Source of the DNA: a virus
Lineage: Duplodnaviria; Heunggongvirae; Uroviricota; Caudoviricetes
Length of the DNA: 64,000 bases
Reading direction: 5' to 3' (one strand)
Virus record (IMG/VR): IMGVR_UViG_3300025693_000001
Shown: positions 1-64,000 of the stretch, piece by piece
Numbering within the stretch: the first letter of the stretch is position 1
Layout: every line of letters starts with the position of its first letter
Notes under the pieces: generated by a model
Seen by the model: only the letters and a program-made list of their open reading frames with translations
Databases searched by the model: none
Told to the model about the DNA's origin: nothing
Position numbers and translations under genes: made by a program

Positions 1-682
1 CAAGGTCACCCTGACCTTTACCGATGTTGTATATCCACAACTCGTCAAATGAACCAGTTTCCGTTTGCTGCTTGTATATCAAGTGAGCGTTTGCTACCGT
101 ACGGATAACTCCGGTGCGATCTTCATCTTCACCATCATCTTCATCTTCGCCATCACCCAATTCCAATTCAGCATCCGGAGCTAGACTAGCCGATCCACCA
201 CTAGCAACCATATCATCATCACCAATACCACCACCACTACCGATATCTTGATCACCATCTTTACCAGTCAGCCCAGCTTCTTTAGCTAATCGTTCGTAAT
301 ACGACACTGCAGTTGAGTGGGTAACATTGATTTTCTGCTCGAATTGCTGTATGATGGCTTGACGCGATGCATCCGGTCTATTAATCAACGCTTGAAAAAG
401 CTGCCGAGCTGTATCAATCTTGTTGGGGCCACCTTTGCTACGGCCTGCAGACGTTTCCTCATCCTCTTCCGTTTGGTTGGGGACAGTTGATAGCACGTTG
501 GAAGTGAAAGCACTTCGTCCCCCACCCACCAATTCACACAACAAACTTTCAGAGAGGCTGGATACGTCAGCAGAACCACCATGATTCATTCCACGCCCGT
601 GTTCGGAAGTGGATGTTTTATTCAATTTTTTTGTCTGTTTTAAACGCATGTACTCGTTTAAACCTAAATGTTCTTTAGCCAT
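1..682 (-). CDS. Hypothetical acidic protein, 3' end outside window (possible virion/head protein)
   Basis: Read manually: ATG at 682, open to window edge (MAKEHLGLNEYMRLK...DEDDGEDEDRTGVIRTVANAHLIYKQQ...WIYNIGK); missing from the ORF track because it has no stop in the window; late-promoter-like GATAAATA at 711-718. Confidence 0.8.
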   Translation of the reverse strand, partial: MAKEHLGLNEYMRLKQTKKLNKTSTSEHGRGMNHGGSADVSSLSESLLCELVGGGRSAFTSNVLSTVPNQTEEDEETSAGRSKGGPNKIDTARQLFQALINRPDASRQAIIQQFEQKINVTHSTAVSYYERLAKEAGLTGKDGDQDIGSGGGIGDDDMVASGGSASLAPDAELELGDGEDEDDGEDEDRTGVIRTVANAHLIYKQQTETGSFDELWIYNIGKGQGDL

Positions 683-710
683 TATATGATCCTTGTTAAT
701 CTTGTATTGG

Positions 711-769
711 TATTTATCGTCACATAACGTAGGCGAACGGAATTAGCAGCGAAAAAACGCCCATAAATA
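711..769. promoter_or_regulatory. Divergent pair of T4-type late promoter motifs
   Basis: GATAAATA on minus strand (711-718) and CATAAATA on plus strand (762-769), each just upstream of a start codon. Confidence 0.6.
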
Positions 770-779
770 ACAAAAAACA

Positions 780-1256
780 ATGAAAAGGATACACATGACA
801 ACCACTACAACGAAAAAACGGATTAGAGGCAATCCAATCCCGCTAATCATAGAAAAGCACCCACCGGAGTACAACGGGTACCCTTTTATTACACTATTGC
901 AATATCGGGATGCTCAATTATTAACGATAGTTGATAACATAACAGACAAGCACGTTCGCACGTATGTGTTGGATTATTGTGGGCCTGCAGGGGTGCACGA
1001 AGAGCAGATTATAAACGCTGCATCAGATTGGTATTCAAATCACAAAGACGACTATCCAATCTCATTTGCGTTCTCTCAACTGGGTATTTCAGATGAGGTT
1101 AGCAAGATTTATAGAACACTCAACATTGAATTTGTTACGAGAGTGATTGGACCATTGCCCAAATTTGAAATGAACGAAGTTCACAGTATCAAGAGGAGAC
1201 GACGAAAAGCGATTCCTCTTGGTATGGAAGTTCACAAGAAACTATTGGTGTGTTAA
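780..1256 (+). CDS. Hypothetical phage protein
   Basis: 158-aa ORF with upstream CATAAATA; one of only two convincing plus-strand genes. Confidence 0.8.
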   Translation: MKRIHMTTTTTKKRIRGNPIPLIIEKHPPEYNGYPFITLLQYRDAQLLTIVDNITDKHVRTYVLDYCGPAGVHEEQIINAASDWYSNHKDDYPISFAFSQLGISDEVSKIYRTLNIEFVTRVIGPLPKFEMNEVHSIKRRRRKAIPLGMEVHKKLLVC

Positions 1257-1702
1257 AGTCGTGAGATGTTAGCGAGTGCGTTGATATCTTTAAACAAGGA
1301 AAGCGATTCACCTAAGGGTGCATCGCCTTGTCCATCCCCATCAGTATCCGGCGCTGGTGGTGCATCCGACGGCTGCTGGTTATCAACTTTGGCCAAATCA
1401 CTAAGATCTTTTGCGTCTGCAAATTTCTGACCTTCTGGAGTCAAGGCTCCGGTGTCATCGGTCATATTCTCATCAGCCATAGTTTTGATACCTTTGTCAG
1501 TGAGAGTAGCCCCAGAGTCATCAACAGCAATCAAACCCAGCTTTGCTAGAGTTTGTTGCGCTGATGCCATGTTGGTGCTATTGCGAGCTTGTTCACCAGC
1601 CACATTCGAATTAGCTGATGCTTTGATTTTCGCCATCACCAATTTTTGCGAATCGGATAGATGTACGTTTGTTAATACTTTAGTTTCGGTTAGTTTTTTC
1701 AT
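1253..1702 (-). CDS. Hypothetical protein (likely start MKKLTE at 1702), possible head-packaged protein
   Basis: CATAAATA at 1708-1715 lies immediately upstream of ATG 1702; the ORF-track extension to 1756 overlaps the upstream gene. Confidence 0.75.
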   Translation of the reverse strand: MKKLTETKVLTNVHLSDSQKLVMAKIKASANSNVAGEQARNSTNMASAQQTLAKLGLIAVDDSGATLTDKGIKTMADENMTDDTGALTPEGQKFADAKDLSDLAKVDNQQPSDAPPAPDTDGDGQGDAPLGESLSLFKDINALANISRL

Positions 1703-1710
1703 ATTGGTAT

Positions 1711-2739
1711 TTATGCATACCAATAGTACGCTCCTATGGCGGCAGTGATTAAACATGCTATTAACAACCCCAATATGCCAATCATATGCGAGATCTTAGT
1801 ACCAAAGTACATATTTGATATGCCCAAGCATTTGTGTGTTGGGGATATTAAATATCCCGCAAACTCAAAAACGATCACCAACGGCAATAGTGTGATGTTT
1901 GTTAAACTCACTATCAGTGCACCGATACCCGCATACTTCGATGACGATCCCATTATAACAGCCATTAAAGTACCAATAGCCAGTAACACAGGTACGGCAA
2001 ATTCACCATTCGTTATAAATGACGTAAACTCAGCATTGTATGTTTTCGCGTATGTACCCAATCCAATAATAACCCCTATACTACCCAACATCTTCCAACG
2101 TATGAACGACAATACGGTTTTGAGCGACGCATTTGATATGATTATTAACGCTGTTGCTATTATTGGGAACTGAACATAGAATGGATACGTTGCTGGATCG
2201 TACAACATCAACCCCAATCCTGAGAACATAATAGCTCCCACCCCAATAGTTTCTTTGGTACAAGGACTGGAGTCGTACTCTGGTGTTTCAACGTCTACAT
2301 CTTTCACGTAAAACATCACGATACCAAGCATAAACAACAAATACACAATCAGAGGAATAATCGTGGCTTGCATAAAGGTAAACCACGATATACCCAACAC
2401 ACTCATAAAAATCAACACACTCGGTTCTAACGGGCTCCACAAATAATAATGATGTGTTGCTATATAATCCAGTATACCCATCTTCTCGCGGTGTTTGCTT
2501 TTGCACAAACTGTCCATAATCGGAGCACTAACAGTACAGCGTCCCTCGATTGGGAATATACCACTCAAAGCCGATACTATAACGAGCGATGCTTTTTTAC
2601 TTCGCAGCGTGTTATTGAGCCATCGGTATAACGGAACGAAGTAATTTTCTGTTTTCACTACACCACCAATAATCATGGCGGCTAGCAATCCAACTAAGTA
2701 AATTTCTTTGTGTGCTATGGTTAACAATAAGTCTATCAC
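1711..2739 (-). CDS. Multi-pass membrane protein, DUF401 / ion-transporter (IT) superfamily-like
   Basis: About 10 hydrophobic segments; HHYYLWSPLEP and LISPTHKCL resemble DUF401-type motifs; GTG start at 2739 overlaps the upstream TGA. Confidence 0.6.
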   Translation of the reverse strand: MIDLLLTIAHKEIYLVGLLAAMIIGGVVKTENYFVPLYRWLNNTLRSKKASLVIVSALSGIFPIEGRCTVSAPIMDSLCKSKHREKMGILDYIATHHYYLWSPLEPSVLIFMSVLGISWFTFMQATIIPLIVYLLFMLGIVMFYVKDVDVETPEYDSSPCTKETIGVGAIMFSGLGLMLYDPATYPFYVQFPIIATALIIISNASLKTVLSFIRWKMLGSIGVIIGLGTYAKTYNAEFTSFITNGEFAVPVLLAIGTLMAVIMGSSSKYAGIGALIVSLTNITLLPLVIVFEFAGYLISPTHKCLGISNMYFGTKISHMIGILGLLIACLITAAIGAYYWYA

Positions 2740-3311
2740 ATCAACCCCCCTGCAACAAGATGCAATTGGATTACAATGGTTAGCGCATACGCAATCGCGT
2801 GGCATTGTTTGAAATAATACGTTTCGTCATCTGGTTTCATATATATGTATTTCCTAATTTTGTCTGGGTTTTTGATGTAGTTATCTATTAACCGGCGTTT
2901 TGCTGGTCGTATGAGAGCTATAGCATCCGCTAATGTAATTACTGATGTTGGTTTGATTCTGTAAATGAGATCGTAATGTTTCTTAATTTGGAACAACCGT
3001 TCGACCACTTCTTGCGATTCCAGCAGTGTCCAATCGGGTTCAATTTTAAGTAACTGCCGTATGTCTTCTTTGTTATCAAAGTTATCCAAGAACGATAGAT
3101 GCAGAAAATCAATTTTGAAGTAATCGAGATCCTCAGCCTCCTTGTACGGAATAGCTGCTAACTTTGATATTGTGTCTTGTGGTATGTTTTGAAAATAAAC
3201 ACCAGCTGGGTGTTTGGTTAATTTGCCATCTTTTGTAACCATCGATGCTCCGATAGCTTTGAAGTGGTCCATTGGATTAAATGTTGTTGGTAAATCTAGG
3301 TCGACATCCAT
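2736..3311 (-). CDS. dnaE: DNA polymerase III alpha-like fragment (catalytic palm/fingers portion)
   Basis: MDVDLD (cf. PDxDxD), HPAGV, KIDFLHL (cf. KFDFLGL), ALIRP, YYFKQCHAIAYA (cf. YGFNKSHSAAYA). Confidence 0.85.
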   Translation of the reverse strand: MDVDLDLPTTFNPMDHFKAIGASMVTKDGKLTKHPAGVYFQNIPQDTISKLAAIPYKEAEDLDYFKIDFLHLSFLDNFDNKEDIRQLLKIEPDWTLLESQEVVERLFQIKKHYDLIYRIKPTSVITLADAIALIRPAKRRLIDNYIKNPDKIRKYIYMKPDDETYYFKQCHAIAYALTIVIQLHLVAGGLM

Positions 3312-3333
3312 ATTTTGATATAAGTTGTGGGTG

Positions 3334-3403
3334 GTACAATCACGCGCGTGATTATAATGTTATAGATACGCGTGATTGTACATAGGTTTGGTGAATACAT
3401 CAA
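3334..3403 (-). promoter_or_regulatory. Sigma70-type promoter overlapped by an inverted repeat and a palindrome
   Basis: TTGATG-17-TACAAT (3403-3375); 13-bp inverted repeat 3334-3346/3369-3381; 16-bp palindrome AATCACGCGCGTGATT 3338-3353. Confidence 0.55.
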
Positions 3404-3429
3404 CTGCACATTTCTGTGCTACCCACTCA

Positions 3430-4401
3430 CTATCCCAATCCGTAAAACTCAACCAGTTGTCCAACTGTTGGGATTGACCCACCATTGAATGTTACGGTAG
3501 ATGGAGCAGTAGAAACGTAGTTGTGCGAGCCGCTATCAATTTGTTTAATACCATCAACGAACGTAAGCAGTGTTGCAGCTCCCACCGTTGGAGTATTGAA
3601 TGCAAATCCAACAACAAAAACATCTCCCGCATCGCCCTGTTGTGTTACCGCAACCGAGAATCCCGTGTCAACATCAAGTGCATCAGCAACAGGCCCAGTC
3701 GAAGCGTTGGTAACGGTCACAACAGCCCCCAAGACGGAAGCTCCCAAGCTACCCTCCCCATCAATTACCGATTGCATCTGGGAAGCAATAGAAACATCAG
3801 TCACATCGCGTGCAACCGATACCGCCAACCCAGTACCACCAGGAGCGGGATTTACACTAGGTGCGATGCCTTGAGTTGTAGTCGTGATCACGAATGTTGT
3901 GTTGAAATCGGTAGCATCCGTTGCTACATCAGCCACAGCATTCGTTACTGTTACTGTATTCGTGACCACTGATGCGCTAAAGGCTGGCAAGCCGGTTATT
4001 GCTGCTTGTGTCAGTCCCGCTATAGTATCAGCAGTCGCTCCAGCGGTATACACCACAGGAATCGCCGTACCACCCGGAGCAGGGTCAACACCCGTACCAT
4101 CAGAATACCATACGTAATATGTTACTGTTGGAGAATATATGAAAAAGTATTGATTGTTTAAGCTACTCGCGACGTCCGCCACGGTAACTATATCTGTAAT
4201 TTCAGACACACCAGCAACATCCAACCACACATAATAACTTGTAGTGGTTGATGTTAATGTGAAATGAGTTCCACCCAAACTACCAGCCACATCCGCAATG
4301 GTTGTGACATCTGTAATTTCAGGTAACGGTCCAACTGCAGTTTGAAGTTCATATAGAGCTTCTTTTTGAAATTGTTCCGTTCGTAATTTAGTTTGTACCA
4401 T
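3430..4401 (-). CDS. Virion structural / tail-associated protein with nested repeat domain
   Basis: Thr/Val/Ala/Gly-rich beta-type composition; two YYVW...PAPGG domain copies; C-terminal FVDGIKQ...YV motif shared with neighbours. Confidence 0.7.
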   Translation of the reverse strand: MVQTKLRTEQFQKEALYELQTAVGPLPEITDVTTIADVAGSLGGTHFTLTSTTTSYYVWLDVAGVSEITDIVTVADVASSLNNQYFFIYSPTVTYYVWYSDGTGVDPAPGGTAIPVVYTAGATADTIAGLTQAAITGLPAFSASVVTNTVTVTNAVADVATDATDFNTTFVITTTTQGIAPSVNPAPGGTGLAVSVARDVTDVSIASQMQSVIDGEGSLGASVLGAVVTVTNASTGPVADALDVDTGFSVAVTQQGDAGDVFVVGFAFNTPTVGAATLLTFVDGIKQIDSGSHNYVSTAPSTVTFNGGSIPTVGQLVEFYGLG

Positions 4402-4410
4402 CGTTTAATC

Positions 4411-7400
4411 CTATTGTTCGAATGCGTATATCACTACGATATCATCCACCACCAATGCTGCGGTAAATGTTAATTGGTTCGCTCCAGTTACTGTGTAGTT
4501 TCTGGCAGCTCCTTCCATTTGCAGCAATCCATTCAAAAACACTTGCATGTATGCTCGTGACGCTGTGTTTGCTGTTGTTTTTAGTGTGGTATTGATGATA
4601 GTTTCTCCACCAACACTCACGAATTCTTCATACGTCGGTATAGCTCTATCATCAACATATGCTTTGTTTGGTATATCGTTTGCAGCAGTCACCAACGCTT
4701 CGTAGCTGGCAGTACTCGAACTTAATGTACCATCAACCTCCACAACAAATCTACCAATACCAGCTGTACCCAATGTGATATCAGTTACGGCATCGATAGT
4801 CAATTGACCGGCAGCTGAGGTTGTGATGGCTGTTGATGTGTCGCCTGTGAATGTGTATGTAACACCTTCATTCACTCTATCCGTTGATACTGCTGTTGCG
4901 GTTACCGAAAGTCCAACTAGCCCACCGAAAGTTAAATCAACAGATGTTGCTGTCGCATACATTCCAGTCGTCTCGTCGGTGGTGAACGTGTATGAAGGTA
5001 TAGCTGCTGTGCCATATGGCGTCAATACTTTAGTTGTTGTTTGTATATCACCTGCAACATTCAACCACACATCTAATGTTGGTGGTATGGTGTTTATACC
5101 AACTCTACCATCAAATTGAACATCAGGCGTGAATATCGTTTTTGCTGTGCTCATAGTGTATACATCTACACCATCAACCGCCATTGATAACACACCAGCG
5201 TTCAAATACATTCCAGTATCCAATGCACTGGTAAATGAATATGTTGGGCTGGCTGCTGTTTGATCCGACCCACGGATTTGACTGTTAACTTGCACATCAC
5301 CAGTCACTTCAAGCCAAACAGGAGCACCAGATGGTGGAACATTGTTAATACCGATAGGTGAGTTGAATCGAGAAGATCCTGTCACATCAAACGCATATGA
5401 TGGTACCATATTAATACCAACCCTATCCGCTGCGGTATTGATATACAACGTGTCGGTGTTGACATACATTTTGTCATTGTCAATGTGCATACGAACAACA
5501 GATCCGACAGTAGAGTCTGTCCCCGATCGAACTTCGAAACCACCTGTCACTCCGCCATCGGATTCATAATTCACGTACATGTTGTTTTCTGCAGCGATTA
5601 TCCCATCACCAGTGAATCGAACATCGGACCCCACCGCAGCATTCCCATCACCTTCATTGAAATACAAATTTTCTTTGATCTGCAATAGTGCTGTTGGGTT
5701 AGCTGTCGTATTGATTCCAACATTACCACCACCATTAACCATGCGGATGTGGTTTGTCACATTCGAGTTAATTTCCAGAGGAGTACCAGTTGCTGTACCA
5801 TCTACTGAAACATTGCCATGTCGAACACCCGCAATATCAAAGTGCACGTCAGATGCCTGTCCAGCCAATGCATTTAATTCCAACTCAGCGTTTAGGCCAG
5901 TATCAGCGTTTATGGTTATTCCATTTCCCTCAACTGTTAATGTGTTGGCTATGGTTGGCAATCCATCGTTACCTATTCCAACTTTACCGTGGAAATACGA
6001 TTCAACGGAACCATTACCACCACCGATAACTTCCAAATTATCCGCAGTACGAATCCACCCATCATGTTCAACGCGTAATCGTTCGGTTCCATTCGTTGAC
6101 ATTACTCGAAAAATAGGATCCAGTGCGTTTGGGTTGACCTCGGTCCACACAACAACACCAGCTTCATCTGTGCCGGTATATCCAACTGGCAATCCAGCTT
6201 CGTCCGCCGTTATGTATATGTCGGTCGTTGGATCTAGTACATTTTGTGGATCGCGGAAGATTAGGGCTCCATTATCCAGATCAAAGTGATTTGACCATAT
6301 GGTACCATCATAAAACTTAAAGCCTTCTTCACCAGCTAGAGTCTTATACCACCATTGCCCAACAAGTGGATCACCAACTGGTGTAGTACCAATATTTGAG
6401 TTCAATTCTGGTGACAGATCAGCTGCAAAATTTTCAGTCATCCTAACCATATTCTCAACGATCATCTCACCATAATTCATCACACCACGACCTGGTAATT
6501 TTAGTGATGTATTCGGATCCAAGTTCACATATTCAGCATAACCATACGGTAGTGTAATTGGAGTGTTTAAATTATCCCGAATAGTACCATGGGTAACAGG
6601 GATTATCGTCTCGGTTGTGTTTATTCCTGGTAGCACAGACACAACACTAAATGATGTATTGACATCCATTGCTGTGGATGTGATCCCAATATCCGTTGCT
6701 GTAACGGTAACTGTATCAGTCAACACCGAAGCTCCAAACGAAAGAACCAAGTCGATAGCCGCCTGTGTTAACGATGCTATCGTAGCGGCTGTATCGTTTT
6801 GGGTGTATACTACAGGAATTGCTATACCACCTGGAGCCGGATCGGCACCCGTACCGTCCGAATACCACACATAGTACGCTGCATTTGGTGAGTACAACAT
6901 AAAGTATTTGTTGTTTAGGCTACCCGTCACATCATCTACCGTGGTAATATCCGTAACTGCTTGTGCGCCGGATGCTGGTCCAAGTGCTGTTATCGTATAT
7001 GTGGCATTGATGTCACCCGATTGAGCAACGGTGAACTGGAACCCACTAACAAATCTAGTGGTTACATCACCCCCGACAACGAACACGTGAGCCATCACAA
7101 CACCATCAGCGACCGCACTAACAAACGCTTCAACTGTCACGATAAGTGTGCTTCCACCAACGTATGATACTGATTGAACGGTATACGTACCGTTGTTGCC
7201 CGATGAGTCCGCTATTTGGAACTGAAACCCCACACGAAATATTAGTGTTTCGTCTCCGATCACTGATATGGTGTTCGTTCCAGGTGTTGCCACCGTTACT
7301 GGGAACGTTGGTCGAGCTTGTAGTATCTGTCTTGGTGTTGATGTATTATCTGGTCCATTGAATTCCAATGGGTGTAGCGTAGCTAGCACACTACCATTCG

Positions 7401-7428
7401 ATAAGTTTATATCATATTGACTTGTCAT
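4411..7428 (-). CDS. Tail fibre-like protein
   Basis: 1005 aa; L-x-G-x-G-x-x-x-YGE...EN...ENFA domain shared with 7448, 21418 and 23194 genes; VGIN repeats, PxYxFxxDxxTGMY repeats, IPNKAYVD. Confidence 0.75.
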   Translation of the reverse strand: MTSQYDINLSNGSVLATLHPLEFNGPDNTSTPRQILQARPTFPVTVATPGTNTISVIGDETLIFRVGFQFQIADSSGNNGTYTVQSVSYVGGSTLIVTVEAFVSAVADGVVMAHVFVVGGDVTTRFVSGFQFTVAQSGDINATYTITALGPASGAQAVTDITTVDDVTGSLNNKYFMLYSPNAAYYVWYSDGTGADPAPGGIAIPVVYTQNDTAATIASLTQAAIDLVLSFGASVLTDTVTVTATDIGITSTAMDVNTSFSVVSVLPGINTTETIIPVTHGTIRDNLNTPITLPYGYAEYVNLDPNTSLKLPGRGVMNYGEMIVENMVRMTENFAADLSPELNSNIGTTPVGDPLVGQWWYKTLAGEEGFKFYDGTIWSNHFDLDNGALIFRDPQNVLDPTTDIYITADEAGLPVGYTGTDEAGVVVWTEVNPNALDPIFRVMSTNGTERLRVEHDGWIRTADNLEVIGGGNGSVESYFHGKVGIGNDGLPTIANTLTVEGNGITINADTGLNAELELNALAGQASDVHFDIAGVRHGNVSVDGTATGTPLEINSNVTNHIRMVNGGGNVGINTTANPTALLQIKENLYFNEGDGNAAVGSDVRFTGDGIIAAENNMYVNYESDGGVTGGFEVRSGTDSTVGSVVRMHIDNDKMYVNTDTLYINTAADRVGINMVPSYAFDVTGSSRFNSPIGINNVPPSGAPVWLEVTGDVQVNSQIRGSDQTAASPTYSFTSALDTGMYLNAGVLSMAVDGVDVYTMSTAKTIFTPDVQFDGRVGINTIPPTLDVWLNVAGDIQTTTKVLTPYGTAAIPSYTFTTDETTGMYATATSVDLTFGGLVGLSVTATAVSTDRVNEGVTYTFTGDTSTAITTSAAGQLTIDAVTDITLGTAGIGRFVVEVDGTLSSSTASYEALVTAANDIPNKAYVDDRAIPTYEEFVSVGGETIINTTLKTTANTASRAYMQVFLNGLLQMEGAARNYTVTGANQLTFTAALVVDDIVVIYAFEQ

Positions 7429-7447
7429 TTTTTGTTATTTCCTTATA

Positions 7448-9757
7448 TTATGGTTGTGGTGTGCGATCATATAATGGTACATTAGCCACATTTACTTCTA
7501 TCGGTGTTGCAATTGGTGGTATGTTACCAGCGGAGAATACGAATTTGGTTGATGCCCTTCCGACCCGACCAACTTCTCGATATCCCCACGTCGATGGAGC
7601 CGGTGGATTGCCACCCGCTGTCCCATTTCCGTCATTTGCCTTGCCGCTATTAATGGATGCTGCTGGTATTGTGTATGTGTATGTCCGTCCACCTTCATCT
7701 GTTCCACCAATTATGGCTGCAAACAATGGAGTGTTAGCTCCACCATCACCATCAATCAACGTTACTGATGACTCAGCACCAGGGAACGATGAATAAAATG
7801 TTATGTGGGCATCTGTTACAGCAACACCAAACGGTGGGATAGCATCTGTCGACTGACCACTAAAATTAATCGGATTTGCGTCAGCGACTGTCAGCATCTC
7901 GCCAACCAACGACCCGATGTTACTCGCATTCGCCCCATCAACCAACACTGTAATCACACCCGAATCACTAGCCGTTCCAGCGTTTAGTTGTATTTGGAAC
8001 GCATAGGTAACAGCTGAACTCAATCCAGTTGGCATGCCTGGCCAGATTTGATCCGTGTCAGTCAGCACATCAACAACACCCATTGTTGCGTTCACTTCAA
8101 GAAAACCATACTCATCAGCGTATTGTTTAACACCATTCACGTACAGCTCCAAATTTCCGTAACCAGGCACATAATCATACCCCAAATCGCCGTGTGTACC
8201 AGATACTGAGTTTCCGATATCAACTTCACTAACACCTTTCGATGCTATTACCGCTCTATTCGGACGGCGAACCATATCACCGAGGGTCTTATTCAGATCA
8301 CCCAACACATTATCCAGAGGAATGTTTGGATATTCTGGATTGTCATAAAAAGCATGCTCAAGGTACAGATCGAACATCCCCTGAAACAGATTTGGTTGCG
8401 CAATTTGGTGGAATACCGAATCGGAGGTTGTTCCACCCGCAGCGAAACCAGCTACAACAATCTGTGGTAATCCGTTCGTTCTCGTTAGTGTTAATTCTTG
8501 ATTTATGTTATCGAAAAAGCCACCATTGACAACCCCATCACCCGATGCTGATATCGCACCAGCCAATTCAACATCAACGTATTCTTTCGTTGCTGCTTGT
8601 AAGTTTGTTGTTGGGTTGGAATTGAGGAACAAATTGCCAGACATTGTCCCACCTGTGGTGAATAGTACATTCGCGTTTGTTAAAAACGATGATGCTCCAA
8701 CATTCGTCCAAATGGCCCCATCGAATTGTAGCAGGTCATCCTCCGCGATGGGATCACCGTAAATGACATCATATAGATCTGTAACAATCGTGGGGATGGC
8801 AGCTTCTACATCAACCGCAACACCATCGACGTATGCTTTTGTTGCAGCGTCTTGTGCCGAAATCGGAGTTGTCACTCGTCTGATTAGGTTATCATTCATA
8901 TCGATTCCCACACCCCCACCAACAGCACTCACCATGGTGCCACCGGTCAACGGCAAGAATCCGGTATCACTACCCGTTTGGTTTCTCCAAATCGATCCAT
9001 CATATATCAACACACTACCCAATACTGGGGATGATAACTGAACATCTGTCAATTCGCCGAGTTCGTTGTTGGCAGCAATCTGCGTATCAACGTAACTTTT
9101 GTTTACAGCATCGCTTGTGTTGAATGGTGTTGCCAGATCAGTAACCGTAAATCCATTTGCTGATATGTCACCATACAATCCGGTGTTGTTCTGGATAAGA
9201 TATTCCCACCCCCCAATGTACTTACCGATTAGTCCCGATGGTGGTGCAGGTAACAACGACATTACTGTGTTACCGCTACTATCGATGGCAGATGTGGATA
9301 TCAGAAACTCACTCTGAGCATCTGTGGTACCAGCTTCAATGATCCGTAGTTGACTTCCAGGTACCAATCTAGCCGTCTCATCACCAACGATCGTAATGTA
9401 ATTGACAAGAGAATTGTGTGGAGCGACATTCGGTAGGATAACATGCTTACGTGTATTGAACACTCTCAGCACGTAGTCGTCTGTTGACCGGTCTAACCAC
9501 ACCTGCCCCCCGATCGGATATGTTGGTTCTATCGCACCAGCAAAATGCTCCATGGTGTGTAGGATATCTTCCTGTATTCGTTCGCCGTAGTTTGGTGAAC
9601 CCTTACCATGCAACAGCAAGCTTGTTGCAGCGGAAGCAGCTTTTGAGTCTAGTGTGTTGGTTGTTGGATTTTCTGGACCATTTGTAGTGTACGCGTTTAA
9701 CTGGAAACTGCGATTCTCATTTTTGTCAGTAAAATCAATTGTGTAGTTATTTGCCAT
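7448..9757 (-). CDS. Tail fibre-like protein
   Basis: 769 aa; shared N-terminal domain; repeated DAVNKSYVD/DAATKAYVD/QAATKEYVD fibre motifs; CATAAATA at 9798-9805. Confidence 0.75.
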   Translation of the reverse strand: MANNYTIDFTDKNENRSFQLNAYTTNGPENPTTNTLDSKAASAATSLLLHGKGSPNYGERIQEDILHTMEHFAGAIEPTYPIGGQVWLDRSTDDYVLRVFNTRKHVILPNVAPHNSLVNYITIVGDETARLVPGSQLRIIEAGTTDAQSEFLISTSAIDSSGNTVMSLLPAPPSGLIGKYIGGWEYLIQNNTGLYGDISANGFTVTDLATPFNTSDAVNKSYVDTQIAANNELGELTDVQLSSPVLGSVLIYDGSIWRNQTGSDTGFLPLTGGTMVSAVGGGVGIDMNDNLIRRVTTPISAQDAATKAYVDGVAVDVEAAIPTIVTDLYDVIYGDPIAEDDLLQFDGAIWTNVGASSFLTNANVLFTTGGTMSGNLFLNSNPTTNLQAATKEYVDVELAGAISASGDGVVNGGFFDNINQELTLTRTNGLPQIVVAGFAAGGTTSDSVFHQIAQPNLFQGMFDLYLEHAFYDNPEYPNIPLDNVLGDLNKTLGDMVRRPNRAVIASKGVSEVDIGNSVSGTHGDLGYDYVPGYGNLELYVNGVKQYADEYGFLEVNATMGVVDVLTDTDQIWPGMPTGLSSAVTYAFQIQLNAGTASDSGVITVLVDGANASNIGSLVGEMLTVADANPINFSGQSTDAIPPFGVAVTDAHITFYSSFPGAESSVTLIDGDGGANTPLFAAIIGGTDEGGRTYTYTIPAASINSGKANDGNGTAGGNPPAPSTWGYREVGRVGRASTKFVFSAGNIPPIATPIEVNVANVPLYDRTPQP

Positions 9758-9796
9758 TTGCTGTCCTCTGAATAAGTCGAATGTGGCTGTATTCTT

Positions 9797-10246
9797 CTAT
9801 TTATGGAGGTTCGCGTTGGTAAAATAAGGATTCGGATTTAAGAAAAATTCTTGAAGGAAATAGTCGGTTGTTGCTTTGACTTGAGGCAAGTTGTATTGCA
9901 GACCGGTACCCAGTCGGGCGGTATTAATAATAGTATCGTATACGTCGGGATTCAGTTGATATGATTTGAAGTGCAAATCATTTCCAAACAGCAAGTTATC
10001 GTCCCGAATCGACGTATCAAACGGAACACCAAAATACAACTCCAGTAGATGCGAGTAAATGACAGCAACGGAATACGATTTAGCAGGGTATAGGATTTCG
10101 TGTGTAGCGTTACTAAAATAATCAATCGCGTGTTTAGCTAGTTGATCATCATCCATCTGTTTGACCGGCACATCAATGTTGACATCCGATGGATGTGGGT
10201 TCAAATGGTGGAATAGCTCCTGTCTTATTTTGTGGTCCGATACCAT
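9797..10246 (-). CDS. Hypothetical accessory protein of the radical SAM cluster
   Basis: 149 aa; overlaps the end of the upstream rSAM gene; no recognisable family motif. Confidence 0.75.
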   Translation of the reverse strand: MVSDHKIRQELFHHLNPHPSDVNIDVPVKQMDDDQLAKHAIDYFSNATHEILYPAKSYSVAVIYSHLLELYFGVPFDTSIRDDNLLFGNDLHFKSYQLNPDVYDTIINTARLGTGLQYNLPQVKATTDYFLQEFFLNPNPYFTNANLHK

Positions 10247-11163
10247 TCCAACAACCCCTTGAGTCCACTACACGATTCAACATCAAAGTTTTTAATTGGT
10301 CGCAAATGCTCACTCATGCACCTACCACGAAATTCACAATCACCACAATGTTTATTTGTATTGAATGTTAGATACTCATCCATTACCCACTTGAGGTAAT
10401 CAAACCAATCATACACTGGGAGGAAATACTCGTGGCCATTTCGATCAAATTCTAGTACAGCAAAGTCACCATCCGGTGTCACGTATATATGATCATCAGA
10501 CCAAGCATGACCCTTACCATCCAACACTCGGTTTATGTTCGATTCGGTAACAAATTCATAACCCCGTGACTCGATTGGACTTAATTCTATCCACCTGCGC
10601 ACAAATCCTTCATAATCTTTGAAAGATGTGTCATCGGTATTGGCTTGATTTGTTGAGTATGGTTTTATCTCAACAGATTGCAACTTGGGTAACGTGTTGC
10701 ACACCGATATAGCTTCCATCATTGTTGCATCGTCCCACTCAATCATTCCTTTGCTAGCCAACATAAGCACATGAAATGGTGTATCCAATGCCACCATGTT
10801 ATTCATGACTATGGTGTTTTGTTCACGTTCAGTGTAATCCCAGCTAACCGATAAATCGATATCAGGGCCTGACAACCACGCAGGAACGGTTGTTAGGTTG
10901 GTTATGACAGAAACCTTACCACTATAGTGGTTCCTGATTACATCGATGGTACCTTGTATATATTCACCGTCAAGCAATGTTATTTCACCACCATACAAAT
11001 CGACGTGGGTTATTTTCTTATATTTGGATATTTCTACCAACTTATCGTTCAGCACCGATAAGGGAAGCAACGTGGGGTCTTTTAGTTGGTCCTTGGATAA
11101 ATAACAAAACGAACAACGAAGATTACAACGCAAACAACTATTGATGGACACGGAAAATGACAA
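10225..11163 (-). CDS. Radical SAM protein with C-terminal Cys cluster (rSAM-7)
   Basis: CNLRCSFC, YGGEI, ITN, C-terminal CGDCEFRGRC...C; probable TTG start at 11163 with AGGTG Shine-Dalgarno 7 nt upstream. Confidence 0.88.
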   Translation of the reverse strand: MSFSVSINSCLRCNLRCSFCYLSKDQLKDPTLLPLSVLNDKLVEISKYKKITHVDLYGGEITLLDGEYIQGTIDVIRNHYSGKVSVITNLTTVPAWLSGPDIDLSVSWDYTEREQNTIVMNNMVALDTPFHVLMLASKGMIEWDDATMMEAISVCNTLPKLQSVEIKPYSTNQANTDDTSFKDYEGFVRRWIELSPIESRGYEFVTESNINRVLDGKGHAWSDDHIYVTPDGDFAVLEFDRNGHEYFLPVYDWFDYLKWVMDEYLTFNTNKHCGDCEFRGRCMSEHLRPIKNFDVESCSGLKGLLEWYRTTK

Positions 11164-12044
11164 ACTATTACACCTATAAATTAATTGATCCCAGATCACA
11201 CAAACCCTTTTATGTTGGAAAAGGGAAAGGATCCAGAATGTACGAACATAAAACCAACCACTCAAAAAAACGTCACAAACGGTCAAACCCAATGAAGTGC
11301 AAACGTATTAAAGATATACTGGATGCGGGATATGATATTATATATGAGAAACACGAGATGTTCAACGAGGACGACGCATATGCAATGGAGAAACGGTTAA
11401 TCGAATCACTCGGGAAGATAATAGATGGGACTGGTATCCTTACCAACATCGCTGATGGAGGCTTGGGTGGTAACCCACCAAAAACACCAGTCGATCAATA
11501 CACACTTGGTGGCGACTTAATCGCGACATACTCATCCATCATTGACGCGAGTGAGCGAACAGGGATCAACGGACCAAACATATCATCGAGTATCACAAAC
11601 AGAAACACGAAAAACAAATCAGCCGGTGGATTTGTTTGGACGTACAGAGGGGCAGCATTCGCACCCCCATCACCAAAAACAAACTGCAAAACTGTGTTTC
11701 AATTTGACACCACCGGCTCGATAACAGCGGAATACCACTCATCCGCCCAGGCATCAACAGTGTCGGGTGTTGATCGAGCTGGAATCATTAAGTGTTGTAA
11801 CAGTACCCAACGAACCGCTGGAGGGTGGCGGTGGTCGTATGATGCAGTTGCACCAAAGAACACGAGAAAAAGCGAATCATTAACGAAACGTGTTTGTAGG
11901 CTGTCCCTGTCCGGTGGTATCACGATAGAGTACGAATCACTAAAGGACGCCAGTATAGCGAATAATATTCCAGTTTCTGGCATATCAACATGCTGTCACA
12001 ATCAGACCAAGTCGAGAGGTGGGTTTCGCTGGAAATTTATTTGA
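11157..12044 (+). mobile_element. Free-standing GIY-YIG homing endonuclease with three NUMOD1-like repeats
   Basis: N-terminal YYTYKLIDP...FYVGKG...R...E...N; three repeats of V-x-Q-Y/F...Y-x-S...A...I...AGG(F/W)xW; antisense to the operon. Confidence 0.85.
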
Positions 12045-13113
12045 ATCCTGGTTTGTTGGTTGGAATTTGATTTTTGTTTGTTTCTATGATATCAGAAGCT
12101 AGACTTTTCATCAACGTACAATGATCTTCAACGATGTTTTCATCTTTCATATCTTTGATGGTTTTGCGACAACCGTTGCAGATACTAAACATTGGACACG
12201 CATAACATTCTGTTTTTAATGCGGCGAGTGATAAATCATCATCCAGTGGAGTGGCTGGCGTATCCGAAGACATTTCTTTCTCGAAGTTAATCGGTTTGTC
12301 GCGATCATCACCAAAAGCCCCACAACTATAGAAATCACCACCTGGGTTTATGGCACGGATTCCCCGATCGCAGTTACGCGATTGTGGACAAGTGGTACTA
12401 CCTTCGTACAATCGACGTACCATTTGCTTGGTGTTGTATTCCCAATCAATTAGCCCCTCATTGTATACATCCAGATATATTTTATATATTTTCGATAACT
12501 GATATGATGTCGATAAATCGCCAGAGGCCATACCGTAATTAAGTTTACACTCAACCCCCATCCGTTTTGCTAATCGAACATTATCGATTGCGGTGTCTTC
12601 GTTTTCATCAGTGATAACAGAAATGAAATCCGGTCGGTATCCGATGTGTTCAAGAAATGAATTCGACACATCCCAAAAGTCGTTCTCGGTGAATACTCTA
12701 GTTGGTGTTATCCTACGGGTATCCCCATAATTAAACGACGTGGTAACACCAACGCGTTCATGTTTAAATAACTCGATCCATGGTGTAGGGTTTTTAAGAA
12801 AAGGCCACAGATTCGATGTAAACGATAACGTAGCTGGCATATCATTCGCATCCAAAAACGCAATTATATCCCAGTAGTATTTTGGTTTAATCATCATCGG
12901 ATCACCCCCGTTTATAATGAGGGTGTTCGTTTTTGGGTATTTGCGTAAAAACGTGAAGATGTATTCCAAATCAAGAACACGGAAATGTTGGTCCGATATC
13001 ATAGTTGAACTACAGAATGTACAAGCAAAATTGCAGGCTTCCGTGGGTTTAATGATGAACTCCATTGGAGCATTATGTTCGACTATTTTTATCTGATTAA
13101 GTTTTGTTATCAC
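12037..13113 (-). CDS. Radical SAM/SPASM protein (rSAM-6)
   Basis: CNFACTFC, NGGDP, TSN; SPASM-type TCPQSRNC...GDFYSC...CYACPMFSICNGC...C. Confidence 0.92.
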   Translation of the reverse strand: MITKLNQIKIVEHNAPMEFIIKPTEACNFACTFCSSTMISDQHFRVLDLEYIFTFLRKYPKTNTLIINGGDPMMIKPKYYWDIIAFLDANDMPATLSFTSNLWPFLKNPTPWIELFKHERVGVTTSFNYGDTRRITPTRVFTENDFWDVSNSFLEHIGYRPDFISVITDENEDTAIDNVRLAKRMGVECKLNYGMASGDLSTSYQLSKIYKIYLDVYNEGLIDWEYNTKQMVRRLYEGSTTCPQSRNCDRGIRAINPGGDFYSCGAFGDDRDKPINFEKEMSSDTPATPLDDDLSLAALKTECYACPMFSICNGCRKTIKDMKDENIVEDHCTLMKSLASDIIETNKNQIPTNKPGFK

Positions 13114-14297
13114 AAAATACCTTTACTGTGTGCGAATTCATGGTGTTTTTTGTTCCCTTGAGCTATCTCATCTGCGGTGGTATATCCACCCCAGTCGTAT
13201 ATATCATACGTCAAGTTTCCCATATTCTTCGGGTACATATCAAGGACTTTTTTTGGTAACATACAATCCACGATGTCGTACTGTTTCATATAATATAGCA
13301 CGTGTCTGGATACACACGTATCCAAATAGCGACAATCCTCACACTCGGTGGTACCAGATGCATACGCATATTGGGTTTTTTTCGATTCGGTAGCCATCGC
13401 AATCAAATCATCAACCGTGTATTCACCGTCGTGTGGCACTTTAAAAGCTTCCGTCGTGTTTGCAACATTCTCATGTATGAATGGACTCAGATATACTTCA
13501 CCGTCAGACAAAATCCAATTTGAATAGTTGTGTCCACCATGAGACCAATCTGCCACAACCATTTGAATGTCTAACCGATTGGATGGGGTTACTTGACGCT
13601 CAAGCTCGTTATTCCAGTGCCGGATCATGGTTCTAACTGTTCTGGGTTCATGCGAACGAAAGAACGATGGGTTGTAATCTATGATCGTATTAAACTGGTC
13701 CATAGCCAACAACGACATAGTATGCAACGATATCCCTGTCAATTTTTGGATATTAATCTGCATCGTGTAACAGACTCTTGCAGACATAGCATCGAATAAT
13801 CGTATTTTGTGTTTGAGATCGTCCAGGTAATCTTGGTTGTCGGTATTGAATTTTTTCGGATGCACAACTACCTGAATTTCAAACTCCATATATTCGTGTG
13901 GATAATACTCATTAAACAATTCAATAAAATCTAGAATCGTTTGATCATCACACATTAGTGTGGTCGGGATGGCAAAAATAGGTTTATGCTTGGCCATAAA
14001 TTGCTGGAGTTTTGGTTCCATCAACAACTCTTTTGCATTTACAGCTCCGAAGAAGTCAACCGGCCCAATTACAAGCTCATCGAATAGCATACCCGCGTCA
14101 TTAACCTCTTGGGCCAACTTCTCGAGAAGATCCAAATCTCGTTGTGTGTATGGAGTGTTACCTTTGTTGACGAAGCAACCCCGACAGCTATGCACGCAAG
14201 TGGTCAGAAAATCTGCAGTAGCTCTGTGGGCTACTACAGGTTTTGTTGCTGTCTCTGATGTTTTTTCGTAAAGTAAATTATTTGTTATTATCGGCAC
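13110..14297 (-). CDS. Divergent radical SAM-like protein, paralogue 3 (rSAM-5)
   Basis: CVHSCRGC; GPVDFF instead of GGEP; PSFFR; C-terminal CEDCRYLDTCVSR...DC. Confidence 0.82.
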   Translation of the reverse strand: MPIITNNLLYEKTSETATKPVVAHRATADFLTTCVHSCRGCFVNKGNTPYTQRDLDLLEKLAQEVNDAGMLFDELVIGPVDFFGAVNAKELLMEPKLQQFMAKHKPIFAIPTTLMCDDQTILDFIELFNEYYPHEYMEFEIQVVVHPKKFNTDNQDYLDDLKHKIRLFDAMSARVCYTMQINIQKLTGISLHTMSLLAMDQFNTIIDYNPSFFRSHEPRTVRTMIRHWNNELERQVTPSNRLDIQMVVADWSHGGHNYSNWILSDGEVYLSPFIHENVANTTEAFKVPHDGEYTVDDLIAMATESKKTQYAYASGTTECEDCRYLDTCVSRHVLYYMKQYDIVDCMLPKKVLDMYPKNMGNLTYDIYDWGGYTTADEIAQGNKKHHEFAHSKGIL

Positions 14298-15417
14298 AAC
14301 GTTTTATGCGGGCAGTGGTTGAAGGGGTGGTGCTTGTGTTGTATAAGTCCAGAATTTCTTTTGGATATACACACTCGGTTATGTCTTTTGCTTCCATGAA
14401 ACTCAGCACATTTCTACCAACACACGTTGGTAAGTAGTGACAAGTTGTACACTCATCCGTCTTAGTCACGTACGCAAACTGTTCGGCTATTAGCCTGTGG
14501 TTTGTATCCATCACTTCATCAACGGTTGTTCCAGTTTCCATCGAAGGATAATCGAATAATATCTGTTCATATATAAACGGACTGATGAACATTTTATTTT
14601 TCTTGTAATTAACTACAATCGTATTCATCACATTGTGACTTTGATCAGCTATAGTTAGCATGATATCTTTGTAGTTTGCTTCTGAAATTGTGGCACGTAG
14701 AAACTCTTTCCACACATCCAGGTGAGCTGATATTAACTTATCATTACCCGTACGAAAGAACGATGGTAAGAATTCAATAATAGTATCAAACTGTTCACGA
14801 ACGATTTGAGTTATCTTATCGTAGTGTGTAATCATATCGACGTCATGATGCACGTTTACAGCGAATGACCAATCCACCACTTTTGGTGTTTCATGCTTGA
14901 GATAATGCAGAGCTTTGCTAAAATCTTTGTAGTATTGTTCGTCTCCACTCAACAACAAGTCAACATCCAACGGCACCAACAACTCGATAATCATATCCGA
15001 TCTGTATTTTGATGGGTCATCCAATATAGCAAAAACGGCATCCCATTGTTCTTGGTCGACTTTATGGAACATCGCAGTTGTTGTTATTCTGGTTTTGGGG
15101 TGTATGCTTAACAATTCTTGAAACTTTGGATTGTCAAGAACTTCAACAGCATTCGATGCACTGAATATATCTGTTGGCGAAATGATAACCTCGCGGAACC
15201 GTAGCCCACGTTCGTTCATGTTATGTGCTAGTGTTAATGCAGCATCCAAATCAACATCGTTGATATCGTTGCGTCGGTTTACGAAGCAACCAGGGCAAGC
15301 ATGCGCACAATCACGCAATACTTCAAGATTTAATACAAAATCCATGGTGTGATCGTCCCATCCTGCGGCAACATTGGGGGTGCTTTGTAGTGTAAATAAG
15401 TTTGGTTCAATGCTCAT
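14278..15417 (-). CDS. Divergent radical SAM-like protein, paralogue 2 (rSAM-4)
   Basis: CAHACPGC; SPTDIF; PSFFR; C-terminal CTTCHYLPTCVGR...EC. Confidence 0.82.
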   Translation of the reverse strand: MSIEPNLFTLQSTPNVAAGWDDHTMDFVLNLEVLRDCAHACPGCFVNRRNDINDVDLDAALTLAHNMNERGLRFREVIISPTDIFSASNAVEVLDNPKFQELLSIHPKTRITTTAMFHKVDQEQWDAVFAILDDPSKYRSDMIIELLVPLDVDLLLSGDEQYYKDFSKALHYLKHETPKVVDWSFAVNVHHDVDMITHYDKITQIVREQFDTIIEFLPSFFRTGNDKLISAHLDVWKEFLRATISEANYKDIMLTIADQSHNVMNTIVVNYKKNKMFISPFIYEQILFDYPSMETGTTVDEVMDTNHRLIAEQFAYVTKTDECTTCHYLPTCVGRNVLSFMEAKDITECVYPKEILDLYNTSTTPSTTARIKRCADNNK

Positions 15418-15456
15418 GTGGGTAGATTCTCCTGAAAGCTGTGGTATATGTGCGTG

Positions 15457-15464
15457 TATTTATA
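15457..15464 (-). promoter_or_regulatory. T4-type late promoter inside the rSAM cluster
   Basis: Perfect TATAAATA in the only sizeable intergenic gap of the cluster, 40 nt upstream of ATG 15417. Confidence 0.75.
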
Positions 15465-15503
15465 CTAATAGATCATCTACTATACCCAACCCATCACGAT
15501 AGG

Positions 15504-16622
15504 TCAAATATATTTGGTGCCATCCCATATGTTATCTCTCGGAACGATGCAATCTATTAGATCTCGACTCTCCATGTAAGCTATAACATTACGACCAATA
15601 CAAGACGACAACAGATTACAATGTGCACACCCTGTTGTCTGTGAGGCGTACATATACTGAGATGTGACTAACTCTCCTAGCTTTTTTGTGATATCATCTG
15701 CTGTGTGTGGTTTATCGATCTTGAATATTTCATTTGTTTGAGGTATACCATCAAACAAATACGGCATCACATACAAATCTCCATCCTTGTACGATAGGTT
15801 TATGAAGCCCTCACCACCAAAATATTTATCAAACATATTGAAACTCACGTACTCAGGTAGTGGTTCGTCTGGTGGTAATTGTGCAACTAGCATAGTTTTA
15901 AACGCAGACACCCGACGTTCCACCATGTCAGTTGAATTCGATCGAAAGAAACTTGGTATGATCCGTAATGGCACGTTAAACTCTTCGTGTATCTTTTCTG
16001 CTACCGCAAGTAACGTAGTACCATTAAACATCTGGTCGTGATAATTAACCACAAACACCACGGTATCCTTTGCAAATAAGCACAAATGTTCGGTAAGTTT
16101 ATCGATGTATTCCCGATCGTTACTCAGGTATTTCGCCAGATCAAACGCAACAAACAACTCAAAGTCTCGAGCTGCTGCATTGTTCAAATGTTTTTGCAGG
16201 GTGTGCCATCTCATCTTTAGCGTTCTGGTATCGCACATCAGGGTGGAGCTAGCACTAAGGGAGAAATTTGATGTAAGTTCATACATCAGAGGATTGTCCA
16301 TTATCTCGTCGAAATTCGTTGCTGTGAAAATATCCGTTGGTCCGATGAATACTTCTTCGCACGCCACAGACATACTTTGAAGCGTATCAGCGATTGCAAT
16401 GGCTGACGATATGTCGTCTGGAGTACATGTGTTCCGTCTGGGTATGTAACACCCAACACAATTGAAAGCGCATCCATCTAGTATGTCCAATACCAGTTCG
16501 GACCGTAGCATATCCGTGTATTGTAGTTTTGCGGGATTGTGTGGTCCGATCGTTGCGGATCCGATATCACCAATATTGACACCATCTGATAGTGTTTCTT
16601 TTTGGTAGGTGTTCATTTTCAT
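15504..16622 (-). CDS. Divergent radical SAM-like protein, paralogue 1 (rSAM-3)
   Basis: CAFNCVGC; GPTDIF; PSFFR; C-terminal CAHCNLLSSCIGR...DC. Confidence 0.82.
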   Translation of the reverse strand: MKMNTYQKETLSDGVNIGDIGSATIGPHNPAKLQYTDMLRSELVLDILDGCAFNCVGCYIPRRNTCTPDDISSAIAIADTLQSMSVACEEVFIGPTDIFTATNFDEIMDNPLMYELTSNFSLSASSTLMCDTRTLKMRWHTLQKHLNNAAARDFELFVAFDLAKYLSNDREYIDKLTEHLCLFAKDTVVFVVNYHDQMFNGTTLLAVAEKIHEEFNVPLRIIPSFFRSNSTDMVERRVSAFKTMLVAQLPPDEPLPEYVSFNMFDKYFGGEGFINLSYKDGDLYVMPYLFDGIPQTNEIFKIDKPHTADDITKKLGELVTSQYMYASQTTGCAHCNLLSSCIGRNVIAYMESRDLIDCIVPRDNIWDGTKYI

Positions 16623-17734
16623 TGGGTGGTACGTATCCCCTTTGTTGTGTAGTCAAAAAATGCACGCATGGTGCAATCACTCATGTTTCTATCTCTAATT
16701 TTCCAATCATGCTGGGTAAAACATCTAAATCCACACCGCTTGAAGTATTCACACGATAAGCAACCATGCTCATCCATAAAGTTCTGCATCATCCCAGCAT
16801 TATCGGCTTTATTGTAAGTGGTAACAAAATCGGATTGATCATATCGGTTCCATCTACAATTCGATGTTGAACCATCCGGAAATATTGTTATTTTGTTTAA
16901 CGACAAACAATGCATCTGGTTTTCGGTATTCTCGATCAGTTCTCGTATTGGTGATATCAGTGGGTAGTTATCCGCCACAAAAGTATACCAATCATATATC
17001 ATCCGATCGGATGGAATCTCATCACTAAAACCTTTATCCGGAATGTAGTCATCGAAGTACACCGGAAATGTTGCGTATAGCCACTTGAAATACTCATCAC
17101 CATCTTGCATAAAATTGGTGATGGACGATACCGTACCGACACAATTGATAGACAAGATGTATTCTGGTCCAAAAAACTTCACATTGTCTCGGTATCGATT
17201 CGACATAGGACGTCCATCAAAATCGTATGATGCAATCAGATGGGTGTCAATGTTTAATGATCGCATCCGATCGATAAGTGACTTTACCAGCTCGATTTTT
17301 TTAAACAGAAAATTACTAACCCACACGACTTTCATTGTGTGTCCATACAAATCGAATATGGGTTTCAGTTTCTGCATCAATCGCCAATATGCGTCAATTA
17401 ACTGCTCCATTTGTTGATCTTGGAATAATTCACCACCAACCACATTGATCTGCATATAGTCGACGGTATTCTGTTTCTCTTTCAGAAATTGTTCTATTGT
17501 TGGTATCTTATCAAACATATCCTCGTCCGACATACCAACAATAGAATCTTTATCATGGTGACAAAAATCACACACGATGTTGCAGTTTTCGAACAACGTT
17601 AGTTCGATTTCTCCATTAACGGGACGTTTCGTCTCTAATATTTGCTTGGTTGTATCGGATGGGACTGATGGTGTAATTCCAATTGCCGTAATATCAGCAA
17701 TTGGAATTATGGGGATAGTCTTATACTGCGTCAT
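16619..17734 (-). CDS. Radical SAM/SPASM protein (rSAM-2)
   Basis: CNIVCDFC, VGGEL, VSN; HC...PDGSTSNC...CLSCEYFKRCGFRC...C. Confidence 0.9.
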   Translation of the reverse strand: MTQYKTIPIIPIADITAIGITPSVPSDTTKQILETKRPVNGEIELTLFENCNIVCDFCHHDKDSIVGMSDEDMFDKIPTIEQFLKEKQNTVDYMQINVVGGELFQDQQMEQLIDAYWRLMQKLKPIFDLYGHTMKVVWVSNFLFKKIELVKSLIDRMRSLNIDTHLIASYDFDGRPMSNRYRDNVKFFGPEYILSINCVGTVSSITNFMQDGDEYFKWLYATFPVYFDDYIPDKGFSDEIPSDRMIYDWYTFVADNYPLISPIRELIENTENQMHCLSLNKITIFPDGSTSNCRWNRYDQSDFVTTYNKADNAGMMQNFMDEHGCLSCEYFKRCGFRCFTQHDWKIRDRNMSDCTMRAFFDYTTKGIRTTQ

Positions 17735-18494
17735 CTGGTATTGGTAGCATTGCCTGCATATCGATCATCAGTTGTTTAATCTTATCGCCCGCCACTGTAT
17801 CACCGGCGTCCATTTCAGCGGCAAGAGTTATTAACCCAGCGTAAGCGCTTTTGTCGTTGAACACGTACGAGAATATATTACCACCGTTGAACATATATTC
17901 ATCAAAATACCGCGTGTAGTATATTTGATCGGATAATGGAATGTTTGTGCATAAGTAAGCCATCAGAAAATCTTTAATAGTAAACAACTTAACAACGGAG
18001 TATCCGATCTCATCAAATTGTTCATCAGTGACAGTAGTAATTAATGTATCATGCAGTGGTCCAAATTCTTCTCCCTCACCGGCACCTAGCTTGGTTAACA
18101 TGTACAGGGGGATGGAATTAACAAATGCCATCTGTGGTATCAACAAAGAGTGATGCTGTGTTGCAAAGTCGATACACTCATCGATGGACCACAAGTGGGG
18201 ATGATCAGTATAAAACATGTCGCCATGCTTGGCTAATCCTAAAATATTCGCATGTGTAATCTTTAAGTTTTGCACTTCTGAAAATTCCTTAAGCCGCATG
18301 TACTCATCCATGAGTTCGTGCGTGATCACGTCAATGTTGCAATTCAGCCCCAAATTAGCAATGTACATTAATAGAAATTTCGGATTTGATAGATTTGCAA
18401 GTGATGCATGATAATCTATCAAATATGCCTGGTTTTTATCCTTAAAGAATTCCACCATATCGGTGGGTGTTAATGGTAATACTATTTTTTCCAC
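17721..18494 (-). CDS. Hypothetical accessory protein of the radical SAM cluster
   Basis: 257 aa, GTG start, overlaps rSAM-2 start; appears helical; no catalytic motif recognised. Confidence 0.75.
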   Translation of the reverse strand: MEKIVLPLTPTDMVEFFKDKNQAYLIDYHASLANLSNPKFLLMYIANLGLNCNIDVITHELMDEYMRLKEFSEVQNLKITHANILGLAKHGDMFYTDHPHLWSIDECIDFATQHHSLLIPQMAFVNSIPLYMLTKLGAGEGEEFGPLHDTLITTVTDEQFDEIGYSVVKLFTIKDFLMAYLCTNIPLSDQIYYTRYFDEYMFNGGNIFSYVFNDKSAYAGLITLAAEMDAGDTVAGDKIKQLMIDMQAMLPIPDDAV

Positions 18495-18510
18495 TTATGG
18501 TACCTTCGTG

Positions 18511-19725
18511 TTATTGTGTTCTTCGTTTCTTCGGTTCACTCCAAAGACTTGGAATGGTCGTAGATGCAAACTGAGAGTATGATTTAACTGAATCGATATT
18601 AGCCATCATTGCTTTTTTTGTTTTGAATTTATCAGACGTAACGATTATTTCATCGTTATCATCGACCAGTTCCCACATCCATTTATCAGCTATGTGTTTG
18701 GTTACAAACGTACCGGCAGTTTCTTCACCAGTCGGATACAATGTAGTCAATAATAATGTGTTAAATTTCTGTCCCGCTCCACTTATAAAATCGTGCTGAG
18801 AGAATGGTATAATGTTATTGATGACCAAGTCAACGTCACTCGTCTCAAACAAACGGTAGAATAAATCGTGTTCATACAAATGTCGTGGGTGTTCCTCGGG
18901 ATAATCAATATCATTCGTCACGCACAATCTAGTCCAATCTTTGATCCGTTCCAACAACACAGGGTCATTGAAGTCCAGACTCTTTGGGTTAAAGAACAAA
19001 GCTCGTAGTAGTGCATTGTTTTCGATGGCAGCGATGGCCTCACCGATGGAATCCAAAGAATCAGCACCCAAGAATGTAGCCAAGACCTTGCGATCAATAG
19101 CCATGTCGTTCCTGATATTGAGAGTGACCGCATGCACCAGACCTCGCAACATGGGTGTAGCAATTGCTGACACTTTTGTGTCGGCTATTGATTTTTCTAT
19201 GTATCCATTTTTGTACAGATACAATACATACTCCAATGGTAGGTCTTGTGGGTTATCCACCAAACCACCAACTGCCGTATACAAACCTGGTTTCAGCAAT
19301 CGGTATGCATCACCGATATCGTATGTAACAGGTCGCCCAACGAAGTAATTTTTTAACTGTTGAATGCTTAACAATTCCGTCATGTGCTCTTCAGATATTG
19401 CATACCGTACTTGCAGCTCTATCAACATCATGGCAAACAATCGAGCATAGTCATCATCACGCGATACGACTATCCATAATTTGGTTTCTGTGCTTAACCA
19501 ATTATAAAAATCGGTATCACTTCCATTGAATTCCAACGCTATCATTTCCAGATAGCTGTTGAACTGCATCACCACCCCTTTTGCGTTGGGGTTATTTGCA
19601 TCCGCTCTAATCATTTCATCAATAGGTGTATCACTCGGTGTTAACACCACTGTGCGGTGTTCACCTGATAGAACGTGAACATCCTCGGGATATGTCACAT
19701 AAATGCTGTTTCGTATATTGAACAT
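18511..19725 (-). CDS. Accessory protein with C-terminal DUF1508/YegP-like domain
   Basis: ATG 19725 overlaps the upstream stop (TAATG); C-terminal GTF...KWMWELVDDNDEIIVTSDKFKTKKAMMANIDSVK resembles the DUF1508 pattern. Confidence 0.65.
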   Translation of the reverse strand: MFNIRNSIYVTYPEDVHVLSGEHRTVVLTPSDTPIDEMIRADANNPNAKGVVMQFNSYLEMIALEFNGSDTDFYNWLSTETKLWIVVSRDDDYARLFAMMLIELQVRYAISEEHMTELLSIQQLKNYFVGRPVTYDIGDAYRLLKPGLYTAVGGLVDNPQDLPLEYVLYLYKNGYIEKSIADTKVSAIATPMLRGLVHAVTLNIRNDMAIDRKVLATFLGADSLDSIGEAIAAIENNALLRALFFNPKSLDFNDPVLLERIKDWTRLCVTNDIDYPEEHPRHLYEHDLFYRLFETSDVDLVINNIIPFSQHDFISGAGQKFNTLLLTTLYPTGEETAGTFVTKHIADKWMWELVDDNDEIIVTSDKFKTKKAMMANIDSVKSYSQFASTTIPSLWSEPKKRRTQ

Positions 19726-20309
19726 TAGCGTCTTCCTCTTGCGCTGTGGCACACACTATGGCAACTGCTGTGGCAATAGCTAATTGTGGCATCTGTTTTG
19801 TTTGAATTTGTGGTAATAACGCCACGCAATGATGCTATTACAGCCTCATAATTTGAGCGATCGATGGAATCTGCATTCCCAATGTTGTCATATGCTCCGC
19901 CTGGTGCACCATCACTAGCCGTTAACACGCCTGGACTGGTTTTATATGCGGTCCGAGTGTAATCTGCTTTCACACCCGAAGTATTTCCATTGCCCCATGA
20001 TGATCGTCTGCGGTGGAATGTAAATATTCGCGTCTTACTGTACAAACTCAGAAACGAATTTAGCGTTGCTACCAAATTACCACTACCAACGCTACTCGTC
20101 AACGATGATGTAGCGATGTTTGTTGGTATTGACACTCCCAGTGATACACCAGTAGCAGCTGCTCGCGATACATCAGTGCTATTTGCAATAGCAGGTGATC
20201 CAGGGGTTAATTCAGTAGTCGCTTGTTGACGTAGTGTTGTAACACCACCCACAGCTGATGTTGAGCTTATCAACCCACCCCATATTGTTTTTGTTATTTC
20301 ATTTGCCAT
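19725..20309 (-). CDS. Putative rSAM substrate / precursor with C-terminal (CHSx)3 motif
   Basis: 194 aa, S/T/G/A-rich; its only three Cys are in YCHSSCHSVCHSARGRR; directly downstream of rSAM-1. Confidence 0.7.
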   Translation of the reverse strand: MANEITKTIWGGLISSTSAVGGVTTLRQQATTELTPGSPAIANSTDVSRAAATGVSLGVSIPTNIATSSLTSSVGSGNLVATLNSFLSLYSKTRIFTFHRRRSSWGNGNTSGVKADYTRTAYKTSPGVLTASDGAPGGAYDNIGNADSIDRSNYEAVIASLRGVITTNSNKTDATISYCHSSCHSVCHSARGRR

Positions 20310-20321
20310 GTTGCAATCCTT

Positions 20322-21401
20322 TTATTCCTGTCCCATAAACCCACCTAGTATTGTTTTATACAGGGGTATATCGTTATCGTTTTTCATTTTGGTCATCATG
20401 GTTTTTGGTGCAGCACACACGTTACCTTGCCAAGCCAATTGGTGACAATCACCATTACACACGTCATATACCGGACAAATAGAACAAGCTGGATGTCTAA
20501 TTATCTCAGCGGATATGTTACACATTCTACCTTCGCTAGTCATCAGAGCCTCGACGTCGTCGTGGATCGTACCAAATGTGTTGTCTACGGCTGAGTTTGG
20601 GCAGCCTCCGATTGATCCATTTGCGTTGATGGTTAGTATCTTTTGTTCACACTCTCGGCACCGACACCCTGCATGTGCATTGTGTACTAAACTCGTTAAT
20701 ATTGAATCGAAAAACATGTTATCGATAAATTCCCAAGTCTTGTGTTCCAGTGTTTGTTCCCACAACTTCAAAAACCACATATCTAGCGCTTCATTCGACG
20801 GCATTATACCCTGTTCAATGAATTGCAATGCGTTACCATTTGGGGTTACTCGCTCGAAGTTAATGTGGTTAATACCAAGGCTAGCCATATCACGTATAAT
20901 GTCAATTGGCTCCATGTGATTTACAACATCACCAGACAGGCAAACCATTACCGTGATATCATACCCATCGTCAGTTAGCTGTTTCACATTATCTCGCCAC
21001 AGCTGTTCTTGTTTCGGTTTTGGCCATCGGATATTCTTGTCCCAAGAGGTACCAAACGATTTCCCACATATTTCATCAAACACGCGAATTTTATCCGGTG
21101 TCAGTGGATAGGTCAGGTTCGTTTGCACTGACCACCATATGTTTGGCCATAAGTCCTTTACCCCATTCCAAACATCGAATAGTTTTTCGGTGGGAGCGAG
21201 CATCGGCTCACCACCATGGAACGATATGTTACCATGGTCATAGTTCGGGTTGTATTCGTGCAAGCGTTTGAAGAATGCTACAGTTGCGTCAACATCGAAC
21301 CACCCCTTTCGCCCATTGTGACCATTAGTAAAGCAGTGGTCACAATGCAGGTTGCAGGTATCGGTGGTTTTTAAGTAACACATGAAATCGTTAGTTGCCA
21401 T
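20322..21401 (-). CDS. Radical SAM/SPASM protein (rSAM-1), peptide-maturase-like
   Basis: CNLHCDHC, SFHGGEP, QTN; CRCREC...GSIGGC...CSICPVYDVCNGDC...C. Confidence 0.93.
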   Translation of the reverse strand: MATNDFMCYLKTTDTCNLHCDHCFTNGHNGRKGWFDVDATVAFFKRLHEYNPNYDHGNISFHGGEPMLAPTEKLFDVWNGVKDLWPNIWWSVQTNLTYPLTPDKIRVFDEICGKSFGTSWDKNIRWPKPKQEQLWRDNVKQLTDDGYDITVMVCLSGDVVNHMEPIDIIRDMASLGINHINFERVTPNGNALQFIEQGIMPSNEALDMWFLKLWEQTLEHKTWEFIDNMFFDSILTSLVHNAHAGCRCRECEQKILTINANGSIGGCPNSAVDNTFGTIHDDVEALMTSEGRMCNISAEIIRHPACSICPVYDVCNGDCHQLAWQGNVCAAPKTMMTKMKNDNDIPLYKTILGGFMGQE

Positions 21402-21417
21402 TTAATCCTCTAGTCTG

Positions 21418-22584
21418 TTATGCAGAATACAGAGCTGGCCACACTTGGACCCATCCTGTTCCCGCTAAGTACATTTGTATTGTTGCTCCAACCGCTTGAG
21501 TATCCCCTGTTTGAGCGGGTTGCCCTTTGCCGGTCGGATTGTATTGCATAAAATCACCAGCAGCAACTTTATCATCTACATAACCCTTCGTCGATGCTTC
21601 ATACGTTGATACTGGGTGTCTACCTAATGTTAGCGTTGCTGATCCATTCATAGAATCACCAGCTCGACTGATCTTATCGTTCAGTTGCGTTTGAACATTA
21701 CTGGTCAACCCAACGTTAAAATTTGTTTCACTTGCCGTTAGTGTTGGTAGATCCAACGCATCCAAGTAAGCGTTCTGCAACGATGTTAGATGAACAATTT
21801 CGTCGGATAAATGGGTTCCCATATCCCCAACAAAGTCGTCAAACGCTTTTTTGTGCATTGCATCATATGGATCAACAGGATCACCCAAATTGATAATTCG
21901 GTGTCTCGCTGTAACTCCAGCATCATCCCCACCCATATCCAATTCACCACTCATCCAATCACCACACTGTCGTAGAAAACTTTCTCCGACTAACACGAAA
22001 CCATCAGGAGCCGCTTCAGTGTGGTTTGGGTTGTATATCTTCAATAGTGGTTCAGTGATACAACCATTTGTATCTCCAGCGATACTGGTATCATACCACA
22101 AATCCCCAACTGTTGGGTTTGCGGGTTGTGCGGTGTTAACATATATACCAGATGTTACCTTCCATAATGGTACAGGTGGGTTATTTTCAACCCCCAGATC
22201 ATCCAATATGTCTGCGTCATACACGTATAACAACCGACTAGTAACATTATACCACAATTGCCCGTCGAGGGGAACTGTTATCCCATTTCCTGGTCCCAAA
22301 TCATTCGCATCTTTGGGTAGAATGGGGCTTGTTGTTGGGTCATAATCATATGACCCAGTAGATGGATTGTAATCACCTGCTTGTTTTTCAGGGCAGTTGA
22401 AATTCTCTGCCAACCTATAGACGTTCTCGTCCATTCCCTCACCCCACTGTAATGCTCCCATGCCGTATAACCGCATGTCACTGTCGTGGTGTGTACTTCC
22501 AGGGCCATTCAATGCTCCTGGTTTTATAGTAAGACTTTTTGAAGAAGCTCCATCTGTACTATCGATAACATAAACTGTTGCCAT
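21418..22584 (-). CDS. Tail fibre-like protein
   Basis: Shared N-terminal LYGMGALQWGE...EN..RLAENF domain; GQLWY/GDLWY repeats; EASTKGYVD; CATAAATA at 22616-22623. Confidence 0.72.
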   Translation of the reverse strand: MATVYVIDSTDGASSKSLTIKPGALNGPGSTHHDSDMRLYGMGALQWGEGMDENVYRLAENFNCPEKQAGDYNPSTGSYDYDPTTSPILPKDANDLGPGNGITVPLDGQLWYNVTSRLLYVYDADILDDLGVENNPPVPLWKVTSGIYVNTAQPANPTVGDLWYDTSIAGDTNGCITEPLLKIYNPNHTEAAPDGFVLVGESFLRQCGDWMSGELDMGGDDAGVTARHRIINLGDPVDPYDAMHKKAFDDFVGDMGTHLSDEIVHLTSLQNAYLDALDLPTLTASETNFNVGLTSNVQTQLNDKISRAGDSMNGSATLTLGRHPVSTYEASTKGYVDDKVAAGDFMQYNPTGKGQPAQTGDTQAVGATIQMYLAGTGWVQVWPALYSA

Positions 22585-22618
22585 AATATATTCCTATTTT
22601 CGTTTTGATCTTATCTAT

Positions 22619-23197
22619 TTATGCGGTTATAGAATCCAACAAATTACCAAAGTCGGAAATAGCTGTTTTTATTTCCGTGCTTGTTGCTGACGCATTAATA
22701 GCGACTTGTGTTTGTAACCGATATTGTTCCACTAAAACATTATACCCCAACGTGGCATTATACTCAGCTATAATATCATCAGCAGCAGCTGTTGCTGTTT
22801 TTGATAATGCTATAACATCCCCCGCTATGAATGGGTATGGTGTTGTATCAACAGGATATCCAGCGGCTTTATATGCTAGAGCTTGTGTATTCTTTTCCAA
22901 ATATACCAAATTCTGAATAGCATGTTGAGTGATTTGTTGCGTGCGATGTTGTTCTGCAGATGCATTGATACTCGATATTGCTAGTACCTTATCTGCCGCC
23001 AGTGTGTAGTTGGGATCATCTATTTCCACCCACGGTCCAACACCATTCGTGTACGTAACTAACTTACCCTTACCAACGGATATTGGTTTTTCGATTGTGT
23101 ATCCTGCTATACCAGTTTTATTAGTAGCAGATCGTGATACTCCAACGTACGTGTAATCGGTTGTGTCGAATTTATAAAATGTGTATATAGTGATCAT
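22619..23197 (-). CDS. Putative tail fibre assembly/chaperone protein (start MITIY at 23197)
   Basis: ATGA overlap with upstream fibre gene; position and helical C-terminal half typical of fibre assembly proteins. Confidence 0.55.
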   Translation of the reverse strand: MITIYTFYKFDTTDYTYVGVSRSATNKTGIAGYTIEKPISVGKGKLVTYTNGVGPWVEIDDPNYTLAADKVLAISSINASAEQHRTQQITQHAIQNLVYLEKNTQALAYKAAGYPVDTTPYPFIAGDVIALSKTATAAADDIIAEYNATLGYNVLVEQYRLQTQVAINASATSTEIKTAISDFGNLLDSITA

Positions 23198-24789
23198 GAG
23201 AATATCTGTACCTCTAACGTGGATTCTATGTTTGGATCTGCAACAGGATTGTAATCCTGTGTGGTGTTCAATCTCGTATTCTGACCGGCGTTGAGTGATG
23301 AATTGCGTGCCATAACACGGAACGTATATGTTGTGTTTTGTTGAAGCGTTCCTGACGCCATTGGGCATATGCTGTACGTGAGTGAGCTTGCATCGTTTCC
23401 CTCTGATGATTTTGTGTCAATCACCGTGAGTGACGCGTATTCTCCACCAATCACACCCAACTCCCAATACGTCGGATTGTATGATTTACGGTGATGCACA
23501 TTCAACGCGCTCTTGACAACGAAAGTTACCGGTGCGCTTGTAACCACCACATCAACATCGAAGTTGGGAATGATAGTGCTCGTCGATGCAACAACATCAT
23601 AATATGATGCGTATGCTATGGTTTGAAGATCAATTAACCTACCATCACTCGGTTGTCCTGTTAATTGGTTATCGACGTACTGTTTAGTTGCAGCTTCTAA
23701 CGGAATTATGGGATCGTGGGCAAGTAATACACCCCCACCCGACATTTGAATATTTCCGGTCGAGGTGGTTGTTCCGGCTAGACGCACGCTTTTAAAAAAC
23801 CAAGCATCTTCACCAATCCGTAACATAGGTGTCCCGAATGGATGGATCGTCATGACATTCTTAACACCACCACCACCGTAATTGGTTGTGAAAGCTAACT
23901 CCCCAGCATTGGTGTATTCAATCTGGATATTACCACCTTTGGTGTATGAGCTACCAGCATCGAATATAACAGATTTGGCTGTACTAGACACATCGAATGA
24001 CAGGTTACCTGTCATGGTATCCCCAGATAACGCGACATACGCACCACCACCGCCACCACTGGCTACAGAATCAACGTATTGTTTTGTGGCAGCATGTAGC
24101 GCGTTTGTGGGGTTAGCATTCAGTGTCAAATATCCCGACATAATGTCACCAACTTTTGCCACAGCATTGCTACCGATGGTGTCCGCATATTGTTTTGTAG
24201 CGGCGTGTAAAGCATTTACGGGGTCGGCGTTTAGGGTTAAGTACCCCGACATGATGTCACCACTCAAGCTAACGTATCCGCTACCGGATGAAGAGGCCAA
24301 AGCCACCCACACACTACCATTGTAAAAATTGATCAGATTTGTTGAGCCGTCATACCACAGATCACCCAACAATGGGGTAGTTGGTTTCGTTGTGCTAGAT
24401 GAAGCGGTGTTCCGCCAATACCCAACAACAGGATCCGCGTTTGGATCGATGGGAGCATAGATGTATAGTTTGCCATCCGTTTTGTTGAACCACAATTGCC
24501 CTAGGACGGGACTGTTGATACCCAGACCAGCAGTTTCAGTTGTGTTTCGTGGAGTTGGGGATGTTGTGTCAAGTGGGTCGAAAGTTGCATTTTGATCCAC
24601 TGCAAAGTTTTCCAACAAACGATAGAAATTTTCGTTGAATCGTTCACCCCAACTAGGCGTTGCATTGCCGTATAGTGTTAGGTCAGTATTTGATTGCACC
24701 CCACCAGTCCCATCGAACGTACGGGGTTGGATAGCAAAGGTGGTTCCACCATCGGTGCTATCTATTAAATAAATTGTTGTATTAGCCAT
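23194..24789 (-). CDS. Tail fibre protein (start MANTT at 24789)
   Basis: Shared N-terminal domain; tandem GDIMSGYLTLNA(D/N)PxNALHAATKQY(A/V)D repeats; TATAAATA at 24825-24832. Confidence 0.78.
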   Translation of the reverse strand: MANTTIYLIDSTDGGTTFAIQPRTFDGTGGVQSNTDLTLYGNATPSWGERFNENFYRLLENFAVDQNATFDPLDTTSPTPRNTTETAGLGINSPVLGQLWFNKTDGKLYIYAPIDPNADPVVGYWRNTASSSTTKPTTPLLGDLWYDGSTNLINFYNGSVWVALASSSGSGYVSLSGDIMSGYLTLNADPVNALHAATKQYADTIGSNAVAKVGDIMSGYLTLNANPTNALHAATKQYVDSVASGGGGGAYVALSGDTMTGNLSFDVSSTAKSVIFDAGSSYTKGGNIQIEYTNAGELAFTTNYGGGGVKNVMTIHPFGTPMLRIGEDAWFFKSVRLAGTTTSTGNIQMSGGGVLLAHDPIIPLEAATKQYVDNQLTGQPSDGRLIDLQTIAYASYYDVVASTSTIIPNFDVDVVVTSAPVTFVVKSALNVHHRKSYNPTYWELGVIGGEYASLTVIDTKSSEGNDASSLTYSICPMASGTLQQNTTYTFRVMARNSSLNAGQNTRLNTTQDYNPVADPNIESTLEVQIFS

Positions 24790-24824
24790 AGGATTCGTAT
24801 TCCTCAAAGTATTACGATATCCCG

Positions 24825-24832
24825 TATTTATA
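24825..24832 (-). promoter_or_regulatory. T4-type late promoter heading the fibre-rSAM transcription unit
   Basis: Perfect TATAAATA, intergenic. Confidence 0.75.
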
Positions 24833-24834
24833 CG

Positions 24835-25515
24835 TTATAGATTTAGTTCCACTACGATTTCTTTTATCTGCTCAACTTCCGTTTTGTGTTTGGAGAATTT
24901 CTTGTACCAAAACTCGTGTTTGATAATGGTTGTTAGAATTATACGCTCTTCCGCTGATACGCTATTTTTATAAAATGCAGCGAATTTCGGAGACTTGAGA
25001 AGCAACCAAGGTGATAGTTTTCTGCGTTGGATTAGTAATATTAATTCATTGGGTGATATAACATCAAACAACTGGTGGATGGGAACGTCATATTCTTCCG
25101 CCAAGTCGAATAGGGTATCTACCGATATTCCCACCATTTGCAACGGTGTTATAAGTCGATCCAGTTTGTTTAAATACAATGCATGTGCTTCAGGTAAGGT
25201 CCACATGCTAGGGGGGACATTACCTTCTTTCAGCATGATCTTCACAAAGGCATTCACATCAGCCATTTGCACTCGTCGCGCGTATTTCACAAACTTCATG
25301 AAATACACGTATTGAGATGACGCCAAAAATGCCTCCGGTGATGGTTTAAATCGTTTGGAAGTGTACATCCAATTTTCATAACAAGCCCACGCCTGCTGTC
25401 CAATGATGCTCTTGAATTCTTCGTCACGAATCATTTGTTTGCACTTATGCTTCATGAACGTTGATTCACGAACATATCGATTATCACAAAATGGGCATTT
25501 AAACCGTTTTTTCAT
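24835..25515 (-). CDS. Hypothetical protein with N-terminal zinc finger
   Basis: FKCPFC-x12-HKC; in the clamp-loader operon. Confidence 0.7.
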   Translation of the reverse strand: MKKRFKCPFCDNRYVRESTFMKHKCKQMIRDEEFKSIIGQQAWACYENWMYTSKRFKPSPEAFLASSQYVYFMKFVKYARRVQMADVNAFVKIMLKEGNVPPSMWTLPEAHALYLNKLDRLITPLQMVGISVDTLFDLAEEYDVPIHQLFDVISPNELILLIQRRKLSPWLLLKSPKFAAFYKNSVSAEERIILTTIIKHEFWYKKFSKHKTEVEQIKEIVVELNL

Positions 25516-25985
25516 TGGTTGTTGCGTTGTTTGATTTCTTTCTTTACGTTTCTGATTTCGTCTTTCTGAAATCCCAAGTGATCAGCATACTCCAATAACT
25601 GATCATCCGACAACAACGGAATAACGTCCACAGCTTTCTGTGTGCTGTAATCAAATACACGTTTAACGATATCCGTTAGTGTTGGATATTTGGTGGTTTT
25701 TCCTTTTTTTAGTTTAGTCCACTTATATCGTGTGCGGTGCCCATCTGCACAAATAGTCAATAATTTCATCACCAACGGTTTGTGTCTGTGTAGATTGAAC
25801 GCATACGGATTTACCACTTCATTCAACATTGTGGTTTTCATCGGATCTGTGGTCCCAGCCATCCACTTCATGAGCACCAAAGGGTGCTCAGCTTTTTGGA
25901 CTGATTCCGATAGATCATCATAAAAGTTCTTATCCTTTGCATCTATCCGTGCAAGAATATCAAAGATTGTTACTTTGTTGTCCAT
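25512..25985 (-). CDS. Clamp loader small subunit-like (T4 gp62-like)
   Basis: Size, position near gp44-like gene, LMKWMAG...LNEVVN...RYKW pattern. Confidence 0.55.
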   Translation of the reverse strand: MDNKVTIFDILARIDAKDKNFYDDLSESVQKAEHPLVLMKWMAGTTDPMKTTMLNEVVNPYAFNLHRHKPLVMKLLTICADGHRTRYKWTKLKKGKTTKYPTLTDIVKRVFDYSTQKAVDVIPLLSDDQLLEYADHLGFQKDEIRNVKKEIKQRNNQ

Positions 25986-26320
25986 TCAGTCACACTTATT
26001 TTACGGTTACAAAATTTACACGAAACAACGTTATCATCGTCACCCATGGTCAAATATTCGAATGGGTGGACACACTCGCGCACCATCGTTTTTCTCAAAT
26101 CGCTTATATCATCCATGATTGGTGTTTTCTTTGTTCTGATGATTTCAAGAATTTCAAGCTCTACGGGTTCGAGTAATGTCATCAACTTGACGAGATTATC
26201 CATCTTTCTGTTCCAGGATGTCTTCTCGCTTCGATTTGCTACATTAGCCATATGCTCCAAAATTCTACGAATCTCAGTTTCACGCTCTGTTTCGTTCTCG
26301 GGTTTTTTTTGTCTTGCCAT
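25970..26320 (-). CDS. Hypothetical coiled-coil protein with C-terminal zinc ribbon
   Basis: CVH...CKFC. Confidence 0.65.
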   Translation of the reverse strand: MARQKKPENETERETEIRRILEHMANVANRSEKTSWNRKMDNLVKLMTLLEPVELEILEIIRTKKTPIMDDISDLRKTMVRECVHPFEYLTMGDDDNVVSCKFCNRKISVTEWTTK

Positions 26321-26331
26321 GTTAGTGCTCC

Positions 26332-27276
26332 TTAAATCATTGATAATCGTATGAATAGTGCAGCTGCATTGATCTCTGGCGCTGCGACTAGTTCGTGTTT
26401 ATATGCATGCTCAGCTATTGCCAACATACCCTGTTCCCAATTGCCACCATTTTCGTCGAATTGTTTGGCTTTGTGTAAGTTCTCATATAAGAATTTGTAT
26501 AAATCGTACCACTCTTCCCCAACGACGGAAGCACACACCGTATTTCGTGCTGCTACCCAATTACCCTTTTCCATCATACCCAACAGAGAGAATTTATAAT
26601 CAGAAGATTCTTCTGCCGCAGATGATGGGGACAGTAACTCACCGTCGATAACGTTTTGTTGTAGTAAGTTGATTATCTTGCGAACGTCAGGATACCCAAC
26701 TGTCACGTAGGCGTCAAGGTCATCCAAATCAAACGCAACACCTTCTTTCACCAAAATGGTTGCGGCTAATTCGGTGATGTCGTCTACATTCGGTGCTTTG
26801 AACCGTAGGTGTTGTAACCTGGATTTGAGAGGATTTATTAGTTTGTTTTCGTAATTGCACGTCAATATAAAGCGAACATTATCGGAGTTATTTTCCAATA
26901 TGTGGCGTAGTATGGCTTGACCGGCTTGTGATATATAATCTGCTTCATCCAGGATGACTATTTTGAAGTCTCCCAACGCGAATGTGGAAACGAAGCTTTT
27001 TAATTTATCACGCATGACGTCAACGGAATTTTCATCCGATGCATTCAGAATCATGACGTCCATATCGGACACACCCAATTCTGAGCACAATAATTTTGCT
27101 AATGTTGTTTTACCGGAACCTTGGATTCCTGATAATAACAAATGAGGAATGATACCATCTTTTATCATACGAGATATCGTTTTGCGATGAGTCTCGTCAT
27201 GAAAGATGTATTGATCTATAGAGGTTGGGCGATATTTCTCGCACCAAATGGTTGGGTTAATGTTCATAATATCCAT
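26332..27276 (-). CDS. gp44: Clamp loader large subunit (gp44/RFC-like AAA+ ATPase)
   Basis: WCEKYRP, GIQGSGKTT, LNASDE, ILDEAD, FILTCN, LKSR. Confidence 0.95.
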   Translation of the reverse strand: MDIMNINPTIWCEKYRPTSIDQYIFHDETHRKTISRMIKDGIIPHLLLSGIQGSGKTTLAKLLCSELGVSDMDVMILNASDENSVDVMRDKLKSFVSTFALGDFKIVILDEADYISQAGQAILRHILENNSDNVRFILTCNYENKLINPLKSRLQHLRFKAPNVDDITELAATILVKEGVAFDLDDLDAYVTVGYPDVRKIINLLQQNVIDGELLSPSSAAEESSDYKFSLLGMMEKGNWVAARNTVCASVVGEEWYDLYKFLYENLHKAKQFDENGGNWEQGMLAIAEHAYKHELVAAPEINAAALFIRLSMI

Positions 27277-27298
27277 ACGTTAAAAAAGTGATATGGAT

Positions 27299-27327
27299 AT
27301 TATACACTAGGTATTTAGCTCACACAA
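27299..27327 (-). promoter_or_regulatory. Sigma70-type promoter
   Basis: TTGTGT-17-TATAAT upstream of the clamp loader gene. Confidence 0.55.
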
Positions 27328-27330
27328 CAA

Positions 27331-27648
27331 CTAACTGTCATATGCTAACACGCACGAGTCGTCGGTACGCCAAATAGTCTCACCATCGAATGGGATTCCA
27401 TTTGTCCATTTTAAATTGTCGATTAAGATGCGCATGCCTTTGCGGATTATTGGATCAGTATCAGGTCCGGTTTCAACCACAACACCCCACCTAGGGCGTG
27501 ATGCACTTTCGTCGAAATTCTTAAACTCGAATCCCCAATCTGTCTGCTCTTGGAATGCAGTAGAGGATGTTCCAGCCTCTTGCACCTTAACGGACGATTG
27601 CTCAAATTGAAAAATGATATGATTGTGTATTGCGTTGATATTTTTCAT
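27331..27648 (-). CDS. groES: GroES-like co-chaperonin
   Basis: INAIHNHIIF...RWGVVVETGP...GMRIL...DDSCVLA pattern; 105 aa. Confidence 0.75.
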   Translation of the reverse strand: MKNINAIHNHIIFQFEQSSVKVQEAGTSSTAFQEQTDWGFEFKNFDESASRPRWGVVVETGPDTDPIIRKGMRILIDNLKWTNGIPFDGETIWRTDDSCVLAYDS

Positions 27649-27653
27649 TCTAA

Positions 27654-27947
27654 TTACTTCTTGGTTGATCTAGCTTTTTGTTTTGTGGTTGCTTTAGGGT
27701 CAGATATCGTGGCTTTTGATATCACAACATCTTCTTTATCTGCATCTGCTACACTCGGTACGTCTTTATCAACAACAATGGGAGCCACAACCGCTACGGC
27801 TTTTTTAGTACGACGACGCAATCGATTCTCGATAAAGTCCTTTCGTCTGGTAACATCTGTTGATGGTGGTGCGGATGCAATTTGTTGTTTGATTTTAAGT
27901 AAATCGAAATCTACTATCTCTCCTCGGGCGCTTCTACCTTGGGTCAT
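27654..27947 (-). CDS. Hypothetical basic protein
   Basis: 97 aa; GAGG Shine-Dalgarno; RSARGEIVDFDLLKIK. Confidence 0.7.
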   Translation of the reverse strand: MTQGRSARGEIVDFDLLKIKQQIASAPPSTDVTRRKDFIENRLRRRTKKAVAVVAPIVVDKDVPSVADADKEDVVISKATISDPKATTKQKARSTKK

Positions 27948-27967
27948 GTGTTAATCCTCTTAGTTGG

Positions 27968-28516
27968 TTAGTGTAGGAAGTCGGATATCGGTAGCTGGTA
28001 CGAAAAACTATCCACGTCGTGTACTCCGATCAAGTACAACACGTACGATGATACGCTACTACCTCTACCAACTCCCCACACTACGTTATTGGTTTGAAGG
28101 GTATTTATGATATAAATTAGGACCGTTAAAATGTCTAAAAGTCCCAACTCTTCATACAACACCAATTCCTCCGCAACCCTGGTTAACCGATCTCTTCGAT
28201 CATCACCAGTAATGTTACGGTCAGCTATTTTAAGTATGTGTTCAATCGGATCCAGTTGTTTAAACTCAGCAGGTATTATCCACTCGATTGGAGCAATATC
28301 AACCGAATGCTTAACAGTAATCTTTGCATCACCTTTAACGAACGCATTATATTGTTTTATGTCGTTTGATATTTCATCGACGAATAATCCGGATACAGAA
28401 ACACCCGAAGCGATCATGTGCAACAGTTCACTCTCTGGTATAGTGGAGTCACCATCATACCAGAGAGTTCTGTCATTTAGTTCCGTGTTAATTGAAGTTG
28501 CTTTGGTAGTTTCCAT
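27968..28516 (-). CDS. dnaE: DNA polymerase III alpha-like fragment (GxGRGS portion)
   Basis: R..EEL...WGVGRGSSVSSYVLYLIGVHDVD...LPISDFL matches DnaE GPGRGS...VAY.L.IT..DP...LLFERFL. Confidence 0.85.
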   Translation of the reverse strand: METTKATSINTELNDRTLWYDGDSTIPESELLHMIASGVSVSGLFVDEISNDIKQYNAFVKGDAKITVKHSVDIAPIEWIIPAEFKQLDPIEHILKIADRNITGDDRRDRLTRVAEELVLYEELGLLDILTVLIYIINTLQTNNVVWGVGRGSSVSSYVLYLIGVHDVDSFSYQLPISDFLH

Positions 28517-28871
28517 CTGCGGTATCTATGTTGGGTGTTACACTCTTCCCACCTGGGGTCGTTGTCATCATAGCTGTCGCTTCCGGTGACATGGTTACTT
28601 GTCCCGATGGAACCCCACCCATTACTGGAGGCGGTACCATTCCTGGTGGGAGTGGTTGTTCGTTTGTGTGAGGTGCTTGCATCATTGGTGCCGCTACCTG
28701 GATTGGTTGAGGGTGCTCTACTGGTTTTGGTATCGTAATGTTATCTATTTTTGCTCGGATCAAAGCCCATTGAGCAGCGGATGGTGTCCACCCTTTCACT
28801 TGCAATTCTTCTACGCCTTCTAACCATGCTCTAAATTCGTTAAGTGTTACTCTTTTTCGTTTCGCTGCCAT
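28488..28871 (-). CDS. Proline-rich hypothetical protein
   Basis: TLNEFRAWLEGV N-terminus, paralogous to the neighbouring gene. Confidence 0.7.
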   Translation of the reverse strand: MAAKRKRVTLNEFRAWLEGVEELQVKGWTPSAAQWALIRAKIDNITIPKPVEHPQPIQVAAPMMQAPHTNEQPLPPGMVPPPVMGGVPSGQVTMSPEATAMMTTTPGGKSVTPNIDTADGNYQSNFN

Positions 28872-29235
28872 TTGTACTTCCTGTAAATGTTGTATTTGGT
28901 ATTATGTTACCCATAGTCGTTGTCGAATCGCACCACACCGGCGGGATTCCTGGATACTGCTCCCGATCGGGTACCTGCCACGGTGTCCGTGGAGATGTTG
29001 GTTGATAAGGTGTTGGTTCCATAGGTCTTGGTATTGGATGGGGTGGTATTGGTGGAAATGTTGGGTCAGAATTCACACGCAGAGTCATCCCAACAACTGC
29101 ATCGGTTATGTCAGATGTCATTGGGTTGTCACCCAACACCATGAGCACTCCAGCCAACCAAGCTCTAAACTCAGCCGGTGTTATGCGTGATTGGTCGTTA
29201 AATGTGGCCACAGTCTGTTCAATGTTATCACTCAT
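28840..29235 (-). CDS. Proline-rich hypothetical protein
   Basis: TPAEFRAWLAGV N-terminus. Confidence 0.7.
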   Translation of the reverse strand: MSDNIEQTVATFNDQSRITPAEFRAWLAGVLMVLGDNPMTSDITDAVVGMTLRVNSDPTFPPIPPHPIPRPMEPTPYQPTSPRTPWQVPDREQYPGIPPVWCDSTTTMGNIIPNTTFTGSTNGSETKKSNT

Positions 29236-29717
29236 ATGATATCCCCAGCGACTTTGTTCTTTAAGTATTTGTTATACGAATCGGATGGTGCTACATTAAT
29301 CCACAATTCTGGTGAAATCGGATGACACAACATTTGATGTTTGTTCAATGAAGGTCCAACATTGACAAAATTTGGATGATAGTTTGTAACCGTGATAACT
29401 TCGGTTTCTATTCGTTTCTGTTCCGGTCCATACACCAATGCTACAAATTCTTTGCCAGCTAATTCGGATACTTCAACTACATCGATTTGCATTGTTTCCG
29501 TATCAACAACCAATATGTTCCAATTGGTTGGTAAAATAAAAGAAAACCCAGCGATGAGCAATTCTATGGACGGGGATATCACCTCTTCCAATACCAGAAG
29601 TGGAGCTAACGTGTAGTCCATCATTGTTAAATCTAACACCCACACATGCTCAGTATCAGTGGGTGTGTATATGCTCTCCAGCACCACAGCTTCGTTATCG
29701 TTATCGAACACTAACAT
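29232..29717 (-). CDS. Hypothetical beta-rich protein
   Basis: 161 aa; AGGA Shine-Dalgarno; extended -10 TGTTATAAT at 29738-29746. Confidence 0.75.
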   Translation of the reverse strand: MLVFDNDNEAVVLESIYTPTDTEHVWVLDLTMMDYTLAPLLVLEEVISPSIELLIAGFSFILPTNWNILVVDTETMQIDVVEVSELAGKEFVALVYGPEQKRIETEVITVTNYHPNFVNVGPSLNKHQMLCHPISPELWINVAPSDSYNKYLKNKVAGDII

Positions 29718-29764
29718 ATTATTCCTTTATTTTTGATATTATAACATGTAGTATACCACAATTA

Positions 29765-31264
29765 TTATTTGTACTCAACAGTTCTTTTCGTGTATGGGTA
29801 TTTTGCTTCTTTGTAATATCGAATACGGTCTTGCATGTGCCGTTTTGAGTGGTACGCATCACTACATATATCCGTGATGTGTACCGAGTCTTTATCGGAC
29901 GCTTTTCGCAGACCTCGCCCTATTCCCTGTATCGTTGTGATGAATGATTTACCGATGTCCACTAACATCATATTGAAGATGCGCTTTATGTTTAGTCCAG
30001 TACTAGCAATTTTTGCGTTTGCGATAACGATCATATTATCATTTGTTTTAAACAAATCATATATTTCCTTACGTTCATCCACCGGATCCTGTCCATACAA
30101 ATATACCGCATTTGGTATCAGCTTAGCCAACCGTTTACCAAAAGCGACACCAACAGTCAAACAGAACACGTTACCGTGTGCACTCTTGAGTGTTATGTAA
30201 TCAGCTATCCACTCCAATCGCTCTTTCTCATTCTGGAAGAAGTGTTTTTCGGCTGGCCAGTCCGGAAAGTATGAGTTCTTGAATTTGATATAGGTCAATG
30301 CTTTTTCTGGAATGTTAGCTCGCTTGTGATCCGCAAGATATTCTTCATACACATCTTTTAAGTTGATGGACAATTGCATGACATCAATATGCAATTTAGC
30401 CAAGAATCCCTCGTCAATCAATTTGTGAGCAGGAATTTCACACAACACATCCCCCAACGCAATACGAACAGCCATCAATTCCGCTGGTTCTTTTGGTAAT
30501 GTACCCGTCACACCAAACCGGAATGGGATTCCAACACCATGTTTATTCAACAGTTCGGATATCACAGTACCTCTAGCACCATGACACTCATCAACAATGA
30601 TAACATCAAAGTCTCGAACCACCATTGGGTTGTGTTGCAATGCTTGCCACGTGGATACTATGTGTGTGTGATTTGTATCTTTTGTTGTTCCACTGTATTC
30701 ACCAACATCCAACCCAAAAAATTCGTAATCATCGAAAGTTTGTCTTGTTAGTGTTTTGTCTGGTACTATGATGATAGATCGTAGTCCGTTTGATAGTTCA
30801 TACGCTTGGGCTAATGCAGCAGTCATGCTAGTTTTACCAGCTCCTGTCCCTGCAACACCAACTCCACATCCAGCAGCGATAAGTGTGTTTACTAGCTCAA
30901 CTTGATAGTCTCGAAACTCCCACGGTTCGCCCGTATCCGGATTGGTGATGTGACTAAAGAAGTCTTTATCAATCGGGTCTACTGTAATGTCCAATGCTGG
31001 TGGGCGTTTATCATCCACATCGATTTTGTATTTTAGTCCAACTACTCTGGGAATTATGTCTGGTAGTAGGTTCACAAACGTAGCTCCAGTCTTTCTGAAG
31101 TACCGAAGCTTTCCATCCCATGAACCCAACTTGAACTTGGGGTTGAATCTGTACCCTGGTGCAAATTCTGAATATTCTTCGTACAAATAATCCATGTGGT
31201 TTGGTTGCAATCCTGTGAGTACACAGTTTGCATTATCTAATATTGTCAGTTTACAAGTTGCCAT
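29765..31264 (-). CDS. uvsW: UvsW-like SF2 DNA helicase
   Basis: RDYQ, GTGAGKT, DECH, TGT, STGLNI, QGIGRGLR. Confidence 0.93.
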   Translation of the reverse strand: MATCKLTILDNANCVLTGLQPNHMDYLYEEYSEFAPGYRFNPKFKLGSWDGKLRYFRKTGATFVNLLPDIIPRVVGLKYKIDVDDKRPPALDITVDPIDKDFFSHITNPDTGEPWEFRDYQVELVNTLIAAGCGVGVAGTGAGKTSMTAALAQAYELSNGLRSIIIVPDKTLTRQTFDDYEFFGLDVGEYSGTTKDTNHTHIVSTWQALQHNPMVVRDFDVIIVDECHGARGTVISELLNKHGVGIPFRFGVTGTLPKEPAELMAVRIALGDVLCEIPAHKLIDEGFLAKLHIDVMQLSINLKDVYEEYLADHKRANIPEKALTYIKFKNSYFPDWPAEKHFFQNEKERLEWIADYITLKSAHGNVFCLTVGVAFGKRLAKLIPNAVYLYGQDPVDERKEIYDLFKTNDNMIVIANAKIASTGLNIKRIFNMMLVDIGKSFITTIQGIGRGLRKASDKDSVHITDICSDAYHSKRHMQDRIRYYKEAKYPYTKRTVEYK

Positions 31265-31723
31265 TTAATACGCTACGTCTTCTATTGATGCAATGGCCAA
31301 CTTTGTTAAGTTGTTAATGGCATATCCCCTACTCTGGAATGCCGAACCAATTGCTTGGAATTTCTCATACATTTCTTTTACCGCCAAAGCTTTCTCTTGC
31401 ATATCCAAGAATGCAGGTTCTCCGTCGATGTATATCTTCTTACCAGCTTCGGTCAGGTCTCTATCGTGTGTTTGTGTATAACTAACATACAGCTTACTAC
31501 GGGTAGAGGCAACTAACATATCCATATGTTTTGATAGTGCGTGTAGTTCTGATTTCTTCTCATCATAATACAACTGCCATCCGGCATTTTTTACGTTAGC
31601 TTGTCCCAACATGCTTGGGTTTATCTCCAAGTGTTTTTTTGCACCTTGCACATCACCTTCGTATTCAGACAACACAGCCGGCAATATATCCAAATTTTTA
31701 CTCACTTGTCCTATGATGCTCAA
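31265..31723 (-). CDS. uvsY: UvsY-like recombination mediator
   Basis: Helical 152 aa, YIDGEP...SRGYAINN, adjacent to uvsW. Confidence 0.7.
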   Translation of the reverse strand: MSIIGQVSKNLDILPAVLSEYEGDVQGAKKHLEINPSMLGQANVKNAGWQLYYDEKKSELHALSKHMDMLVASTRSKLYVSYTQTHDRDLTEAGKKIYIDGEPAFLDMQEKALAVKEMYEKFQAIGSAFQSRGYAINNLTKLAIASIEDVAY

Positions 31724-32208
31724 TGCGCCCGTCCTTGTGGCTCAGGAAGAGCTTCCAACAGTTCGCGTTGATCGTCAGATAGGACGGATAGGTCAAAATC
31801 TGAAAGCACACCTGCTTGTTCCTCAGCAGCTATACGTTCTTCACTCTCATTGAGATTAACCAGATATGTGTATACAACATCGGATGATTCTGATATAGCA
31901 ATGTCCATTGGAACTCCTATTCGGATCATTTGGTGGAAGTATTCGTGGTTATCTTCCGTGATATCCATCATTTCATCATCAACCATCAATTGCGTACCTG
32001 GTGAGTAACTAACCACTCCAACCAATGTGATAACACCTTCGATCAGATTGACGCCCTCCCACACCAGTTCTCGATGCCCATCAGTACCATACATATCATC
32101 AATAAAATCAGTAGCTCCGGTAATGACAGGAGCTATGTCGTCTAATATCTTTTTGGTTTCAGTGTGAAACACCTCATCACGAGAGCGAAACATCTTCACT
32201 ATATCCAT
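31720..32208 (-). CDS. Hypothetical acidic protein
   Basis: 162-aa ORF coupled to neighbours. Confidence 0.7.
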   Translation of the reverse strand: MDIVKMFRSRDEVFHTETKKILDDIAPVITGATDFIDDMYGTDGHRELVWEGVNLIEGVITLVGVVSYSPGTQLMVDDEMMDITEDNHEYFHQMIRIGVPMDIAISESSDVVYTYLVNLNESEERIAAEEQAGVLSDFDLSVLSDDQRELLEALPEPQGRAH

Positions 32209-32211
32209 ACG

Positions 32212-33324
32212 TTAAATTCCTTTTGTTGATATTGTATTTATCACACCACGTTCAAGCCAAACCGACTCCTGCACTTCCATCAGTAAGCCAGCAGCAAATT
32301 TGATGTTAGGCTTTTTTGGTAGTTGAGTTTTTTTGTACCATGTGTCGCGTATAGCGGTATCCATAGCAACGGCATAATCCAACAACTCATCATAACTCCA
32401 TTTACCAGCTCTGATGTCTAACAATTCTTGAGCATCTGGACGCTTCACTAGGATGTGACCGTGTTCCAATGCTTCTTGTCCCATACGCATCAACCGAACC
32501 AGATGCATTGCATGTTTGGTATCATACCCATGCTCAACCTCCAATTCAGATCTAACTTCATTTCGGTTGTTCTTCCACGTCCAGTAATTTTTATACTTTT
32601 CTTTATCCACCAAGTAATCCGATTTGTTGAATTTGATTACAGCTAATGGAGGTGGCAAGGATTCCCGTGCACCATCGAACAACACATTCAAACTACCAGA
32701 GTCGGAATACATTTGTGAGCGATTTGTATTCAAGCCATCACAATTGACGTTGTGGTATACCCCGAACAACTCTCCACCGTATGGAACCAATCTGGTGTTA
32801 TCACGTATACGCGTAACATCAAAATCCCTAGGCATCACTCTTGTGTTACCATACCACTGAACCAACGACACATAGTTGCATTGCATCGGAGGTTGATCGG
32901 ATTGGGGATTGTTGATCCACTTGTTGTGTCCTTTGATGCGCTTTAGCTGGGCCATGGCATAGCCGCTCGTGGTGAATGCAATCTTCGATGACAGTAGTTC
33001 AGCTCGGTTTGCTCGCAGCAGATCATATCCAGGTGATCGTGTGATGATATCACTTTCATCTACCCACAACATCTCGATTATGTTCGGGTTACAATCCAAA
33101 CATAATTTCATGAAGTGTGATAATTCATACAACTTAGTATCTTCCTCAGCGCCGTCGTCGACTTCACGCACGGGGAAAAATGGAGTTTGTATATTGATTG
33201 GATCAGCACAGAATAGACCACGCTTGTCGACATCCGACGTTGGTAGGTTGGTGCCATATGAAACAGACCCAGCATACCCTTTGAATATGGTATACTTGTC
33301 CGTCAGAAACGTGTTTGTGTTCAT
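32212..33324 (-). CDS. Pol-beta superfamily nucleotidyltransferase (Nuc-transf/RlaP-like)
   Basis: GSVSYGTNLPTSDVDKRG, NPNIIEML, GYDTKHAMHLVRL, LLDIRAG. Confidence 0.88.
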   Translation of the reverse strand: MNTNTFLTDKYTIFKGYAGSVSYGTNLPTSDVDKRGLFCADPINIQTPFFPVREVDDGAEEDTKLYELSHFMKLCLDCNPNIIEMLWVDESDIITRSPGYDLLRANRAELLSSKIAFTTSGYAMAQLKRIKGHNKWINNPQSDQPPMQCNYVSLVQWYGNTRVMPRDFDVTRIRDNTRLVPYGGELFGVYHNVNCDGLNTNRSQMYSDSGSLNVLFDGARESLPPPLAVIKFNKSDYLVDKEKYKNYWTWKNNRNEVRSELEVEHGYDTKHAMHLVRLMRMGQEALEHGHILVKRPDAQELLDIRAGKWSYDELLDYAVAMDTAIRDTWYKKTQLPKKPNIKFAAGLLMEVQESVWLERGVINTISTKGI

Positions 33325-33360
33325 AATATCCCTGTATTATTATAATTATTATATCGGGAT

Positions 33361-33389
33361 ATTATACTACATTTTAGTTCATCTTGCAA
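33361..33389 (-). promoter_or_regulatory. Strong sigma70-type promoter
   Basis: TTGCAA-17-TATAAT upstream of the nucleotidyltransferase. Confidence 0.7.
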
Positions 33390-33390
33390 C

Positions 33391-34059
33391 TTACCACAAC
33401 GACTCGATGTCGTCTGTTGAAACTGCGTTGATGTCTGGTTTTGTATAGAATGGGATGGTGGGTGTTGGTAGAATGGATAGTTCCGCTAAATCGGATGTAT
33501 CACAATTCCACCCAACGTAGCTGTAGCCATGAGTAACGGAACCGAAACTGACTTCCGTCTTTTCGTTTGTGTATTGTGTGAATTTTGATTTCGGTAAGCA
33601 GTACACTGCGCAATCATCGATATCGACCAGCACCAGAAAATCAGCTGTTGGATTTGATATATCGGTATCAGCACTATCCAACCCAACGCGATTGTGTCTT
33701 GTCCTTATGGACTTCACTTGGTATGTGTCGTTGGTATCTAGATCAATGAAATCCAACCCACCTTTTTGTTCGGATTCGGATTCGCATAAACTGAATGCTG
33801 TGGATTTGTTGTGTAATTGTATACTGCGGATGGCAATTAACTCACTAACACATCCAGGAATAGAATGTTGAGCTCCGTACCGGATATTATATTTGTCCCA
33901 AGGCATGTGCTTGTTAGCGGTGCCCTTGGTTGTTATGGTTTTGATTAAGAATCCCTCCCACGCCTGTTGAATGGCTAACGGGAGGGTGTCGAAAAATTGG
34001 TCAACGATACGTGTACCAATTATAGTGAAGTGAGCGGGTGTGCGTTTTAGTGTTCTCAT
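33391..34059 (-). CDS. Putative PD-(D/E)xK endonuclease
   Basis: E...GLDFIDLDTNDTYQVKS...ADFLVLVD; free-standing downstream of uvsX. Confidence 0.55.
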   Translation of the reverse strand: MRTLKRTPAHFTIIGTRIVDQFFDTLPLAIQQAWEGFLIKTITTKGTANKHMPWDKYNIRYGAQHSIPGCVSELIAIRSIQLHNKSTAFSLCESESEQKGGLDFIDLDTNDTYQVKSIRTRHNRVGLDSADTDISNPTADFLVLVDIDDCAVYCLPKSKFTQYTNEKTEVSFGSVTHGYSYVGWNCDTSDLAELSILPTPTIPFYTKPDINAVSTDDIESLW

Positions 34060-34089
34060 AACACTATTTACGCCACACCCAAATTGATG

Positions 34090-35163
34090 TTACTCGCTTG
34101 AGGCTTTTGATTGTCTTTTGGATTTTGATGTTTCTTGTTTCTCAACAATCTCATCACCATCAGCAATGTCAGCTTCCAGAAATTTATCCGACTGGCTTTC
34201 AGCTTGCTGTAGGATGTCCTCCGCGTACTTGTGAAACTCTTTCGAGTACCAAGTTTTTTCGTCACCTGTAATAGCATAACGAGATCCACGTTTTTCAATC
34301 AATCCCATGCCAACTGCAACCTCCAGCAACCCCGAATAAGGATCCATACCAGTATCGTATGGTACTTCCAGAGTAGTCGTTTGAAACGGTTTTGTAAATC
34401 GAGTTTTATACCCTTCGGCTTTCATCAAGATTCCGTGAACCTCTCTGGTAGCTTTGTCACGCATTTTGAGCTTTGTCAGCAATAATACCTGCGATAGAGA
34501 AAACTTGATTGCATCACTAACGATCCACGTACCTTCACCATTACGAACATCTTGGTTCTTGTATACTTGGGCTGTTATAACCATCGATATGTTTGGTCGT
34601 TTGATAGCTTGCACGAATTCACGTAACATAGCTTTCAACTGTTTATTGCGTTGACCTTGATCACCTTTTGAAATCCCCTTATCGAAGTTTTCTTCTTCAG
34701 TTTCCGTCATCAACATGTCCAAACTATCGATAACAATCAACATCCTTGGTGCGTCTTCATTCTCACCGTAATCTTTTTTGAAGCCTTTGATTATCTGTGA
34801 TACGACTTTTTTGGTTTGAGGTATGGTATCAACCGAGACATAGAAATAATCTTTGTCCGTGTCAACTCCAATGCTCTGCATGAATCCGTCATCTAGTGCA
34901 TTTTCGGAATCCAGCACCACAATAAACGCTCCTTCTTTTTGAGCCTCTCGAACTGCGTTACCAACCAGAAAGCTTTTACCGGTACCTGACGGTCCTGTAA
35001 ATGCTGTTATTCTGCCTTGTGGCACACCTTTCTTTAGACTACCTGAAACTATGCGGTTAAGAACATAGTTGCCTGTAGAGAACCAGTAACGAGGGGGCTC
35101 TGACGAGCCCACCTGTATACCAGACTTCTCCAGGTCTTTCGACACTGTTTTGAGAAAATCCAT
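34090..35163 (-). CDS. uvsX: UvsX/RecA-like recombinase
   Basis: STGNYVLN, GPSGTGKS, DSENA, IVIDSL, KTRFTKPF. Confidence 0.95.
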   Translation of the reverse strand: MDFLKTVSKDLEKSGIQVGSSEPPRYWFSTGNYVLNRIVSGSLKKGVPQGRITAFTGPSGTGKSFLVGNAVREAQKEGAFIVVLDSENALDDGFMQSIGVDTDKDYFYVSVDTIPQTKKVVSQIIKGFKKDYGENEDAPRMLIVIDSLDMLMTETEEENFDKGISKGDQGQRNKQLKAMLREFVQAIKRPNISMVITAQVYKNQDVRNGEGTWIVSDAIKFSLSQVLLLTKLKMRDKATREVHGILMKAEGYKTRFTKPFQTTTLEVPYDTGMDPYSGLLEVAVGMGLIEKRGSRYAITGDEKTWYSKEFHKYAEDILQQAESQSDKFLEADIADGDEIVEKQETSKSKRQSKASSE

Positions 35164-36134
35164 TAGCCGTTTTTGCGTCTGTTACGGATTTTCGCTAAGA
35201 TGTCGCTTGCTTCGTCACTAAACTCTTCACCGGATTCTTCGGAGTCATCTGATCCTTCGTCTTCCGCCACTGCTTTTTTCTTAGCAGGTGCAGATTTCGG
35301 AGCTGGTTCAGCTTCTTCCGCTTCATCGTCGTTAGACTGCTCGACTACTTTTTTCTTACCTGGTGCGTTTTTGGAAGCAGGTTTTGCTGCAGGTGCTTCC
35401 TCATCTTCATCACCACTACCGTCATCGTAACTACCACCAGTGATATCAGCTTCTAACATTGATTCCACTTTTTCGTATGTTGGATGTGCAGGAAGTAATG
35501 TTTCCAAAACCAAAAGGTCTTCTTCGATTGCTGCGATTTCGTCTTCATCCAGAGATGATGATTTACGAGCAAACTTCGAACCAACAGCGTATGTATCATA
35601 CTCACCCTGTTTTGTTTTCTTGATAATGAAATTGCAACCATTTTCGTACGCGTATGGGATTTCTTCCAACTCACCACTTTCGAATGACTCTTTAATGATG
35701 TTATATAATTGGAATCCAAGTGCGATCACTCGTACTTTCCCTTCGTGTGAATCACCAGTTTCCGAATCTGCTGGAAGTGGATCTTCAACAACCAATGCTT
35801 GCACTAAATGTTGTTTCTTGCGCCAGTATTTCTTGCCCTGTACTTTATCTTCAGCTTTGTAGTAAGCAGATGATACTTTACATATAGGGCAGTCGTCTTC
35901 ACCGTACATTTTAAGACAAGGTACAGTTTTGTTTTCACCATTAATAACCAATGTATGCATTAATTTCTCAACCATGAAACCTAGAGGGTTTTCTGGATTA
36001 GCGTCAGGTAAAAATCGGATTGTAGCTTGTTCACCAACCTTCATGTTCCAGAAGGGGTAGTAGTTGTTCGGACGAGATTCTTGAGTGTCTTGCTTTTTGA
36101 ATGCGGATCTAAGTTGTTCTATTGATAATGACAT
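35163..36134 (-). CDS. gp32: Single-stranded DNA-binding protein (gp32-like)
   Basis: IRFLPD, H...C...CPIC zinc site, GCNFIIKK...Y..SKF, long acidic tail. Confidence 0.9.
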   Translation of the reverse strand: MSLSIEQLRSAFKKQDTQESRPNNYYPFWNMKVGEQATIRFLPDANPENPLGFMVEKLMHTLVINGENKTVPCLKMYGEDDCPICKVSSAYYKAEDKVQGKKYWRKKQHLVQALVVEDPLPADSETGDSHEGKVRVIALGFQLYNIIKESFESGELEEIPYAYENGCNFIIKKTKQGEYDTYAVGSKFARKSSSLDEDEIAAIEEDLLVLETLLPAHPTYEKVESMLEADITGGSYDDGSGDEDEEAPAAKPASKNAPGKKKVVEQSNDDEAEEAEPAPKSAPAKKKAVAEDEGSDDSEESGEEFSDEASDILAKIRNRRKNG

Positions 36135-36257
36135 TTATATTTCTCCATAGTTCTTATTATTGTGTTATGTCTATTTTTATTTCTAAGTATTTCATGAGGC
36201 TGTGCATAAGCACTTTAGTGTTGCATCTGGTGACCTCCACCAGACTGTGTTGAGTAT

Positions 36258-36308
36258 AGTATATTGTGGAACGGTATGTCAGTCAACTCCAACATACAGG
36301 TATTTATG
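36258..36308 (-). promoter_or_regulatory. Sigma70-type promoter plus late promoter for the SSB operon
   Basis: TTGACT-17-TATACT (36286-36258); CATAAATA (36308-36301). Confidence 0.7.
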
Positions 36309-36419
36309 CATTTGGTTGATGCAGGTGCCCACACCACAGGTTTCCACACCACCAATACACTTGGATTATAGAACGATTCCCATGCTTTCGAAAATCATCC
36401 CAAATCCAATGGTATTATG

Positions 36420-39400
36420 CTATTTTGGTAGATCCGTTACCATCACAACTGTTCCTGTAATCGCAGCCCCAATCTGCGCAGAGTTGAACTTCAACATCCC
36501 GGATGTTCGGTTGAAGTTCACTATACCAGCAGCTGGTTCTGACATATTAGCCGTTGCTATAATATTATTCACAACTGTCAGTGGCACTCCATCTGCGAAT
36601 AATGTCAAAGGGTAATCTGCAGCAAGGAAATCATCAGCAAATGCGCCTGTGCCACCAACTGAATCCCCACACGACATCACCTGAGCATCTTTTTCGTACG
36701 TCCAGAGGATATCATGGAATCCTGATGCTGGATTTTGCACCCCTGCTTGAGCATACAACAATCCTGATGATGCTGTCCCACTAGTGTACAAGTCAGTTGG
36801 GACACCCGATATAACTTTCTGAAATGTTACCGTTGACCCCACCCGCACCAGTCTGAATTCATCACCCATCGCGTGGGTGGTTAGATTGCTTGCTTGTATG
36901 TTTCCTTCATACCCCACACTCACTTGTCCGTTTGTGTAGAATCTAAAATAATGTTTAAAGCCAACACTACTTTCTGGGTCGTATGACGATTCTGATGTAT
37001 TTCGTATCGAATCAAAACCCATAGCAGCGTTCATGTTAGCCATGTTAACTTTGAACGACAACGAACAATCACCATAGGTCGTTTGCATACTCTGTCCACC
37101 ATAGTTGCCATTATTGGATACGTTATCAGATGTGATTTCACCAGGTTGTGTTAGTATACTGGACTCATAATATGACGTGAATACCACACGTTCGGTTGTA
37201 GTTCCGGAAACTCCTGGGACTATATTGGTGTCATCGTGTGCAGAAAAACTGCTAAATGTTGGATCCGATTGGCTAGCCAAATAAATAGACGATCTCATAG
37301 TAATTGTGGTGGCATTATCTTTCTGCAAACCATCCACAACACCAACCGTGTAATATTCACCCGCGACAAATGCGGGGGCTGTTGCACCATCCGTAAAATT
37401 GTTGGTAAGTCCATCAATGGTGGCTTCCGATGCTACGTGAGTTGGTTTTGTTTCCAATCCAGACAGTGATTGTGTTAGCTCATACCGAGATATTAGATTT
37501 GCTCCAGGTTTGGATGCTATCACCCCAGAGATGTCAACCATGTCGTTTGTAACGTCTGTTTGGTCCCATGCTATATTCCACATTTGCACGTTGTTCATGG
37601 TACCGCGGAAAAAATTACTAACATTGTACAGGTTGTTCACGAATGCACGTGCATGCGTTCTGGCACCCACATGAGCAACCAGCGTACTCGATGGATTTGA
37701 GAAATCGAGAGTTGCTGTTAGTGTTAGCGTTGCAACCAGTGTGCCATCAATATACAGATACGCACTGGTGGCGTCAAATGCCACAATAACACGATACGTT
37801 CCACCATCAACCGGTGTTGGAAATGTTACGGATGCTCCACCATCTTCGAGAGATAGATTACCCGTATCATTATCCCAGAATAACATTAACCGATTTGTAC
37901 CACCATCGTTATTGATCTCGAATACAACCGAATGCGGTTCTTGCGCAGACGCAAGCAACTGCGAGGCAGATAACTTAGCGATCGGTGCCAAAGTAAACGC
38001 TAGTGTCCCTGTACCAGCGAAAGTACTAGTAGCAAACGATGGGGTCACATCTATCATAGATCTACCCGTAAAACTATAATCTTCGACATCAAAGTTGTGA
38101 CGGGTAGCATGGTTTAAATTACCAGAGGTATCCACGGCGTCAGCGTGGTAACCCTTTATCCAATCGGAACCGTTCCACTGATATTTATCCCACACAAACT
38201 CCTCAAATGGTGAATATCGTGTGTTTAGGGTATCTAACCCCGTTGCTGGACAAATGTTGCGTATAGTCATTGGACGGGCATCATAATTGTTTGGTTGACG
38301 TAACCACAATCCCTTGCCCACCCCATCGGCATCAACCATTGCAAATGATGCTTGTTGTGATGAGGTATCCGTACTCCCATGTAAAGCATTATACATTTTC
38401 ATATCGATTGAATACATAGCTGGCACATTATCGATTAGACCACTCGCAGCTGCATACGGTGCACCATAGTAATCATATGCGATCATTGGTAGTCCTGACG
38501 TTGTCCGCGACACGGTTGTGTTTGGTCCAAATGTTTGGTTGTTCTCGGTTGTACCGTATACCAGAAGAATCGTAGTAGTTTCGGTGTCGTAAATGTCGTT
38601 GGTATAGTAGTCTCTAGCCCACGTCCACATACCACCAGTGTATGAACAAGCCAACTCCAACATATCCGATCCTTCTCTGTGCGCTGATGAGTAATAGCGA
38701 TAAATAGGAATTGCTGGTCCGGGTAGTGCCGTATCCTCCGTAGACCACCAAGCGATGTGGTTTTCCCACCACCCACTAACGTTGTAGAATGTATGCACAA
38801 TAGCCATTTGCTGGACAGGCGATTCAACATCAACAACAATACCAACAACTCTATGCCAATTATCGTTGGTTATGTTGGTATACGAAAATGGGTGACCAGA
38901 ACCAGGATCGTAGTTAGTCCACGAAGTCCCTCCATCGGATGAGCTTGATAAACCTCCATCAAATAACGCCCACACGGTGTTTCCAGCGCCAACAGCGACA
39001 CCCATACATAACGTTTCTCCTCCTATAGGAATACCATTGGTAACGTTCGTCATCTGTGTTATCGTTGGTGTTCCAAGTGGATCCACGATCTTATACAATC
39101 CAGCTGCACCATTTGCTACCCAAAGATTTTTGTTATCATCGACAGCGGTTTGAATCACACTAACACCACCAATTGGTGGTGTTGTTGTTGTATCAAAGTT
39201 ATTATGCATTCCGTTGATTATGTCAACGACAGTAATCCCAGTCGTATCACGACATATAACTGTCCGTCCGTCGAATTTTGACATCTTTCTGTCATCATTG
39301 GTAGACATACCATGCCCACCAATGATAGTGGGAAAATCATTACGCTCTTTGTGATCGTGACGAAATCCCAAATTATCCTCTCTACTGGAATACGAAGTGC

Positions 39401-40463
39401 CCGAACTGAATCCCACAGTGTTTCGCTGTCTGAATGCGTAAGTTGATACCCCGACATCACCGGTGTTATAAATATCGTACCGTTGATACTTCGGATAATC
39501 CGGATCTGTCCAACCATCACCATTTAGCGTCAACAACCCCGTTCCTGTCGCTAGGTGATTAACATCCAAGAATGGTTGAGTAGCAGTTGCAGCATGAATA
39601 TGAACCGGTTGCACCGGGCTGTTAACAAAGTCTGGTGGCAAAGGTGGTACAAAACACGATCTAGTTAGGTAATCAGTAGTATTGGGGCTAGCATTTTCCG
39701 TCATACCATATAACATGCACCCAAATATACGCCCCCCCCAATCGGTTTGGGATAATACAGTATCCATGACCATGGCATTTCTTGTATGATCCACGCGATC
39801 TAACCACGCGCCAGCATAATCCGTGTCATCAATAATGTCCGTGCCCAGGTGATCAGCCACCCTACCCACCTGTTTAGCCGGAGGTTTGTGCCAGTTGGCA
39901 CCGATGCCACCAAAATACGAAATACCATAATCACTACCAGCCCAATACCCCAACCAATTTCCAAGCCATGATTGTCTTGAAAGTGATGACATATGGGTAT
40001 CCGATAGTGCAGCCTCTTCATACTCCACCCGATACGTTATATCCAGCACCTGGGTATTCAATTGTTCACATGGTGGATCCAATCGAACCTTAGTACCTAT
40101 AATCGTGGTACCTAGTCGCACCTGGCGGATGTATCTGGTTGATGATGGTTGGTTGAATCTAGCAATACGCTGAAAGTAACTGGGTGAGCCCAACACGAAA
40201 CTTATTCCTTGTATCGTCGACGATTGTGCTGTGTAGTTCAGGTATGGGGATGAGTTCGAATACCAGTACCCCACTGATCGTATCTCCGCATAATCAACGG
40301 TTGAGACGGACATAGTACCACTAACCTCAGCCCCGTTTAGAAGTTGTTGTATTCCGTATCTGGTTACCATGTTGGTTTCTGTTCGTTCGGAGATGATCTC
40401 CAAGGTTTCAGCATCTCGTAGTGTTAGGGTTACTATCCCACGTGGGTTGAAAGGTTGTGTCAT
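36420..40463 (-). CDS. Large virion/tail protein, copy A (beta-propeller and lectin/LamG-like regions)
   Basis: 1347 aa; LWVA/VWA blades, SSDGGTSW Asp-box, LYIDG...VGA...FRG.M..VQMW; paralogue of 41471-45517. Confidence 0.75.
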   Translation of the reverse strand: MTQPFNPRGIVTLTLRDAETLEIISERTETNMVTRYGIQQLLNGAEVSGTMSVSTVDYAEIRSVGYWYSNSSPYLNYTAQSSTIQGISFVLGSPSYFQRIARFNQPSSTRYIRQVRLGTTIIGTKVRLDPPCEQLNTQVLDITYRVEYEEAALSDTHMSSLSRQSWLGNWLGYWAGSDYGISYFGGIGANWHKPPAKQVGRVADHLGTDIIDDTDYAGAWLDRVDHTRNAMVMDTVLSQTDWGGRIFGCMLYGMTENASPNTTDYLTRSCFVPPLPPDFVNSPVQPVHIHAATATQPFLDVNHLATGTGLLTLNGDGWTDPDYPKYQRYDIYNTGDVGVSTYAFRQRNTVGFSSGTSYSSREDNLGFRHDHKERNDFPTIIGGHGMSTNDDRKMSKFDGRTVICRDTTGITVVDIINGMHNNFDTTTTPPIGGVSVIQTAVDDNKNLWVANGAAGLYKIVDPLGTPTITQMTNVTNGIPIGGETLCMGVAVGAGNTVWALFDGGLSSSSDGGTSWTNYDPGSGHPFSYTNITNDNWHRVVGIVVDVESPVQQMAIVHTFYNVSGWWENHIAWWSTEDTALPGPAIPIYRYYSSAHREGSDMLELACSYTGGMWTWARDYYTNDIYDTETTTILLVYGTTENNQTFGPNTTVSRTTSGLPMIAYDYYGAPYAAASGLIDNVPAMYSIDMKMYNALHGSTDTSSQQASFAMVDADGVGKGLWLRQPNNYDARPMTIRNICPATGLDTLNTRYSPFEEFVWDKYQWNGSDWIKGYHADAVDTSGNLNHATRHNFDVEDYSFTGRSMIDVTPSFATSTFAGTGTLAFTLAPIAKLSASQLLASAQEPHSVVFEINNDGGTNRLMLFWDNDTGNLSLEDGGASVTFPTPVDGGTYRVIVAFDATSAYLYIDGTLVATLTLTATLDFSNPSSTLVAHVGARTHARAFVNNLYNVSNFFRGTMNNVQMWNIAWDQTDVTNDMVDISGVIASKPGANLISRYELTQSLSGLETKPTHVASEATIDGLTNNFTDGATAPAFVAGEYYTVGVVDGLQKDNATTITMRSSIYLASQSDPTFSSFSAHDDTNIVPGVSGTTTERVVFTSYYESSILTQPGEITSDNVSNNGNYGGQSMQTTYGDCSLSFKVNMANMNAAMGFDSIRNTSESSYDPESSVGFKHYFRFYTNGQVSVGYEGNIQASNLTTHAMGDEFRLVRVGSTVTFQKVISGVPTDLYTSGTASSGLLYAQAGVQNPASGFHDILWTYEKDAQVMSCGDSVGGTGAFADDFLAADYPLTLFADGVPLTVVNNIIATANMSEPAAGIVNFNRTSGMLKFNSAQIGAAITGTVVMVTDLPK

Positions 40464-40507
40464 TGTGTTATCCTAAAATATGTATGTATTTGTTATTTAT
40501 GTGAATG

Positions 40508-41452
40508 TTATCCACCGATATTACCACCTGTTAGCACACTAACTTCATATACCGGTACGTGAGGAATATATGTGTCATTCATCACCGATGAGGAAACTAC
40601 CTGGTTGGTATCCAGTGTTAGCCTAGCTACCGCGTATGTGGGTATACTGGGTAAATACGTATTAGCAAATGTTGATACGGATGTTACTTGGTTTGTTGAT
40701 AATGTCAACCGTTCAACGGTATGAACTGGGGTCGATTGGGTGTATGATGCATTCATAGTCGATGCTGTTACCATTATACCAGATAGCCCAGATGATGGAT
40801 CATACCTAATATTGGACGGTTGATGAAGGCCGTCACGATATATCGATAGTATACGAAAAGCACTTGTTGTGTTTGGTGTTATTGATATTCGACTGCTACC
40901 TTCAGGAACAACATCAAACGTTATCCACGGTCCCAACATCGGTAAATGTTGTATCTGATATTCTTCAAGATAATGAGAGTCGCATGTAGGTAACGTCCAA
41001 CTTAATTGGTATTTGGTGGTTGGCGTGAAATATCCCGTAGAAGTTGCATAAGCTATATAATATAGTGTTGCTCCCCGACAGTCATATTTGGCATAGGACG
41101 TATATGATGCGTCCATCGTCGATTTTGATGTTGGCGTTCCGTATACAACAACTTCATCATACCGCTCAGCCAACGTAAAACGATCAACATATATACGAAA
41201 ATAACGATCCGATGAATCCACTGCATCGTAGGTAACCGATGTAGCATACACAGAAGTCAACCAATTCACGGGGGTTCCCCGAGTTTGCTCCCATTGGTAG
41301 TTGTGCAGTTCCGTATCGGTTGGATCTATCGTTATTGTTGCATTCAGTGTAACCGTAGTACTACACATAGCATATTGGTCAGGGCCAGCATCAACACCAA
41401 CCGGAATGATTGGTGTTGGAGCGCCTATGATTGATACATTTTGAAATGCCAT
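40508..41452 (-). CDS. Virion protein, copy A (PKD/Ig-like, FN3-like, C-terminal repeats)
   Basis: VDAGPDQ...YQWEQ..G; LSWTLP...YQIQ...W; three ~29-aa C-terminal repeats. Confidence 0.72.
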   Translation of the reverse strand: MAFQNVSIIGAPTPIIPVGVDAGPDQYAMCSTTVTLNATITIDPTDTELHNYQWEQTRGTPVNWLTSVYATSVTYDAVDSSDRYFRIYVDRFTLAERYDEVVVYGTPTSKSTMDASYTSYAKYDCRGATLYYIAYATSTGYFTPTTKYQLSWTLPTCDSHYLEEYQIQHLPMLGPWITFDVVPEGSSRISITPNTTSAFRILSIYRDGLHQPSNIRYDPSSGLSGIMVTASTMNASYTQSTPVHTVERLTLSTNQVTSVSTFANTYLPSIPTYAVARLTLDTNQVVSSSVMNDTYIPHVPVYEVSVLTGGNIGG

Positions 41453-41470
41453 TATATAACCCTTAGCACG

Positions 41471-44400
41471 TTACGCGGTACCCTGCGGAATGGTATTCAC
41501 CACAGTCACATATCCTGTTATAGTTTTACCAACTTCGGCGGAGTTAAACATCACTGCCCCCGATATATAATTATACGTGCACGTGCCGGGGGCTGGTTCC
41601 GTTGTGAATATAACTGGAGTTGAGCTGGTTACGACGTCCAACTCAACACCATCAGCCAATACCTGCGAGGCCCCACTACCACCCAGGTAATTTGGATTGA
41701 ATAAGCCATCACCATTGGTGGAATTACCAAACTGTAACGTGTGTGCTGGTTTTTCGTATGTGACGCTCATATCATAATACGATCCGATACCACTATTGAT
41801 ATTCACAACCATGGCAATTGGGCTTGATATGCTATAAGCGCTAGTGTGAATTAGTGTTTTCACTCCAATCACATATTTGTATAATAGCATCGTGGTACCT
41901 TCGCGTGCCAACACGAACGTGTCCCCTGGTGCCCACGATGATATACCAGTAGTACGTGTTGTGCTGCCAGTGAAGTGCGTAAGTGTATTATCCGAAACAA
42001 ATCTATAGCTCTGGTCAATGTTGGATAGAAATTGGTTGTTCCACCCTGCTGCTATTGAAGTGGATAACCCAAACTGCGAATCGATCTTAACCTGCCCGAG
42101 GGTAAACGTACACTCGAAGTCCCCACTGGTTGATTGCATTGTCCATGCTCCAGCGCCGCTATAGTTAGTGAGCTGTGATCCACATATCACACCAGACTGA
42201 CCTGCTATGGCTTTTGTGTATGTTTTACCAAACATTGCAGGTTCCGTAACAGTAATTGTTCCGGCTGGTACTATATTTGACCCACCATCCCCACCAGCAA
42301 TTGTAGTTACATCTTCGGACGTACCCGTATCAAACCACCGTCCCGTGTGCGTTAGAGATGTGGCGTTATCTTTTAGCAACCCATCAGCAACACCAACGGT
42401 ATAATACTCCCCAGCCACAAACGAACCAGGAAGGGCACCATCTGCAAAACTGTTGGTTAACCCATCCCACAACGGATCATCGGTTACGTGGGTTGTTTTT
42501 GTTTCAGTACCATCCAGTGATTGCGTCATTTCGAATCGTGTTATCAGCGTGCTACCTACAGGTGGTGTTATAACACCACCGATATCCAACATATCTGATG
42601 TGACAGCAGCTTGATCCCATATACCAGTCCAACACTGCACATTGGTCATGTTTCCACGGAAGAAACGGCGCACCATTGGTCGTCCGTTGCTATATACAGC
42701 AGTCGATCCAAGTTTTGCCACAACACCCGTTGAACTCGGGTTTGATAAATCTATCGGCGACGATAATAACAACGTCATGATTAGAGTCCCATCCAGATAC
42801 ACCTTGGCATCTGTTGCAGACACTGTTGCAACTACCCTATAAGTTCCACCAGCCGCTGGTGTAGGTACGGTCACCACTGCACCAGATTGCACGTTACTAA
42901 AAATCGACATAGTGCTGGCTCCACCACGAGCACCACCATCCCACGTAAGCAACAGATTATCACCACCAGCTGCTACTTCAAGTATGGATGCTTGTTGCTC
43001 TTGTTGCCCTATCGTAGTCCTGCTAGCGGATGTGAGCTTATCGCTGGGGTTTAACGTAACAGCAAACGTTGCGTCCGTTCCAAAAACTCCAGTACCAAAA
43101 GTATTGGAGAAATCGATGTTTGATCGTCCTGTAAAGAAGTACGATTCGACGTCAAAATTGTGTCGTATCGCATCGTTTGCATTTCCTGATGTATCGACAG
43201 CGGGGTGGTGGTAGTTAAGTTCCCAATCAGTACCATTCCATTGCATCTTATCCCACGTATTTTCCTCAAATACCGAGTGTTGATAATTCAGCGTTCCGTG
43301 ACTATAACCAACCGACATCCCCATCAAACGCACGGCGTTGTTTGCGTGCGTGTCGTAGTTGAATCTGATTAAACCCTTGCCAACACCAGTGCTCGGATCG
43401 TGCATTGGCATTCCGATTTCTCGAGATCTTATAACAGTAGATAATGTTGTGTACCGCATATCATTAATCCGGTTTCTATCACGATCGACGAACCCCCTAG
43501 CATAGGATGCCGCATACACATAATCCGTCTGAACATATGCGTGTGGGTTGTTGTGGTAGTCGTACATAAATGTCAACCCTTCACACCGACTATTCACCGA
43601 TCCATTGTTCCCAGCAGAGAAATCAGTAAAGGCCGTGGAACCATACGTGTACCCATTGTATTCTGTGTAATAATATGGGTCTCCACTACTCTCTTCCGAA
43701 GGTCCACCAACCCAAAAACCACCATAAATGGAGCAACCAAACATATGTGGTGCTCCAGCTAGTGGACCTATCACCGCTGCATCCACATCAGACCACCATA
43801 TCACCTGGTGTGTCGATGCTGTGACGTACTGCAAAATACCAATTTCATCACTCTCCTGATCAGCTTTGATGCTCCGGATCTTAGTCCAATTGCCATCAGA
43901 TATTCCAACATACGAAAATGGGTGGGTGCTGTTTTCGTCATATATAGTCCACGTAACTCCAGCATCCGTAGTGCTGCAAATACCACCATCGAACGCCGCC
44001 CAAATTTTATCATCCTTTCCAACACAAACTCCCAAACACGATACATCCCCCCCCACAGGAATACCATGTGTGGCATTGGAGAAGTGTGTTATGGTTGCAA
44101 CACCCAACGGATTAGCGATCCTAAATAACCCTGCTTGAGTATCAGCAACCCAGATATCTTTGCCGTTGTCAACTATCGCTTCTCTTATGTTTGATACGGG
44201 TAACGACGGTGTTGTTGTAGCATCGAATATTGTGCTACTGGCATCAATCACATCAACAAACGTAATGCCTGTAAGATCACGGTACATCAACACCCGACCA
44301 TTTAAGTTTCTTGTATGTTTACCGGAATATTTTTGCAGTCCGTGTCCACCTCTGATCGTTGGATACCTAATTACCTCACCCTCAGGGGTATCAGCAACGA

Positions 44401-45517
44401 ATGCCATTGGTACGTGATGGCTCGCATAGCTATTACCCGAATACCCGATTGTGTTCTGGCGGCGAATCGAGTACCGAGCAACACCAGTTTCCCCCGTGCT
44501 AGTCATCTCAAATCTCAAATATTTGGGATAGTCGGGGTTTGTCCACGCATCACCATTCAAACTTAACGTTCCGGTACCAACAGCCAAGTGGTTGACATCC
44601 AAGAATGGAGCAACAGCCGAAGCACTATGATTGTGAATGTTCTGGATTGGTGTGTTTGGGAATTGTGGTCCACGGGTACTAAACGGTATCACAGTTTTGA
44701 GGTTCGCGAAATCAGTGTTAGTGTCATCCATGGCAGCGCCGTATGCAACACTCCCGATTACTCGGCCAACATAATCCGCTTGCTCCAACGTTGTGCTCCA
44801 AGTCATGCGTTGTAGACGAAAATCATATGAATCACTTGGTGTGTGGAAGTCCCAGTTTTCCCCCGTGTGGTGGAATTTTAGATTATCCACCTGCACTGCT
44901 AACTTTGCATTCCACAGTGGATACGAGTTGTATACGTAGTTGTATCCGGGGAACACCTTCTGGTATGCTGCTTGATGGCCGGTTGTTTCATCCTGGTAGT
45001 GAAGTAGGGTGTGTATGCTGGATCGCCCACTATTTCCCATAACCGATACATCGGTACTCTCCACAAAATACAGTCGATATGTCACATCCAATATCTGGGT
45101 GGCAGTTTGTTCACATGGTGGGTCCAATTGGACTCTAGTTATAATGCCACTTCCGGATGGATAGTCATTCAACATGACATTGCGGATGGATCGCGTTGAA
45201 GTGGGTTGATTAAACCGCACCACAATTTCCCAATAGTGGGGATCTGTACCATTATCGTGGTACGTCCAACTTTTCGTTTTGGAATCGTATCGGATCCGGT
45301 CTTCGTGTACAACATCAACCCGCCATAACGCGTTCGAGTCGCCATAGGCAGTAGTGGATATGATTGGTGCTAGCTCATCATCTATGTTGTTATACGCTAA
45401 CGTCTGCACACCTCTTTGTGTGAAGTGGTTTCTTTCATCGCGAGATTCAATAACTTCCAATGTATCTGCATCTCGTAGCGTCAGCGTAACATTACCTTTG
45501 TAGCCAAGTTCTTTCAT
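41471..45517 (-). CDS. Large virion/tail protein, copy B
   Basis: 1348 aa; shares PFLDVNHLA.GTG, PDYPKY, RHNFDVE, FVAGEYYTVGV.DGL.KDNAT with copy A; TATAAATA at 45552-45559. Confidence 0.75.
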   Translation of the reverse strand: MKELGYKGNVTLTLRDADTLEVIESRDERNHFTQRGVQTLAYNNIDDELAPIISTTAYGDSNALWRVDVVHEDRIRYDSKTKSWTYHDNGTDPHYWEIVVRFNQPTSTRSIRNVMLNDYPSGSGIITRVQLDPPCEQTATQILDVTYRLYFVESTDVSVMGNSGRSSIHTLLHYQDETTGHQAAYQKVFPGYNYVYNSYPLWNAKLAVQVDNLKFHHTGENWDFHTPSDSYDFRLQRMTWSTTLEQADYVGRVIGSVAYGAAMDDTNTDFANLKTVIPFSTRGPQFPNTPIQNIHNHSASAVAPFLDVNHLAVGTGTLSLNGDAWTNPDYPKYLRFEMTSTGETGVARYSIRRQNTIGYSGNSYASHHVPMAFVADTPEGEVIRYPTIRGGHGLQKYSGKHTRNLNGRVLMYRDLTGITFVDVIDASSTIFDATTTPSLPVSNIREAIVDNGKDIWVADTQAGLFRIANPLGVATITHFSNATHGIPVGGDVSCLGVCVGKDDKIWAAFDGGICSTTDAGVTWTIYDENSTHPFSYVGISDGNWTKIRSIKADQESDEIGILQYVTASTHQVIWWSDVDAAVIGPLAGAPHMFGCSIYGGFWVGGPSEESSGDPYYYTEYNGYTYGSTAFTDFSAGNNGSVNSRCEGLTFMYDYHNNPHAYVQTDYVYAASYARGFVDRDRNRINDMRYTTLSTVIRSREIGMPMHDPSTGVGKGLIRFNYDTHANNAVRLMGMSVGYSHGTLNYQHSVFEENTWDKMQWNGTDWELNYHHPAVDTSGNANDAIRHNFDVESYFFTGRSNIDFSNTFGTGVFGTDATFAVTLNPSDKLTSASRTTIGQQEQQASILEVAAGGDNLLLTWDGGARGGASTMSIFSNVQSGAVVTVPTPAAGGTYRVVATVSATDAKVYLDGTLIMTLLLSSPIDLSNPSSTGVVAKLGSTAVYSNGRPMVRRFFRGNMTNVQCWTGIWDQAAVTSDMLDIGGVITPPVGSTLITRFEMTQSLDGTETKTTHVTDDPLWDGLTNSFADGALPGSFVAGEYYTVGVADGLLKDNATSLTHTGRWFDTGTSEDVTTIAGGDGGSNIVPAGTITVTEPAMFGKTYTKAIAGQSGVICGSQLTNYSGAGAWTMQSTSGDFECTFTLGQVKIDSQFGLSTSIAAGWNNQFLSNIDQSYRFVSDNTLTHFTGSTTRTTGISSWAPGDTFVLAREGTTMLLYKYVIGVKTLIHTSAYSISSPIAMVVNINSGIGSYYDMSVTYEKPAHTLQFGNSTNGDGLFNPNYLGGSGASQVLADGVELDVVTSSTPVIFTTEPAPGTCTYNYISGAVMFNSAEVGKTITGYVTVVNTIPQGTA

Positions 45518-45562
45518 TATAATACATTCCCAAATGGTTTTATGTGTTGAGTATTTATAGCG

Positions 45563-46513
45563 TTACCCTCCAATACCGATACCAGTCAGCTCATCAACAA
45601 CATAATTAGTAACGTACGAATCTACGGTATCACCAACGATGTGTGTTGAATCACCACCATATAAATCTTTCTTGGTTAGTTGCACCACAACATAATTAGT
45701 AACATACGAATCTACGGTATCACCAACGATGTGCGTTGAGTCACCAGCATATAACTCTTTCTTTGTTAGCATCTGAACCACAAAGTTGGTCGTATACGAA
45801 TCTACGGTACTCCCAACATTATGCGACGATTGCATGATACCAGCTTTCCCATCTATGGATTCGTATATCCAATTTGAGTGTTGGTGAAACCCATCATTAT
45901 ACACGGATGTAACTCGAAATATACCATTTATGTTCGGGGTTACAAATTTACGAATTTCACCGATACCAACAACCCTGAGTGTTATCCAGGGTCCTGCTGT
46001 GGTTTTTTGCTGAACGTGGAATTCGATAAATTGAACATCATCGCACGTAGGGGCGGTCCACGATAGTTCGTATTGGGATACAGGATCGAGTGAACCGACA
46101 GCTGATGTATATGATAAATGTGATAACGTAACATTGCGGCATGGGCTCGTGTTATAGCCATCAACGGTATCACCAACTTTGTGTGTTGAATTCGGTGTAC
46201 CATATACGACGATATCATCGTATCGTTCAGCCAGCGAGAACCTATCAACGTATATGCGGAATGATCTATCCGATGAGTCGGTAGCTTCATATGTTGCTGA
46301 TGTGGCATGTTGCGATGTTAACCACGTTACACTTGGTCCGCTCAATTGCACCCACTGGTAATTGTGAAGTTCGGTATCGGTCTCATGTACGGTGATGGTA
46401 GCCGTTAGGGTAACCGTGAACTCACAGATGACAAACCTATCAGGGCCAGCATCAACACCAACCGGAATGATTGGTGTTGGAGCGCCTATGATTGATACAT
46501 TTTGAAATGCCAT
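45563..46513 (-). CDS. Virion protein, copy B
   Basis: 316 aa; paralogue of 40508-41452. Confidence 0.72.
   Translation of the reverse strand: MAFQNVSIIGAPTPIIPVGVDAGPDRFVICEFTVTLTATITVHETDTELHNYQWVQLSGPSVTWLTSQHATSATYEATDSSDRSFRIYVDRFSLAERYDDIVVYGTPNSTHKVGDTVDGYNTSPCRNVTLSHLSYTSAVGSLDPVSQYELSWTAPTCDDVQFIEFHVQQKTTAGPWITLRVVGIGEIRKFVTPNINGIFRVTSVYNDGFHQHSNWIYESIDGKAGIMQSSHNVGSTVDSYTTNFVVQMLTKKELYAGDSTHIVGDTVDSYVTNYVVVQLTKKDLYGGDSTHIVGDTVDSYVTNYVVDELTGIGIGG
45597..45830 (-). repeat. Coding tandem repeat, 90-nt period, about 2.6 units
   Basis: TACGAATCTACGGTA recurs at 90-nt spacing; H(I/N)VG(D/S)TVDSY.TN(Y/F)VV. Confidence 0.85.
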
Positions 46514-46525
46514 AAATCCCTCGCG

Positions 46526-49375
46526 TTACGCTATACTACACTGATCTGTTGTCGCGCAAGCCACTATCGTTATACCAATTCCACCAAGCGTTGGATCTGC
46601 TGCGTTGGCAGGATCAGTCCACAATTGCACACTATCCCCTCGAACGAGTGATATTGTACTAGGGATAACGATAACTCCCGTTAGTGATCCTGCAGCAAAG
46701 GTAATCGTTCCAACGTCTGAAATCACATGCGTGACACCATCAACTTTACGTAATATCAAATCGGATGATATATCGGCAGCAATTTCTGTTGTGATAGCGA
46801 TGGATAAACTCGGATCATTCACAACCAACGATCTACTCACGCTATATATACCCATTAAGGTGTTTTGCTGCAATGCTCCAATGATGGAGAATGCGATATC
46901 GTATGGTATTGATATAGGACCACCATTAACCGCCACGGGTACCCAGGAGCTGCCATCGGCGTAAAATAACATATTTTCATCACGAACGTGGATAACCATA
47001 CCCTCGACAGACCCAGCTGTTGGTGCATCAGCAATAGTCAGATATGTTGGTCGTTTTGATGCTTTAGTATCCACCAACTTTTCCAACGCACCTTGAACAT
47101 GCACTGATGTTATTTCCGTGTTGGATATGGTAGTTGGTGTCCCCCAGTTTGGGCTGGTGGCATACGCGTCCACTCCGATGTCCACTCCCATATGAGAATG
47201 TGACAATACTGAATACGTTAGCGCCAAATCAGCTGGTTCCAATCCCTGCCAAAACTTAACATCATTCACTCCACCATCGGCGTATTGCTTAACACTCAAA
47301 ACGTTGGTGCTCATTACTGTGGTAGCATCGTCAACCGAAATAGCTGCTGCCCCACCAAATAATATCCACTTGTCACCATCAAACGCGAATTGATCGAATG
47401 CGTGCAGTGATGATTCAAAGTTAACATACACCGCATTGTTTGTTGTTGGTATTTCAAATCCCGTCAGATTACCCGTAGCATCATACAAGGCTATGTGGCC
47501 TTCGTGTCCCGTAAACGATCCACTCGACGTTGTTGGGGATTGCATTGATATTCCCAACCGAAGATCGGGTCCCATTGCTGTTAGTGGTCCCAAGTCAACC
47601 CAAGCGTCTCCATCCCAAAGTACGATATTCCCACCAGGAATACCACTCCACGCTCCGATTGCTCCACTCGGTAGAATGTATGCATCAGATGGGGTTGGGG
47701 TGATAGGGGGGACGGCAATGCTAGTGGATATCATATTAACCAGTCGGATTGGATCTAACCACACCAAACCACTCACCAACCCATCAACATACTGTTTTGT
47801 TGCAGCGTGCAGAGGCGTTGATGGGTTGCCGTACAATGTTAATGGTCCAGTCATCGTATCACCACCAACATTTACCTTTTCTTGATCCAACTCTTGAAAT
47901 GCTAATTGTGCATTTGCAGATGTCAGCGTACCAGAAGGTGTAACCAACACATCTTGAGCAGGGTGGGTGTGTGGAGATGGTATTCTGGAGTCTGTCAATC
48001 TCGGATCAGTATCAGACACAACCAATCCCCGTTGAGGATCTGAGGATGGTGTTATTAGCGTGACAGCTCCTAAGTGTATTGTGTCTGCCACGGGTAGGTC
48101 TGTTAGTGATCCAGGAGGTCCCTGATCACCCACACCACCAAGCCCCTGTTCGAATATTATCGTATCCACATTAAGGACACGAGCGACAGGAACCCTGGGT
48201 GTGCCATATGTTAACACATCGACAGTGTGTGGATTGATCGATACCAACTCACCATTTTCAACCCACAACGCAGAACCAACCGGTACTGCATTCGGACCGG
48301 ATGTCCAATTCCACTCAGGGTTTGTTATTACACCCTGTATGATAACAGCCCCAACCTCATGCAACAGGACATCCTCGGTTAACATACCGACAACGGCAGT
48401 ACCGGTGTGGTTGTATTGGGCAGTTCCAACCTCTCCTTCACCAACCCACGCAACAACAGTAAACGCGGCTATCGCAGATTCCACTGATGATCCACGAGCC
48501 ACGTTAGATTCTAACCGCAGGGCATCGACCCTCGATTGGTTTGTGAAGAATTGGTCCTCGGTAGTTAGAAATGTGTTATCATCTCGAATGATAATATTGG
48601 CGTTTTCTGTAAATAAAACGCGGCCTATCATCGTGGTGTTTGTGTCTCCGATTTGTGTACCAGTGAATGTATTGTGTCCGTATATGCTAGCGCTAGTGAA
48701 CACTCGGTTTAGCATTTTTGCAGCAAAAACTCGAAGCACCTGCACCCAAGATCCGGCTTGCAGCTCGTAGTGGATGTGATCGTTGGTATCATACCACATG
48801 CGGCCTTCGGTGCGAAGTGGTATACCAGAACGATCGAGATCGAGTGATACATTACCATCAACGGTCGTATCCGTTATCGGTTCAGCTACTGTAAGTGATG
48901 TTAGACCAGTACTACCATCATATACAGCGTATACAATGGTGTACATACCGTCATTTGCTGTTGAGTCAGCTACGGCAATTGGACGGTTGGGTTGCAGGGT
49001 ATATTGCCCATTAACAATGAATTTGGCGTGATTGTTTGATCCCGTTACAACTCCAACGATATCAACTCCTGTTGATCCTGGTGGCATTGATTGAGCTACT
49101 GGTTCGAGTGACGTGTATCCGTATGATCTGAGAAACCTATCCTGTGAAAATTCCCAATACAGCCAATGCTCTACGTTACCAGCGAATGGTCCCACCCAAG
49201 CATCCACAACCGTGGTGTCATCCGAGTGTAGGTAATCGGTGTGGTGGTGAGCAATCGCAACCACCACTGGGCGGTTATTTGCCAGTAAATCAACGTTACC
49301 TGCTGTGTTAATGTGTAGGAAGCCACCTGCTTGATGGCTAACTAGACCTTGTCGCATATCTACTCTCATGTACAT
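46526..49375 (-). CDS. Tail fibre / virion structural protein
   Basis: 949 aa; GDQGPPG, DPRLTDSR.P..HTH, GDTMTGPLTL...HAATKQYVD; CATAAATA at 49400-49407. Confidence 0.72.
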   Translation of the reverse strand: MYMRVDMRQGLVSHQAGGFLHINTAGNVDLLANNRPVVVAIAHHHTDYLHSDDTTVVDAWVGPFAGNVEHWLYWEFSQDRFLRSYGYTSLEPVAQSMPPGSTGVDIVGVVTGSNNHAKFIVNGQYTLQPNRPIAVADSTANDGMYTIVYAVYDGSTGLTSLTVAEPITDTTVDGNVSLDLDRSGIPLRTEGRMWYDTNDHIHYELQAGSWVQVLRVFAAKMLNRVFTSASIYGHNTFTGTQIGDTNTTMIGRVLFTENANIIIRDDNTFLTTEDQFFTNQSRVDALRLESNVARGSSVESAIAAFTVVAWVGEGEVGTAQYNHTGTAVVGMLTEDVLLHEVGAVIIQGVITNPEWNWTSGPNAVPVGSALWVENGELVSINPHTVDVLTYGTPRVPVARVLNVDTIIFEQGLGGVGDQGPPGSLTDLPVADTIHLGAVTLITPSSDPQRGLVVSDTDPRLTDSRIPSPHTHPAQDVLVTPSGTLTSANAQLAFQELDQEKVNVGGDTMTGPLTLYGNPSTPLHAATKQYVDGLVSGLVWLDPIRLVNMISTSIAVPPITPTPSDAYILPSGAIGAWSGIPGGNIVLWDGDAWVDLGPLTAMGPDLRLGISMQSPTTSSGSFTGHEGHIALYDATGNLTGFEIPTTNNAVYVNFESSLHAFDQFAFDGDKWILFGGAAAISVDDATTVMSTNVLSVKQYADGGVNDVKFWQGLEPADLALTYSVLSHSHMGVDIGVDAYATSPNWGTPTTISNTEITSVHVQGALEKLVDTKASKRPTYLTIADAPTAGSVEGMVIHVRDENMLFYADGSSWVPVAVNGGPISIPYDIAFSIIGALQQNTLMGIYSVSRSLVVNDPSLSIAITTEIAADISSDLILRKVDGVTHVISDVGTITFAAGSLTGVIVIPSTISLVRGDSVQLWTDPANAADPTLGGIGITIVACATTDQCSIA

Positions 49376-49434
49376 TATCCTTAAAAAATGTGTTTCGAGT
49401 ATTTATGACTGTGGGCATTGCGGCCAGGGTTATG

Positions 49435-50175
49435 TTATTGGTCAGTGTTGGATAATGCAGCTAGCACTTCTCGCACCTTGGAGTTTTGTGCACTTGGCTT
49501 TTTGATATCTGCAATAACACTATCAAGACGTGACGTGTGTTCATCTGTACGTTCGTTATCATCACTATCATCAACTTTTGTAGTTACAGGTTTTGGTGTT
49601 GGGTTGCTAGGTAGCGATAGATTGATTGGTGGAACAACAATCACATCATTTCCACCTTTTTCTTTTTGGGGTGTTGATGATGTCGTTGTAATTGCTTTTT
49701 TTACCAGACTGTCAATTTTTTGCGTCAGTGGATTTACCCGCTTGGATGTTTTTGTTGATTTGGGTTTATCAGCCTCCAACACAACCCGCGCTGGTTTCTT
49801 CGTAGGCTTTTTTGTAGCCTTCGCTGCATTGAGGATGTTTGAAATTACAGGCTTGGATGGTGGAGATTTGGATGTGGATGTCACCGATGGTTCGGATGAT
49901 ACATGCACTGTTCCTTTGTACGGTTCGAAGTAATAACCATTTGTTATTATCTCAACTCGAAAATCGTACGATCCACCATCAATATAATCCGGCTTTGGTA
50001 TCTGTACGATCCACTGTGCTGCTTCAGTTCCTTGCTTGCAAACATACGAGAAGCTAACAGCACCATACGCGATAACAAAACGCACACGCATATCGCTAAC
50101 AGCAGTGCCTTTAACCGCTATATCAAATTGAAGCTCATTATCCTGAATGTTTGTAATTGAAACCAGTGCAGACAT
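49435..50175 (-). CDS. Hypothetical protein with Ig-like N-terminus and low-complexity K/P/T/S tail
   Basis: 246 aa; AATAAATA at 50202-50209. Confidence 0.7.
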   Translation of the reverse strand: MSALVSITNIQDNELQFDIAVKGTAVSDMRVRFVIAYGAVSFSYVCKQGTEAAQWIVQIPKPDYIDGGSYDFRVEIITNGYYFEPYKGTVHVSSEPSVTSTSKSPPSKPVISNILNAAKATKKPTKKPARVVLEADKPKSTKTSKRVNPLTQKIDSLVKKAITTTSSTPQKEKGGNDVIVVPPINLSLPSNPTPKPVTTKVDDSDDNERTDEHTSRLDSVIADIKKPSAQNSKVREVLAALSNTDQ

Positions 50176-50204
50176 ATTTTTATTCCTTGTGTGTTAGCTT
50201 GTAT

Positions 50205-50606
50205 TTATTCATTGTGATGTTTGTTTTTTATTTTCGATACATCAAACGACACACGTTGCACCGCATTTCGAATGCTAGTTATCACAACACCAAATCGTTT
50301 ACGCACAACGTCAACCATATCCGAAACCGTAACCACAACTTTTGCATCTTTTGGTAACATCCAAAACACCCGCTCATGCCACATGGTACCAAAACGAACT
50401 CTGACATTTACTTCTATTCGCCTTTCAGGTGGATAGTCATCGTGGTCATCCAAGTCATATGGAAGAGTTTGTGGTTGGGTTGCAATGCCACCACCACCAA
50501 CAACCGGTGGTGGTATAACAATAATACCCTCGAAAAGTTTTAACCGGAATCTACCGATTATCATATCAGAGTGATTGCCACCCAACCCAAACAACCCAAC
50601 GTTCAT
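50205..50606 (-). CDS. Hypothetical protein
   Basis: 133 aa; coupled (TAATG) to upstream gene. Confidence 0.7.
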   Translation of the reverse strand: MNVGLFGLGGNHSDMIIGRFRLKLFEGIIVIPPPVVGGGGIATQPQTLPYDLDDHDDYPPERRIEVNVRVRFGTMWHERVFWMLPKDAKVVVTVSDMVDVVRKRFGVVITSIRNAVQRVSFDVSKIKNKHHNE

Positions 50607-52726
50607 TATCGTGGCATCCGTTCGAAAATTTCTGTTACAGAGGCAACACCATTACGATCTTTTAGATCATATACAGTCAATGGTGTAGTACCGTCGTCGT
50701 CGTATACTGTTAGTGTGAATGCGTTTTCATCAATCTTAGTTCTGTTTGTATCGTATTTTTGAATGTCAGCTACGATAGACAGGATGTTAACCAGTCCACT
50801 ATCTTGGATATCCAAGTGGCTATTTATCGTCTCATCGATAACAACCGCACTACCGTTACTGTTATCAGTTACAGTCGCATGTCCACGTATAACGATAGTC
50901 CCCGCCGTAACGGTACTATCCAGTATCACCTGTCCACTCGCAACATCAAGCGATGCATCTTGTGCTTGTGATTTGTTTGTCAATTTGATACCACCGTTGT
51001 ATCCACGAAATGCTACACTAACAGGCGCATAGTTGAAATCAAATTCCGGCGTGCCAGTTCCAGGTACGCCGCTATAACAACTAAGAAAGTGTGAAGTTTG
51101 CGTGCCAGTGAATTGTATAGTTCCTGGATTTATCATGGTCTGGTGGAATAACCCTTGCACATTAAACAAGTCTTCGACCATACAGTCACGAACATCAATC
51201 CACCCATCGAACGTGCCTTTCAGTGATGCGTTTGAAAATTGACTGAAACTAGTGCTAGCTCCATCATTGATAGTCACCTCACTTTTGGTGCTGTGTGCAC
51301 CTTCAACCCAAAATCCGTCCAGGATTGCTGTTGCTGGCACAATAACGTCTTCAGCTACTTTTATGTGATATATGCCCTCAGTTACACCGATGGTTATAGC
51401 ATCCAGCATGTTATTAACTGGGTGTGCCGGCGTTCCAAGTGGATATGCGGTACCTGCCACACCAGCATTCGCGTCAACACTGATCGCACCTTGGAAATTT
51501 ATCACCCGAACAGCTTCACCAAACGAACCATCGACAACACCATTGACTGGTACCTGCCACACTTCTTGAGGGATAACACTAATTAAATCAGCGATGCCTT
51601 TCGTTTCTGCGTTCACGGTTTCATCAATCACATTGGCCGTTCCCGTTGAATTGTTGACAACCGTACACACACCACGTACAACAAAGGTTCCTGCTGTTAT
51701 CGATGGTGAAAATATAACTGTACCGGAATCAATATCAAGAGAGTTGTTGACTGTCGTATCCGTACAATTGGTAAGCTCCAATCCACCCTTGTAACCACGC
51801 AACGCAATTGATTGTCCAGATCCACCCATGTCGATTATTGGGCGGGTGTCATTTCCAGCGATTCCCGAATAACAATCCAGTAATGTTGCTTGGACGTTTC
51901 CACCCAAAGTAATGGTGCCTAGTAGTGCAGATTGAAACATGAATCCATTAATGTGCATCATATCACCAACAGCACACTGACGTATGAGGTTGTTGTTATC
52001 CAAAACACCAGTAACGTATATGTTAACAAATTCACACTTTTCAACGTTTGCACCATCCAATACAGTAAGCGTTGAAGCGACTGGATTGTCCCCACGGAAT
52101 ATGTATCCAGATGAATAATCGATCGATGATAATGTTTCAGAGTCGACAATGTTAAACACCCGCAGTCCGCGATTTTCCGCAATTGCTGTTGCATCTGCAA
52201 GTGAACTAGCTGGGTATTGGCGTGTACCGACTGGGAATGTAGTCCCACCAAATGCGGAATTTGTGTTTACCGTGACTGCCCCATCAAATGAAGCGGCCTG
52301 CAATGAATTCAAATCCTGCAATCCAGCACTATTGGATGATCGTACTGATACGTTGTTCACGTTCACCACATCACCAACATTCGAATTTGCACCAACTAAG
52401 TTTATAGCATATGGTCCATCTTCAAACGTAACAGTGTATCCATTGATAATTTCAATTACACGAGCTAGTGTGGCACCACCAACAGTAACGGTTGTGTTGT
52501 GTTGGTGTGTGCGCTCGAATGCCATACCATCAGAGCTATCCTCCAATGATTTCAGAGCCAACCGAAAAACGTCCAAATCTAGTTGGCGAATTTCAGTTGG
52601 TTGGGTTTGGATTTGGATTGACGCGAACTTTGGGACAAAGATAACCTTCGACCCCCAGTATATCGTTATGTCGTCCTGAACGTAATCATCCGCTGTATAA
52701 CCATCTTCTACGTATAATGTAGCCAT
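50606..52726 (-). CDS. Virion structural protein with internal duplication
   Basis: Two ~260-aa repeats (F.GA..V....G...GT.(F/Y)P.GT...P......DA..I ... CYSG..G...P ... RGY.GG..LTN ... V.DET.N). Confidence 0.72.
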   Translation of the reverse strand: MATLYVEDGYTADDYVQDDITIYWGSKVIFVPKFASIQIQTQPTEIRQLDLDVFRLALKSLEDSSDGMAFERTHQHNTTVTVGGATLARVIEIINGYTVTFEDGPYAINLVGANSNVGDVVNVNNVSVRSSNSAGLQDLNSLQAASFDGAVTVNTNSAFGGTTFPVGTRQYPASSLADATAIAENRGLRVFNIVDSETLSSIDYSSGYIFRGDNPVASTLTVLDGANVEKCEFVNIYVTGVLDNNNLIRQCAVGDMMHINGFMFQSALLGTITLGGNVQATLLDCYSGIAGNDTRPIIDMGGSGQSIALRGYKGGLELTNCTDTTVNNSLDIDSGTVIFSPSITAGTFVVRGVCTVVNNSTGTANVIDETVNAETKGIADLISVIPQEVWQVPVNGVVDGSFGEAVRVINFQGAISVDANAGVAGTAYPLGTPAHPVNNMLDAITIGVTEGIYHIKVAEDVIVPATAILDGFWVEGAHSTKSEVTINDGASTSFSQFSNASLKGTFDGWIDVRDCMVEDLFNVQGLFHQTMINPGTIQFTGTQTSHFLSCYSGVPGTGTPEFDFNYAPVSVAFRGYNGGIKLTNKSQAQDASLDVASGQVILDSTVTAGTIVIRGHATVTDNSNGSAVVIDETINSHLDIQDSGLVNILSIVADIQKYDTNRTKIDENAFTLTVYDDDGTTPLTVYDLKDRNGVASVTEIFERMPR

Positions 52727-52729
52727 GAA

Positions 52730-53434
52730 TTAGGTCCAGAAATCTGGTGCACGTTGTTTCGTACCAATTCCCGTCGATTGGTAATGTACATCAACAAAGT
52801 GTATAAACGGATCCGGTACGCTACCACCCGACACAGTCATGTCGTTTGAGTCTAAGTATACCCGTGCCAAAATGACACCATCCGGCTCCAATGCATTGGT
52901 ATCCAACTGCACAGCACTCCCACCCGGGGTTGATGCTGCCGTTTCAGCTACCATGTGTTGATATTGTATGGTGCTAGCAGCATCAATAACCGATATGTTT
53001 GCCGGTACGTTGAATATTCCTTGGTTGTGTCCTTTTCCGTATACTGTCTCGAATCCGAACGTAACCGTGCCACCAGTGACAGTCGTTGAGTCGTGTGACC
53101 AATGAGCATGCATGTATATTGGAGTACCCACAACATAGTCGTGTGGGATGTGAAAATTTACGTGAGCTTGTTTTGATACAGCAAAACGCAATGCACGAAT
53201 TCCACCACGAAACGGTACCAACGCAGCTCTATCCACGTCATCGGCATATGTAGACATATGGCCAATAATATCGTGCCAAGGATATGTTGGTGTTCCCAAT
53301 GAGTCAACCTTAATCCCCGAATTCATCGTTTTTGGTATAGCTAAATTAACACCATCACGCAAATCGGTGAAGTTTTCATCCAGCTCGGCGTGTGTTAGTG
53401 CGGCACCTTTATCAGCTCTTGTTAATATCGTCAT
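52730..53434 (-). CDS. Tail-associated protein
   Basis: LTRADKGAALTHAELDENF N-terminus typical of phage fibre/appendage proteins; beta-sandwich-like remainder. Confidence 0.65.
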   Translation of the reverse strand: MTILTRADKGAALTHAELDENFTDLRDGVNLAIPKTMNSGIKVDSLGTPTYPWHDIIGHMSTYADDVDRAALVPFRGGIRALRFAVSKQAHVNFHIPHDYVVGTPIYMHAHWSHDSTTVTGGTVTFGFETVYGKGHNQGIFNVPANISVIDAASTIQYQHMVAETAASTPGGSAVQLDTNALEPDGVILARVYLDSNDMTVSGGSVPDPFIHFVDVHYQSTGIGTKQRAPDFWT

Positions 53435-53634
53435 TATCCAGTTGCCCCACCAGAGAACAGTTTAACCTGCAATGCTTGTAATTGTGTTGTGTGTAATTTG
53501 ATTTGGTTTTCCAATGCACCAATTCTCGTTTCGTATTGGGTTTCCAACTCACGATACATCGCACGAGTTGTTTCCGAATGGTCCTTTATTGCTATAACAT
53601 TCTTGCGTATAGCGTCTTCTTGTCCTGTACTCAT
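53434..53634 (-). CDS. Small coiled-coil protein
   Basis: 66 aa with heptad pattern; coupled to neighbours. Confidence 0.65.
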   Translation of the reverse strand: MSTGQEDAIRKNVIAIKDHSETTRAMYRELETQYETRIGALENQIKLHTTQLQALQVKLFSGGATG

Positions 53635-53637
53635 ATA

Positions 53638-55329
53638 TTATTCATCCGAAATCATTAAAATTGTTAGTGTCAGCCCATTCGCTGAATCAATCGTACCACT
53701 AATGGAACTCTGTTTGTAATATGGTGCACCACTACTCTTTCTAGCCCAACCAACAATAGGTTGATCCGCAGTGTATGTTCGGGTGTCTTGAGCCTCACCA
53801 TTAGCATCGGAAAACGCTTTTATTATATCTGTTCCTACAGCTAGTGGTCCACCTGCTGCGGCTTCAACCAAAACGTTAACATCCGATGTTGTTATTAAAT
53901 TGTTGTCAGTGTCTTTGATCACCAATTTCAACGTAACGGGGTTTACGACAACCGTTACCACGGCTCCAGCCGTGCGAATTGATGGTGTTGTGGCTCCCGC
54001 CGATACGTTGATCGTGAGACTACCCGATATCACATTCACATATATCGCTTCGTTCCCAACTGACCCATCGGCAGCTGCGTAGGATCCAGCTTCATACGTA
54101 CTATTCCATACCATTGGTGAATCTGCGATGCTGGTCAATTCCACTGCATGTATCGTGTTATCGCTAGTAAACGCGCATGCATTTACCTTGGTGAGATCGG
54201 TAACCGACAGAGCGGCAACGGTTCCGACACTACCAATAACAGTACACTCAACCAAACCACCAAAACTTACCAACGTTGCTGTATCACACCCCGCCATCGT
54301 TGACGTTCTCATCACCGAGTTGGTAAGAGTAAACAACCCACAATTCTCAAATCTCGACGATTCGACTAACGTGGAGCCGTTAGTAAACGACACGTCCCCC
54401 ATATTGATAAACGTTGAACTGTCTATGCTGAGTGACATTGCCCCTCCGGTAACATCTTTTAGTTCTGCTCCAGTTGTCCCAACAGTTTTGCACACCAGGC
54501 CACTAACGTTGGATTCGGAGAACAACAGCCCACTGCTTTCAAATATCAATGCGTGGTGCGTATCTGATATCACCCGATCCAAAAACACCAACGTCTCCGA
54601 CTCTGATAAAAAATTCGTTACAGGGCCATCAAACGCATTGTCCTTACCGATTTGCAATGTGCCTTGAACGAAGAGCACACCATCCGTTTCTTGTATAACA
54701 CCATAATAATTTGCAGTCAATTTATCAACATCGGCAATATCCTGGAAATTAAACGTGGTTGATGCTGGGTCCAGAGCTACGCTAGTAGCTAACAATCCTT
54801 CTCCATACCGCACAGCGTCCAACCAAGTATTATCGATAATACGGATGGTACCAGAGTTGGAGTTGTCTGTTATCCACTCAATCGATTCAACAGCACTCAA
54901 CGTTAATGTGCCAACCGATGTTGAATGTATGTTTGCTGTGTTCGTCAAATCAAAGATGAAATTCTTCCAACTACCATCCCAGGTATCAGATCCAGCAACG
55001 TGCCACTGCACGAATTCACCCACATCATCCGTAACCTTTAACATAAGCCCCGAATTCGTAGCTCCGGTATTTAACAACTCCGTAAAAGGGAACACGTCAC
55101 ACCGCATAGTCCAGTATAAGTGTGGTGTGGTGTAATTTGCTGTCATATCGATACTTACAGCTGGTGTAAAAATCCCATTACCCGTACCATTCTTTCCCGT
55201 TTGGTACGTGAATGCACCCGTTCCTTGTTTAAAGGACTCCGTGTCCAGCTGACCCGATGTACCTGTCCAACCAGTGGTGGCATCTGCCACACTAACATCA
55301 ATAATTTGTTTGGTTACTACTATACCCAC
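53638..55329 (-). CDS. Virion structural protein
   Basis: 563 aa, T/S/G/V-rich, GTG start; ends ISDE, like neighbour's TSDE. Confidence 0.68.
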   Translation of the reverse strand: MGIVVTKQIIDVSVADATTGWTGTSGQLDTESFKQGTGAFTYQTGKNGTGNGIFTPAVSIDMTANYTTPHLYWTMRCDVFPFTELLNTGATNSGLMLKVTDDVGEFVQWHVAGSDTWDGSWKNFIFDLTNTANIHSTSVGTLTLSAVESIEWITDNSNSGTIRIIDNTWLDAVRYGEGLLATSVALDPASTTFNFQDIADVDKLTANYYGVIQETDGVLFVQGTLQIGKDNAFDGPVTNFLSESETLVFLDRVISDTHHALIFESSGLLFSESNVSGLVCKTVGTTGAELKDVTGGAMSLSIDSSTFINMGDVSFTNGSTLVESSRFENCGLFTLTNSVMRTSTMAGCDTATLVSFGGLVECTVIGSVGTVAALSVTDLTKVNACAFTSDNTIHAVELTSIADSPMVWNSTYEAGSYAAADGSVGNEAIYVNVISGSLTINVSAGATTPSIRTAGAVVTVVVNPVTLKLVIKDTDNNLITTSDVNVLVEAAAGGPLAVGTDIIKAFSDANGEAQDTRTYTADQPIVGWARKSSGAPYYKQSSISGTIDSANGLTLTILMISDE

Positions 55330-55349
55330 GTCGGGACCCCCATAATATT

Positions 55350-55380
55350 AGAAGAAATGGTGCACCTTCACGATGCACCA
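55350..55380 (-). terminator. Intrinsic terminator
   Basis: TGGTGCATC-GTGAA-GGTGCACCA stem-loop followed by TTTCTTCT, downstream of 55444-57153. Confidence 0.65.
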
Positions 55381-55443
55381 CTCTTGTGTTTGTTGTTGGA
55401 TTCGAATTCCAACCGATTTTGCGTTTTGTATCAGAAGGACAAA

Positions 55444-57153
55444 CTACTCATCTGACGTTCTAATCGCAGTAATCGATGAGTTCGAACTTACAAACGAAGC
55501 AGAAGATATAAACTGCTTAATTGGAGTTCCACCACCATCACGCACGATAACAACCAAGTCACGATCGACGTTGTATACACCAGTAAAAGCAGCTGTTGTT
55601 CCAGTTGCTAACACATCGATATACGCAATCCACAAATTCGAACTAGCATCAACTTGATCACCACTAAAATCTGTAGATCCGATAGTAAACGTAGAACCAG
55701 TCCACGACGTGTAAGCAACCTCGCGGTATTTACCCGAAGCTAACAACACCCTAATGTCACCAGTAGCTGGTGTATCCGATGGAATTGCTGTAGTAACCAC
55801 AATAGACGTTACCGCAGCACCACTGATAATACTTGCCGTTGTTGTCAATTGTGATATATCGATAGCGGGGTTACCTTCGTTATCAGTAGAAACACCATCC
55901 CAAGGAGCAACTAAAACTCTATCTTCGGTGTTTACTAATCCAGCAACAGTAAATGTTACGTTGTTTGGAGGTGTTTGTTGTGCATTTGTTAGATCAAATA
56001 ATTTATCGGTAGCAACTACATCAGTAGTTTCCATACCAACACCATAAGCACCAATGATAGCAGAACCTGTTGACGCTCCGATGAAAGGCTTACTAATCAA
56101 AGCAGAACGATCCACAACAGTAATATTAACAGTTGCAGTTGCAGTTGATACACCGGTGATGATTTGACCATCCGTTGGTGCTATACCTGTTAACAACTGA
56201 ATCCACATCTTAGTACCAACCGTTGTGCTATCAATAGCCAACATTTGACCTGTACCACCAGTCCAACTAACAGCTTCAAACGCTGCGAATGTGCCTGTTG
56301 GTGTGTCAATGTCAATTTCGTGAGTAATACCACGGAACAATTCACCATTCAACCCATATAGTGTTGAAACAGAACCATCACGTGTTAGCCACTTCATTCT
56401 TTCGTAGAATTCATTGATTGTGTGAGCCGCTTTGTTCCACTCAGAGTAATAGTCTTCAGTGACACTGTTACCATTAATATCAAGTTCGACGAACCCCTCG
56501 GTTGTGTTGTCAATCGTTGTCCACCCTGAAACAGTACCTTCTATCGTTTCATTGTTTAAATCGTTTGCATCAACCAACGCGAATACGTTATTACCACGTG
56601 AAGTACCGTTGATCGAGAACTCACCATACGTATTACCAAACGAACGAGTTGTACCAATCAATCTACGACCGTCGATATCGGTACCAGCAGAACGAGTTTT
56701 AATCATCCATCTATGCGAAATCCCCTGAGCTGCATCAGCATTGATACCAACACCACCCTGGTTCCAATAATCGGATACCATAACAGCACCATCCTGGATA
56801 ACTTGAATCTGTACATCAGCGTTACCAAAGTTTACGATACCATCATAAATGACCTCAGTACCACCAGTACCCTGAATGATGGAACCATCATATAAATGTT
56901 CGGCAGATGTGTCATCTAAATTATACAACCCCAACAATTTGATAATGTTGTCAGTTGATCTTGCTGATGGTAGTTCGTCGGTGATATCAACCTCGTCATC
57001 ACCCACAGATGAAGCGTCATCCGCTAAATCTTGCAACCATCTATGAAATTCAATAACCGTCGCATACGTTGGTGAAGTAACATGGTTACCCCCAATATAT
57101 CTAATGTTACCTGTTGATCGAGTTACTTCCCAATCGCCTGCTACTATAGCCAT
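55444..57153 (-). CDS. Virion structural protein (probably abundant)
   Basis: 569 aa; AAGGA Shine-Dalgarno; two upstream CATAAATA (57201-57208, 57259-57266); downstream terminator. Confidence 0.7.
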   Translation of the reverse strand: MAIVAGDWEVTRSTGNIRYIGGNHVTSPTYATVIEFHRWLQDLADDASSVGDDEVDITDELPSARSTDNIIKLLGLYNLDDTSAEHLYDGSIIQGTGGTEVIYDGIVNFGNADVQIQVIQDGAVMVSDYWNQGGVGINADAAQGISHRWMIKTRSAGTDIDGRRLIGTTRSFGNTYGEFSINGTSRGNNVFALVDANDLNNETIEGTVSGWTTIDNTTEGFVELDINGNSVTEDYYSEWNKAAHTINEFYERMKWLTRDGSVSTLYGLNGELFRGITHEIDIDTPTGTFAAFEAVSWTGGTGQMLAIDSTTVGTKMWIQLLTGIAPTDGQIITGVSTATATVNITVVDRSALISKPFIGASTGSAIIGAYGVGMETTDVVATDKLFDLTNAQQTPPNNVTFTVAGLVNTEDRVLVAPWDGVSTDNEGNPAIDISQLTTTASIISGAAVTSIVVTTAIPSDTPATGDIRVLLASGKYREVAYTSWTGSTFTIGSTDFSGDQVDASSNLWIAYIDVLATGTTAAFTGVYNVDRDLVVIVRDGGGTPIKQFISSASFVSSNSSITAIRTSDE

Positions 57154-57483
57154 GTGTATTATTCCTTTAAAATTATACTAGTTGTGTTAGACACATGCGG
57201 TATTTATGGTGAAATCTACCATCAGATTTGTCCCTTAAACACATATGCGCGTACCCACTATTTATGATGTGGTGTGTTTTACTATAAATAATATTTCACA
57301 ACAGGAATGCAACAAACGAAAGTACAGGAGATGTTGGATAAGGAACGAGCAACGATGGGGTGTTAACAACGATAATACGAACGATAACACACCCAAACAG
57401 AAGCTATCGTCTGAATCACTGGGTGTGTTGGTGCATGACTTGGATGTGGCTGTAGAACTAAAAGACGGAAAAACAAAGAGGTG

Positions 57484-58056
57484 TTAACGCACCAGATGCG
57501 CGTCTCGCAATGCCACCACTGTTTTCATTAGGTGTTTGCACACACCTGGGGTATTTTTTATATTTGCCGGAGGTCTGCTGGTGCGTTTGTGGTATGGGGG
57601 TGGGGCTTTACCATCCAGACTATCGACTTTTGCGTTTTGTGTGGCGAAACGCCAATAAAAATCCAAACAATCACAGCTAACTTTACAGTTTGAGCGCTGA
57701 AGCATTATTGGTGATATGTGGGATTCACCACCTCCAACAGCTTTGAATGATACGTTTGCAGCTTGGTCATCTTCATGAAACTCAACACCATCGAATTGTA
57801 TCGTGGTTGTGTAGTTTGTTCCATCACTATTAACAGTAGACCTAACTGATAGAGTTTGGCTTTCCTCTGCTGGGATAAGCTCCATGCTAGTAACACGTAT
57901 AGTGTCCATAGCGTATTGACGCTTTGTTGTGGACGGAGTGAACTGCATCGTTTTCTGTTCCAATTCAACATACGGAGCTTCGACCAATTGCTCGATCCGC
58001 TCCATTTGCTGAAAGATACGTGCACCACGTATTAGGTTTAATTTATTGTTTTTCAT
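57484..58056 (-). CDS. SWIM zinc-finger protein
   Basis: CDCLDF...GVCKH; CATAAATA at 58062-58069. Confidence 0.72.
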   Translation of the reverse strand: MKNNKLNLIRGARIFQQMERIEQLVEAPYVELEQKTMQFTPSTTKRQYAMDTIRVTSMELIPAEESQTLSVRSTVNSDGTNYTTTIQFDGVEFHEDDQAANVSFKAVGGGESHISPIMLQRSNCKVSCDCLDFYWRFATQNAKVDSLDGKAPPPYHKRTSRPPANIKNTPGVCKHLMKTVVALRDAHLVR

Positions 58057-58064
58057 CCACCTAT

Positions 58065-59177
58065 TTATGGTAGATTGTCACCACACACATCAATCACATC
58101 ATAATCACCATATAGTGGATACTGAATCTTCATGTATTGATCCACGACAGCTGTATATGGTACCTGTTTATCACCACGCGAATCTTGTCTTGATACCACA
58201 TCAGCACAAGAAACTGGGAATAACACGGCACGTATGGTATAGCCTTTTTTGCGGGCTTCGGTGATGAAGAAGTTTCTACGTTTGTTACCAATGTTCGTGT
58301 TGTCAACAATCAGGTCGTTACCAGTTTTAATTAACCGCATAAACTCGGCTTGTGTTTTGGAATTAAATTGTTTGTCATCACACGACAATTCGTACGCTTT
58401 GGCATAGTTTTCTGAATCATACCAATCATGACGTAACGCATCAAACGAGAAAACGTTGCTCTGTTTTTTATTGTTTTTTGTCCATGTTGATTTTCCGGAT
58501 CCAGACGCACCAATCAACATTGTTAGAACTGGTTTGCTTGGATCTGATTCGTGTATTATTTGAGCTGAATCGCCAGCTAGCGCTACCATGCTGTTGATCC
58601 ACCGTGTAGCTTGTGAGATGCTTGCTGGTCTATCGTCCTGTATCCGTCCCCTCGTATCCGCCATAATCAACTCACCAAATGCATCAGCCCACGTCAATTC
58701 ATTTATGGTTTGTGCTATTTTTTTCAACTTTGTTGGATTTTTGATATCCCAAGGTTTATGATATTCAATCATCCACCCAATTTTGTATATGTGACGAGGT
58801 TCCAAACCAAAAAGCTCAACAAGGCGAGTCCATTTGCTAGCAGCGTAATCCTCCCACAAACGAGCTGATATCAACTCATGTCCTGAGAATCTGTGATATT
58901 TTCCACGTTCTTCTGAGAATTTTTCAACTTTCGCGGTTGGTTTTCCGACATCATGGAACGCTAAAGCTATCGCACGTGCCACATCATCACGATCCCATTC
59001 TGTTTTATAAATAGAGCCGATGTAGTGAGCGACTACCATGTTTGTGTGAATAGCAACCGACTTTTCCCGATGCCAAGGGGAATTCTCAAACGTCGTCCGC
59101 ATTGTTTGGTATACAGGAAGTTCGTGTTGAATTTCACCATAAAACCAGGTAATGAAGTTGTGTTTTAAATCTATCAT
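58065..59177 (-). CDS. HD phosphoesterase-polynucleotide kinase fusion (HD-Pnk-like RNA end-healing enzyme)
   Basis: PWHRE..V..HT, FHDVGKP, F.GHE, AD..GR; GASGSGKST, D..R, VDNTN....R; start MIDLK at 59177 (ATGA overlap). Confidence 0.82.
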   Translation of the reverse strand: MIDLKHNFITWFYGEIQHELPVYQTMRTTFENSPWHREKSVAIHTNMVVAHYIGSIYKTEWDRDDVARAIALAFHDVGKPTAKVEKFSEERGKYHRFSGHELISARLWEDYAASKWTRLVELFGLEPRHIYKIGWMIEYHKPWDIKNPTKLKKIAQTINELTWADAFGELIMADTRGRIQDDRPASISQATRWINSMVALAGDSAQIIHESDPSKPVLTMLIGASGSGKSTWTKNNKKQSNVFSFDALRHDWYDSENYAKAYELSCDDKQFNSKTQAEFMRLIKTGNDLIVDNTNIGNKRRNFFITEARKKGYTIRAVLFPVSCADVVSRQDSRGDKQVPYTAVVDQYMKIQYPLYGDYDVIDVCGDNLP

Positions 59178-59449
59178 CTTTTTTTGATCCAGTAATTGTA
59201 AGTGCCTTTCATCCAGGCAACGGTATAAAAAATACTCATAGCAAAAATTCCCCATTGGCTTGCTATGAATGTTGAGTACCACCAAAATGGTTGTCCCACT
59301 AACGCTATTAAGCAGGCATACTTTCTATGGTGATATCGATGATCTTGGCTGAGCCAAGCGGCAACTATACCGGTACACATTATAACCGTTTGGGATATAA
59401 CATCGAGTGTGATTTCCATTTGTAAGATGGATTGTATTAATTCATTCAT
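59174..59449 (-). CDS. Small membrane protein (about 3 TM)
   Basis: Hydrophobic segments; GQPFW, G.YNYW..K. Confidence 0.65.
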   Translation of the reverse strand: MNELIQSILQMEITLDVISQTVIMCTGIVAAWLSQDHRYHHRKYACLIALVGQPFWWYSTFIASQWGIFAMSIFYTVAWMKGTYNYWIKKR

Positions 59450-59476
59450 CGCACCTACGATACTAGGAACATATCG

Positions 59477-61033
59477 TTACATCAACATCGGCATACCTTC
59501 GTCATTCTCATCGTACCCACCTTCATACCCATCATAATCATCCTGACTCCATTCATCGTATTCGGCTGTATACAATTTATCGAAAGCAAGTTGATCATAC
59601 GATGCAATTTCTTCCACCAATCTGATTATAATAAGAACAGCTGATATTGCATCATCTGTTGAACCCAATTGTGCAGCGTAAGCACCTCGTGTACGTACGT
59701 ATGATTTCAATTCAGCTAACAACATGCGAGACTTAACATGCAAGTTGTTTTTCTCCAACATTTCTTTCAGGTTGACACACGCTCGCATTTTAGTTCGCGA
59801 TGTTGTAGTCATTCCACGTTTGTTTTTACCCTCTTCACTAACAAACTCAGCACCTGTTGGTGGTTTTTCGTCAGCTTCGTATAGAGAGATGACACCCTCT
59901 CCCACACCATTGTTTTCGATTGAGAAATATGTGGTCGTTTCTTGCTTTTCCAAATACAGCAACATATTCTTCAAGATGCCATATAAGTCATTGGTTGACA
60001 TTGTGTTGGATCTGTATTCGGCTACCTGTACCAGGGACGGAAAGTGGAATACTGTAATCACACTAAAATCTTCCCCATTACCGGTGGCTGGATCCACCCC
60101 AACCAAATACGTTTCACCGGCTTTGACATTATCCCAAAACACAACATCCTTGATTGTTTTTATTGGTCTAATCTTTTCAACGATTTGTGATAGGTTTGTT
60201 AAGAATAGTGAATTGATTAACAATGCGTCCGATGATAAGAATACGCACTCATACTCCTGCATCCACCGTCTTTCACCAATTCGACCGATCTCATCTTCTT
60301 TGAATTTGCCATCACGCCCAGGAGGTTCATCCCACGTCACGTGTATGGGTTTAAATCCATTCGCTCCAACTAACGCGCCTCGCCATATTTGAGCGTAAAT
60401 GTTCATATCCCCATTTGGCGTTGATGTCATTATACAGGAACCACCAGTAGATAGTGTTGGTGCGATAGCAGTCCAAAATTCATCCTGAATGCCAGCTTGC
60501 ACAAAAGCAAACTCATCCAAGAATAACAATGAGATTGACATGCCCCGTCCGGAATCTGGTGATGTTGCTGAAGATATGATACGAGAACCGTTATCGAATC
60601 CGATGTTGTGTTTGTTCCATCCATCTTCCTGCACCCCTGGCTTTAACCAATGAGGCAGATTTTCGTATGCAAATCGTATCCTGAAAATCATCTCCATCGC
60701 GTTTGCGTTTTTGTTAGCTGCGATTAAGATGGTTTTATCGAAATTGAACATAGCATACCACAACAAGAAAGCTGCGGATGTTATAGATTTCCCTGTCTGT
60801 CTTGCCGAGAGAACCACAGTATATCGTTCTTCGTGATACGCTCGGACCATATCCTTTTGATATTCGTACATCTCAAAAGGAACCGATCCACGCGTTGGAT
60901 GTTGAATCTTTACATAATTCTCGATGAAGTACACAGGATCCGACACACACCGTTTCAACTCTTCTATCGTTTCGGAGGTGTATTCTGTTTCCGTGTTAGC
61001 AGTTTTTATATTTTTGTTTGATGCTCTAGCCAT
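59477..61033 (-). CDS. gp17: Terminase large subunit
   Basis: YEYQ, ARQTGKS, LDEFAF, TSTPNG, GVDPATG..DFS, ENN, DD; TATAAATA at 61040-61047. Confidence 0.95.
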   Translation of the reverse strand: MARASNKNIKTANTETEYTSETIEELKRCVSDPVYFIENYVKIQHPTRGSVPFEMYEYQKDMVRAYHEERYTVVLSARQTGKSITSAAFLLWYAMFNFDKTILIAANKNANAMEMIFRIRFAYENLPHWLKPGVQEDGWNKHNIGFDNGSRIISSATSPDSGRGMSISLLFLDEFAFVQAGIQDEFWTAIAPTLSTGGSCIMTSTPNGDMNIYAQIWRGALVGANGFKPIHVTWDEPPGRDGKFKEDEIGRIGERRWMQEYECVFLSSDALLINSLFLTNLSQIVEKIRPIKTIKDVVFWDNVKAGETYLVGVDPATGNGEDFSVITVFHFPSLVQVAEYRSNTMSTNDLYGILKNMLLYLEKQETTTYFSIENNGVGEGVISLYEADEKPPTGAEFVSEEGKNKRGMTTTSRTKMRACVNLKEMLEKNNLHVKSRMLLAELKSYVRTRGAYAAQLGSTDDAISAVLIIIRLVEEIASYDQLAFDKLYTAEYDEWSQDDYDGYEGGYDENDEGMPMLM

Positions 61034-61063
61034 AACCCATATTTATAGCACGTTTCGTGTGGG

Positions 61064-61510
61064 TTACCGCTCACCCGATAGGGCTTTGAGTATGTCATTA
61101 CGGTCTGCAACGATCAAATTGTTGTTTGTTGTACCAACACCTGCTAATTTACCACGTGCAATGGCTAATTTATCCTTGTGTTGTTTTGTGCTTGATTTTT
61201 CTTTTGCAGCTTGAAGGGCCGTGTTTAGAAATTGGACTGCAACTTCGCCGTTCCGAGCTGCATACTTACCCTCGACGGATTCCGACGTTCCCATCTGGGT
61301 ATCATACGCATCCATTGCGGCATCATACACCTCTTGAAACTGAGTTTCAATCTCTGTGTCTTTGTCGTCGTAAGCTTCTGTTGTCGTTGCTGCGATGTCA
61401 GTTGTCTTGCGTTCAACGATAGGCATCAACGTTGAATTTTCATCGATATCCAATATACCTTCCATTGGATGGTCTACTTGCTTTTCTGAGTGTACAATTT
61501 TAGTTTCCAT
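61064..61510 (-). CDS. Putative terminase small subunit
   Basis: Helical 148 aa directly upstream of terminase large subunit; TTNNNLIVADRNDILK C-terminus like gp16; CATAAATA at 61517-61524. Confidence 0.65.
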   Translation of the reverse strand: METKIVHSEKQVDHPMEGILDIDENSTLMPIVERKTTDIAATTTEAYDDKDTEIETQFQEVYDAAMDAYDTQMGTSESVEGKYAARNGEVAVQFLNTALQAAKEKSSTKQHKDKLAIARGKLAGVGTTNNNLIVADRNDILKALSGER

Positions 61511-61519
61511 AGCGGGTAT

Positions 61520-61669
61520 TTATGGTTGCATTGGTCCATGTATACTGGTTAAGACCCCCATACCCACTATACCATCGTGTCCATTTTTGAAACGTGCGAC
61601 AAATTATCCGCTTCTGGATGTGAGCAGTTCCAACTCCAGTGGATTATTAAAAACCTCGAATACTAACAT
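61520..61669 (-). pseudogene. Remnant third copy of the MLLxEVF family
   Basis: MLVFEVFNNPLELELLTSRSG*FVARFKNG...; in-frame TAA at 61604-61606. Confidence 0.6.
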
Positions 61670-61679
61670 GGTGACATCA

Positions 61680-62147
61680 TTATTTTAATGCTTGATACAC
61701 TTTTGTTGATTTTAACACTTTTGTGTTGGTTTTCCATCCAATATCATGAAATTGCTTGATGAGACGATCGTACAATTTGCGTCTACTAGCTTCCTTTGCA
61801 CTGAATTCGATTCCGTTCACATCGTGGGATCGTATAAACTGTTTTATTATACTTGCTACTGTTGCAAACACTTTAACCGCATTACCAGTTTTGGTTATAC
61901 TGGTTTTGGATTTTAGTCTTCCTTGCTGTACAGTCTCTAATCCAAATTCCAAATCCCAAATACCGTGTCCTTGGTGTTCCAATTCAACCGAATACTTTTT
62001 GTCACCTATGGTGAAATGTGTTGATAACATCTCCGTATCTTGATTGTATTCATCATCTTCATTGTCATCAATTTCTTCATCTGGTTTTGGAGGGTGCTGC
62101 AAATCAGCATGGTTTACTGGTCTATCAAATACTTCTGCTAATAACAT
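61680..62147 (-). CDS. Hypothetical protein, MLLxEVF family paralogue
   Basis: TGNAVKVFATV...FSAKEASRRKLYDR. Confidence 0.78.
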   Translation of the reverse strand: MLLAEVFDRPVNHADLQHPPKPDEEIDDNEDDEYNQDTEMLSTHFTIGDKKYSVELEHQGHGIWDLEFGLETVQQGRLKSKTSITKTGNAVKVFATVASIIKQFIRSHDVNGIEFSAKEASRRKLYDRLIKQFHDIGWKTNTKVLKSTKVYQALK

Positions 62148-62554
62148 TAGTTTTTCTCGAAAGTGTATATTTTTGTAGATGGTTGTTCTTTCAGCTTCGA
62201 TTCCGATAACGTGAATCCCATTCGTTCTAACTGTTTGGCCATACGATCATACAATTTAATTCTACTGGGTTCCTTTGCTTGAAAGATAATAGTGTCTGGA
62301 TTTTTTGTTTTCATAAATTTACGAAATATATCAAGAATTGTAGCAAATACCGAAAAGGATTTACCAGTGTTGGATAATTCATACTTGGATAGCGTATTAG
62401 AAAAGTTTATATACCACGTTCCCTCCAAAACACTACGCTCCGCAACAAACTTATAGTTAAGATCATTAACCGAAAACTCCGCTGTGTATAATTTTGCTGA
62501 TACCGTATCTTCCTTCCACTCTATCGGATCGCTAAATACTTCTATTAATAACAT
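62147..62554 (-). CDS. Hypothetical protein, MLLxEVF family paralogue
   Basis: TGKSFSVFATI...FQAKEPSRIKLYDR. Confidence 0.78.
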   Translation of the reverse strand: MLLIEVFSDPIEWKEDTVSAKLYTAEFSVNDLNYKFVAERSVLEGTWYINFSNTLSKYELSNTGKSFSVFATILDIFRKFMKTKNPDTIIFQAKEPSRIKLYDRMAKQLERMGFTLSESKLKEQPSTKIYTFEKN

Positions 62555-62562
62555 AAAATGCC

Positions 62563-63006
62563 CTATCTAAATAAATGTTTTTCTGTGATTATACGAAACT
62601 TTATTCCTTTTTTCTGGCAATATAAATTTGCTGCTTTCCACTTTGCATCATTTACTGCCCAGGTTATTTGTTCGTATAGTTGTGTCTTTTTGTTTTTACC
62701 AACGGTTCGGGGTGCTCTGGTTTCTTTATCGGGTTTTACTTCGATAATTTCTTCCAATAACTCCCCCTGCCTCGTAACATATTTAATCCAGTAGTCCGGA
62801 AGATACATATGTACCCGTCCGTCTGTTGGTTTGAGATATGGTATTCGTATACTCTCCGATGTCCATTCGAGAATGTTTGGATTGTTGTCTAGGAATTGGT
62901 GGAAGTTCAACTCCCACGATGACATATACCGTATCTTGGATAGATCACCCTTATATTTCTCAGGGTGATTTGGTTTGTACTTCCCTTGTTTTGTGCGTCT
63001 AGCCAT
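62563..63006 (-). CDS. gp4: Head completion nuclease (T4 gp4 / TnsA-like)
   Basis: G.Y.P..PEKY.GD...I.Y.SSWE, IPY, Y.PD, EVKP, N.AKW.AA, F.IITE. Confidence 0.9.
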   Translation of the reverse strand: MARRTKQGKYKPNHPEKYKGDLSKIRYMSSWELNFHQFLDNNPNILEWTSESIRIPYLKPTDGRVHMYLPDYWIKYVTRQGELLEEIIEVKPDKETRAPRTVGKNKKTQLYEQITWAVNDAKWKAANLYCQKKGIKFRIITEKHLFR

Positions 63007-64000
63007 TATGCTACCATTGAGTTACTCACGGGGGGTGCAACCGTGTTAAGTGCTAACACCGTTGGAGCTGCTGCTTTCGCTGCTGCTTGCGTTGGCGCGT
63101 TTGATGGAGGTGCCGCTTTGTCCTCTTTGCGTGATACCGCAGTTCCGAATGGAACTGGACCATCCCCTTTGATATCTTCTTCGGGGTTGAATATTGGATC
63201 GATTTCGTATCCAGGGGACACACCAGCACCGGATATCTTAGCCATCAGTTCTTTTGTAACTAAACGGTTCGGCTCAACATATAACCCATCATAACTAAAT
63301 TGAATTTCCAATTCGCTACCCGCACCACTTTCTGCCATATCCACATCATCCAAGTTTAAGTTGGTGATTTTCGGATTGTACATATGATACACATTCAACA
63401 ACTTACCCCAGTCGTATAGATGGTATAATTTGACTTCGAGTAGTATATTTGATGCATCTCCATTTAGGGATCCTAGAGATGCGCCCCCAATCGTATTGTT
63501 TGGAACGGCTGTACGAGAAATGGTGTTTGCTGTTAAACTGCGTTCCTGGTAGTGTTGGGGTAACATGGCATTGCCATCCATCCCCTCATTTGCTATCGGA
63601 CTCATCGCTCGCATGTAGTTTGTATAGAACGTACCAGCGTTGTTCTGAATATCATCATAGAACCGCATCGTCATCGGTTCGTATACCGTACGTTTTGGAA
63701 TTTTGGTCCAGTAATTGTACATGTTGATTTCTTCATACTCGAATGATACGTTGGGGCGGGAGCTATTCTTCACCACAAACTCGAACCCCGATTTAACTCC
63801 ACGCTCCGATGTCATTAGGTGTTGGTATTCCGGATGGAACACAAACTCCACCATAAACATGAATTTGAATTTGGGTTGGTGGTTCTCGGCTAAGTGTGAT
63901 GCGAAGTGTTTCGGGAATCGTTGGGTTTCCACTGCGTACTTTGCAACCGTACATTCGTTGCCGATTGCTTCGGTTTCCGCTTTGAATGCTAAAATCTCGG
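63006..64000 (-). CDS. Tail tube-fold / baseplate protein (gp19/gp48/gp54-like), 5' end outside window
   Basis: PKFKF.F.V.F, RP.V.FE...N.YN, Y.P....F.DD, FSYD; frame stays open from 63932 to the window edge. Confidence 0.7.
   Translation of the reverse strand, partial: EILAFKAETEAIGNECTVAKYAVETQRFPKHFASHLAENHQPKFKFMFMVEFVFHPEYQHLMTSERGVKSGFEFVVKNSSRPNVSFEYEEINMYNYWTKIPKRTVYEPMTMRFYDDIQNNAGTFYTNYMRAMSPIANEGMDGNAMLPQHYQERSLTANTISRTAVPNNTIGGASLGSLNGDASNILLEVKLYHLYDWGKLLNVYHMYNPKITNLNLDDVDMAESGAGSELEIQFSYDGLYVEPNRLVTKELMAKISGAGVSPGYEIDPIFNPEEDIKGDGPVPFGTAVSRKEDKAAPPSNAPTQAAAKAAAPTVLALNTVAPPVSNSMVA

Follow-up and report, generated by a model that had tools for sequence, protein, structure and literature searches.

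The stretch of DNA analysed here (the window; 64,000 nt) raises the question of what seven candidate radical SAM enzymes, encoded together between fibre-like genes, might act upon. A sequence-only reading had placed eleven co-oriented, mostly overlapping genes in this block, and these ORFs were found as described, all on the minus strand at positions 9797-21401 (~11.6 kb), most neighbours overlapping by 4-28 nt. As that reading had also stated, they encode seven proteins with CX3CX2C near the N-terminus and a C-terminal Cys cluster, as well as one 194-aa protein with a (CHSx)3 end; the remaining three are accessory ORFs. The features of the block and its flanks are:

9797..10246, minus strand: orf149, conserved last gene of the cassette, no known family (phrog_20737, E 3e-22)
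10225..11292, minus strand: rSAM7, core radical SAM enzyme, 355 aa for the ORF as listed (CX3CX2C, GGE, CX2CX5C...C)
11157..12044, plus strand: antisense GIY-YIG/NUMOD-type homing-endonuclease gene between rSAM6 and rSAM7 (phrog_314, homing endonuclease; phrog_20162)
12037..13113, minus strand: rSAM6, core radical SAM/SPASM enzyme, 358 aa (CX3CX2C at residue 27, GGD at 69, 8 C-terminal Cys)
13110..14297, minus strand: par5, divergent radical-SAM-like paralogue, 395 aa (basis as for par3)
14278..15417, minus strand: par4, divergent radical-SAM-like paralogue, 379 aa (basis as for par3)
15457..15464, minus strand: TATAAATA, T4-type late-promoter-like word (by position only) in the block's one sizeable intergenic gap, 40 nt upstream of par4 (14278-15417)
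15504..16622, minus strand: par3, divergent radical-SAM-like paralogue, 372 aa (phrog_31457; CX3CX2C at 51; CX2CX5C...C)
16619..17734, minus strand: rSAM2, core radical SAM enzyme, 371 aa (CX3CX2C at 51, GGE at 100, 7 C-terminal Cys)
17721..18494, minus strand: acc257, core accessory protein, 257 aa, no known family (phrog_20767, E 6e-25)
18511..19752, minus strand: accessory protein, 413 aa as listed, C-terminal DUF1508/YegP-like module (PF07411, E 1.5e-8, residues 355-394)
19725..20309, minus strand: tailed protein 'CHS', 194 aa, proposed substrate, with a folded Cys-free body and a flexible C-terminal tail
19728..19775, minus strand: tail codons CHSS-CHSV-CHSA-RGRR, then the stop codon (family alignment)
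20322..21401, minus strand: rSAM1, radical SAM/SPASM enzyme, 359 aa (CX3CX2C at 16, GGE at 63, 10 C-terminal Cys)
21418..22584, minus strand: fibre-like protein, 388 aa, directly upstream of the cassette (phrog_15511 N-terminal module)
24825..24832, minus strand: TATAAATA, T4-type late-promoter word upstream of a fibre-like gene (by position)

The phrog_15511 N-terminal module is common to the flanking 769-, 388- and 537-aa proteins (7448-9757, 21418-22584 and 23194-24807), in agreement with the earlier placement of the block between paralogous tail-fibre genes, though the matches of these proteins to tail-fibre PHROGs are weak. The earlier reading also put the block downstream of late promoters. 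Late-promoter words of the T4 type are present at the two positions listed, and each of the four minus-strand matches in the window shortly precedes a gene start, but 7 matches in total vs 4 expected is not a significant excess. No counterpart of the homing-endonuclease gene was assigned among the related loci examined, and this gene is an intruder with no working part in the cassette. The 413-aa accessory protein is lineage-specific, with homologues only in loci L007 and L049. A homologue of the fibre-like gene at 21418-22584, which occupies the place of a cupin gene in other phages, was also found upstream of rSAM1 in L049.

The 194-aa protein ends in YCHSSCHSVCHSARGRR and contains no Cys elsewhere. 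A profile search identified 866 representatives of its family at 50% identity, and 135 of 148 profile-found representatives end in at least three CHxx repeats followed by RxRR. The median number of Cys in the body is 0. Residues C179, H180, C183, H184, C187, H188, R193 and R194 do not vary among the 56 family members aligned, and a folded body of ~120 residues is conserved together with the tail. The repeat is usually C-H-x-S; however, Ser is not invariant, being replaced at repeat position 4 by Val and Ala in the window, whereas Cys is, and the conserved unit is therefore Cys-His and not CHSx as had been proposed. No Pfam, NCBIfam or PHROG family and no solved fold matched the protein. In an AF2 model (mean pLDDT 82, pTM 0.79) the last two 10-residue blocks (181-194) average pLDDT 55 and 47, and the tail is thus predicted to be unstructured and accessible, in contrast to the confidently modelled remainder.

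A search of IMG/VR with a DNA pattern covering just the tail matched 129 ORFs on 102 viral contigs, the motif forming the exact C-terminus in 129 of 129. This is far above chance, as ~3 matches would be expected from a back-of-envelope estimate made for a first, shorter tail pattern. The genes neighbouring the tail gene on these contigs were orthologues of those in the window in a fixed order, namely cupin, rSAM1, tailed protein, acc257, rSAM2, rSAM6, rSAM7 and orf149; the version in the window is without the usual cupin and 2OG oxygenases and has the three divergent paralogues added. In the reverse direction, relatives of rSAM1 were found in 374 viral stretches. Among the best 62 of these loci with enough downstream DNA, 37 carry the strict tail and 15 a tail of three CHxx repeats ending in I or L. 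Seven of the other ten were inspected: L190 has a degenerate tail, and five have a common arrangement that, where contigs were also sampled in the tail scan, places the tail genes several kb away (for L239 this was directly confirmed by contig identity). In L188, no tail gene was found within the stretch covered. The linkage is therefore seen both from the tail and from rSAM1, and homologous clusters carry the Cys-His-tailed protein alongside the enzymes, as predicted from the window.

Hundreds of phages carry the same gene set, and so do predatory bacteria of the Bdellovibrio type. The cassette family is large and uncurated, with four to nine enzymes per cassette. About 30 copies are in Bdellovibrionota assemblies, three of them on contigs of 1.3-2.8 Mb, and no phage genes were visible around the chromosomal copies. 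The system is thus not confined to phages, contrary to the initial view.

Four of the enzymes are core members. PF04055 was matched by rSAM1 (31.1 bits vs a cut-off of 29.5), rSAM6 (31.3 bits) and, slightly below the cut-off, rSAM7 (28.6 bits), and phrog_1802 by rSAM1 (E 8e-50), rSAM6 (E 1e-48), rSAM7 (E 7.5e-32) and rSAM2 (E 2e-26). A C-terminal set of 7-10 Cys, resembling that of SPASM domains, is present in rSAM1, rSAM2 and rSAM6; rSAM7 and the three paralogues have CX2CX5C...C. The rSAM2, rSAM6 and rSAM7 genes were found in 57 motif-selected loci, 42 loci and 34 loci, respectively. Of all the enzymes, rSAM1 has the tightest link to the tailed protein, its gene immediately preceding the tail gene at most loci. 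Translation of rSAM7 probably starts at a TTG at 11163, giving 312 aa, like its orthologues of 307-313 aa. The paralogues par3, par4 and par5 have no GGE motif for SAM binding, and their matches to radical SAM profiles are only weak. In par3, IGPTD is present where GGE is expected, and its family alignment (A4, 7 invariant Cys) could be aligned collinearly, though weakly, with the rSAM1 family profile (hhalign E 7e-4, probability 26%). Orthologues of par4 also occur in Bdellovibrionota loci.

The acc257 gene was present in 65 motif-selected viral loci; its product (AF2 pLDDT 82) had no Pfam or NCBIfam match and no clear match among solved structures (nothing by Foldseek, best Z 3.8 by VIA). 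The orf149 gene comes after rSAM7 in 21 viral loci and also in Bdellovibrionota; a hint from Atlas that its product is related to Fic proteins (0.92; 23% of members carry Fic) should be taken as no more than a lead.

In family and structure comparisons, rSAM1 and rSAM6 come closest to SPASM enzymes that modify peptides or proteins (anSME at full length, ChlB, DynA and YhhB), all below family cut-offs. Judged from sequence, the enzymes look like members of this group and not like the cofactor or DNA-base enzymes that would have counted against a role in protein modification. The only solved structure that aligns with full-length rSAM1, SPASM included, is anSME/AtsB (TIGR03942; PDB 4K36-4K39), also the best NCBIfam match of rSAM1, but at 52.8 bits, far under the 349-bit cut-off. 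anSME oxidises Cys or Ser in a C/S-x-P/A-x-R motif of a folded protein, and the last repeat here reads C-H-x-x-R; however, position 3 is occupied by G, S or T instead of P or A, and the tail has three repeats and the cassette several enzymes. The Asp following the conserved Cys of anSME, the proposed general base of that enzyme, is matched in the HMM alignment by a Pro that hardly varies across the rSAM1 family.

After anSME, the best-scoring relatives of rSAM1 and rSAM6 are RiPP maturases of the SPASM type (the triceptide/cyclophane enzymes ChlB, YhhB, XyeB and GrrM, dynobactin DynA, darobactin DarE and ranthipeptide PapB), which target short repeated motifs with aromatic or His and Cys residues, but every match is 5- to 15-fold under its cut-off. 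QhpD (TIGR03906) is a SPASM radical SAM enzyme that makes several Cys thioether cross-links in the small protein QhpC, the gamma subunit of quinohemoprotein amine dehydrogenase, which persists as a subunit of the larger assembly after QhpD has acted. Matches to QhpD were marginal and N-terminal only (E 1e-5, 24 bits vs a 453-bit cut-off), and the substrate motif and biological setting differ, with no quinone cofactor genes here.

Evidence for the location of the product comes from Atu_ph07, where gp170 was detected in purified virions (8 peptides, 35% coverage), whereas the adjacent radical SAMs gp171, gp168 and gp165, as well as gp169, are absent from the virion list (PMC6102473, Table S5). 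The mass of gp170, 31.89 kDa, is exactly that of the tail-bearing ORF of this phage, which is ~20% identical to the protein in the window; the virion evidence is from this one phage. gp170 was most abundant in the top gel band (band 1), while other ~30-kDa proteins peaked in bands 7-8, but gp196 and gp197 likewise ran above their size (PMC6102473), and the band 1 signal may therefore come from a fibre complex that resists SDS and not from covalent chemistry. The RSL2 orthologue, ORF068, carries the annotation 'hypothetical' whereas ORF057 and ORF065 are labelled 'virion structural protein', suggesting that ORF068 may have gone undetected in RSL2 virions. The cassette adjoins baseplate or fibre genes in the window and in the unrelated jumbo phages Atu_ph07, RSL2 and pPa_SNUABM_DT01. 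These neighbours and the packaging of the Atu_ph07 protein without its enzymes support the virion part of the earlier proposal of virion-protein modification; the modification itself is put forward below as a model.

The block is best read as one copy of a conserved protein-maturation cassette in which radical SAM enzymes modify the tail of the 194-aa protein before virion assembly (probability about 0.62). The substrate would be the protein encoded at 19725-20309, with its Cys-free folded body and flexible (Cys-His-x-x)3-Arg-Gly-Arg-Arg tail. The four core enzymes (rSAM1, rSAM2, rSAM6 and rSAM7), predicted to hold auxiliary Fe-S clusters of the SPASM/twitch kind and joined in this lineage by the three divergent paralogues, would act by radical chemistry on the tail Cys and His in the cytoplasm, late in infection, perhaps assisted by acc257 and orf149, both of unknown fold. 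The product would most likely be thioether or C-C cross-links, or Cys oxidation in a C-x-x-x-R context. The matured protein would then enter the virion near the baseplate or fibres without the enzymes, and its modified tail may form a covalently linked or metal-binding element. As the Bdellovibrionota copies have no visible phage genes around them, the final destination is not a virion everywhere.

A possible but improbable alternative is that a structural protein binds metal or an Fe-S cluster through an unmodified tail, with the enzymes acting elsewhere, for example on neighbouring fibre proteins. Three Cys and three His with a 4-residue period are a plausible ligand set, fibre-like genes flank the cassette, and one Bacteriovoracaceae chromosome encodes a 2360-aa RCC1/Big_2 protein within the cassette. 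However, no gene other than that of the tailed protein constantly accompanies the enzymes, while the flanking fibre genes vary between lineages, and metal binding alone leaves a dedicated set of 4-9 peptide-maturase-like enzymes unexplained. It is also rather unlikely that the tail is cleaved to release a modified peptide or cofactor (RiPP-, PQQ- or mycofactocin-like) acting inside infected cells, with host defences or rival phages as possible targets. A C-terminal core peptide with several radical SAMs would fit that logic, as would the weak matches to RiPP maturases, but the proposed substrate is a folded, conserved protein and not of the leader-core peptide kind, its body is conserved along with the tail, there are many enzymes per substrate, and the Atu_ph07 orthologue is found in virions at the coverage given above. 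Pfam, NCBIfam and PHROG searches of the block found no leader-recognition domain (RRE) and no peptidase or ABC-transporter family, upholding the earlier observation that protease and exporter are missing.

The bacterial HXS antiphage system, in which HxsA is matured by the radical SAMs HxsB/HxsC, with HxsD, and DNA entry is blocked (Li et al., Nat Commun 2026, PMC13128918), likewise acts on a substrate the size of a protein, with short repeats that include His; it too has more than one dedicated radical SAM (two in HXS), a small accessory and no classical leader peptide or exporter. Since C-H-x-S contains His-Xaa-Ser and rSAM6 weakly matches HxsC, the cassette could be a phage-borne counterpart serving superinfection exclusion, but this is very unlikely. 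None of the four HXS families (TIGR03976-03979) was reached at cut-off; HxsC matches were 23-31 bits vs a 268-bit cut-off, and HxsA, HxsB and HxsD gave no match. Here it is Cys-His that is invariant, in repeats at the extreme C-terminus followed by RxRR, with four to nine enzymes. On reading the sequences, no signal peptide or N-terminal hydrophobic segment was evident, and as no Pfam or NCBIfam family was found in the tailed protein, no peptidoglycan-binding domain was matched. Moreover, HXS defends the cell, whereas the Atu_ph07 orthologue is packaged. Equally unlikely is a role of the enzymes in making or repairing modified nucleotides, DNA bases or cofactors, with the tailed protein as carrier or scaffold. 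Weak matches to the N-terminal regions of MoaA, QueE, NrdG and viperin, and one orthologue labelled MoaA in GenBank, point that way, but these matches span only the shared Fe-S/SAM core and lie far under cut-offs, an alignment over full length was obtained only with a SPASM enzyme that modifies protein, and no nucleotide-metabolism gene is constant in the cassette.

Phage clusters with multiple radical SAM genes are already in print without explanation (PMC12390700, PMC5332604). Aeromonas phage 332-Vera has eight such genes inside its baseplate/fibre cluster (PMC12390700), a marine T4-like TARA genome has 12 (PMC5332604), many were remarked in RP12/RP31 (PMC5468394), and Burkholderia phage S13 has a cupin, radical SAM and 2OG oxygenases (PMC11898562). 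These are probably clusters of the same kind, but the four reports list the genes only and do not mention the tailed protein, a conserved cassette, a substrate or a function.

For preferred reading as a maturation cassette, the meaning is that a giant phage looks to be devoting ~11.6 kb and seven radical SAM enzymes to one small tailed protein, by means of an unstudied cassette. As the gene set recurs and a relative of the tailed protein is found in virions, this looks like a previously undescribed maturation route by which a protein of the particle is chemically finished.

The eleven ORFs described in the sequence-only reading as co-oriented and mostly overlapping were all found on the minus strand between positions 9797 and 21401, most with overlaps of a few bases. 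They were found to include a gene cassette made up of orthologues of rSAM1, acc257, rSAM2, rSAM6, rSAM7 and orf149, together with a protein ending in a Cys-His tail, in a conserved order. The features of the block and its surroundings, and one from a bacterial chromosome, are as follows.

20322-21401, minus strand: rSAM1, core radical SAM enzyme
19725-20309, minus strand: tailed protein, 194 aa
17721-18494, minus strand: acc257, accessory protein
16619-17734, minus strand: rSAM2, core radical SAM enzyme
15504-16622, 14278-15417 and 13110-14297, minus strand: par3, par4 and par5, divergent radical-SAM-like paralogues
12037-13113, minus strand: rSAM6, core radical SAM enzyme
11157-12044, plus strand: GIY-YIG/NUMOD-type homing endonuclease, antisense, wedged between rSAM6 and rSAM7
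10225-11163/11292, minus strand: rSAM7, core radical SAM enzyme
9797-10246, minus strand: orf149, accessory protein
7448-9757, 21418-22584 and 23194-24807, minus strand: fibre-like proteins, on both sides of the cassette
36420-40463 and 41471-45517, minus strand: paralogous giant ORFs of 1347 and 1348 aa, 37% identical end to end
6869-13948 of locus L176: RCC1-repeat/Big_2 protein of 2360 aa, between rSAM1 and acc257 in a Bacteriovoracaceae chromosome (2.84-Mb contig)

The gene following the rSAM1 orthologue encoded a protein ending in the Cys-His tail in all three loci inspected, and the tail sequences are FCHSSCHASCHNSRSRR in Atu_ph07, VCHSSCHTSCHGSRGRR in RSL2 and ICHTSCHTSCHSARGRR in pPa_SNUABM_DT01. 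When a DNA pattern covering only the tail was searched, it matched 102 IMG/VR contigs, and a stop codon was located directly after the tail motif in 129 of 129 ORFs, which encode proteins of 124-320 aa. Comparison with the window proteins using phmmer revealed a fixed gene order of cupin, rSAM1, tailed protein, acc257, rSAM2, par copies where present, rSAM6, rSAM7 and orf149. The reverse search, starting from an rSAM1 alignment, identified 374 viral stretches; among the best 62 loci having 1.1 kb or more of sequence downstream, the strict tail was present in 37, and in 15 the (CHxx)3 tail had Ile or Leu at its end in place of RxRR.

Seven of the remaining 10 rSAM1 loci were inspected. Loci L190 and L191 had neither a strict nor a loose tail, and the ORF downstream in L190 ends CHSSCHSSHSSRNRR, with the third Cys missing. 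Five of the seven shared one arrangement, in which two tandem tail genes encoding proteins of ~128 aa lie several kb away on contigs recovered in the tail scan (such as L027, L036, L061 and L079). For L239 contig identity confirmed this directly, and for L240, outside the inspected set, the contig alone did so; no tail gene was found within the available DNA of L188. One tailed subfamily found with the rSAM1 alignment in IMG/VR (L196-L220) has tails of the form ...CHSNCHGSCHGS with one Ile or Leu after it and no RxRR, and these tails, together with that of L190, show that some lineages can do without the basic end and the third Cys. As strict or loose tails are found at most of these 62 rSAM1 loci, homologous clusters do not in general lack the tailed protein; the possibility, raised in the sequence-only reading, that they might do so was examined and not borne out, since searches anchored on the tail and on rSAM1 both link the two.

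Two tandem tailed proteins of ~128 aa, each corresponding to the bare core domain, were seen in many marine and freshwater contigs (L008, L013, L027, L036, L061, L079 and others), alongside four or five paralogues of the par type. Par enzymes seem to be more numerous where there are more putative substrate genes.

The stretch comes from a giant phage. Among the products encoded in the window are a large terminase, a helicase, proteins resembling fibres and paralogous 1350-aa proteins. Its G+C content is ~43%, and a protein identical to the tailed protein is on record in a contig of 324,905 bases. A megablast search with the block against 50,697 phage records returned zero matches, indicating that the phage has no close sequenced relative among them. 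The version of the cassette in the window is unusual. The cupin and 2OG oxygenase genes, which often but not always accompany the cassette, are absent within 64 kb, where no homologue of the cupin/JmjC proteins or 2OG-Fe(II) oxygenases of Atu_ph07, RSL2, pPa_SNUABM_DT01 or a Halobacteriovoraceae locus was detected (phmmer, E<0.01), a fibre-like gene occupies the usual cupin position, and an additional accessory protein bearing DUF1508 and three par copies are present. The homing endonuclease gene overlaps the rSAM6 stop codon and the probable TTG start of rSAM7, and no counterpart was assigned in the related loci examined. The three fibre-like proteins have in common an N-terminal module, phrog_15511, that looks like a common attachment domain with differing distal parts. 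No PHROG family was assigned to the two giant paralogues, and one TATAAATA word, resembling a T4-type late promoter, is located at 45552-45559, just upstream of the ORF at 41471-45517. Further TATAAATA words at 15457 and 24825 are no more than suggestive of late timing of the block.

The tailed protein ends CHSS-CHSV-CHSA-RGRR and contains no Cys elsewhere in its 194 aa. It matched no Pfam, NCBIfam or PHROG family, and tblastn searches of the phage records with this protein and with a marine member of 257 aa found nothing, because the body has diverged too far and the tail, being short, offers little to match or is filtered out; the family had to be reached through DNA patterns and profiles. 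A word-indexed homologue search recovered only 9 close relatives and missed the distant family. In an alignment of 56 tailed proteins all three Cys, all three His and the final pair of Arg were invariant, an invariance partly built in by the way in which many members were collected, and the profile-found and enzyme-anchored sets, which are free of that bias, agree with it. The profile made from the 56 sequences found 866 representatives at 50% identity, 655 of them at E<=1e-10, and the end (CHxx)>=3-RxRR was present in 135 of the 148 best profile-found representatives, with close variants in 12. The clade containing the window has Val and Ala at position 4 of repeats 2 and 3. As Ser varies at this position and Cys-His does not, the conserved unit is probably Cys-His and not His-x-Ser, and the repeat unit originally proposed, CHSx, was not upheld (Ser in 84-93% of tails). 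Three proteins (P0059, 453 aa; P0061, 276 aa; P0157, 292 aa) were seen to have the tailed domain fused behind, or trailed by, extra sequence.

AlphaFold, supplied with the family alignment, predicted an alpha/beta body with good confidence (pLDDT 82, pTM 0.79), and confidence in the tail was low. Foldseek found nothing in the PDB for this model and the best Z score in a wide VIA search was 4.2, thus no convincing solved relative was identified. A BFVD search returned only the protein's own family; BFVD also lists proteins of 504-660 aa from 'Myoviridae sp. ctijX18' with weak structural similarity.

The seven proteins reported to carry CxxxCxxC and C-terminal Cys clusters all have the CX3CX2C motif, which binds the SAM-coordinating [4Fe-4S] cluster, near the N-terminus (within the first 60 residues), and this motif is invariant in the rSAM1 alignment and in the alignment of the paralogues. 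Against the Pfam PF04055 gathering threshold of 29.5 bits, rSAM1 (31.1) and rSAM6 (31.3) scored above and rSAM7 (28.6) just under, and rSAM2 and par3-5 had no Pfam match. All four core enzymes matched phrog_1802 ('radical SAM domain-containing protein') and par3-5 matched phrog_31457, the par family giving a weak match to the rSAM1 profile (hhalign E 7e-4, probability 26%) that is collinear over 291 columns. The GGE/GGD motif, which contacts the SAM amino group, is present in the four core enzymes and is replaced in par3-5 by I(G/S)P(T/V)D, a motif whose P and D never vary in the family and whose G and T show conservation of at least 90%. A C-terminal Cys-rich domain of the kind that marks the SPASM/twitch subfamily, where it holds one or two auxiliary [4Fe-4S] clusters, was present; rSAM1, rSAM2 and rSAM6 each carry 7-10 Cys at the C-terminal end, like SPASM domains, and for SPASM model TIGR04085 rSAM1 scored 27.1 (cut-off 27) and rSAM6 24.5. 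The four C-terminal Cys of rSAM7 and par3-5 (CX2CX5C...C) are consistent with a single auxiliary cluster.

Orthologues of rSAM1 with 37-47% identity were found in unrelated jumbo phages (Atu_ph07, Phosso, RSL2/RSF1, the Burkholderia FLC/S13 phages and pPa_SNUABM_DT01), and the window's rSAM1 shares 64% identity with its counterpart in viral locus L049 and 47% with the one in Atu_ph07. Only the anaerobic sulfatase-maturating enzyme (anSME) aligned with the rSAM1 family from end to end, and the triceptide enzyme ChlB aligned with its N-terminal part. The top-ranked NCBIfam models were anSME, DynA, YhhB, DarE and PapB, with every score far below its cut-off. These matches point to peptide- or protein-modifying chemistry and do not imply membership of any named family.

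For anSME (TIGR03942, equivalog at 349 bits or more), rSAM1 of the window scored 52.8 bits and a Bdellovibrionota orthologue 65.3 bits. Whereas anSME acts on the motif C/S-x-P/A-x-R of a sulfatase, no sulfatase is encoded here and the last repeat is C-H-[GST]-[SA]-R, a likeness limited to the C...R spacing. Among the models of the His-Xaa-Ser (HXS) antiphage system (TIGR03976-03979; PMC13128918), rSAM6 alone matched HxsC, at 23.1 bits in the window and 30.8 bits in locus L141 against a cut-off of 267.9 bits, and no cassette protein matched the NCBIfam models for HxsA, HxsB or HxsD. The unit may also differ, as the Cys and His of the tail never vary and position 4 is Ser in 84-93% of tails. In logic, HXS defence is the closest analogue that has been characterised. 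A classical RiPP system has a short leader-core precursor, an RRE, and a protease and/or exporter, whereas here the protein is 124-320 aa with a conserved folded body, and no RRE was found. The absence of a protease and an ABC exporter noted from the sequence held up, as the block contains no peptidase, transporter or ABC family match.

The model of acc257 was also confident (pLDDT 82), and Foldseek found nothing in the PDB (best Z score in the wide VIA search, 3.8). A few low-scoring VIA rows were radical SAM barrels (ChlB, Z 3.2; anSME, Z 2.9), but profile comparison with the rSAM1 family found nothing, and decay from a radical SAM protein was therefore dropped as an origin of acc257. The ESM Atlas provided no usable match for acc257, and a weak lead there to Fic for orf149 was not adopted. 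A predicted complex of acc257 with the tailed protein scored 0.00, which counts neither for nor against an interaction.

The tailed-protein orthologue of Atu_ph07, gp170, is among the virion proteins of that phage (Table S5; 31.89 kDa, 8 unique peptides, 35% coverage; PMC6102473), and its mass is exactly that of the tail-bearing ORF. The products of the surrounding genes, gp165-169 and gp171-175, which include three radical SAM proteins, are not among the listed virion proteins (PMC6102473), indicating that the tailed protein, unlike the enzymes, is packaged. gp170 was seen in bands 1-9 with top abundance in band 1, whereas other ~30-kDa proteins peak in bands 7-8 and the proteins of bands 1-2 are mostly of 77-137 kDa (PMC6102473). 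gp170 thus also migrates as a high-mass form that resists heat and SDS, which is compatible with covalent linkage. However, a stable fibre complex could produce the same band, as gp196 and gp197 of Atu_ph07 likewise run high (PMC6102473). A second virion proteome covering an orthologue was sought, and the S13 and AP-J-162 papers do not include one.

The linkage, the Cys/His constraint, the type of enzyme and the Atu_ph07 data are observations, and the substrate assignment, as well as the timing and location in the window's phage, is inferred. The block is probably (roughly 60%) a maturation cassette, in which the radical SAM enzymes would act on the exposed Cys/His tail of the tailed protein, and the matured protein would then be assembled near the baseplate or fibres. 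Candidate chemistries are thioether or C-C cross-links and Cys oxidation in a C-x-x-x-R context.

The cassette is also found in bacteria. A relaxed tail pattern matched 70 loci in a collection of species-representative genomes, with the tail at the exact C-terminus in ~45, most of which have radical SAM neighbours within 8 kb. The other ~25, mostly from high-GC genomes (Streptomyces, Frankia), were set aside as chance matches, as none has a radical SAM neighbour and in most the motif is not C-terminal or is outside a called ORF. Approximately 30 loci are labelled Bdellovibrionota, and three of these copies are on contigs of 1.29, 2.45 and 2.84 Mb. The flanks of two large-contig loci hold ordinary-looking bacterial genes, namely lspA (Pfam) and, by reading, a probable ABC-transporter ATPase; no phage structural genes stood out there, again by reading. 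In L176, the 2360-aa RCC1/Big_2 protein may be the structure served by the tailed protein in predators. The second inspected locus carries a cupin and two 2OG oxygenases, and no gene in a compact 8-gene Pseudobdellovibrionaceae operon reached a curated NCBIfam cut-off. In a quick maximum-likelihood tree of this single gene, midpoint-rooted and thus informative on kinship and not on transfer direction or host, rSAM1 of the window and of viral L049 fell inside a group (SH-aLRT 99) mostly of Bdellovibrionota rows, one of them chromosomal, and that of Atu_ph07 fell outside. This grouping raises the possibility of recent exchange with Bdellovibrionota, or of a host within the phylum. By tree path, rSAM1 of the window sits with Bdellovibrionota rows and not with its counterparts in other cultured jumbo phages.

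Secreted peptides, a few enzymes (sulfatases, amine dehydrogenase) and, since 2026, one defence effector are known to be matured by radical SAM enzymes; to our knowledge, no virus-particle component has been described as a target. The cassette is a large one: the tailed protein forms 866 clusters at 50% identity, and the first enzyme is encoded in 374 viral stretches. Carriers devote 6-14 kb to it. They include phiKZ-like, Rak2/T4-like and marine phages as well as predatory bacteria, which have it in their chromosomes, yet none of the cassette's genes has a curated family or solved fold. The 'unusually many' radical SAM genes of giant phages have been remarked on without interpretation (PMC12390700, PMC5332604, PMC5468394, PMC11898562), and full-text literature searches turned up no paper describing either the tail or the cassette. 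It is conceivable, though unlikely, that the Cys/His tail, once modified by the radical SAM enzymes, acts as a protein-derived warhead or staple of a new kind, either cross-linking covalently or forming a redox-active or metal-binding centre, on an organelle that contacts and breaches the Gram-negative envelope, common to giant phages and predatory Bdellovibrionota because both need to attach to and penetrate bacteria. If so, the many paralogous enzymes would convert nine residues of a structural protein, in several steps, into a cofactor-like structure. Cultured phages carrying the cassette are available in Atu_ph07, RSL2/RSF1 and pPa_SNUABM_DT01. The chemistry, once solved, would give radical SAM biochemistry a new enzyme-substrate system, and might account for an SDS-resistant element of giant-phage baseplates or fibres.

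What the first reader, a model, noticed from the sequence alone, without database searches (positions are those of the whole stretch)
19725..20309. Putative substrate is a protein-sized scaffold with a Cys/His core only at its C-terminus
All three Cys and three of four His lie in the last 16 residues at a 4-residue period (CHSS CHSV CHSA, 19725-19778), followed by a basic RGRR tail. The first ~175 aa are S/T/G/A-rich like the neighbouring virion proteins, not a short leader. The spacing would align Cys and His on one helical face. Possible chemistries (inference): Cys-His or Cys-Ser crosslinks, His cyclophanes, or a metal site. RGRR could be an enzyme-recognition follower or a cleavage signal.
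Basis: partly seen in the sequence, partly recalled or inferred. Interest (0 to 1): 0.85.

Follow-up and report, generated by a model that had tools for sequence, protein, structure and literature searches.

The report
Cys-His-tailed phage protein, radical-SAM substrate
A giant phage encodes a folded 194-residue protein whose last 16 residues, three Cys-His-x-Ser units and a terminal RGRR, are kept almost unchanged in over 120 divergent relatives; because they nearly always sit beside radical-SAM enzymes near tail-fibre genes, the tail is probably chemically cross-linked by a pathway nobody has described.

Summary
ORF 19725-20309 (minus strand, 194 aa) ends in three Cys-His-x-x units followed by RGRR at the C-terminus. 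It starts 12 nt after a radical SAM/SPASM gene.

A profile search found 134 usable relatives.
- 122 carry the exact tail and 131 end in RR.
- The bodies share almost nothing: mean column identity is 9%, and the only invariant columns are the three Cys, the three His and three Arg.
- The body folds confidently (AF2 pLDDT 86.5), with no match among solved structures.
- In 61 of 74 viral contigs the rSAM gene lies within 30 nt upstream, often overlapping, in a conserved cassette of 4-8 rSAM genes plus accessory genes.

The cassette occurs in T4-like, phiKZ-like and Rak2-like giant phages. It also occurs on a Bdellovibrionaceae chromosome, usually next to fibre genes.

Best reading (inferred, about 0.6): this is a dedicated protein-sized rSAM substrate. 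The aromatic-x-Ser/Asn triads fit three-residue cyclophane chemistry, and the Cys residues may form thioethers. No family model (Pfam, NCBIfam, PHROGs) and no paper covers it. The closest described analogue is the HXS antiphage system.

Two earlier follow-ups of this scan reached a similar reading on other DNA. The chemistry and virion location remain untested.

The parts
19725..20309 (-). Gene for the 194-aa Cys-His-tailed protein ('CHS protein'): a folded alpha/beta body (residues 1-178) plus a 16-residue tail.
   Evidence: ORF and sequence. Family of 134 members. AF2 model at pLDDT 86.5. No Pfam, NCBIfam, PHROG or PADLOC family.
19740..19775 (-). Coding for the core C-H-S-S C-H-S-V C-H-S-A (residues 179-190): three C-aromatic-x-small units.
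   Evidence: The Cys and His columns are invariant in the 111-sequence alignment. Logo. The third residue after Cys-aromatic-x is S 73%, N 17%, A 6%.
19728..19739 (-). Coding for the terminal R-G-R-R (residues 191-194) at the free C-terminus.
   Evidence: R191, R193 and R194 are invariant and G192 is over 90% conserved. 131 of 134 members end in RR.
20322..21401 (-). rSAM1: a radical SAM/SPASM enzyme, anSME-like in length and layout, with no N-terminal recognition domain. Its stop codon lies 12 nt before the CHS start.
   Evidence: PF04055 and TIGR04085 (SPASM) hits; the best NCBIfam hit is anSME at 52.8 bits against a cut-off of 349. Three radical-SAM Cys plus eight further invariant Cys among 49 orthologues. 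anSME structure 4K36 aligns over 13-319. Directly upstream of CHS in 61 of 74 loci.
18511..19725 (-). Accessory protein (404 aa from the ATG that overlaps the CHS stop as TAATG) with a C-terminal DUF1508 module.
   Evidence: Sequence. PF07411 at 1.5e-8. Weak relatives occupy the same slot in RSL2 (ORF069) and in L089/L101.
17721..18494 (-). Accessory protein acc257 (phrog_20767), the near-universal gene after CHS in the cassette. Function unknown.
   Evidence: Present downstream in 66 loci. AF2 pLDDT 84, no solved-structure match.
16619..17734 (-). rSAM2, a universal cassette member (orthologue of RSL2 ORF072 and Atu_ph07 gp168).
   Evidence: CxxxCxxC motif. phrog_1802. Orthology by BLAST.
13110..16622 (-). 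rSAM3, rSAM4 and rSAM5: three tandem paralogues (25-31% identical to each other). Copy number varies from 0 to 5 between cassettes.
12037..13113 (-). rSAM6, a SPASM enzyme and universal cassette member (52% identical to RSL2 ORF075).
10225..11292 (-). rSAM7, a universal cassette member (the start codon is uncertain).
9797..10246 (-). Accessory protein acc149 (phrog_20737), the usual last gene of the cassette.
21418..22584 (-). Tail-fibre-type gene directly upstream of the cassette. It shares an N-terminal module with the fibre paralogues at 23194-24807 and 7448-9757.
   Evidence: phrog_15511 and tail-fibre PHROGs. ORFs.
7448..9757 (-). Tail-fibre-type gene directly downstream of the cassette.
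   Evidence: Tail-fibre PHROGs 2710 and 11393.

Best explanation
The 194-aa protein is the dedicated, protein-sized substrate of the radical SAM/SPASM enzymes encoded around it.

Proposed mechanism:
- A compact alpha/beta body presents a flexible 16-residue C-terminal tail. The body evolves fast.
- The invariant R-G-R-R with its free carboxylate probably docks the tail in register.
- The enzymes use 5'-deoxyadenosyl radicals to build covalent cross-links in the three C-aromatic-x-Ser/Asn units.
- The most likely links are three-residue cyclophanes (His ring carbon to the beta-carbon of the Ser/Asn two residues on). Thioethers from the three Cys may be added.

The finished protein would carry a small, rigid, possibly metal-binding knob. 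It would act with the fibre apparatus, in the virion in phages and on the cell in Bdellovibrio-type predators.

Shown:
- the motif and its conservation;
- the folded body;
- the synteny and the spread of the cassette;
- the completeness of rSAM1's cluster-binding cysteines.

Inferred:
- that the tail is modified at all;
- which enzyme does what, and the bond types;
- the role of RGRR;
- the virion location.
For: 1. Only the tail is conserved. In 111 aligned members, C179, H180, C183, H184, C187, H188, R191, R193 and R194 are the only invariant columns, and mean column identity is 9%. 122 of 134 members are canonical and 131 of 134 end in RR. Bodies usually contain no other Cys (median 0).

2. 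Synteny. rSAM1 ends between 26 nt inside and 29 nt before the CHS start in 61 of 74 IMG/VR loci. The order recurs across 80 loci: cupin, rSAM1, CHS, acc257, rSAM2, then paralogues, rSAM6, rSAM7, acc149 and a 2OG oxygenase. The same order holds in Atu_ph07, RSL2 and pPa_SNUABM_DT01.

3. rSAM1 is a complete SPASM enzyme of the peptide/protein-modifying kind. The radical-SAM Cys triad plus eight more Cys are invariant in 49 orthologues. Its nearest families are all peptide or protein maturases: anSME, DynA, DarE, PapB and YhhB.

4. The x positions are constrained as well. The residue two after the aromatic is S/N/A in 96% of units. Three divergent members replace His by Tyr while keeping Tyr-x-Asn or Tyr-x-Ser. 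This is the aromatic1-X2-X3 motif of triceptides, where rSAM enzymes join His-C2 to the X3 beta-carbon (HtkB, HaaB; PMC11499958).

5. The tail follows the last beta-strand of a confident fold and is itself low-confidence, so it is plausibly exposed.

6. There is precedent for rSAM maturation of a whole protein at His-x-Ser repeats: HxsA in the HXS system (PMC13128918).

7. Fibre context.
- The window has fibre genes on both sides of the cassette.
- In 8 of 10 diverse loci, the gene just upstream is a fibre or virion-structural gene.
- On a Bdellovibrionaceae chromosome the cassette sits beside a Peptidase_S74 fibre-like gene.
- In Atu_ph07, the virion-protein cluster defined by mass spectrometry, 'CDS 170-215', begins exactly at the CHS homologue gp170 (PMC6102473; numbering checked).
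Against: - There is no direct evidence of modification, here or in any paper found.
- Cys and His are also classic metal ligands, so an unmodified metal or Fe-S site would explain their invariance too.
- The variant with a degenerate tail (one Cys-His, one Cys-Tyr, no third unit) still keeps intact rSAM1, 2, 4, 6 and 7. Enzyme content therefore does not track the number of units.
- Six loci have two short tandem CHS genes and no rSAM1 within 10 kb.
- The enzymes reach no curated family cut-off, so the chemistry cannot be read from homology.
- This window lacks the cupin and 2OG oxygenase genes that most cassettes carry.
- The Atu_ph07 virion evidence is indirect, because its Table S5 was not available.
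Confidence: 0.6

Rival explanations
1. The tail is an unmodified metal or iron-sulfur binding site. The protein would then be a helper for the many Fe-S enzymes of the cassette (cluster donor, electron carrier or assembly factor), or a metal-tipped structural protein. The rSAM enzymes would act on something else, such as fibre proteins or a small molecule.
For: - Three Cys and three His at a regular spacing (CX3CX3C) are typical ligand sets.
- The cassette encodes 4-8 enzymes that each need one to three [4Fe-4S] clusters.
- From general knowledge, not tested here: phage fibre and spike tips often hold Fe or Zn through His or Cys.
- Enzyme content does not fall when the tail degenerates.
Against: - His-to-Tyr replacements, and the strong preference for Ser/Asn at the fourth position of each unit, are not expected for a simple ligand set.
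- A cluster donor or redox partner would be expected to have a conserved body, but this body is almost free to vary.
- A metal site does not explain the strict placement at the very C-terminus with R-G-R-R.
- The overlapping gene arrangement with rSAM1 is typical of enzyme-substrate pairs.
Confidence: 0.15
2. rSAM1 acts like the anaerobic sulfatase-maturing enzyme. It would oxidise one or more of the tail Cys to formylglycine, giving reactive aldehydes that fasten the protein covalently to a partner such as a fibre or a host surface.
For: - anSME is the best NCBIfam hit for rSAM1 (TIGR03942, 3.2e-14) and aligns over the full length. Solved anSME (4K36) also aligns over 13-319.
- rSAM1 matches anSME in size and lacks a leader-recognition domain. 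anSME acts on whole proteins (general knowledge).
- The last unit, C-H-[G/S]-[S/A]-R, has the Cys-x-x-x-Arg spacing of the sulfatase motif C/S-x-P/A-x-R.
Against: - The score is far below the family cut-off (52.8 against 349 bits).
- The P/A position of the motif is mostly Gly or Ser here, with Ala in 8 of 122.
- Only the last of the three Cys has the +4 Arg.
- It does not explain the invariant His or the other three to seven rSAM enzymes.
Confidence: 0.1
3. The body is only an oversized leader. The modified C-terminal 16 residues, or part of them, would be cut off and act as a small diffusible product or cofactor, as with PQQ, mycofactocin or long-leader (NHLP/Nif11) peptides.
For: - The core lies at the extreme C-terminus.
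- The cassette has many tailoring enzymes.
- Protein-sized leaders are known in RiPP biology (general knowledge).
Against: - No protease or exporter gene is conserved in the cassette.
- No conserved cleavage motif precedes the core. The preceding residues form an alternating beta-strand pattern.
- The body is a confident, independently folded domain and varies like a surface or recognition protein.
- The Atu_ph07 homologue marks the start of the virion-protein gene cluster.
Confidence: 0.08

Closest known systems
HXS antiphage system (HxsA effector with His-Xaa-Ser repeats, matured by radical SAM enzymes HxsB and HxsC with HxsD; PMC13128918)
   Same: A whole protein of about 200 aa, not a short peptide, carries tandem His-x-Ser units flanked by basic residues. 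It is encoded with several rSAM/SPASM enzymes that are needed for its maturation. Read as C-[H-x-S], the phage tail contains the same triad three times.
   Different: - The phage units have an invariant Cys before each His, number exactly three, and sit at the extreme C-terminus before R-G-R-R.
- No match was found to the peptidoglycan-binding domain that HxsA carries (no Pfam family at all). The N-terminus does not look like a signal peptide by eye; no predictor was run.
- No HxsD homologue was found.
- The enzymes hit HxsC and HxsB only at 23 and 14 bits, against cut-offs of 268 and 370.
- The carrier is a phage or a predator, not a defence island.
Triceptides / three-residue cyclophane-forming rSAM enzymes (XyeB, GrrM, FxsB, HaaB, HtkB; PMC11499958)
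   Same: The aromatic1-X2-X3 motif is repeated in tandem. His is an accepted aromatic residue (His-C2 to X3 beta-carbon). The maturases are SPASM-type. Rare His-to-Tyr swaps in the phage family keep the triad.
   Different: - Triceptide precursors are short peptides with leaders. Here the 'leader' is a folded 180-aa domain.
- The invariant Cys residues have no counterpart.
- There are 4-8 rSAM genes rather than one.
- Hits to YhhB, FxsB, GrrM and AmcB cover only the generic N-terminal rSAM core and fall far below the cut-offs.
Anaerobic sulfatase-maturing enzyme (anSME) and its sulfatase substrates
   Same: rSAM1 has the same size and SPASM layout and lacks a leader-recognition domain. The substrate is a full-size protein. 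The last unit has the Cys-x-x-x-Arg spacing.
   Different: 52.8 bits against a 349-bit cut-off. The motif lacks the Pro/Ala. There are three Cys with adjacent His, and no sulfatase fold.
Ranthipeptides and sactipeptides (PapA/PapB freyrasin with Cys-x3-Asp repeats; SCIFF/ScfB) and QhpC/QhpD
   Same: Cys residues at a four-residue period in a C-terminal core, cross-linked as thioethers by SPASM enzymes. QhpC is a small protein subunit rather than a peptide.
   Different: The unit has no Asp/Glu acceptor. His is invariant. Family scores are far below the cut-offs (PapB 34 of 340, SCIFF 23 of 425, QhpD 24 of 453).

Membership tests
HXS system (HxsA-D) | Maturases belong to HxsB (TIGR03978) and HxsC (TIGR03977) | tested here: not met
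   The best hits are rSAM6 to HxsC at 23.1 bits (cut-off 267.9) and rSAM7 to HxsB at 13.6 bits (cut-off 370). Both cover only the N-terminal rSAM core. Neither family is among the 25 best shown for rSAM1.
HXS system (HxsA-D) | [quoted passage not shown] | tested here: not met
   No NCBIfam or Pfam hit for the CHS protein. No HxsD hit for any accessory protein.
HXS system (HxsA-D) | Tandem His-Xaa-Ser units in the substrate | tested here: met
   H-x-[S/N/A] occurs three times in the tail across the family. In the window protein the triads are H-S-S, H-S-V and H-S-A.
Triceptides (3-residue cyclophane RiPPs) | Aromatic1-X2-X3 motif in the core | tested here: met
   His, or rarely Tyr, followed by x and then S/N/A in 96% of units.
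Triceptides (3-residue cyclophane RiPPs) | Maturase falls in a curated cyclophane-synthase family (YhhB, FxsB, GrrM/OscB, AmcB) | tested here: not met
   39, 28, 21 and 20 bits against cut-offs of 445, 370, 310 and 425. The N-terminal core only.
Triceptides (3-residue cyclophane RiPPs) | Aromatic-carbon to X3 beta-carbon cross-link (-2 Da per unit) | not testable with these tools
   Needs mass spectrometry or NMR of the matured protein.
anSME / formylglycine systems | Enzyme reaches TIGR03942; substrate motif is C/S-x-P/A-x-R | tested here: not met
   52.8 bits against 349.45. The motif position is G/S/T in most members and Ala in 8 of 122.
Radical SAM / SPASM superfamily (rSAM1) | CxxxCxxC radical-SAM motif plus a SPASM auxiliary-cluster Cys set | tested here: met
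   PF04055 at 31.1 bits (cut-off 29.5) and TIGR04085 at 27.1 (cut-off 27). C16, C20 and C23 plus eight more Cys are invariant in 49 orthologues.
Ranthipeptide/sactipeptide maturase systems | Enzyme in the PapB, SCIFF or sactisynthase families; Cys donors with defined acceptor residues | tested here: not met
   PapB 34.4 of 340, SCIFF 23.4 of 425, StsB 20.4 of 625. No Asp/Glu acceptor in the unit.
Phage virion (structural) protein | Detected in purified particles | tested here: inconclusive
   The Atu_ph07 paper places the start of a virion-protein gene cluster at CDS 170, which is the CHS homologue. The table of detected proteins was not available.

The most novel reading that the evidence does not exclude
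Giant phages and Bdellovibrio-type predators share an enzyme-built, polycyclic Cys/His 'knob' on a fast-evolving surface protein of their fibre apparatus. This would be a post-translationally forged structural or recognition element, possibly metal-binding or covalently reactive, needed to contact or enter the prey cell. It would be the first radical-SAM-matured virion protein and an offensive mirror image of the host's HXS defence effector.
Probability: 0.3. Interest if true: 0.88.

Novelty: new variant of a known kind. Interest (0 to 1): 0.72.

Why it matters
Radical-SAM maturation is known mainly for short peptides and a few enzymes, and no phage structural protein is known to be built this way.

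This cassette has been annotated only as stray 'radical SAM' or 'Fe-S oxidoreductase' genes. That holds in well-known giant phages (RSL2/RSF1, Atu_ph07, Burkholderia FLC6 and S13, pPa_SNUABM_DT01) and in many metagenomic phages.

Tying all those enzymes to one defined 16-residue target makes the question directly testable. Co-expression followed by mass spectrometry would reveal the chemistry, which may be new His/Cys cross-links.

If the product sits on the fibre apparatus of both phages and predatory bacteria, it points to a shared and unrecognised requirement of cell attack. It would also supply a compact enzyme-installed tag for protein engineering.

Tried and rejected
- Complex prediction of rSAM1 with the CHS protein (own alignments, three 4Fe-4S and SAM riding along) gave no verdict: score 0.31 against a mark of 0.32, and controls were not run. 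It counts neither for nor against binding.
- Phage-database searches with the CHS protein found nothing: megablast, tblastn with the whole protein and tblastn with a 32-aa tail fragment. The phage homologues were reached only through rSAM1.
- Fold searches for the CHS body found no convincing relative. PDB Foldseek gave nothing at E<=0.001, and VIA-align against 48,161 chains gave a best Z of 4.2. BFVD returned only family members. This does not show that the fold is new.
- The same searches for acc257 gave the same result.
- The protein-atlas feature search gave no usable hit. The atlas fold search was not run by the service.
- I tested whether tail degeneration goes with enzyme decay. JGI gene calls in L101 suggested that rSAM6 and rSAM7 had lost their radical-SAM motif. 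In-frame TTG and ATG starts restore CxxxCxxC in both, so there is no co-decay. The second variant contig (L089) was too short to judge.
- PADLOC gave only generic viperin-core hits for the enzymes.
- Longer family members (257-364 aa) have no Pfam domain in their extra sequence.
- The fibre genes upstream of the cassette in other loci have no conserved Cys or His in their shared C-terminal domain, so they are not obvious alternative Cys/His substrates.
- Literature searches found no paper on the function of the cassette.
- Atu_ph07 Table S5 is not among the held supplements.
- No whole genome is held for this window.
Full report
**What is in the window.** On the minus strand, an ATG-initiated ORF at 19725-20309 encodes 194 residues.
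- The last 16 residues are C-H-S-S, C-H-S-V, C-H-S-A, then R-G-R-R and the stop codon.
- All three Cys of the protein and three of its four His lie in this tail. Random placement would give this with p about 5e-4 for the Cys and 2e-3 for the His.
- Residues 1-178 are 49% Ser/Thr/Gly/Ala. The three neighbouring fibre-type proteins are 33-39% and the neighbouring enzymes 22-23%.
- The gene starts 12 nt after the stop of a radical SAM/SPASM gene at 20322-21401. Its own stop overlaps the ATG of the next gene as TAATG.

Together with six further CxxxCxxC genes and three accessory genes, it forms a co-oriented block from 9797 to 21401. Tail-fibre-type genes bracket the block. Its span 19725-19778 merely takes in Tyr178 and the stop codon as well.

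**Conservation.**
- A word-based search found nine relatives at 55-79% identity, all with the same tail.
- A profile search of 1.84 billion cluster representatives found 126 clusters at E<=0.001.
- Together with the homologues from named phages, 134 members were usable. Of these, 122 end in (C-H-x-x)3-R-x-R-R exactly at the C-terminus, 131 end in RR, and all have at least two Cys-aromatic units in the last 30 residues.
- In an alignment of 111 full-length members, the only invariant columns are C179, H180, C183, H184, C187, H188, R191, R193 and R194. Mean column identity is 9%. This alignment was chosen for the canonical tail, but that tail is present in 122 of the 134 profile hits.
- Bodies range from about 125 to 364 residues and normally contain no other Cys.

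**The body is a real domain.** AlphaFold2 with the family alignment gives a compact alpha/beta fold (mean pLDDT 86.5, pTM 0.83).
- The tail leaves the last beta-strand (172-179) and has pLDDT 55-58. A helix is drawn at 184-191 only at that low confidence.
- Across the family, the residues before the first Cys alternate hydrophobic and polar, as a strand would.
- Foldseek against the PDB and VIA-align against 48,161 chains gave no convincing relative (best Z 4.2).
- The viral-model library returned only family members, including the Atu_ph07 and pPa_SNUABM_DT01 proteins.
- No Pfam, NCBIfam, PHROG or PADLOC model matches.

**The genomic partnership.** rSAM1 has clear orthologues in cultured giant phages: 47% identity in Agrobacterium phage Atu_ph07 and Sinorhizobium phage Phosso, and 37-40% in Ralstonia RSL2/RSF1, Burkholderia FLC6/FLC8/S13 and Pseudomonas pPa_SNUABM_DT01.

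In the three that I opened, the next gene encodes an otherwise unrecognisable protein ending in the same tail:
- gp170 (296 aa);
- ORF068 (186 aa);
- PA10_00065 (178 aa).

Eighty IMG/VR loci fetched with the family alignment show one recurring order:
1. a JmjC-like cupin;
2. rSAM1;
3. the CHS protein;
4. the acc257 family;
5. rSAM2;
6. zero to five copies of the rSAM3-5 type;
7. rSAM6;
8. rSAM7;
9. acc149;
10. often a 2OG-Fe(II) oxygenase.

In 61 of the 74 loci with enough upstream sequence, rSAM1 ends between 26 nt inside and 29 nt before the CHS start. The exceptions are of three kinds:
- an inserted gene;
- a rearranged cassette;
- six loci with two tandem short CHS genes (126-138 aa), followed by rSAM3-5-type genes and with no rSAM1 within 10 kb.

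The present window lacks the cupin and the oxygenase.

**The enzymes.** rSAM1 carries the radical-SAM Cys triad and eight further Cys that are invariant in 49 orthologues, enough for two auxiliary clusters.
- It passes the Pfam Radical_SAM and NCBIfam SPASM thresholds.
- It resembles anSME over its full length, both by family model (52.8 bits, cut-off 349) and against the solved structure 4K36.
- Its other weak hits are all peptide or protein maturases: DynA, DarE, PapB, YhhB and ScmF. None comes near a curated cut-off.
- The same holds for rSAM6 and rSAM7, whose hits to HxsC and HxsB (23 and 14 bits) cover only the generic core.

Homology therefore says 'peptide/protein-modifying SPASM enzymes' and nothing more.

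**Clues to the chemistry.** The x positions are not free.
- The residue just before each following Cys or Arg is Ser, Asn or Ala in 96% of units.
- Three divergent members have replaced a His by Tyr while keeping Tyr-Ala-Asn or Tyr-Asn-Ser. One member has an extra His-Gly-Ser without a Cys.
- Each unit is therefore best read as Cys followed by aromatic-x-Ser/Asn.
- That triad is the defining motif of triceptides. There, SPASM enzymes join an aromatic ring carbon to the beta-carbon of the third residue, and His-C2 links are proven for HtkB (H-T-K) and HaaB (H-A-A) (PMC11499958).
- It is also the His-Xaa-Ser unit of HxsA, a roughly 200-aa protein effector of the HXS antiphage system. HxsA is matured by the rSAM enzymes HxsB and HxsC, with a +8 Da change mapped to S-H-R-S-S (PMC13128918).

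The invariant Cys has no counterpart in either system. It could form thioethers, as in ranthipeptides with their four-residue Cys period, or bind metal after cross-linking. I rank His cyclophanes with or without Cys thioethers first, and formylglycine formation at the last Cys (Cys-x-x-x-Arg spacing) second. All of this is inference.

**A test that failed to discriminate.** A lineage related to this window has a degenerate tail (C-H-S-N, C-Y-A-N, no third unit, ending R-V-R-R).
- Database gene calls suggested that its rSAM6 and rSAM7 had lost their radical-SAM motifs, which would have tied those enzymes to the lost units.
- Reading the DNA shows in-frame TTG and ATG starts that restore CxxxCxxC in both.
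- The enzyme set is therefore intact, and the number of units does not predict the number of enzymes.

This modestly weakens a simple 'one enzyme per unit' picture.

**Where the protein may act.** The cassette sits in structural or fibre neighbourhoods in unrelated lineages.
- In this T4-like window it lies between fibre paralogues. The related contig L101 carries a T4-type portal.
- In phiKZ-like RSL2 and in pPa_SNUABM_DT01 it lies after baseplate, spike and virion structural genes.
- In Rak2-like Atu_ph07 it lies after a giant structural protein.
- In 8 of 10 diverse IMG/VR loci it lies directly after a gene with tail-fibre or virion-structural PHROGs.

The Atu_ph07 paper states that most proteins detected by mass spectrometry in virions are encoded in clusters 'CDS 31-76, 170-215 and 284-329'. 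I confirmed that the paper's numbering equals the RefSeq gp numbering: portal 198, major capsid 215. The second cluster therefore begins exactly at the CHS homologue gp170. This is suggestive only, because the table of detected proteins was not available.

**Not only phages.**
- A scan of one genome per prokaryote species found the family in five contigs, four from Bdellovibrio-type MAGs.
- It was found in 10 of 151 sampled Bdellovibrionaceae genomes.
- One copy lies on a 299-kb contig flanked by PilQ, PilM, carbamoyl-phosphate synthase, aspartate carbamoyltransferase and signal peptidase genes, so it is chromosomal.
- That copy has the full cassette, a B12-binding rSAM gene just upstream, and a neighbouring gene with a Peptidase_S74 fibre-chaperone domain.
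- rSAM1 of two such MAGs is 60% identical to the window's enzyme. Among phage orthologues only L028 is closer, at 68%.

This agrees with a lead from an earlier follow-up of this scan on other DNA, and I checked it independently here.

**Comparison with what is known, and novelty.** The system works like an rSAM protein/peptide maturation pathway. Its closest described analogue is HXS, and its motif logic is closest to triceptides.
- It fails the membership tests for HxsA-D, for the curated cyclophane-synthase families, and for anSME, PapB, SCIFF and QhpD.
- I found no paper that links the rSAM genes of these phages to a substrate. They are listed only as accessory 'radical SAM' or 'Fe-S oxidoreductase' genes.
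- I therefore class it as a new variant of a known kind.
- This scan has met the same family before on other DNA, in two earlier follow-up notes with similar readings.

**Limits.** Nothing here shows that the tail is modified, which bonds form, or that the protein is in the particle.
- The one complex prediction gave no verdict.
- No oligomer prediction could be run.

My confidence that the protein is an rSAM substrate is about 0.6, and for any specific chemistry about 0.3 or less.

Noticed in passing
window 11157-12044 (+): A 295-aa ORF on the opposite strand sits between rSAM6 and rSAM7. Its N-terminus looks like a GIY-YIG homing endonuclease (Y-x-Y...Y-V-G-K-G). It overlaps the ends of both rSAM genes.
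   Followed up: no
L089 822-2720 and L089 1-216; L101: In the lineage with the degenerate tail, DUF7487-type genes that look like mobile endonucleases are inserted right next to the CHS gene. The cassette seems to be a frequent landing site for selfish elements.
   Followed up: partly
L101 14572-15558 and 15564-16472: Database gene calls cut off the N-termini of two rSAM genes, including their CxxxCxxC motifs. In-frame TTG and ATG starts upstream give complete enzymes. Called starts in such contigs should not be trusted as evidence of decay.
   Followed up: yes
L048, L060, L067, L073, L078, L080 (about 9650-10500 in each full-flank locus; 3577-4361 in L078): A variant cassette has two tandem short CHS genes (126-138 aa, same tail). 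It is followed by four to five rSAM3-5-type paralogues and has no rSAM1 within 10 kb. In L048 it is preceded by a 2846-aa fibre-like protein.
   Followed up: partly
L007, L013, L022, L052, L075, L048: the gene just upstream of the cassette: Fibre-type genes of very different lengths share a C-terminal domain of about 110 residues (motif T-A-T-S-A-x-Y-A-D-L-A-E-x-Y ... A-L-K-G-R-V-P-V; phrog_22593/19602). It has no conserved Cys or His. It could be the docking partner of the CHS protein.
   Followed up: partly
L017 4718-6292: In one locus a tryptophan-halogenase-like gene (phrog_2928, 1.7e-144) sits directly upstream of the cassette.
   Followed up: no
L099 17653-19380 and L100 8196-9242 (Bdellovibrionaceae genome G097, contig 4): The chromosomal cassette has an extra 575-aa gene with a weak B12-binding-domain hit (25.1 bits, below the 32.1 cut-off) just upstream of the CHS gene. 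A 348-aa gene with a Peptidase_S74 fibre-chaperone domain and a weak prepilin-type N-terminal methylation motif lies nearby.
   Followed up: partly
window 18560-18720 (C-terminus of the 404-aa accessory protein): The accessory protein that is translationally coupled to the CHS gene ends in a DUF1508 (YegP-like) module (1.5e-8). The equivalent proteins in RSL2, L089 and L101 are only weakly similar.
   Followed up: partly
window 13110-16622: rSAM3, rSAM4 and rSAM5 are tandem paralogues, 25-31% identical to each other. They get almost no NCBIfam or Pfam hits. RSL2 ORF071 belongs to the same type. Copy number varies from 0 to 5 between cassettes.
   Followed up: partly
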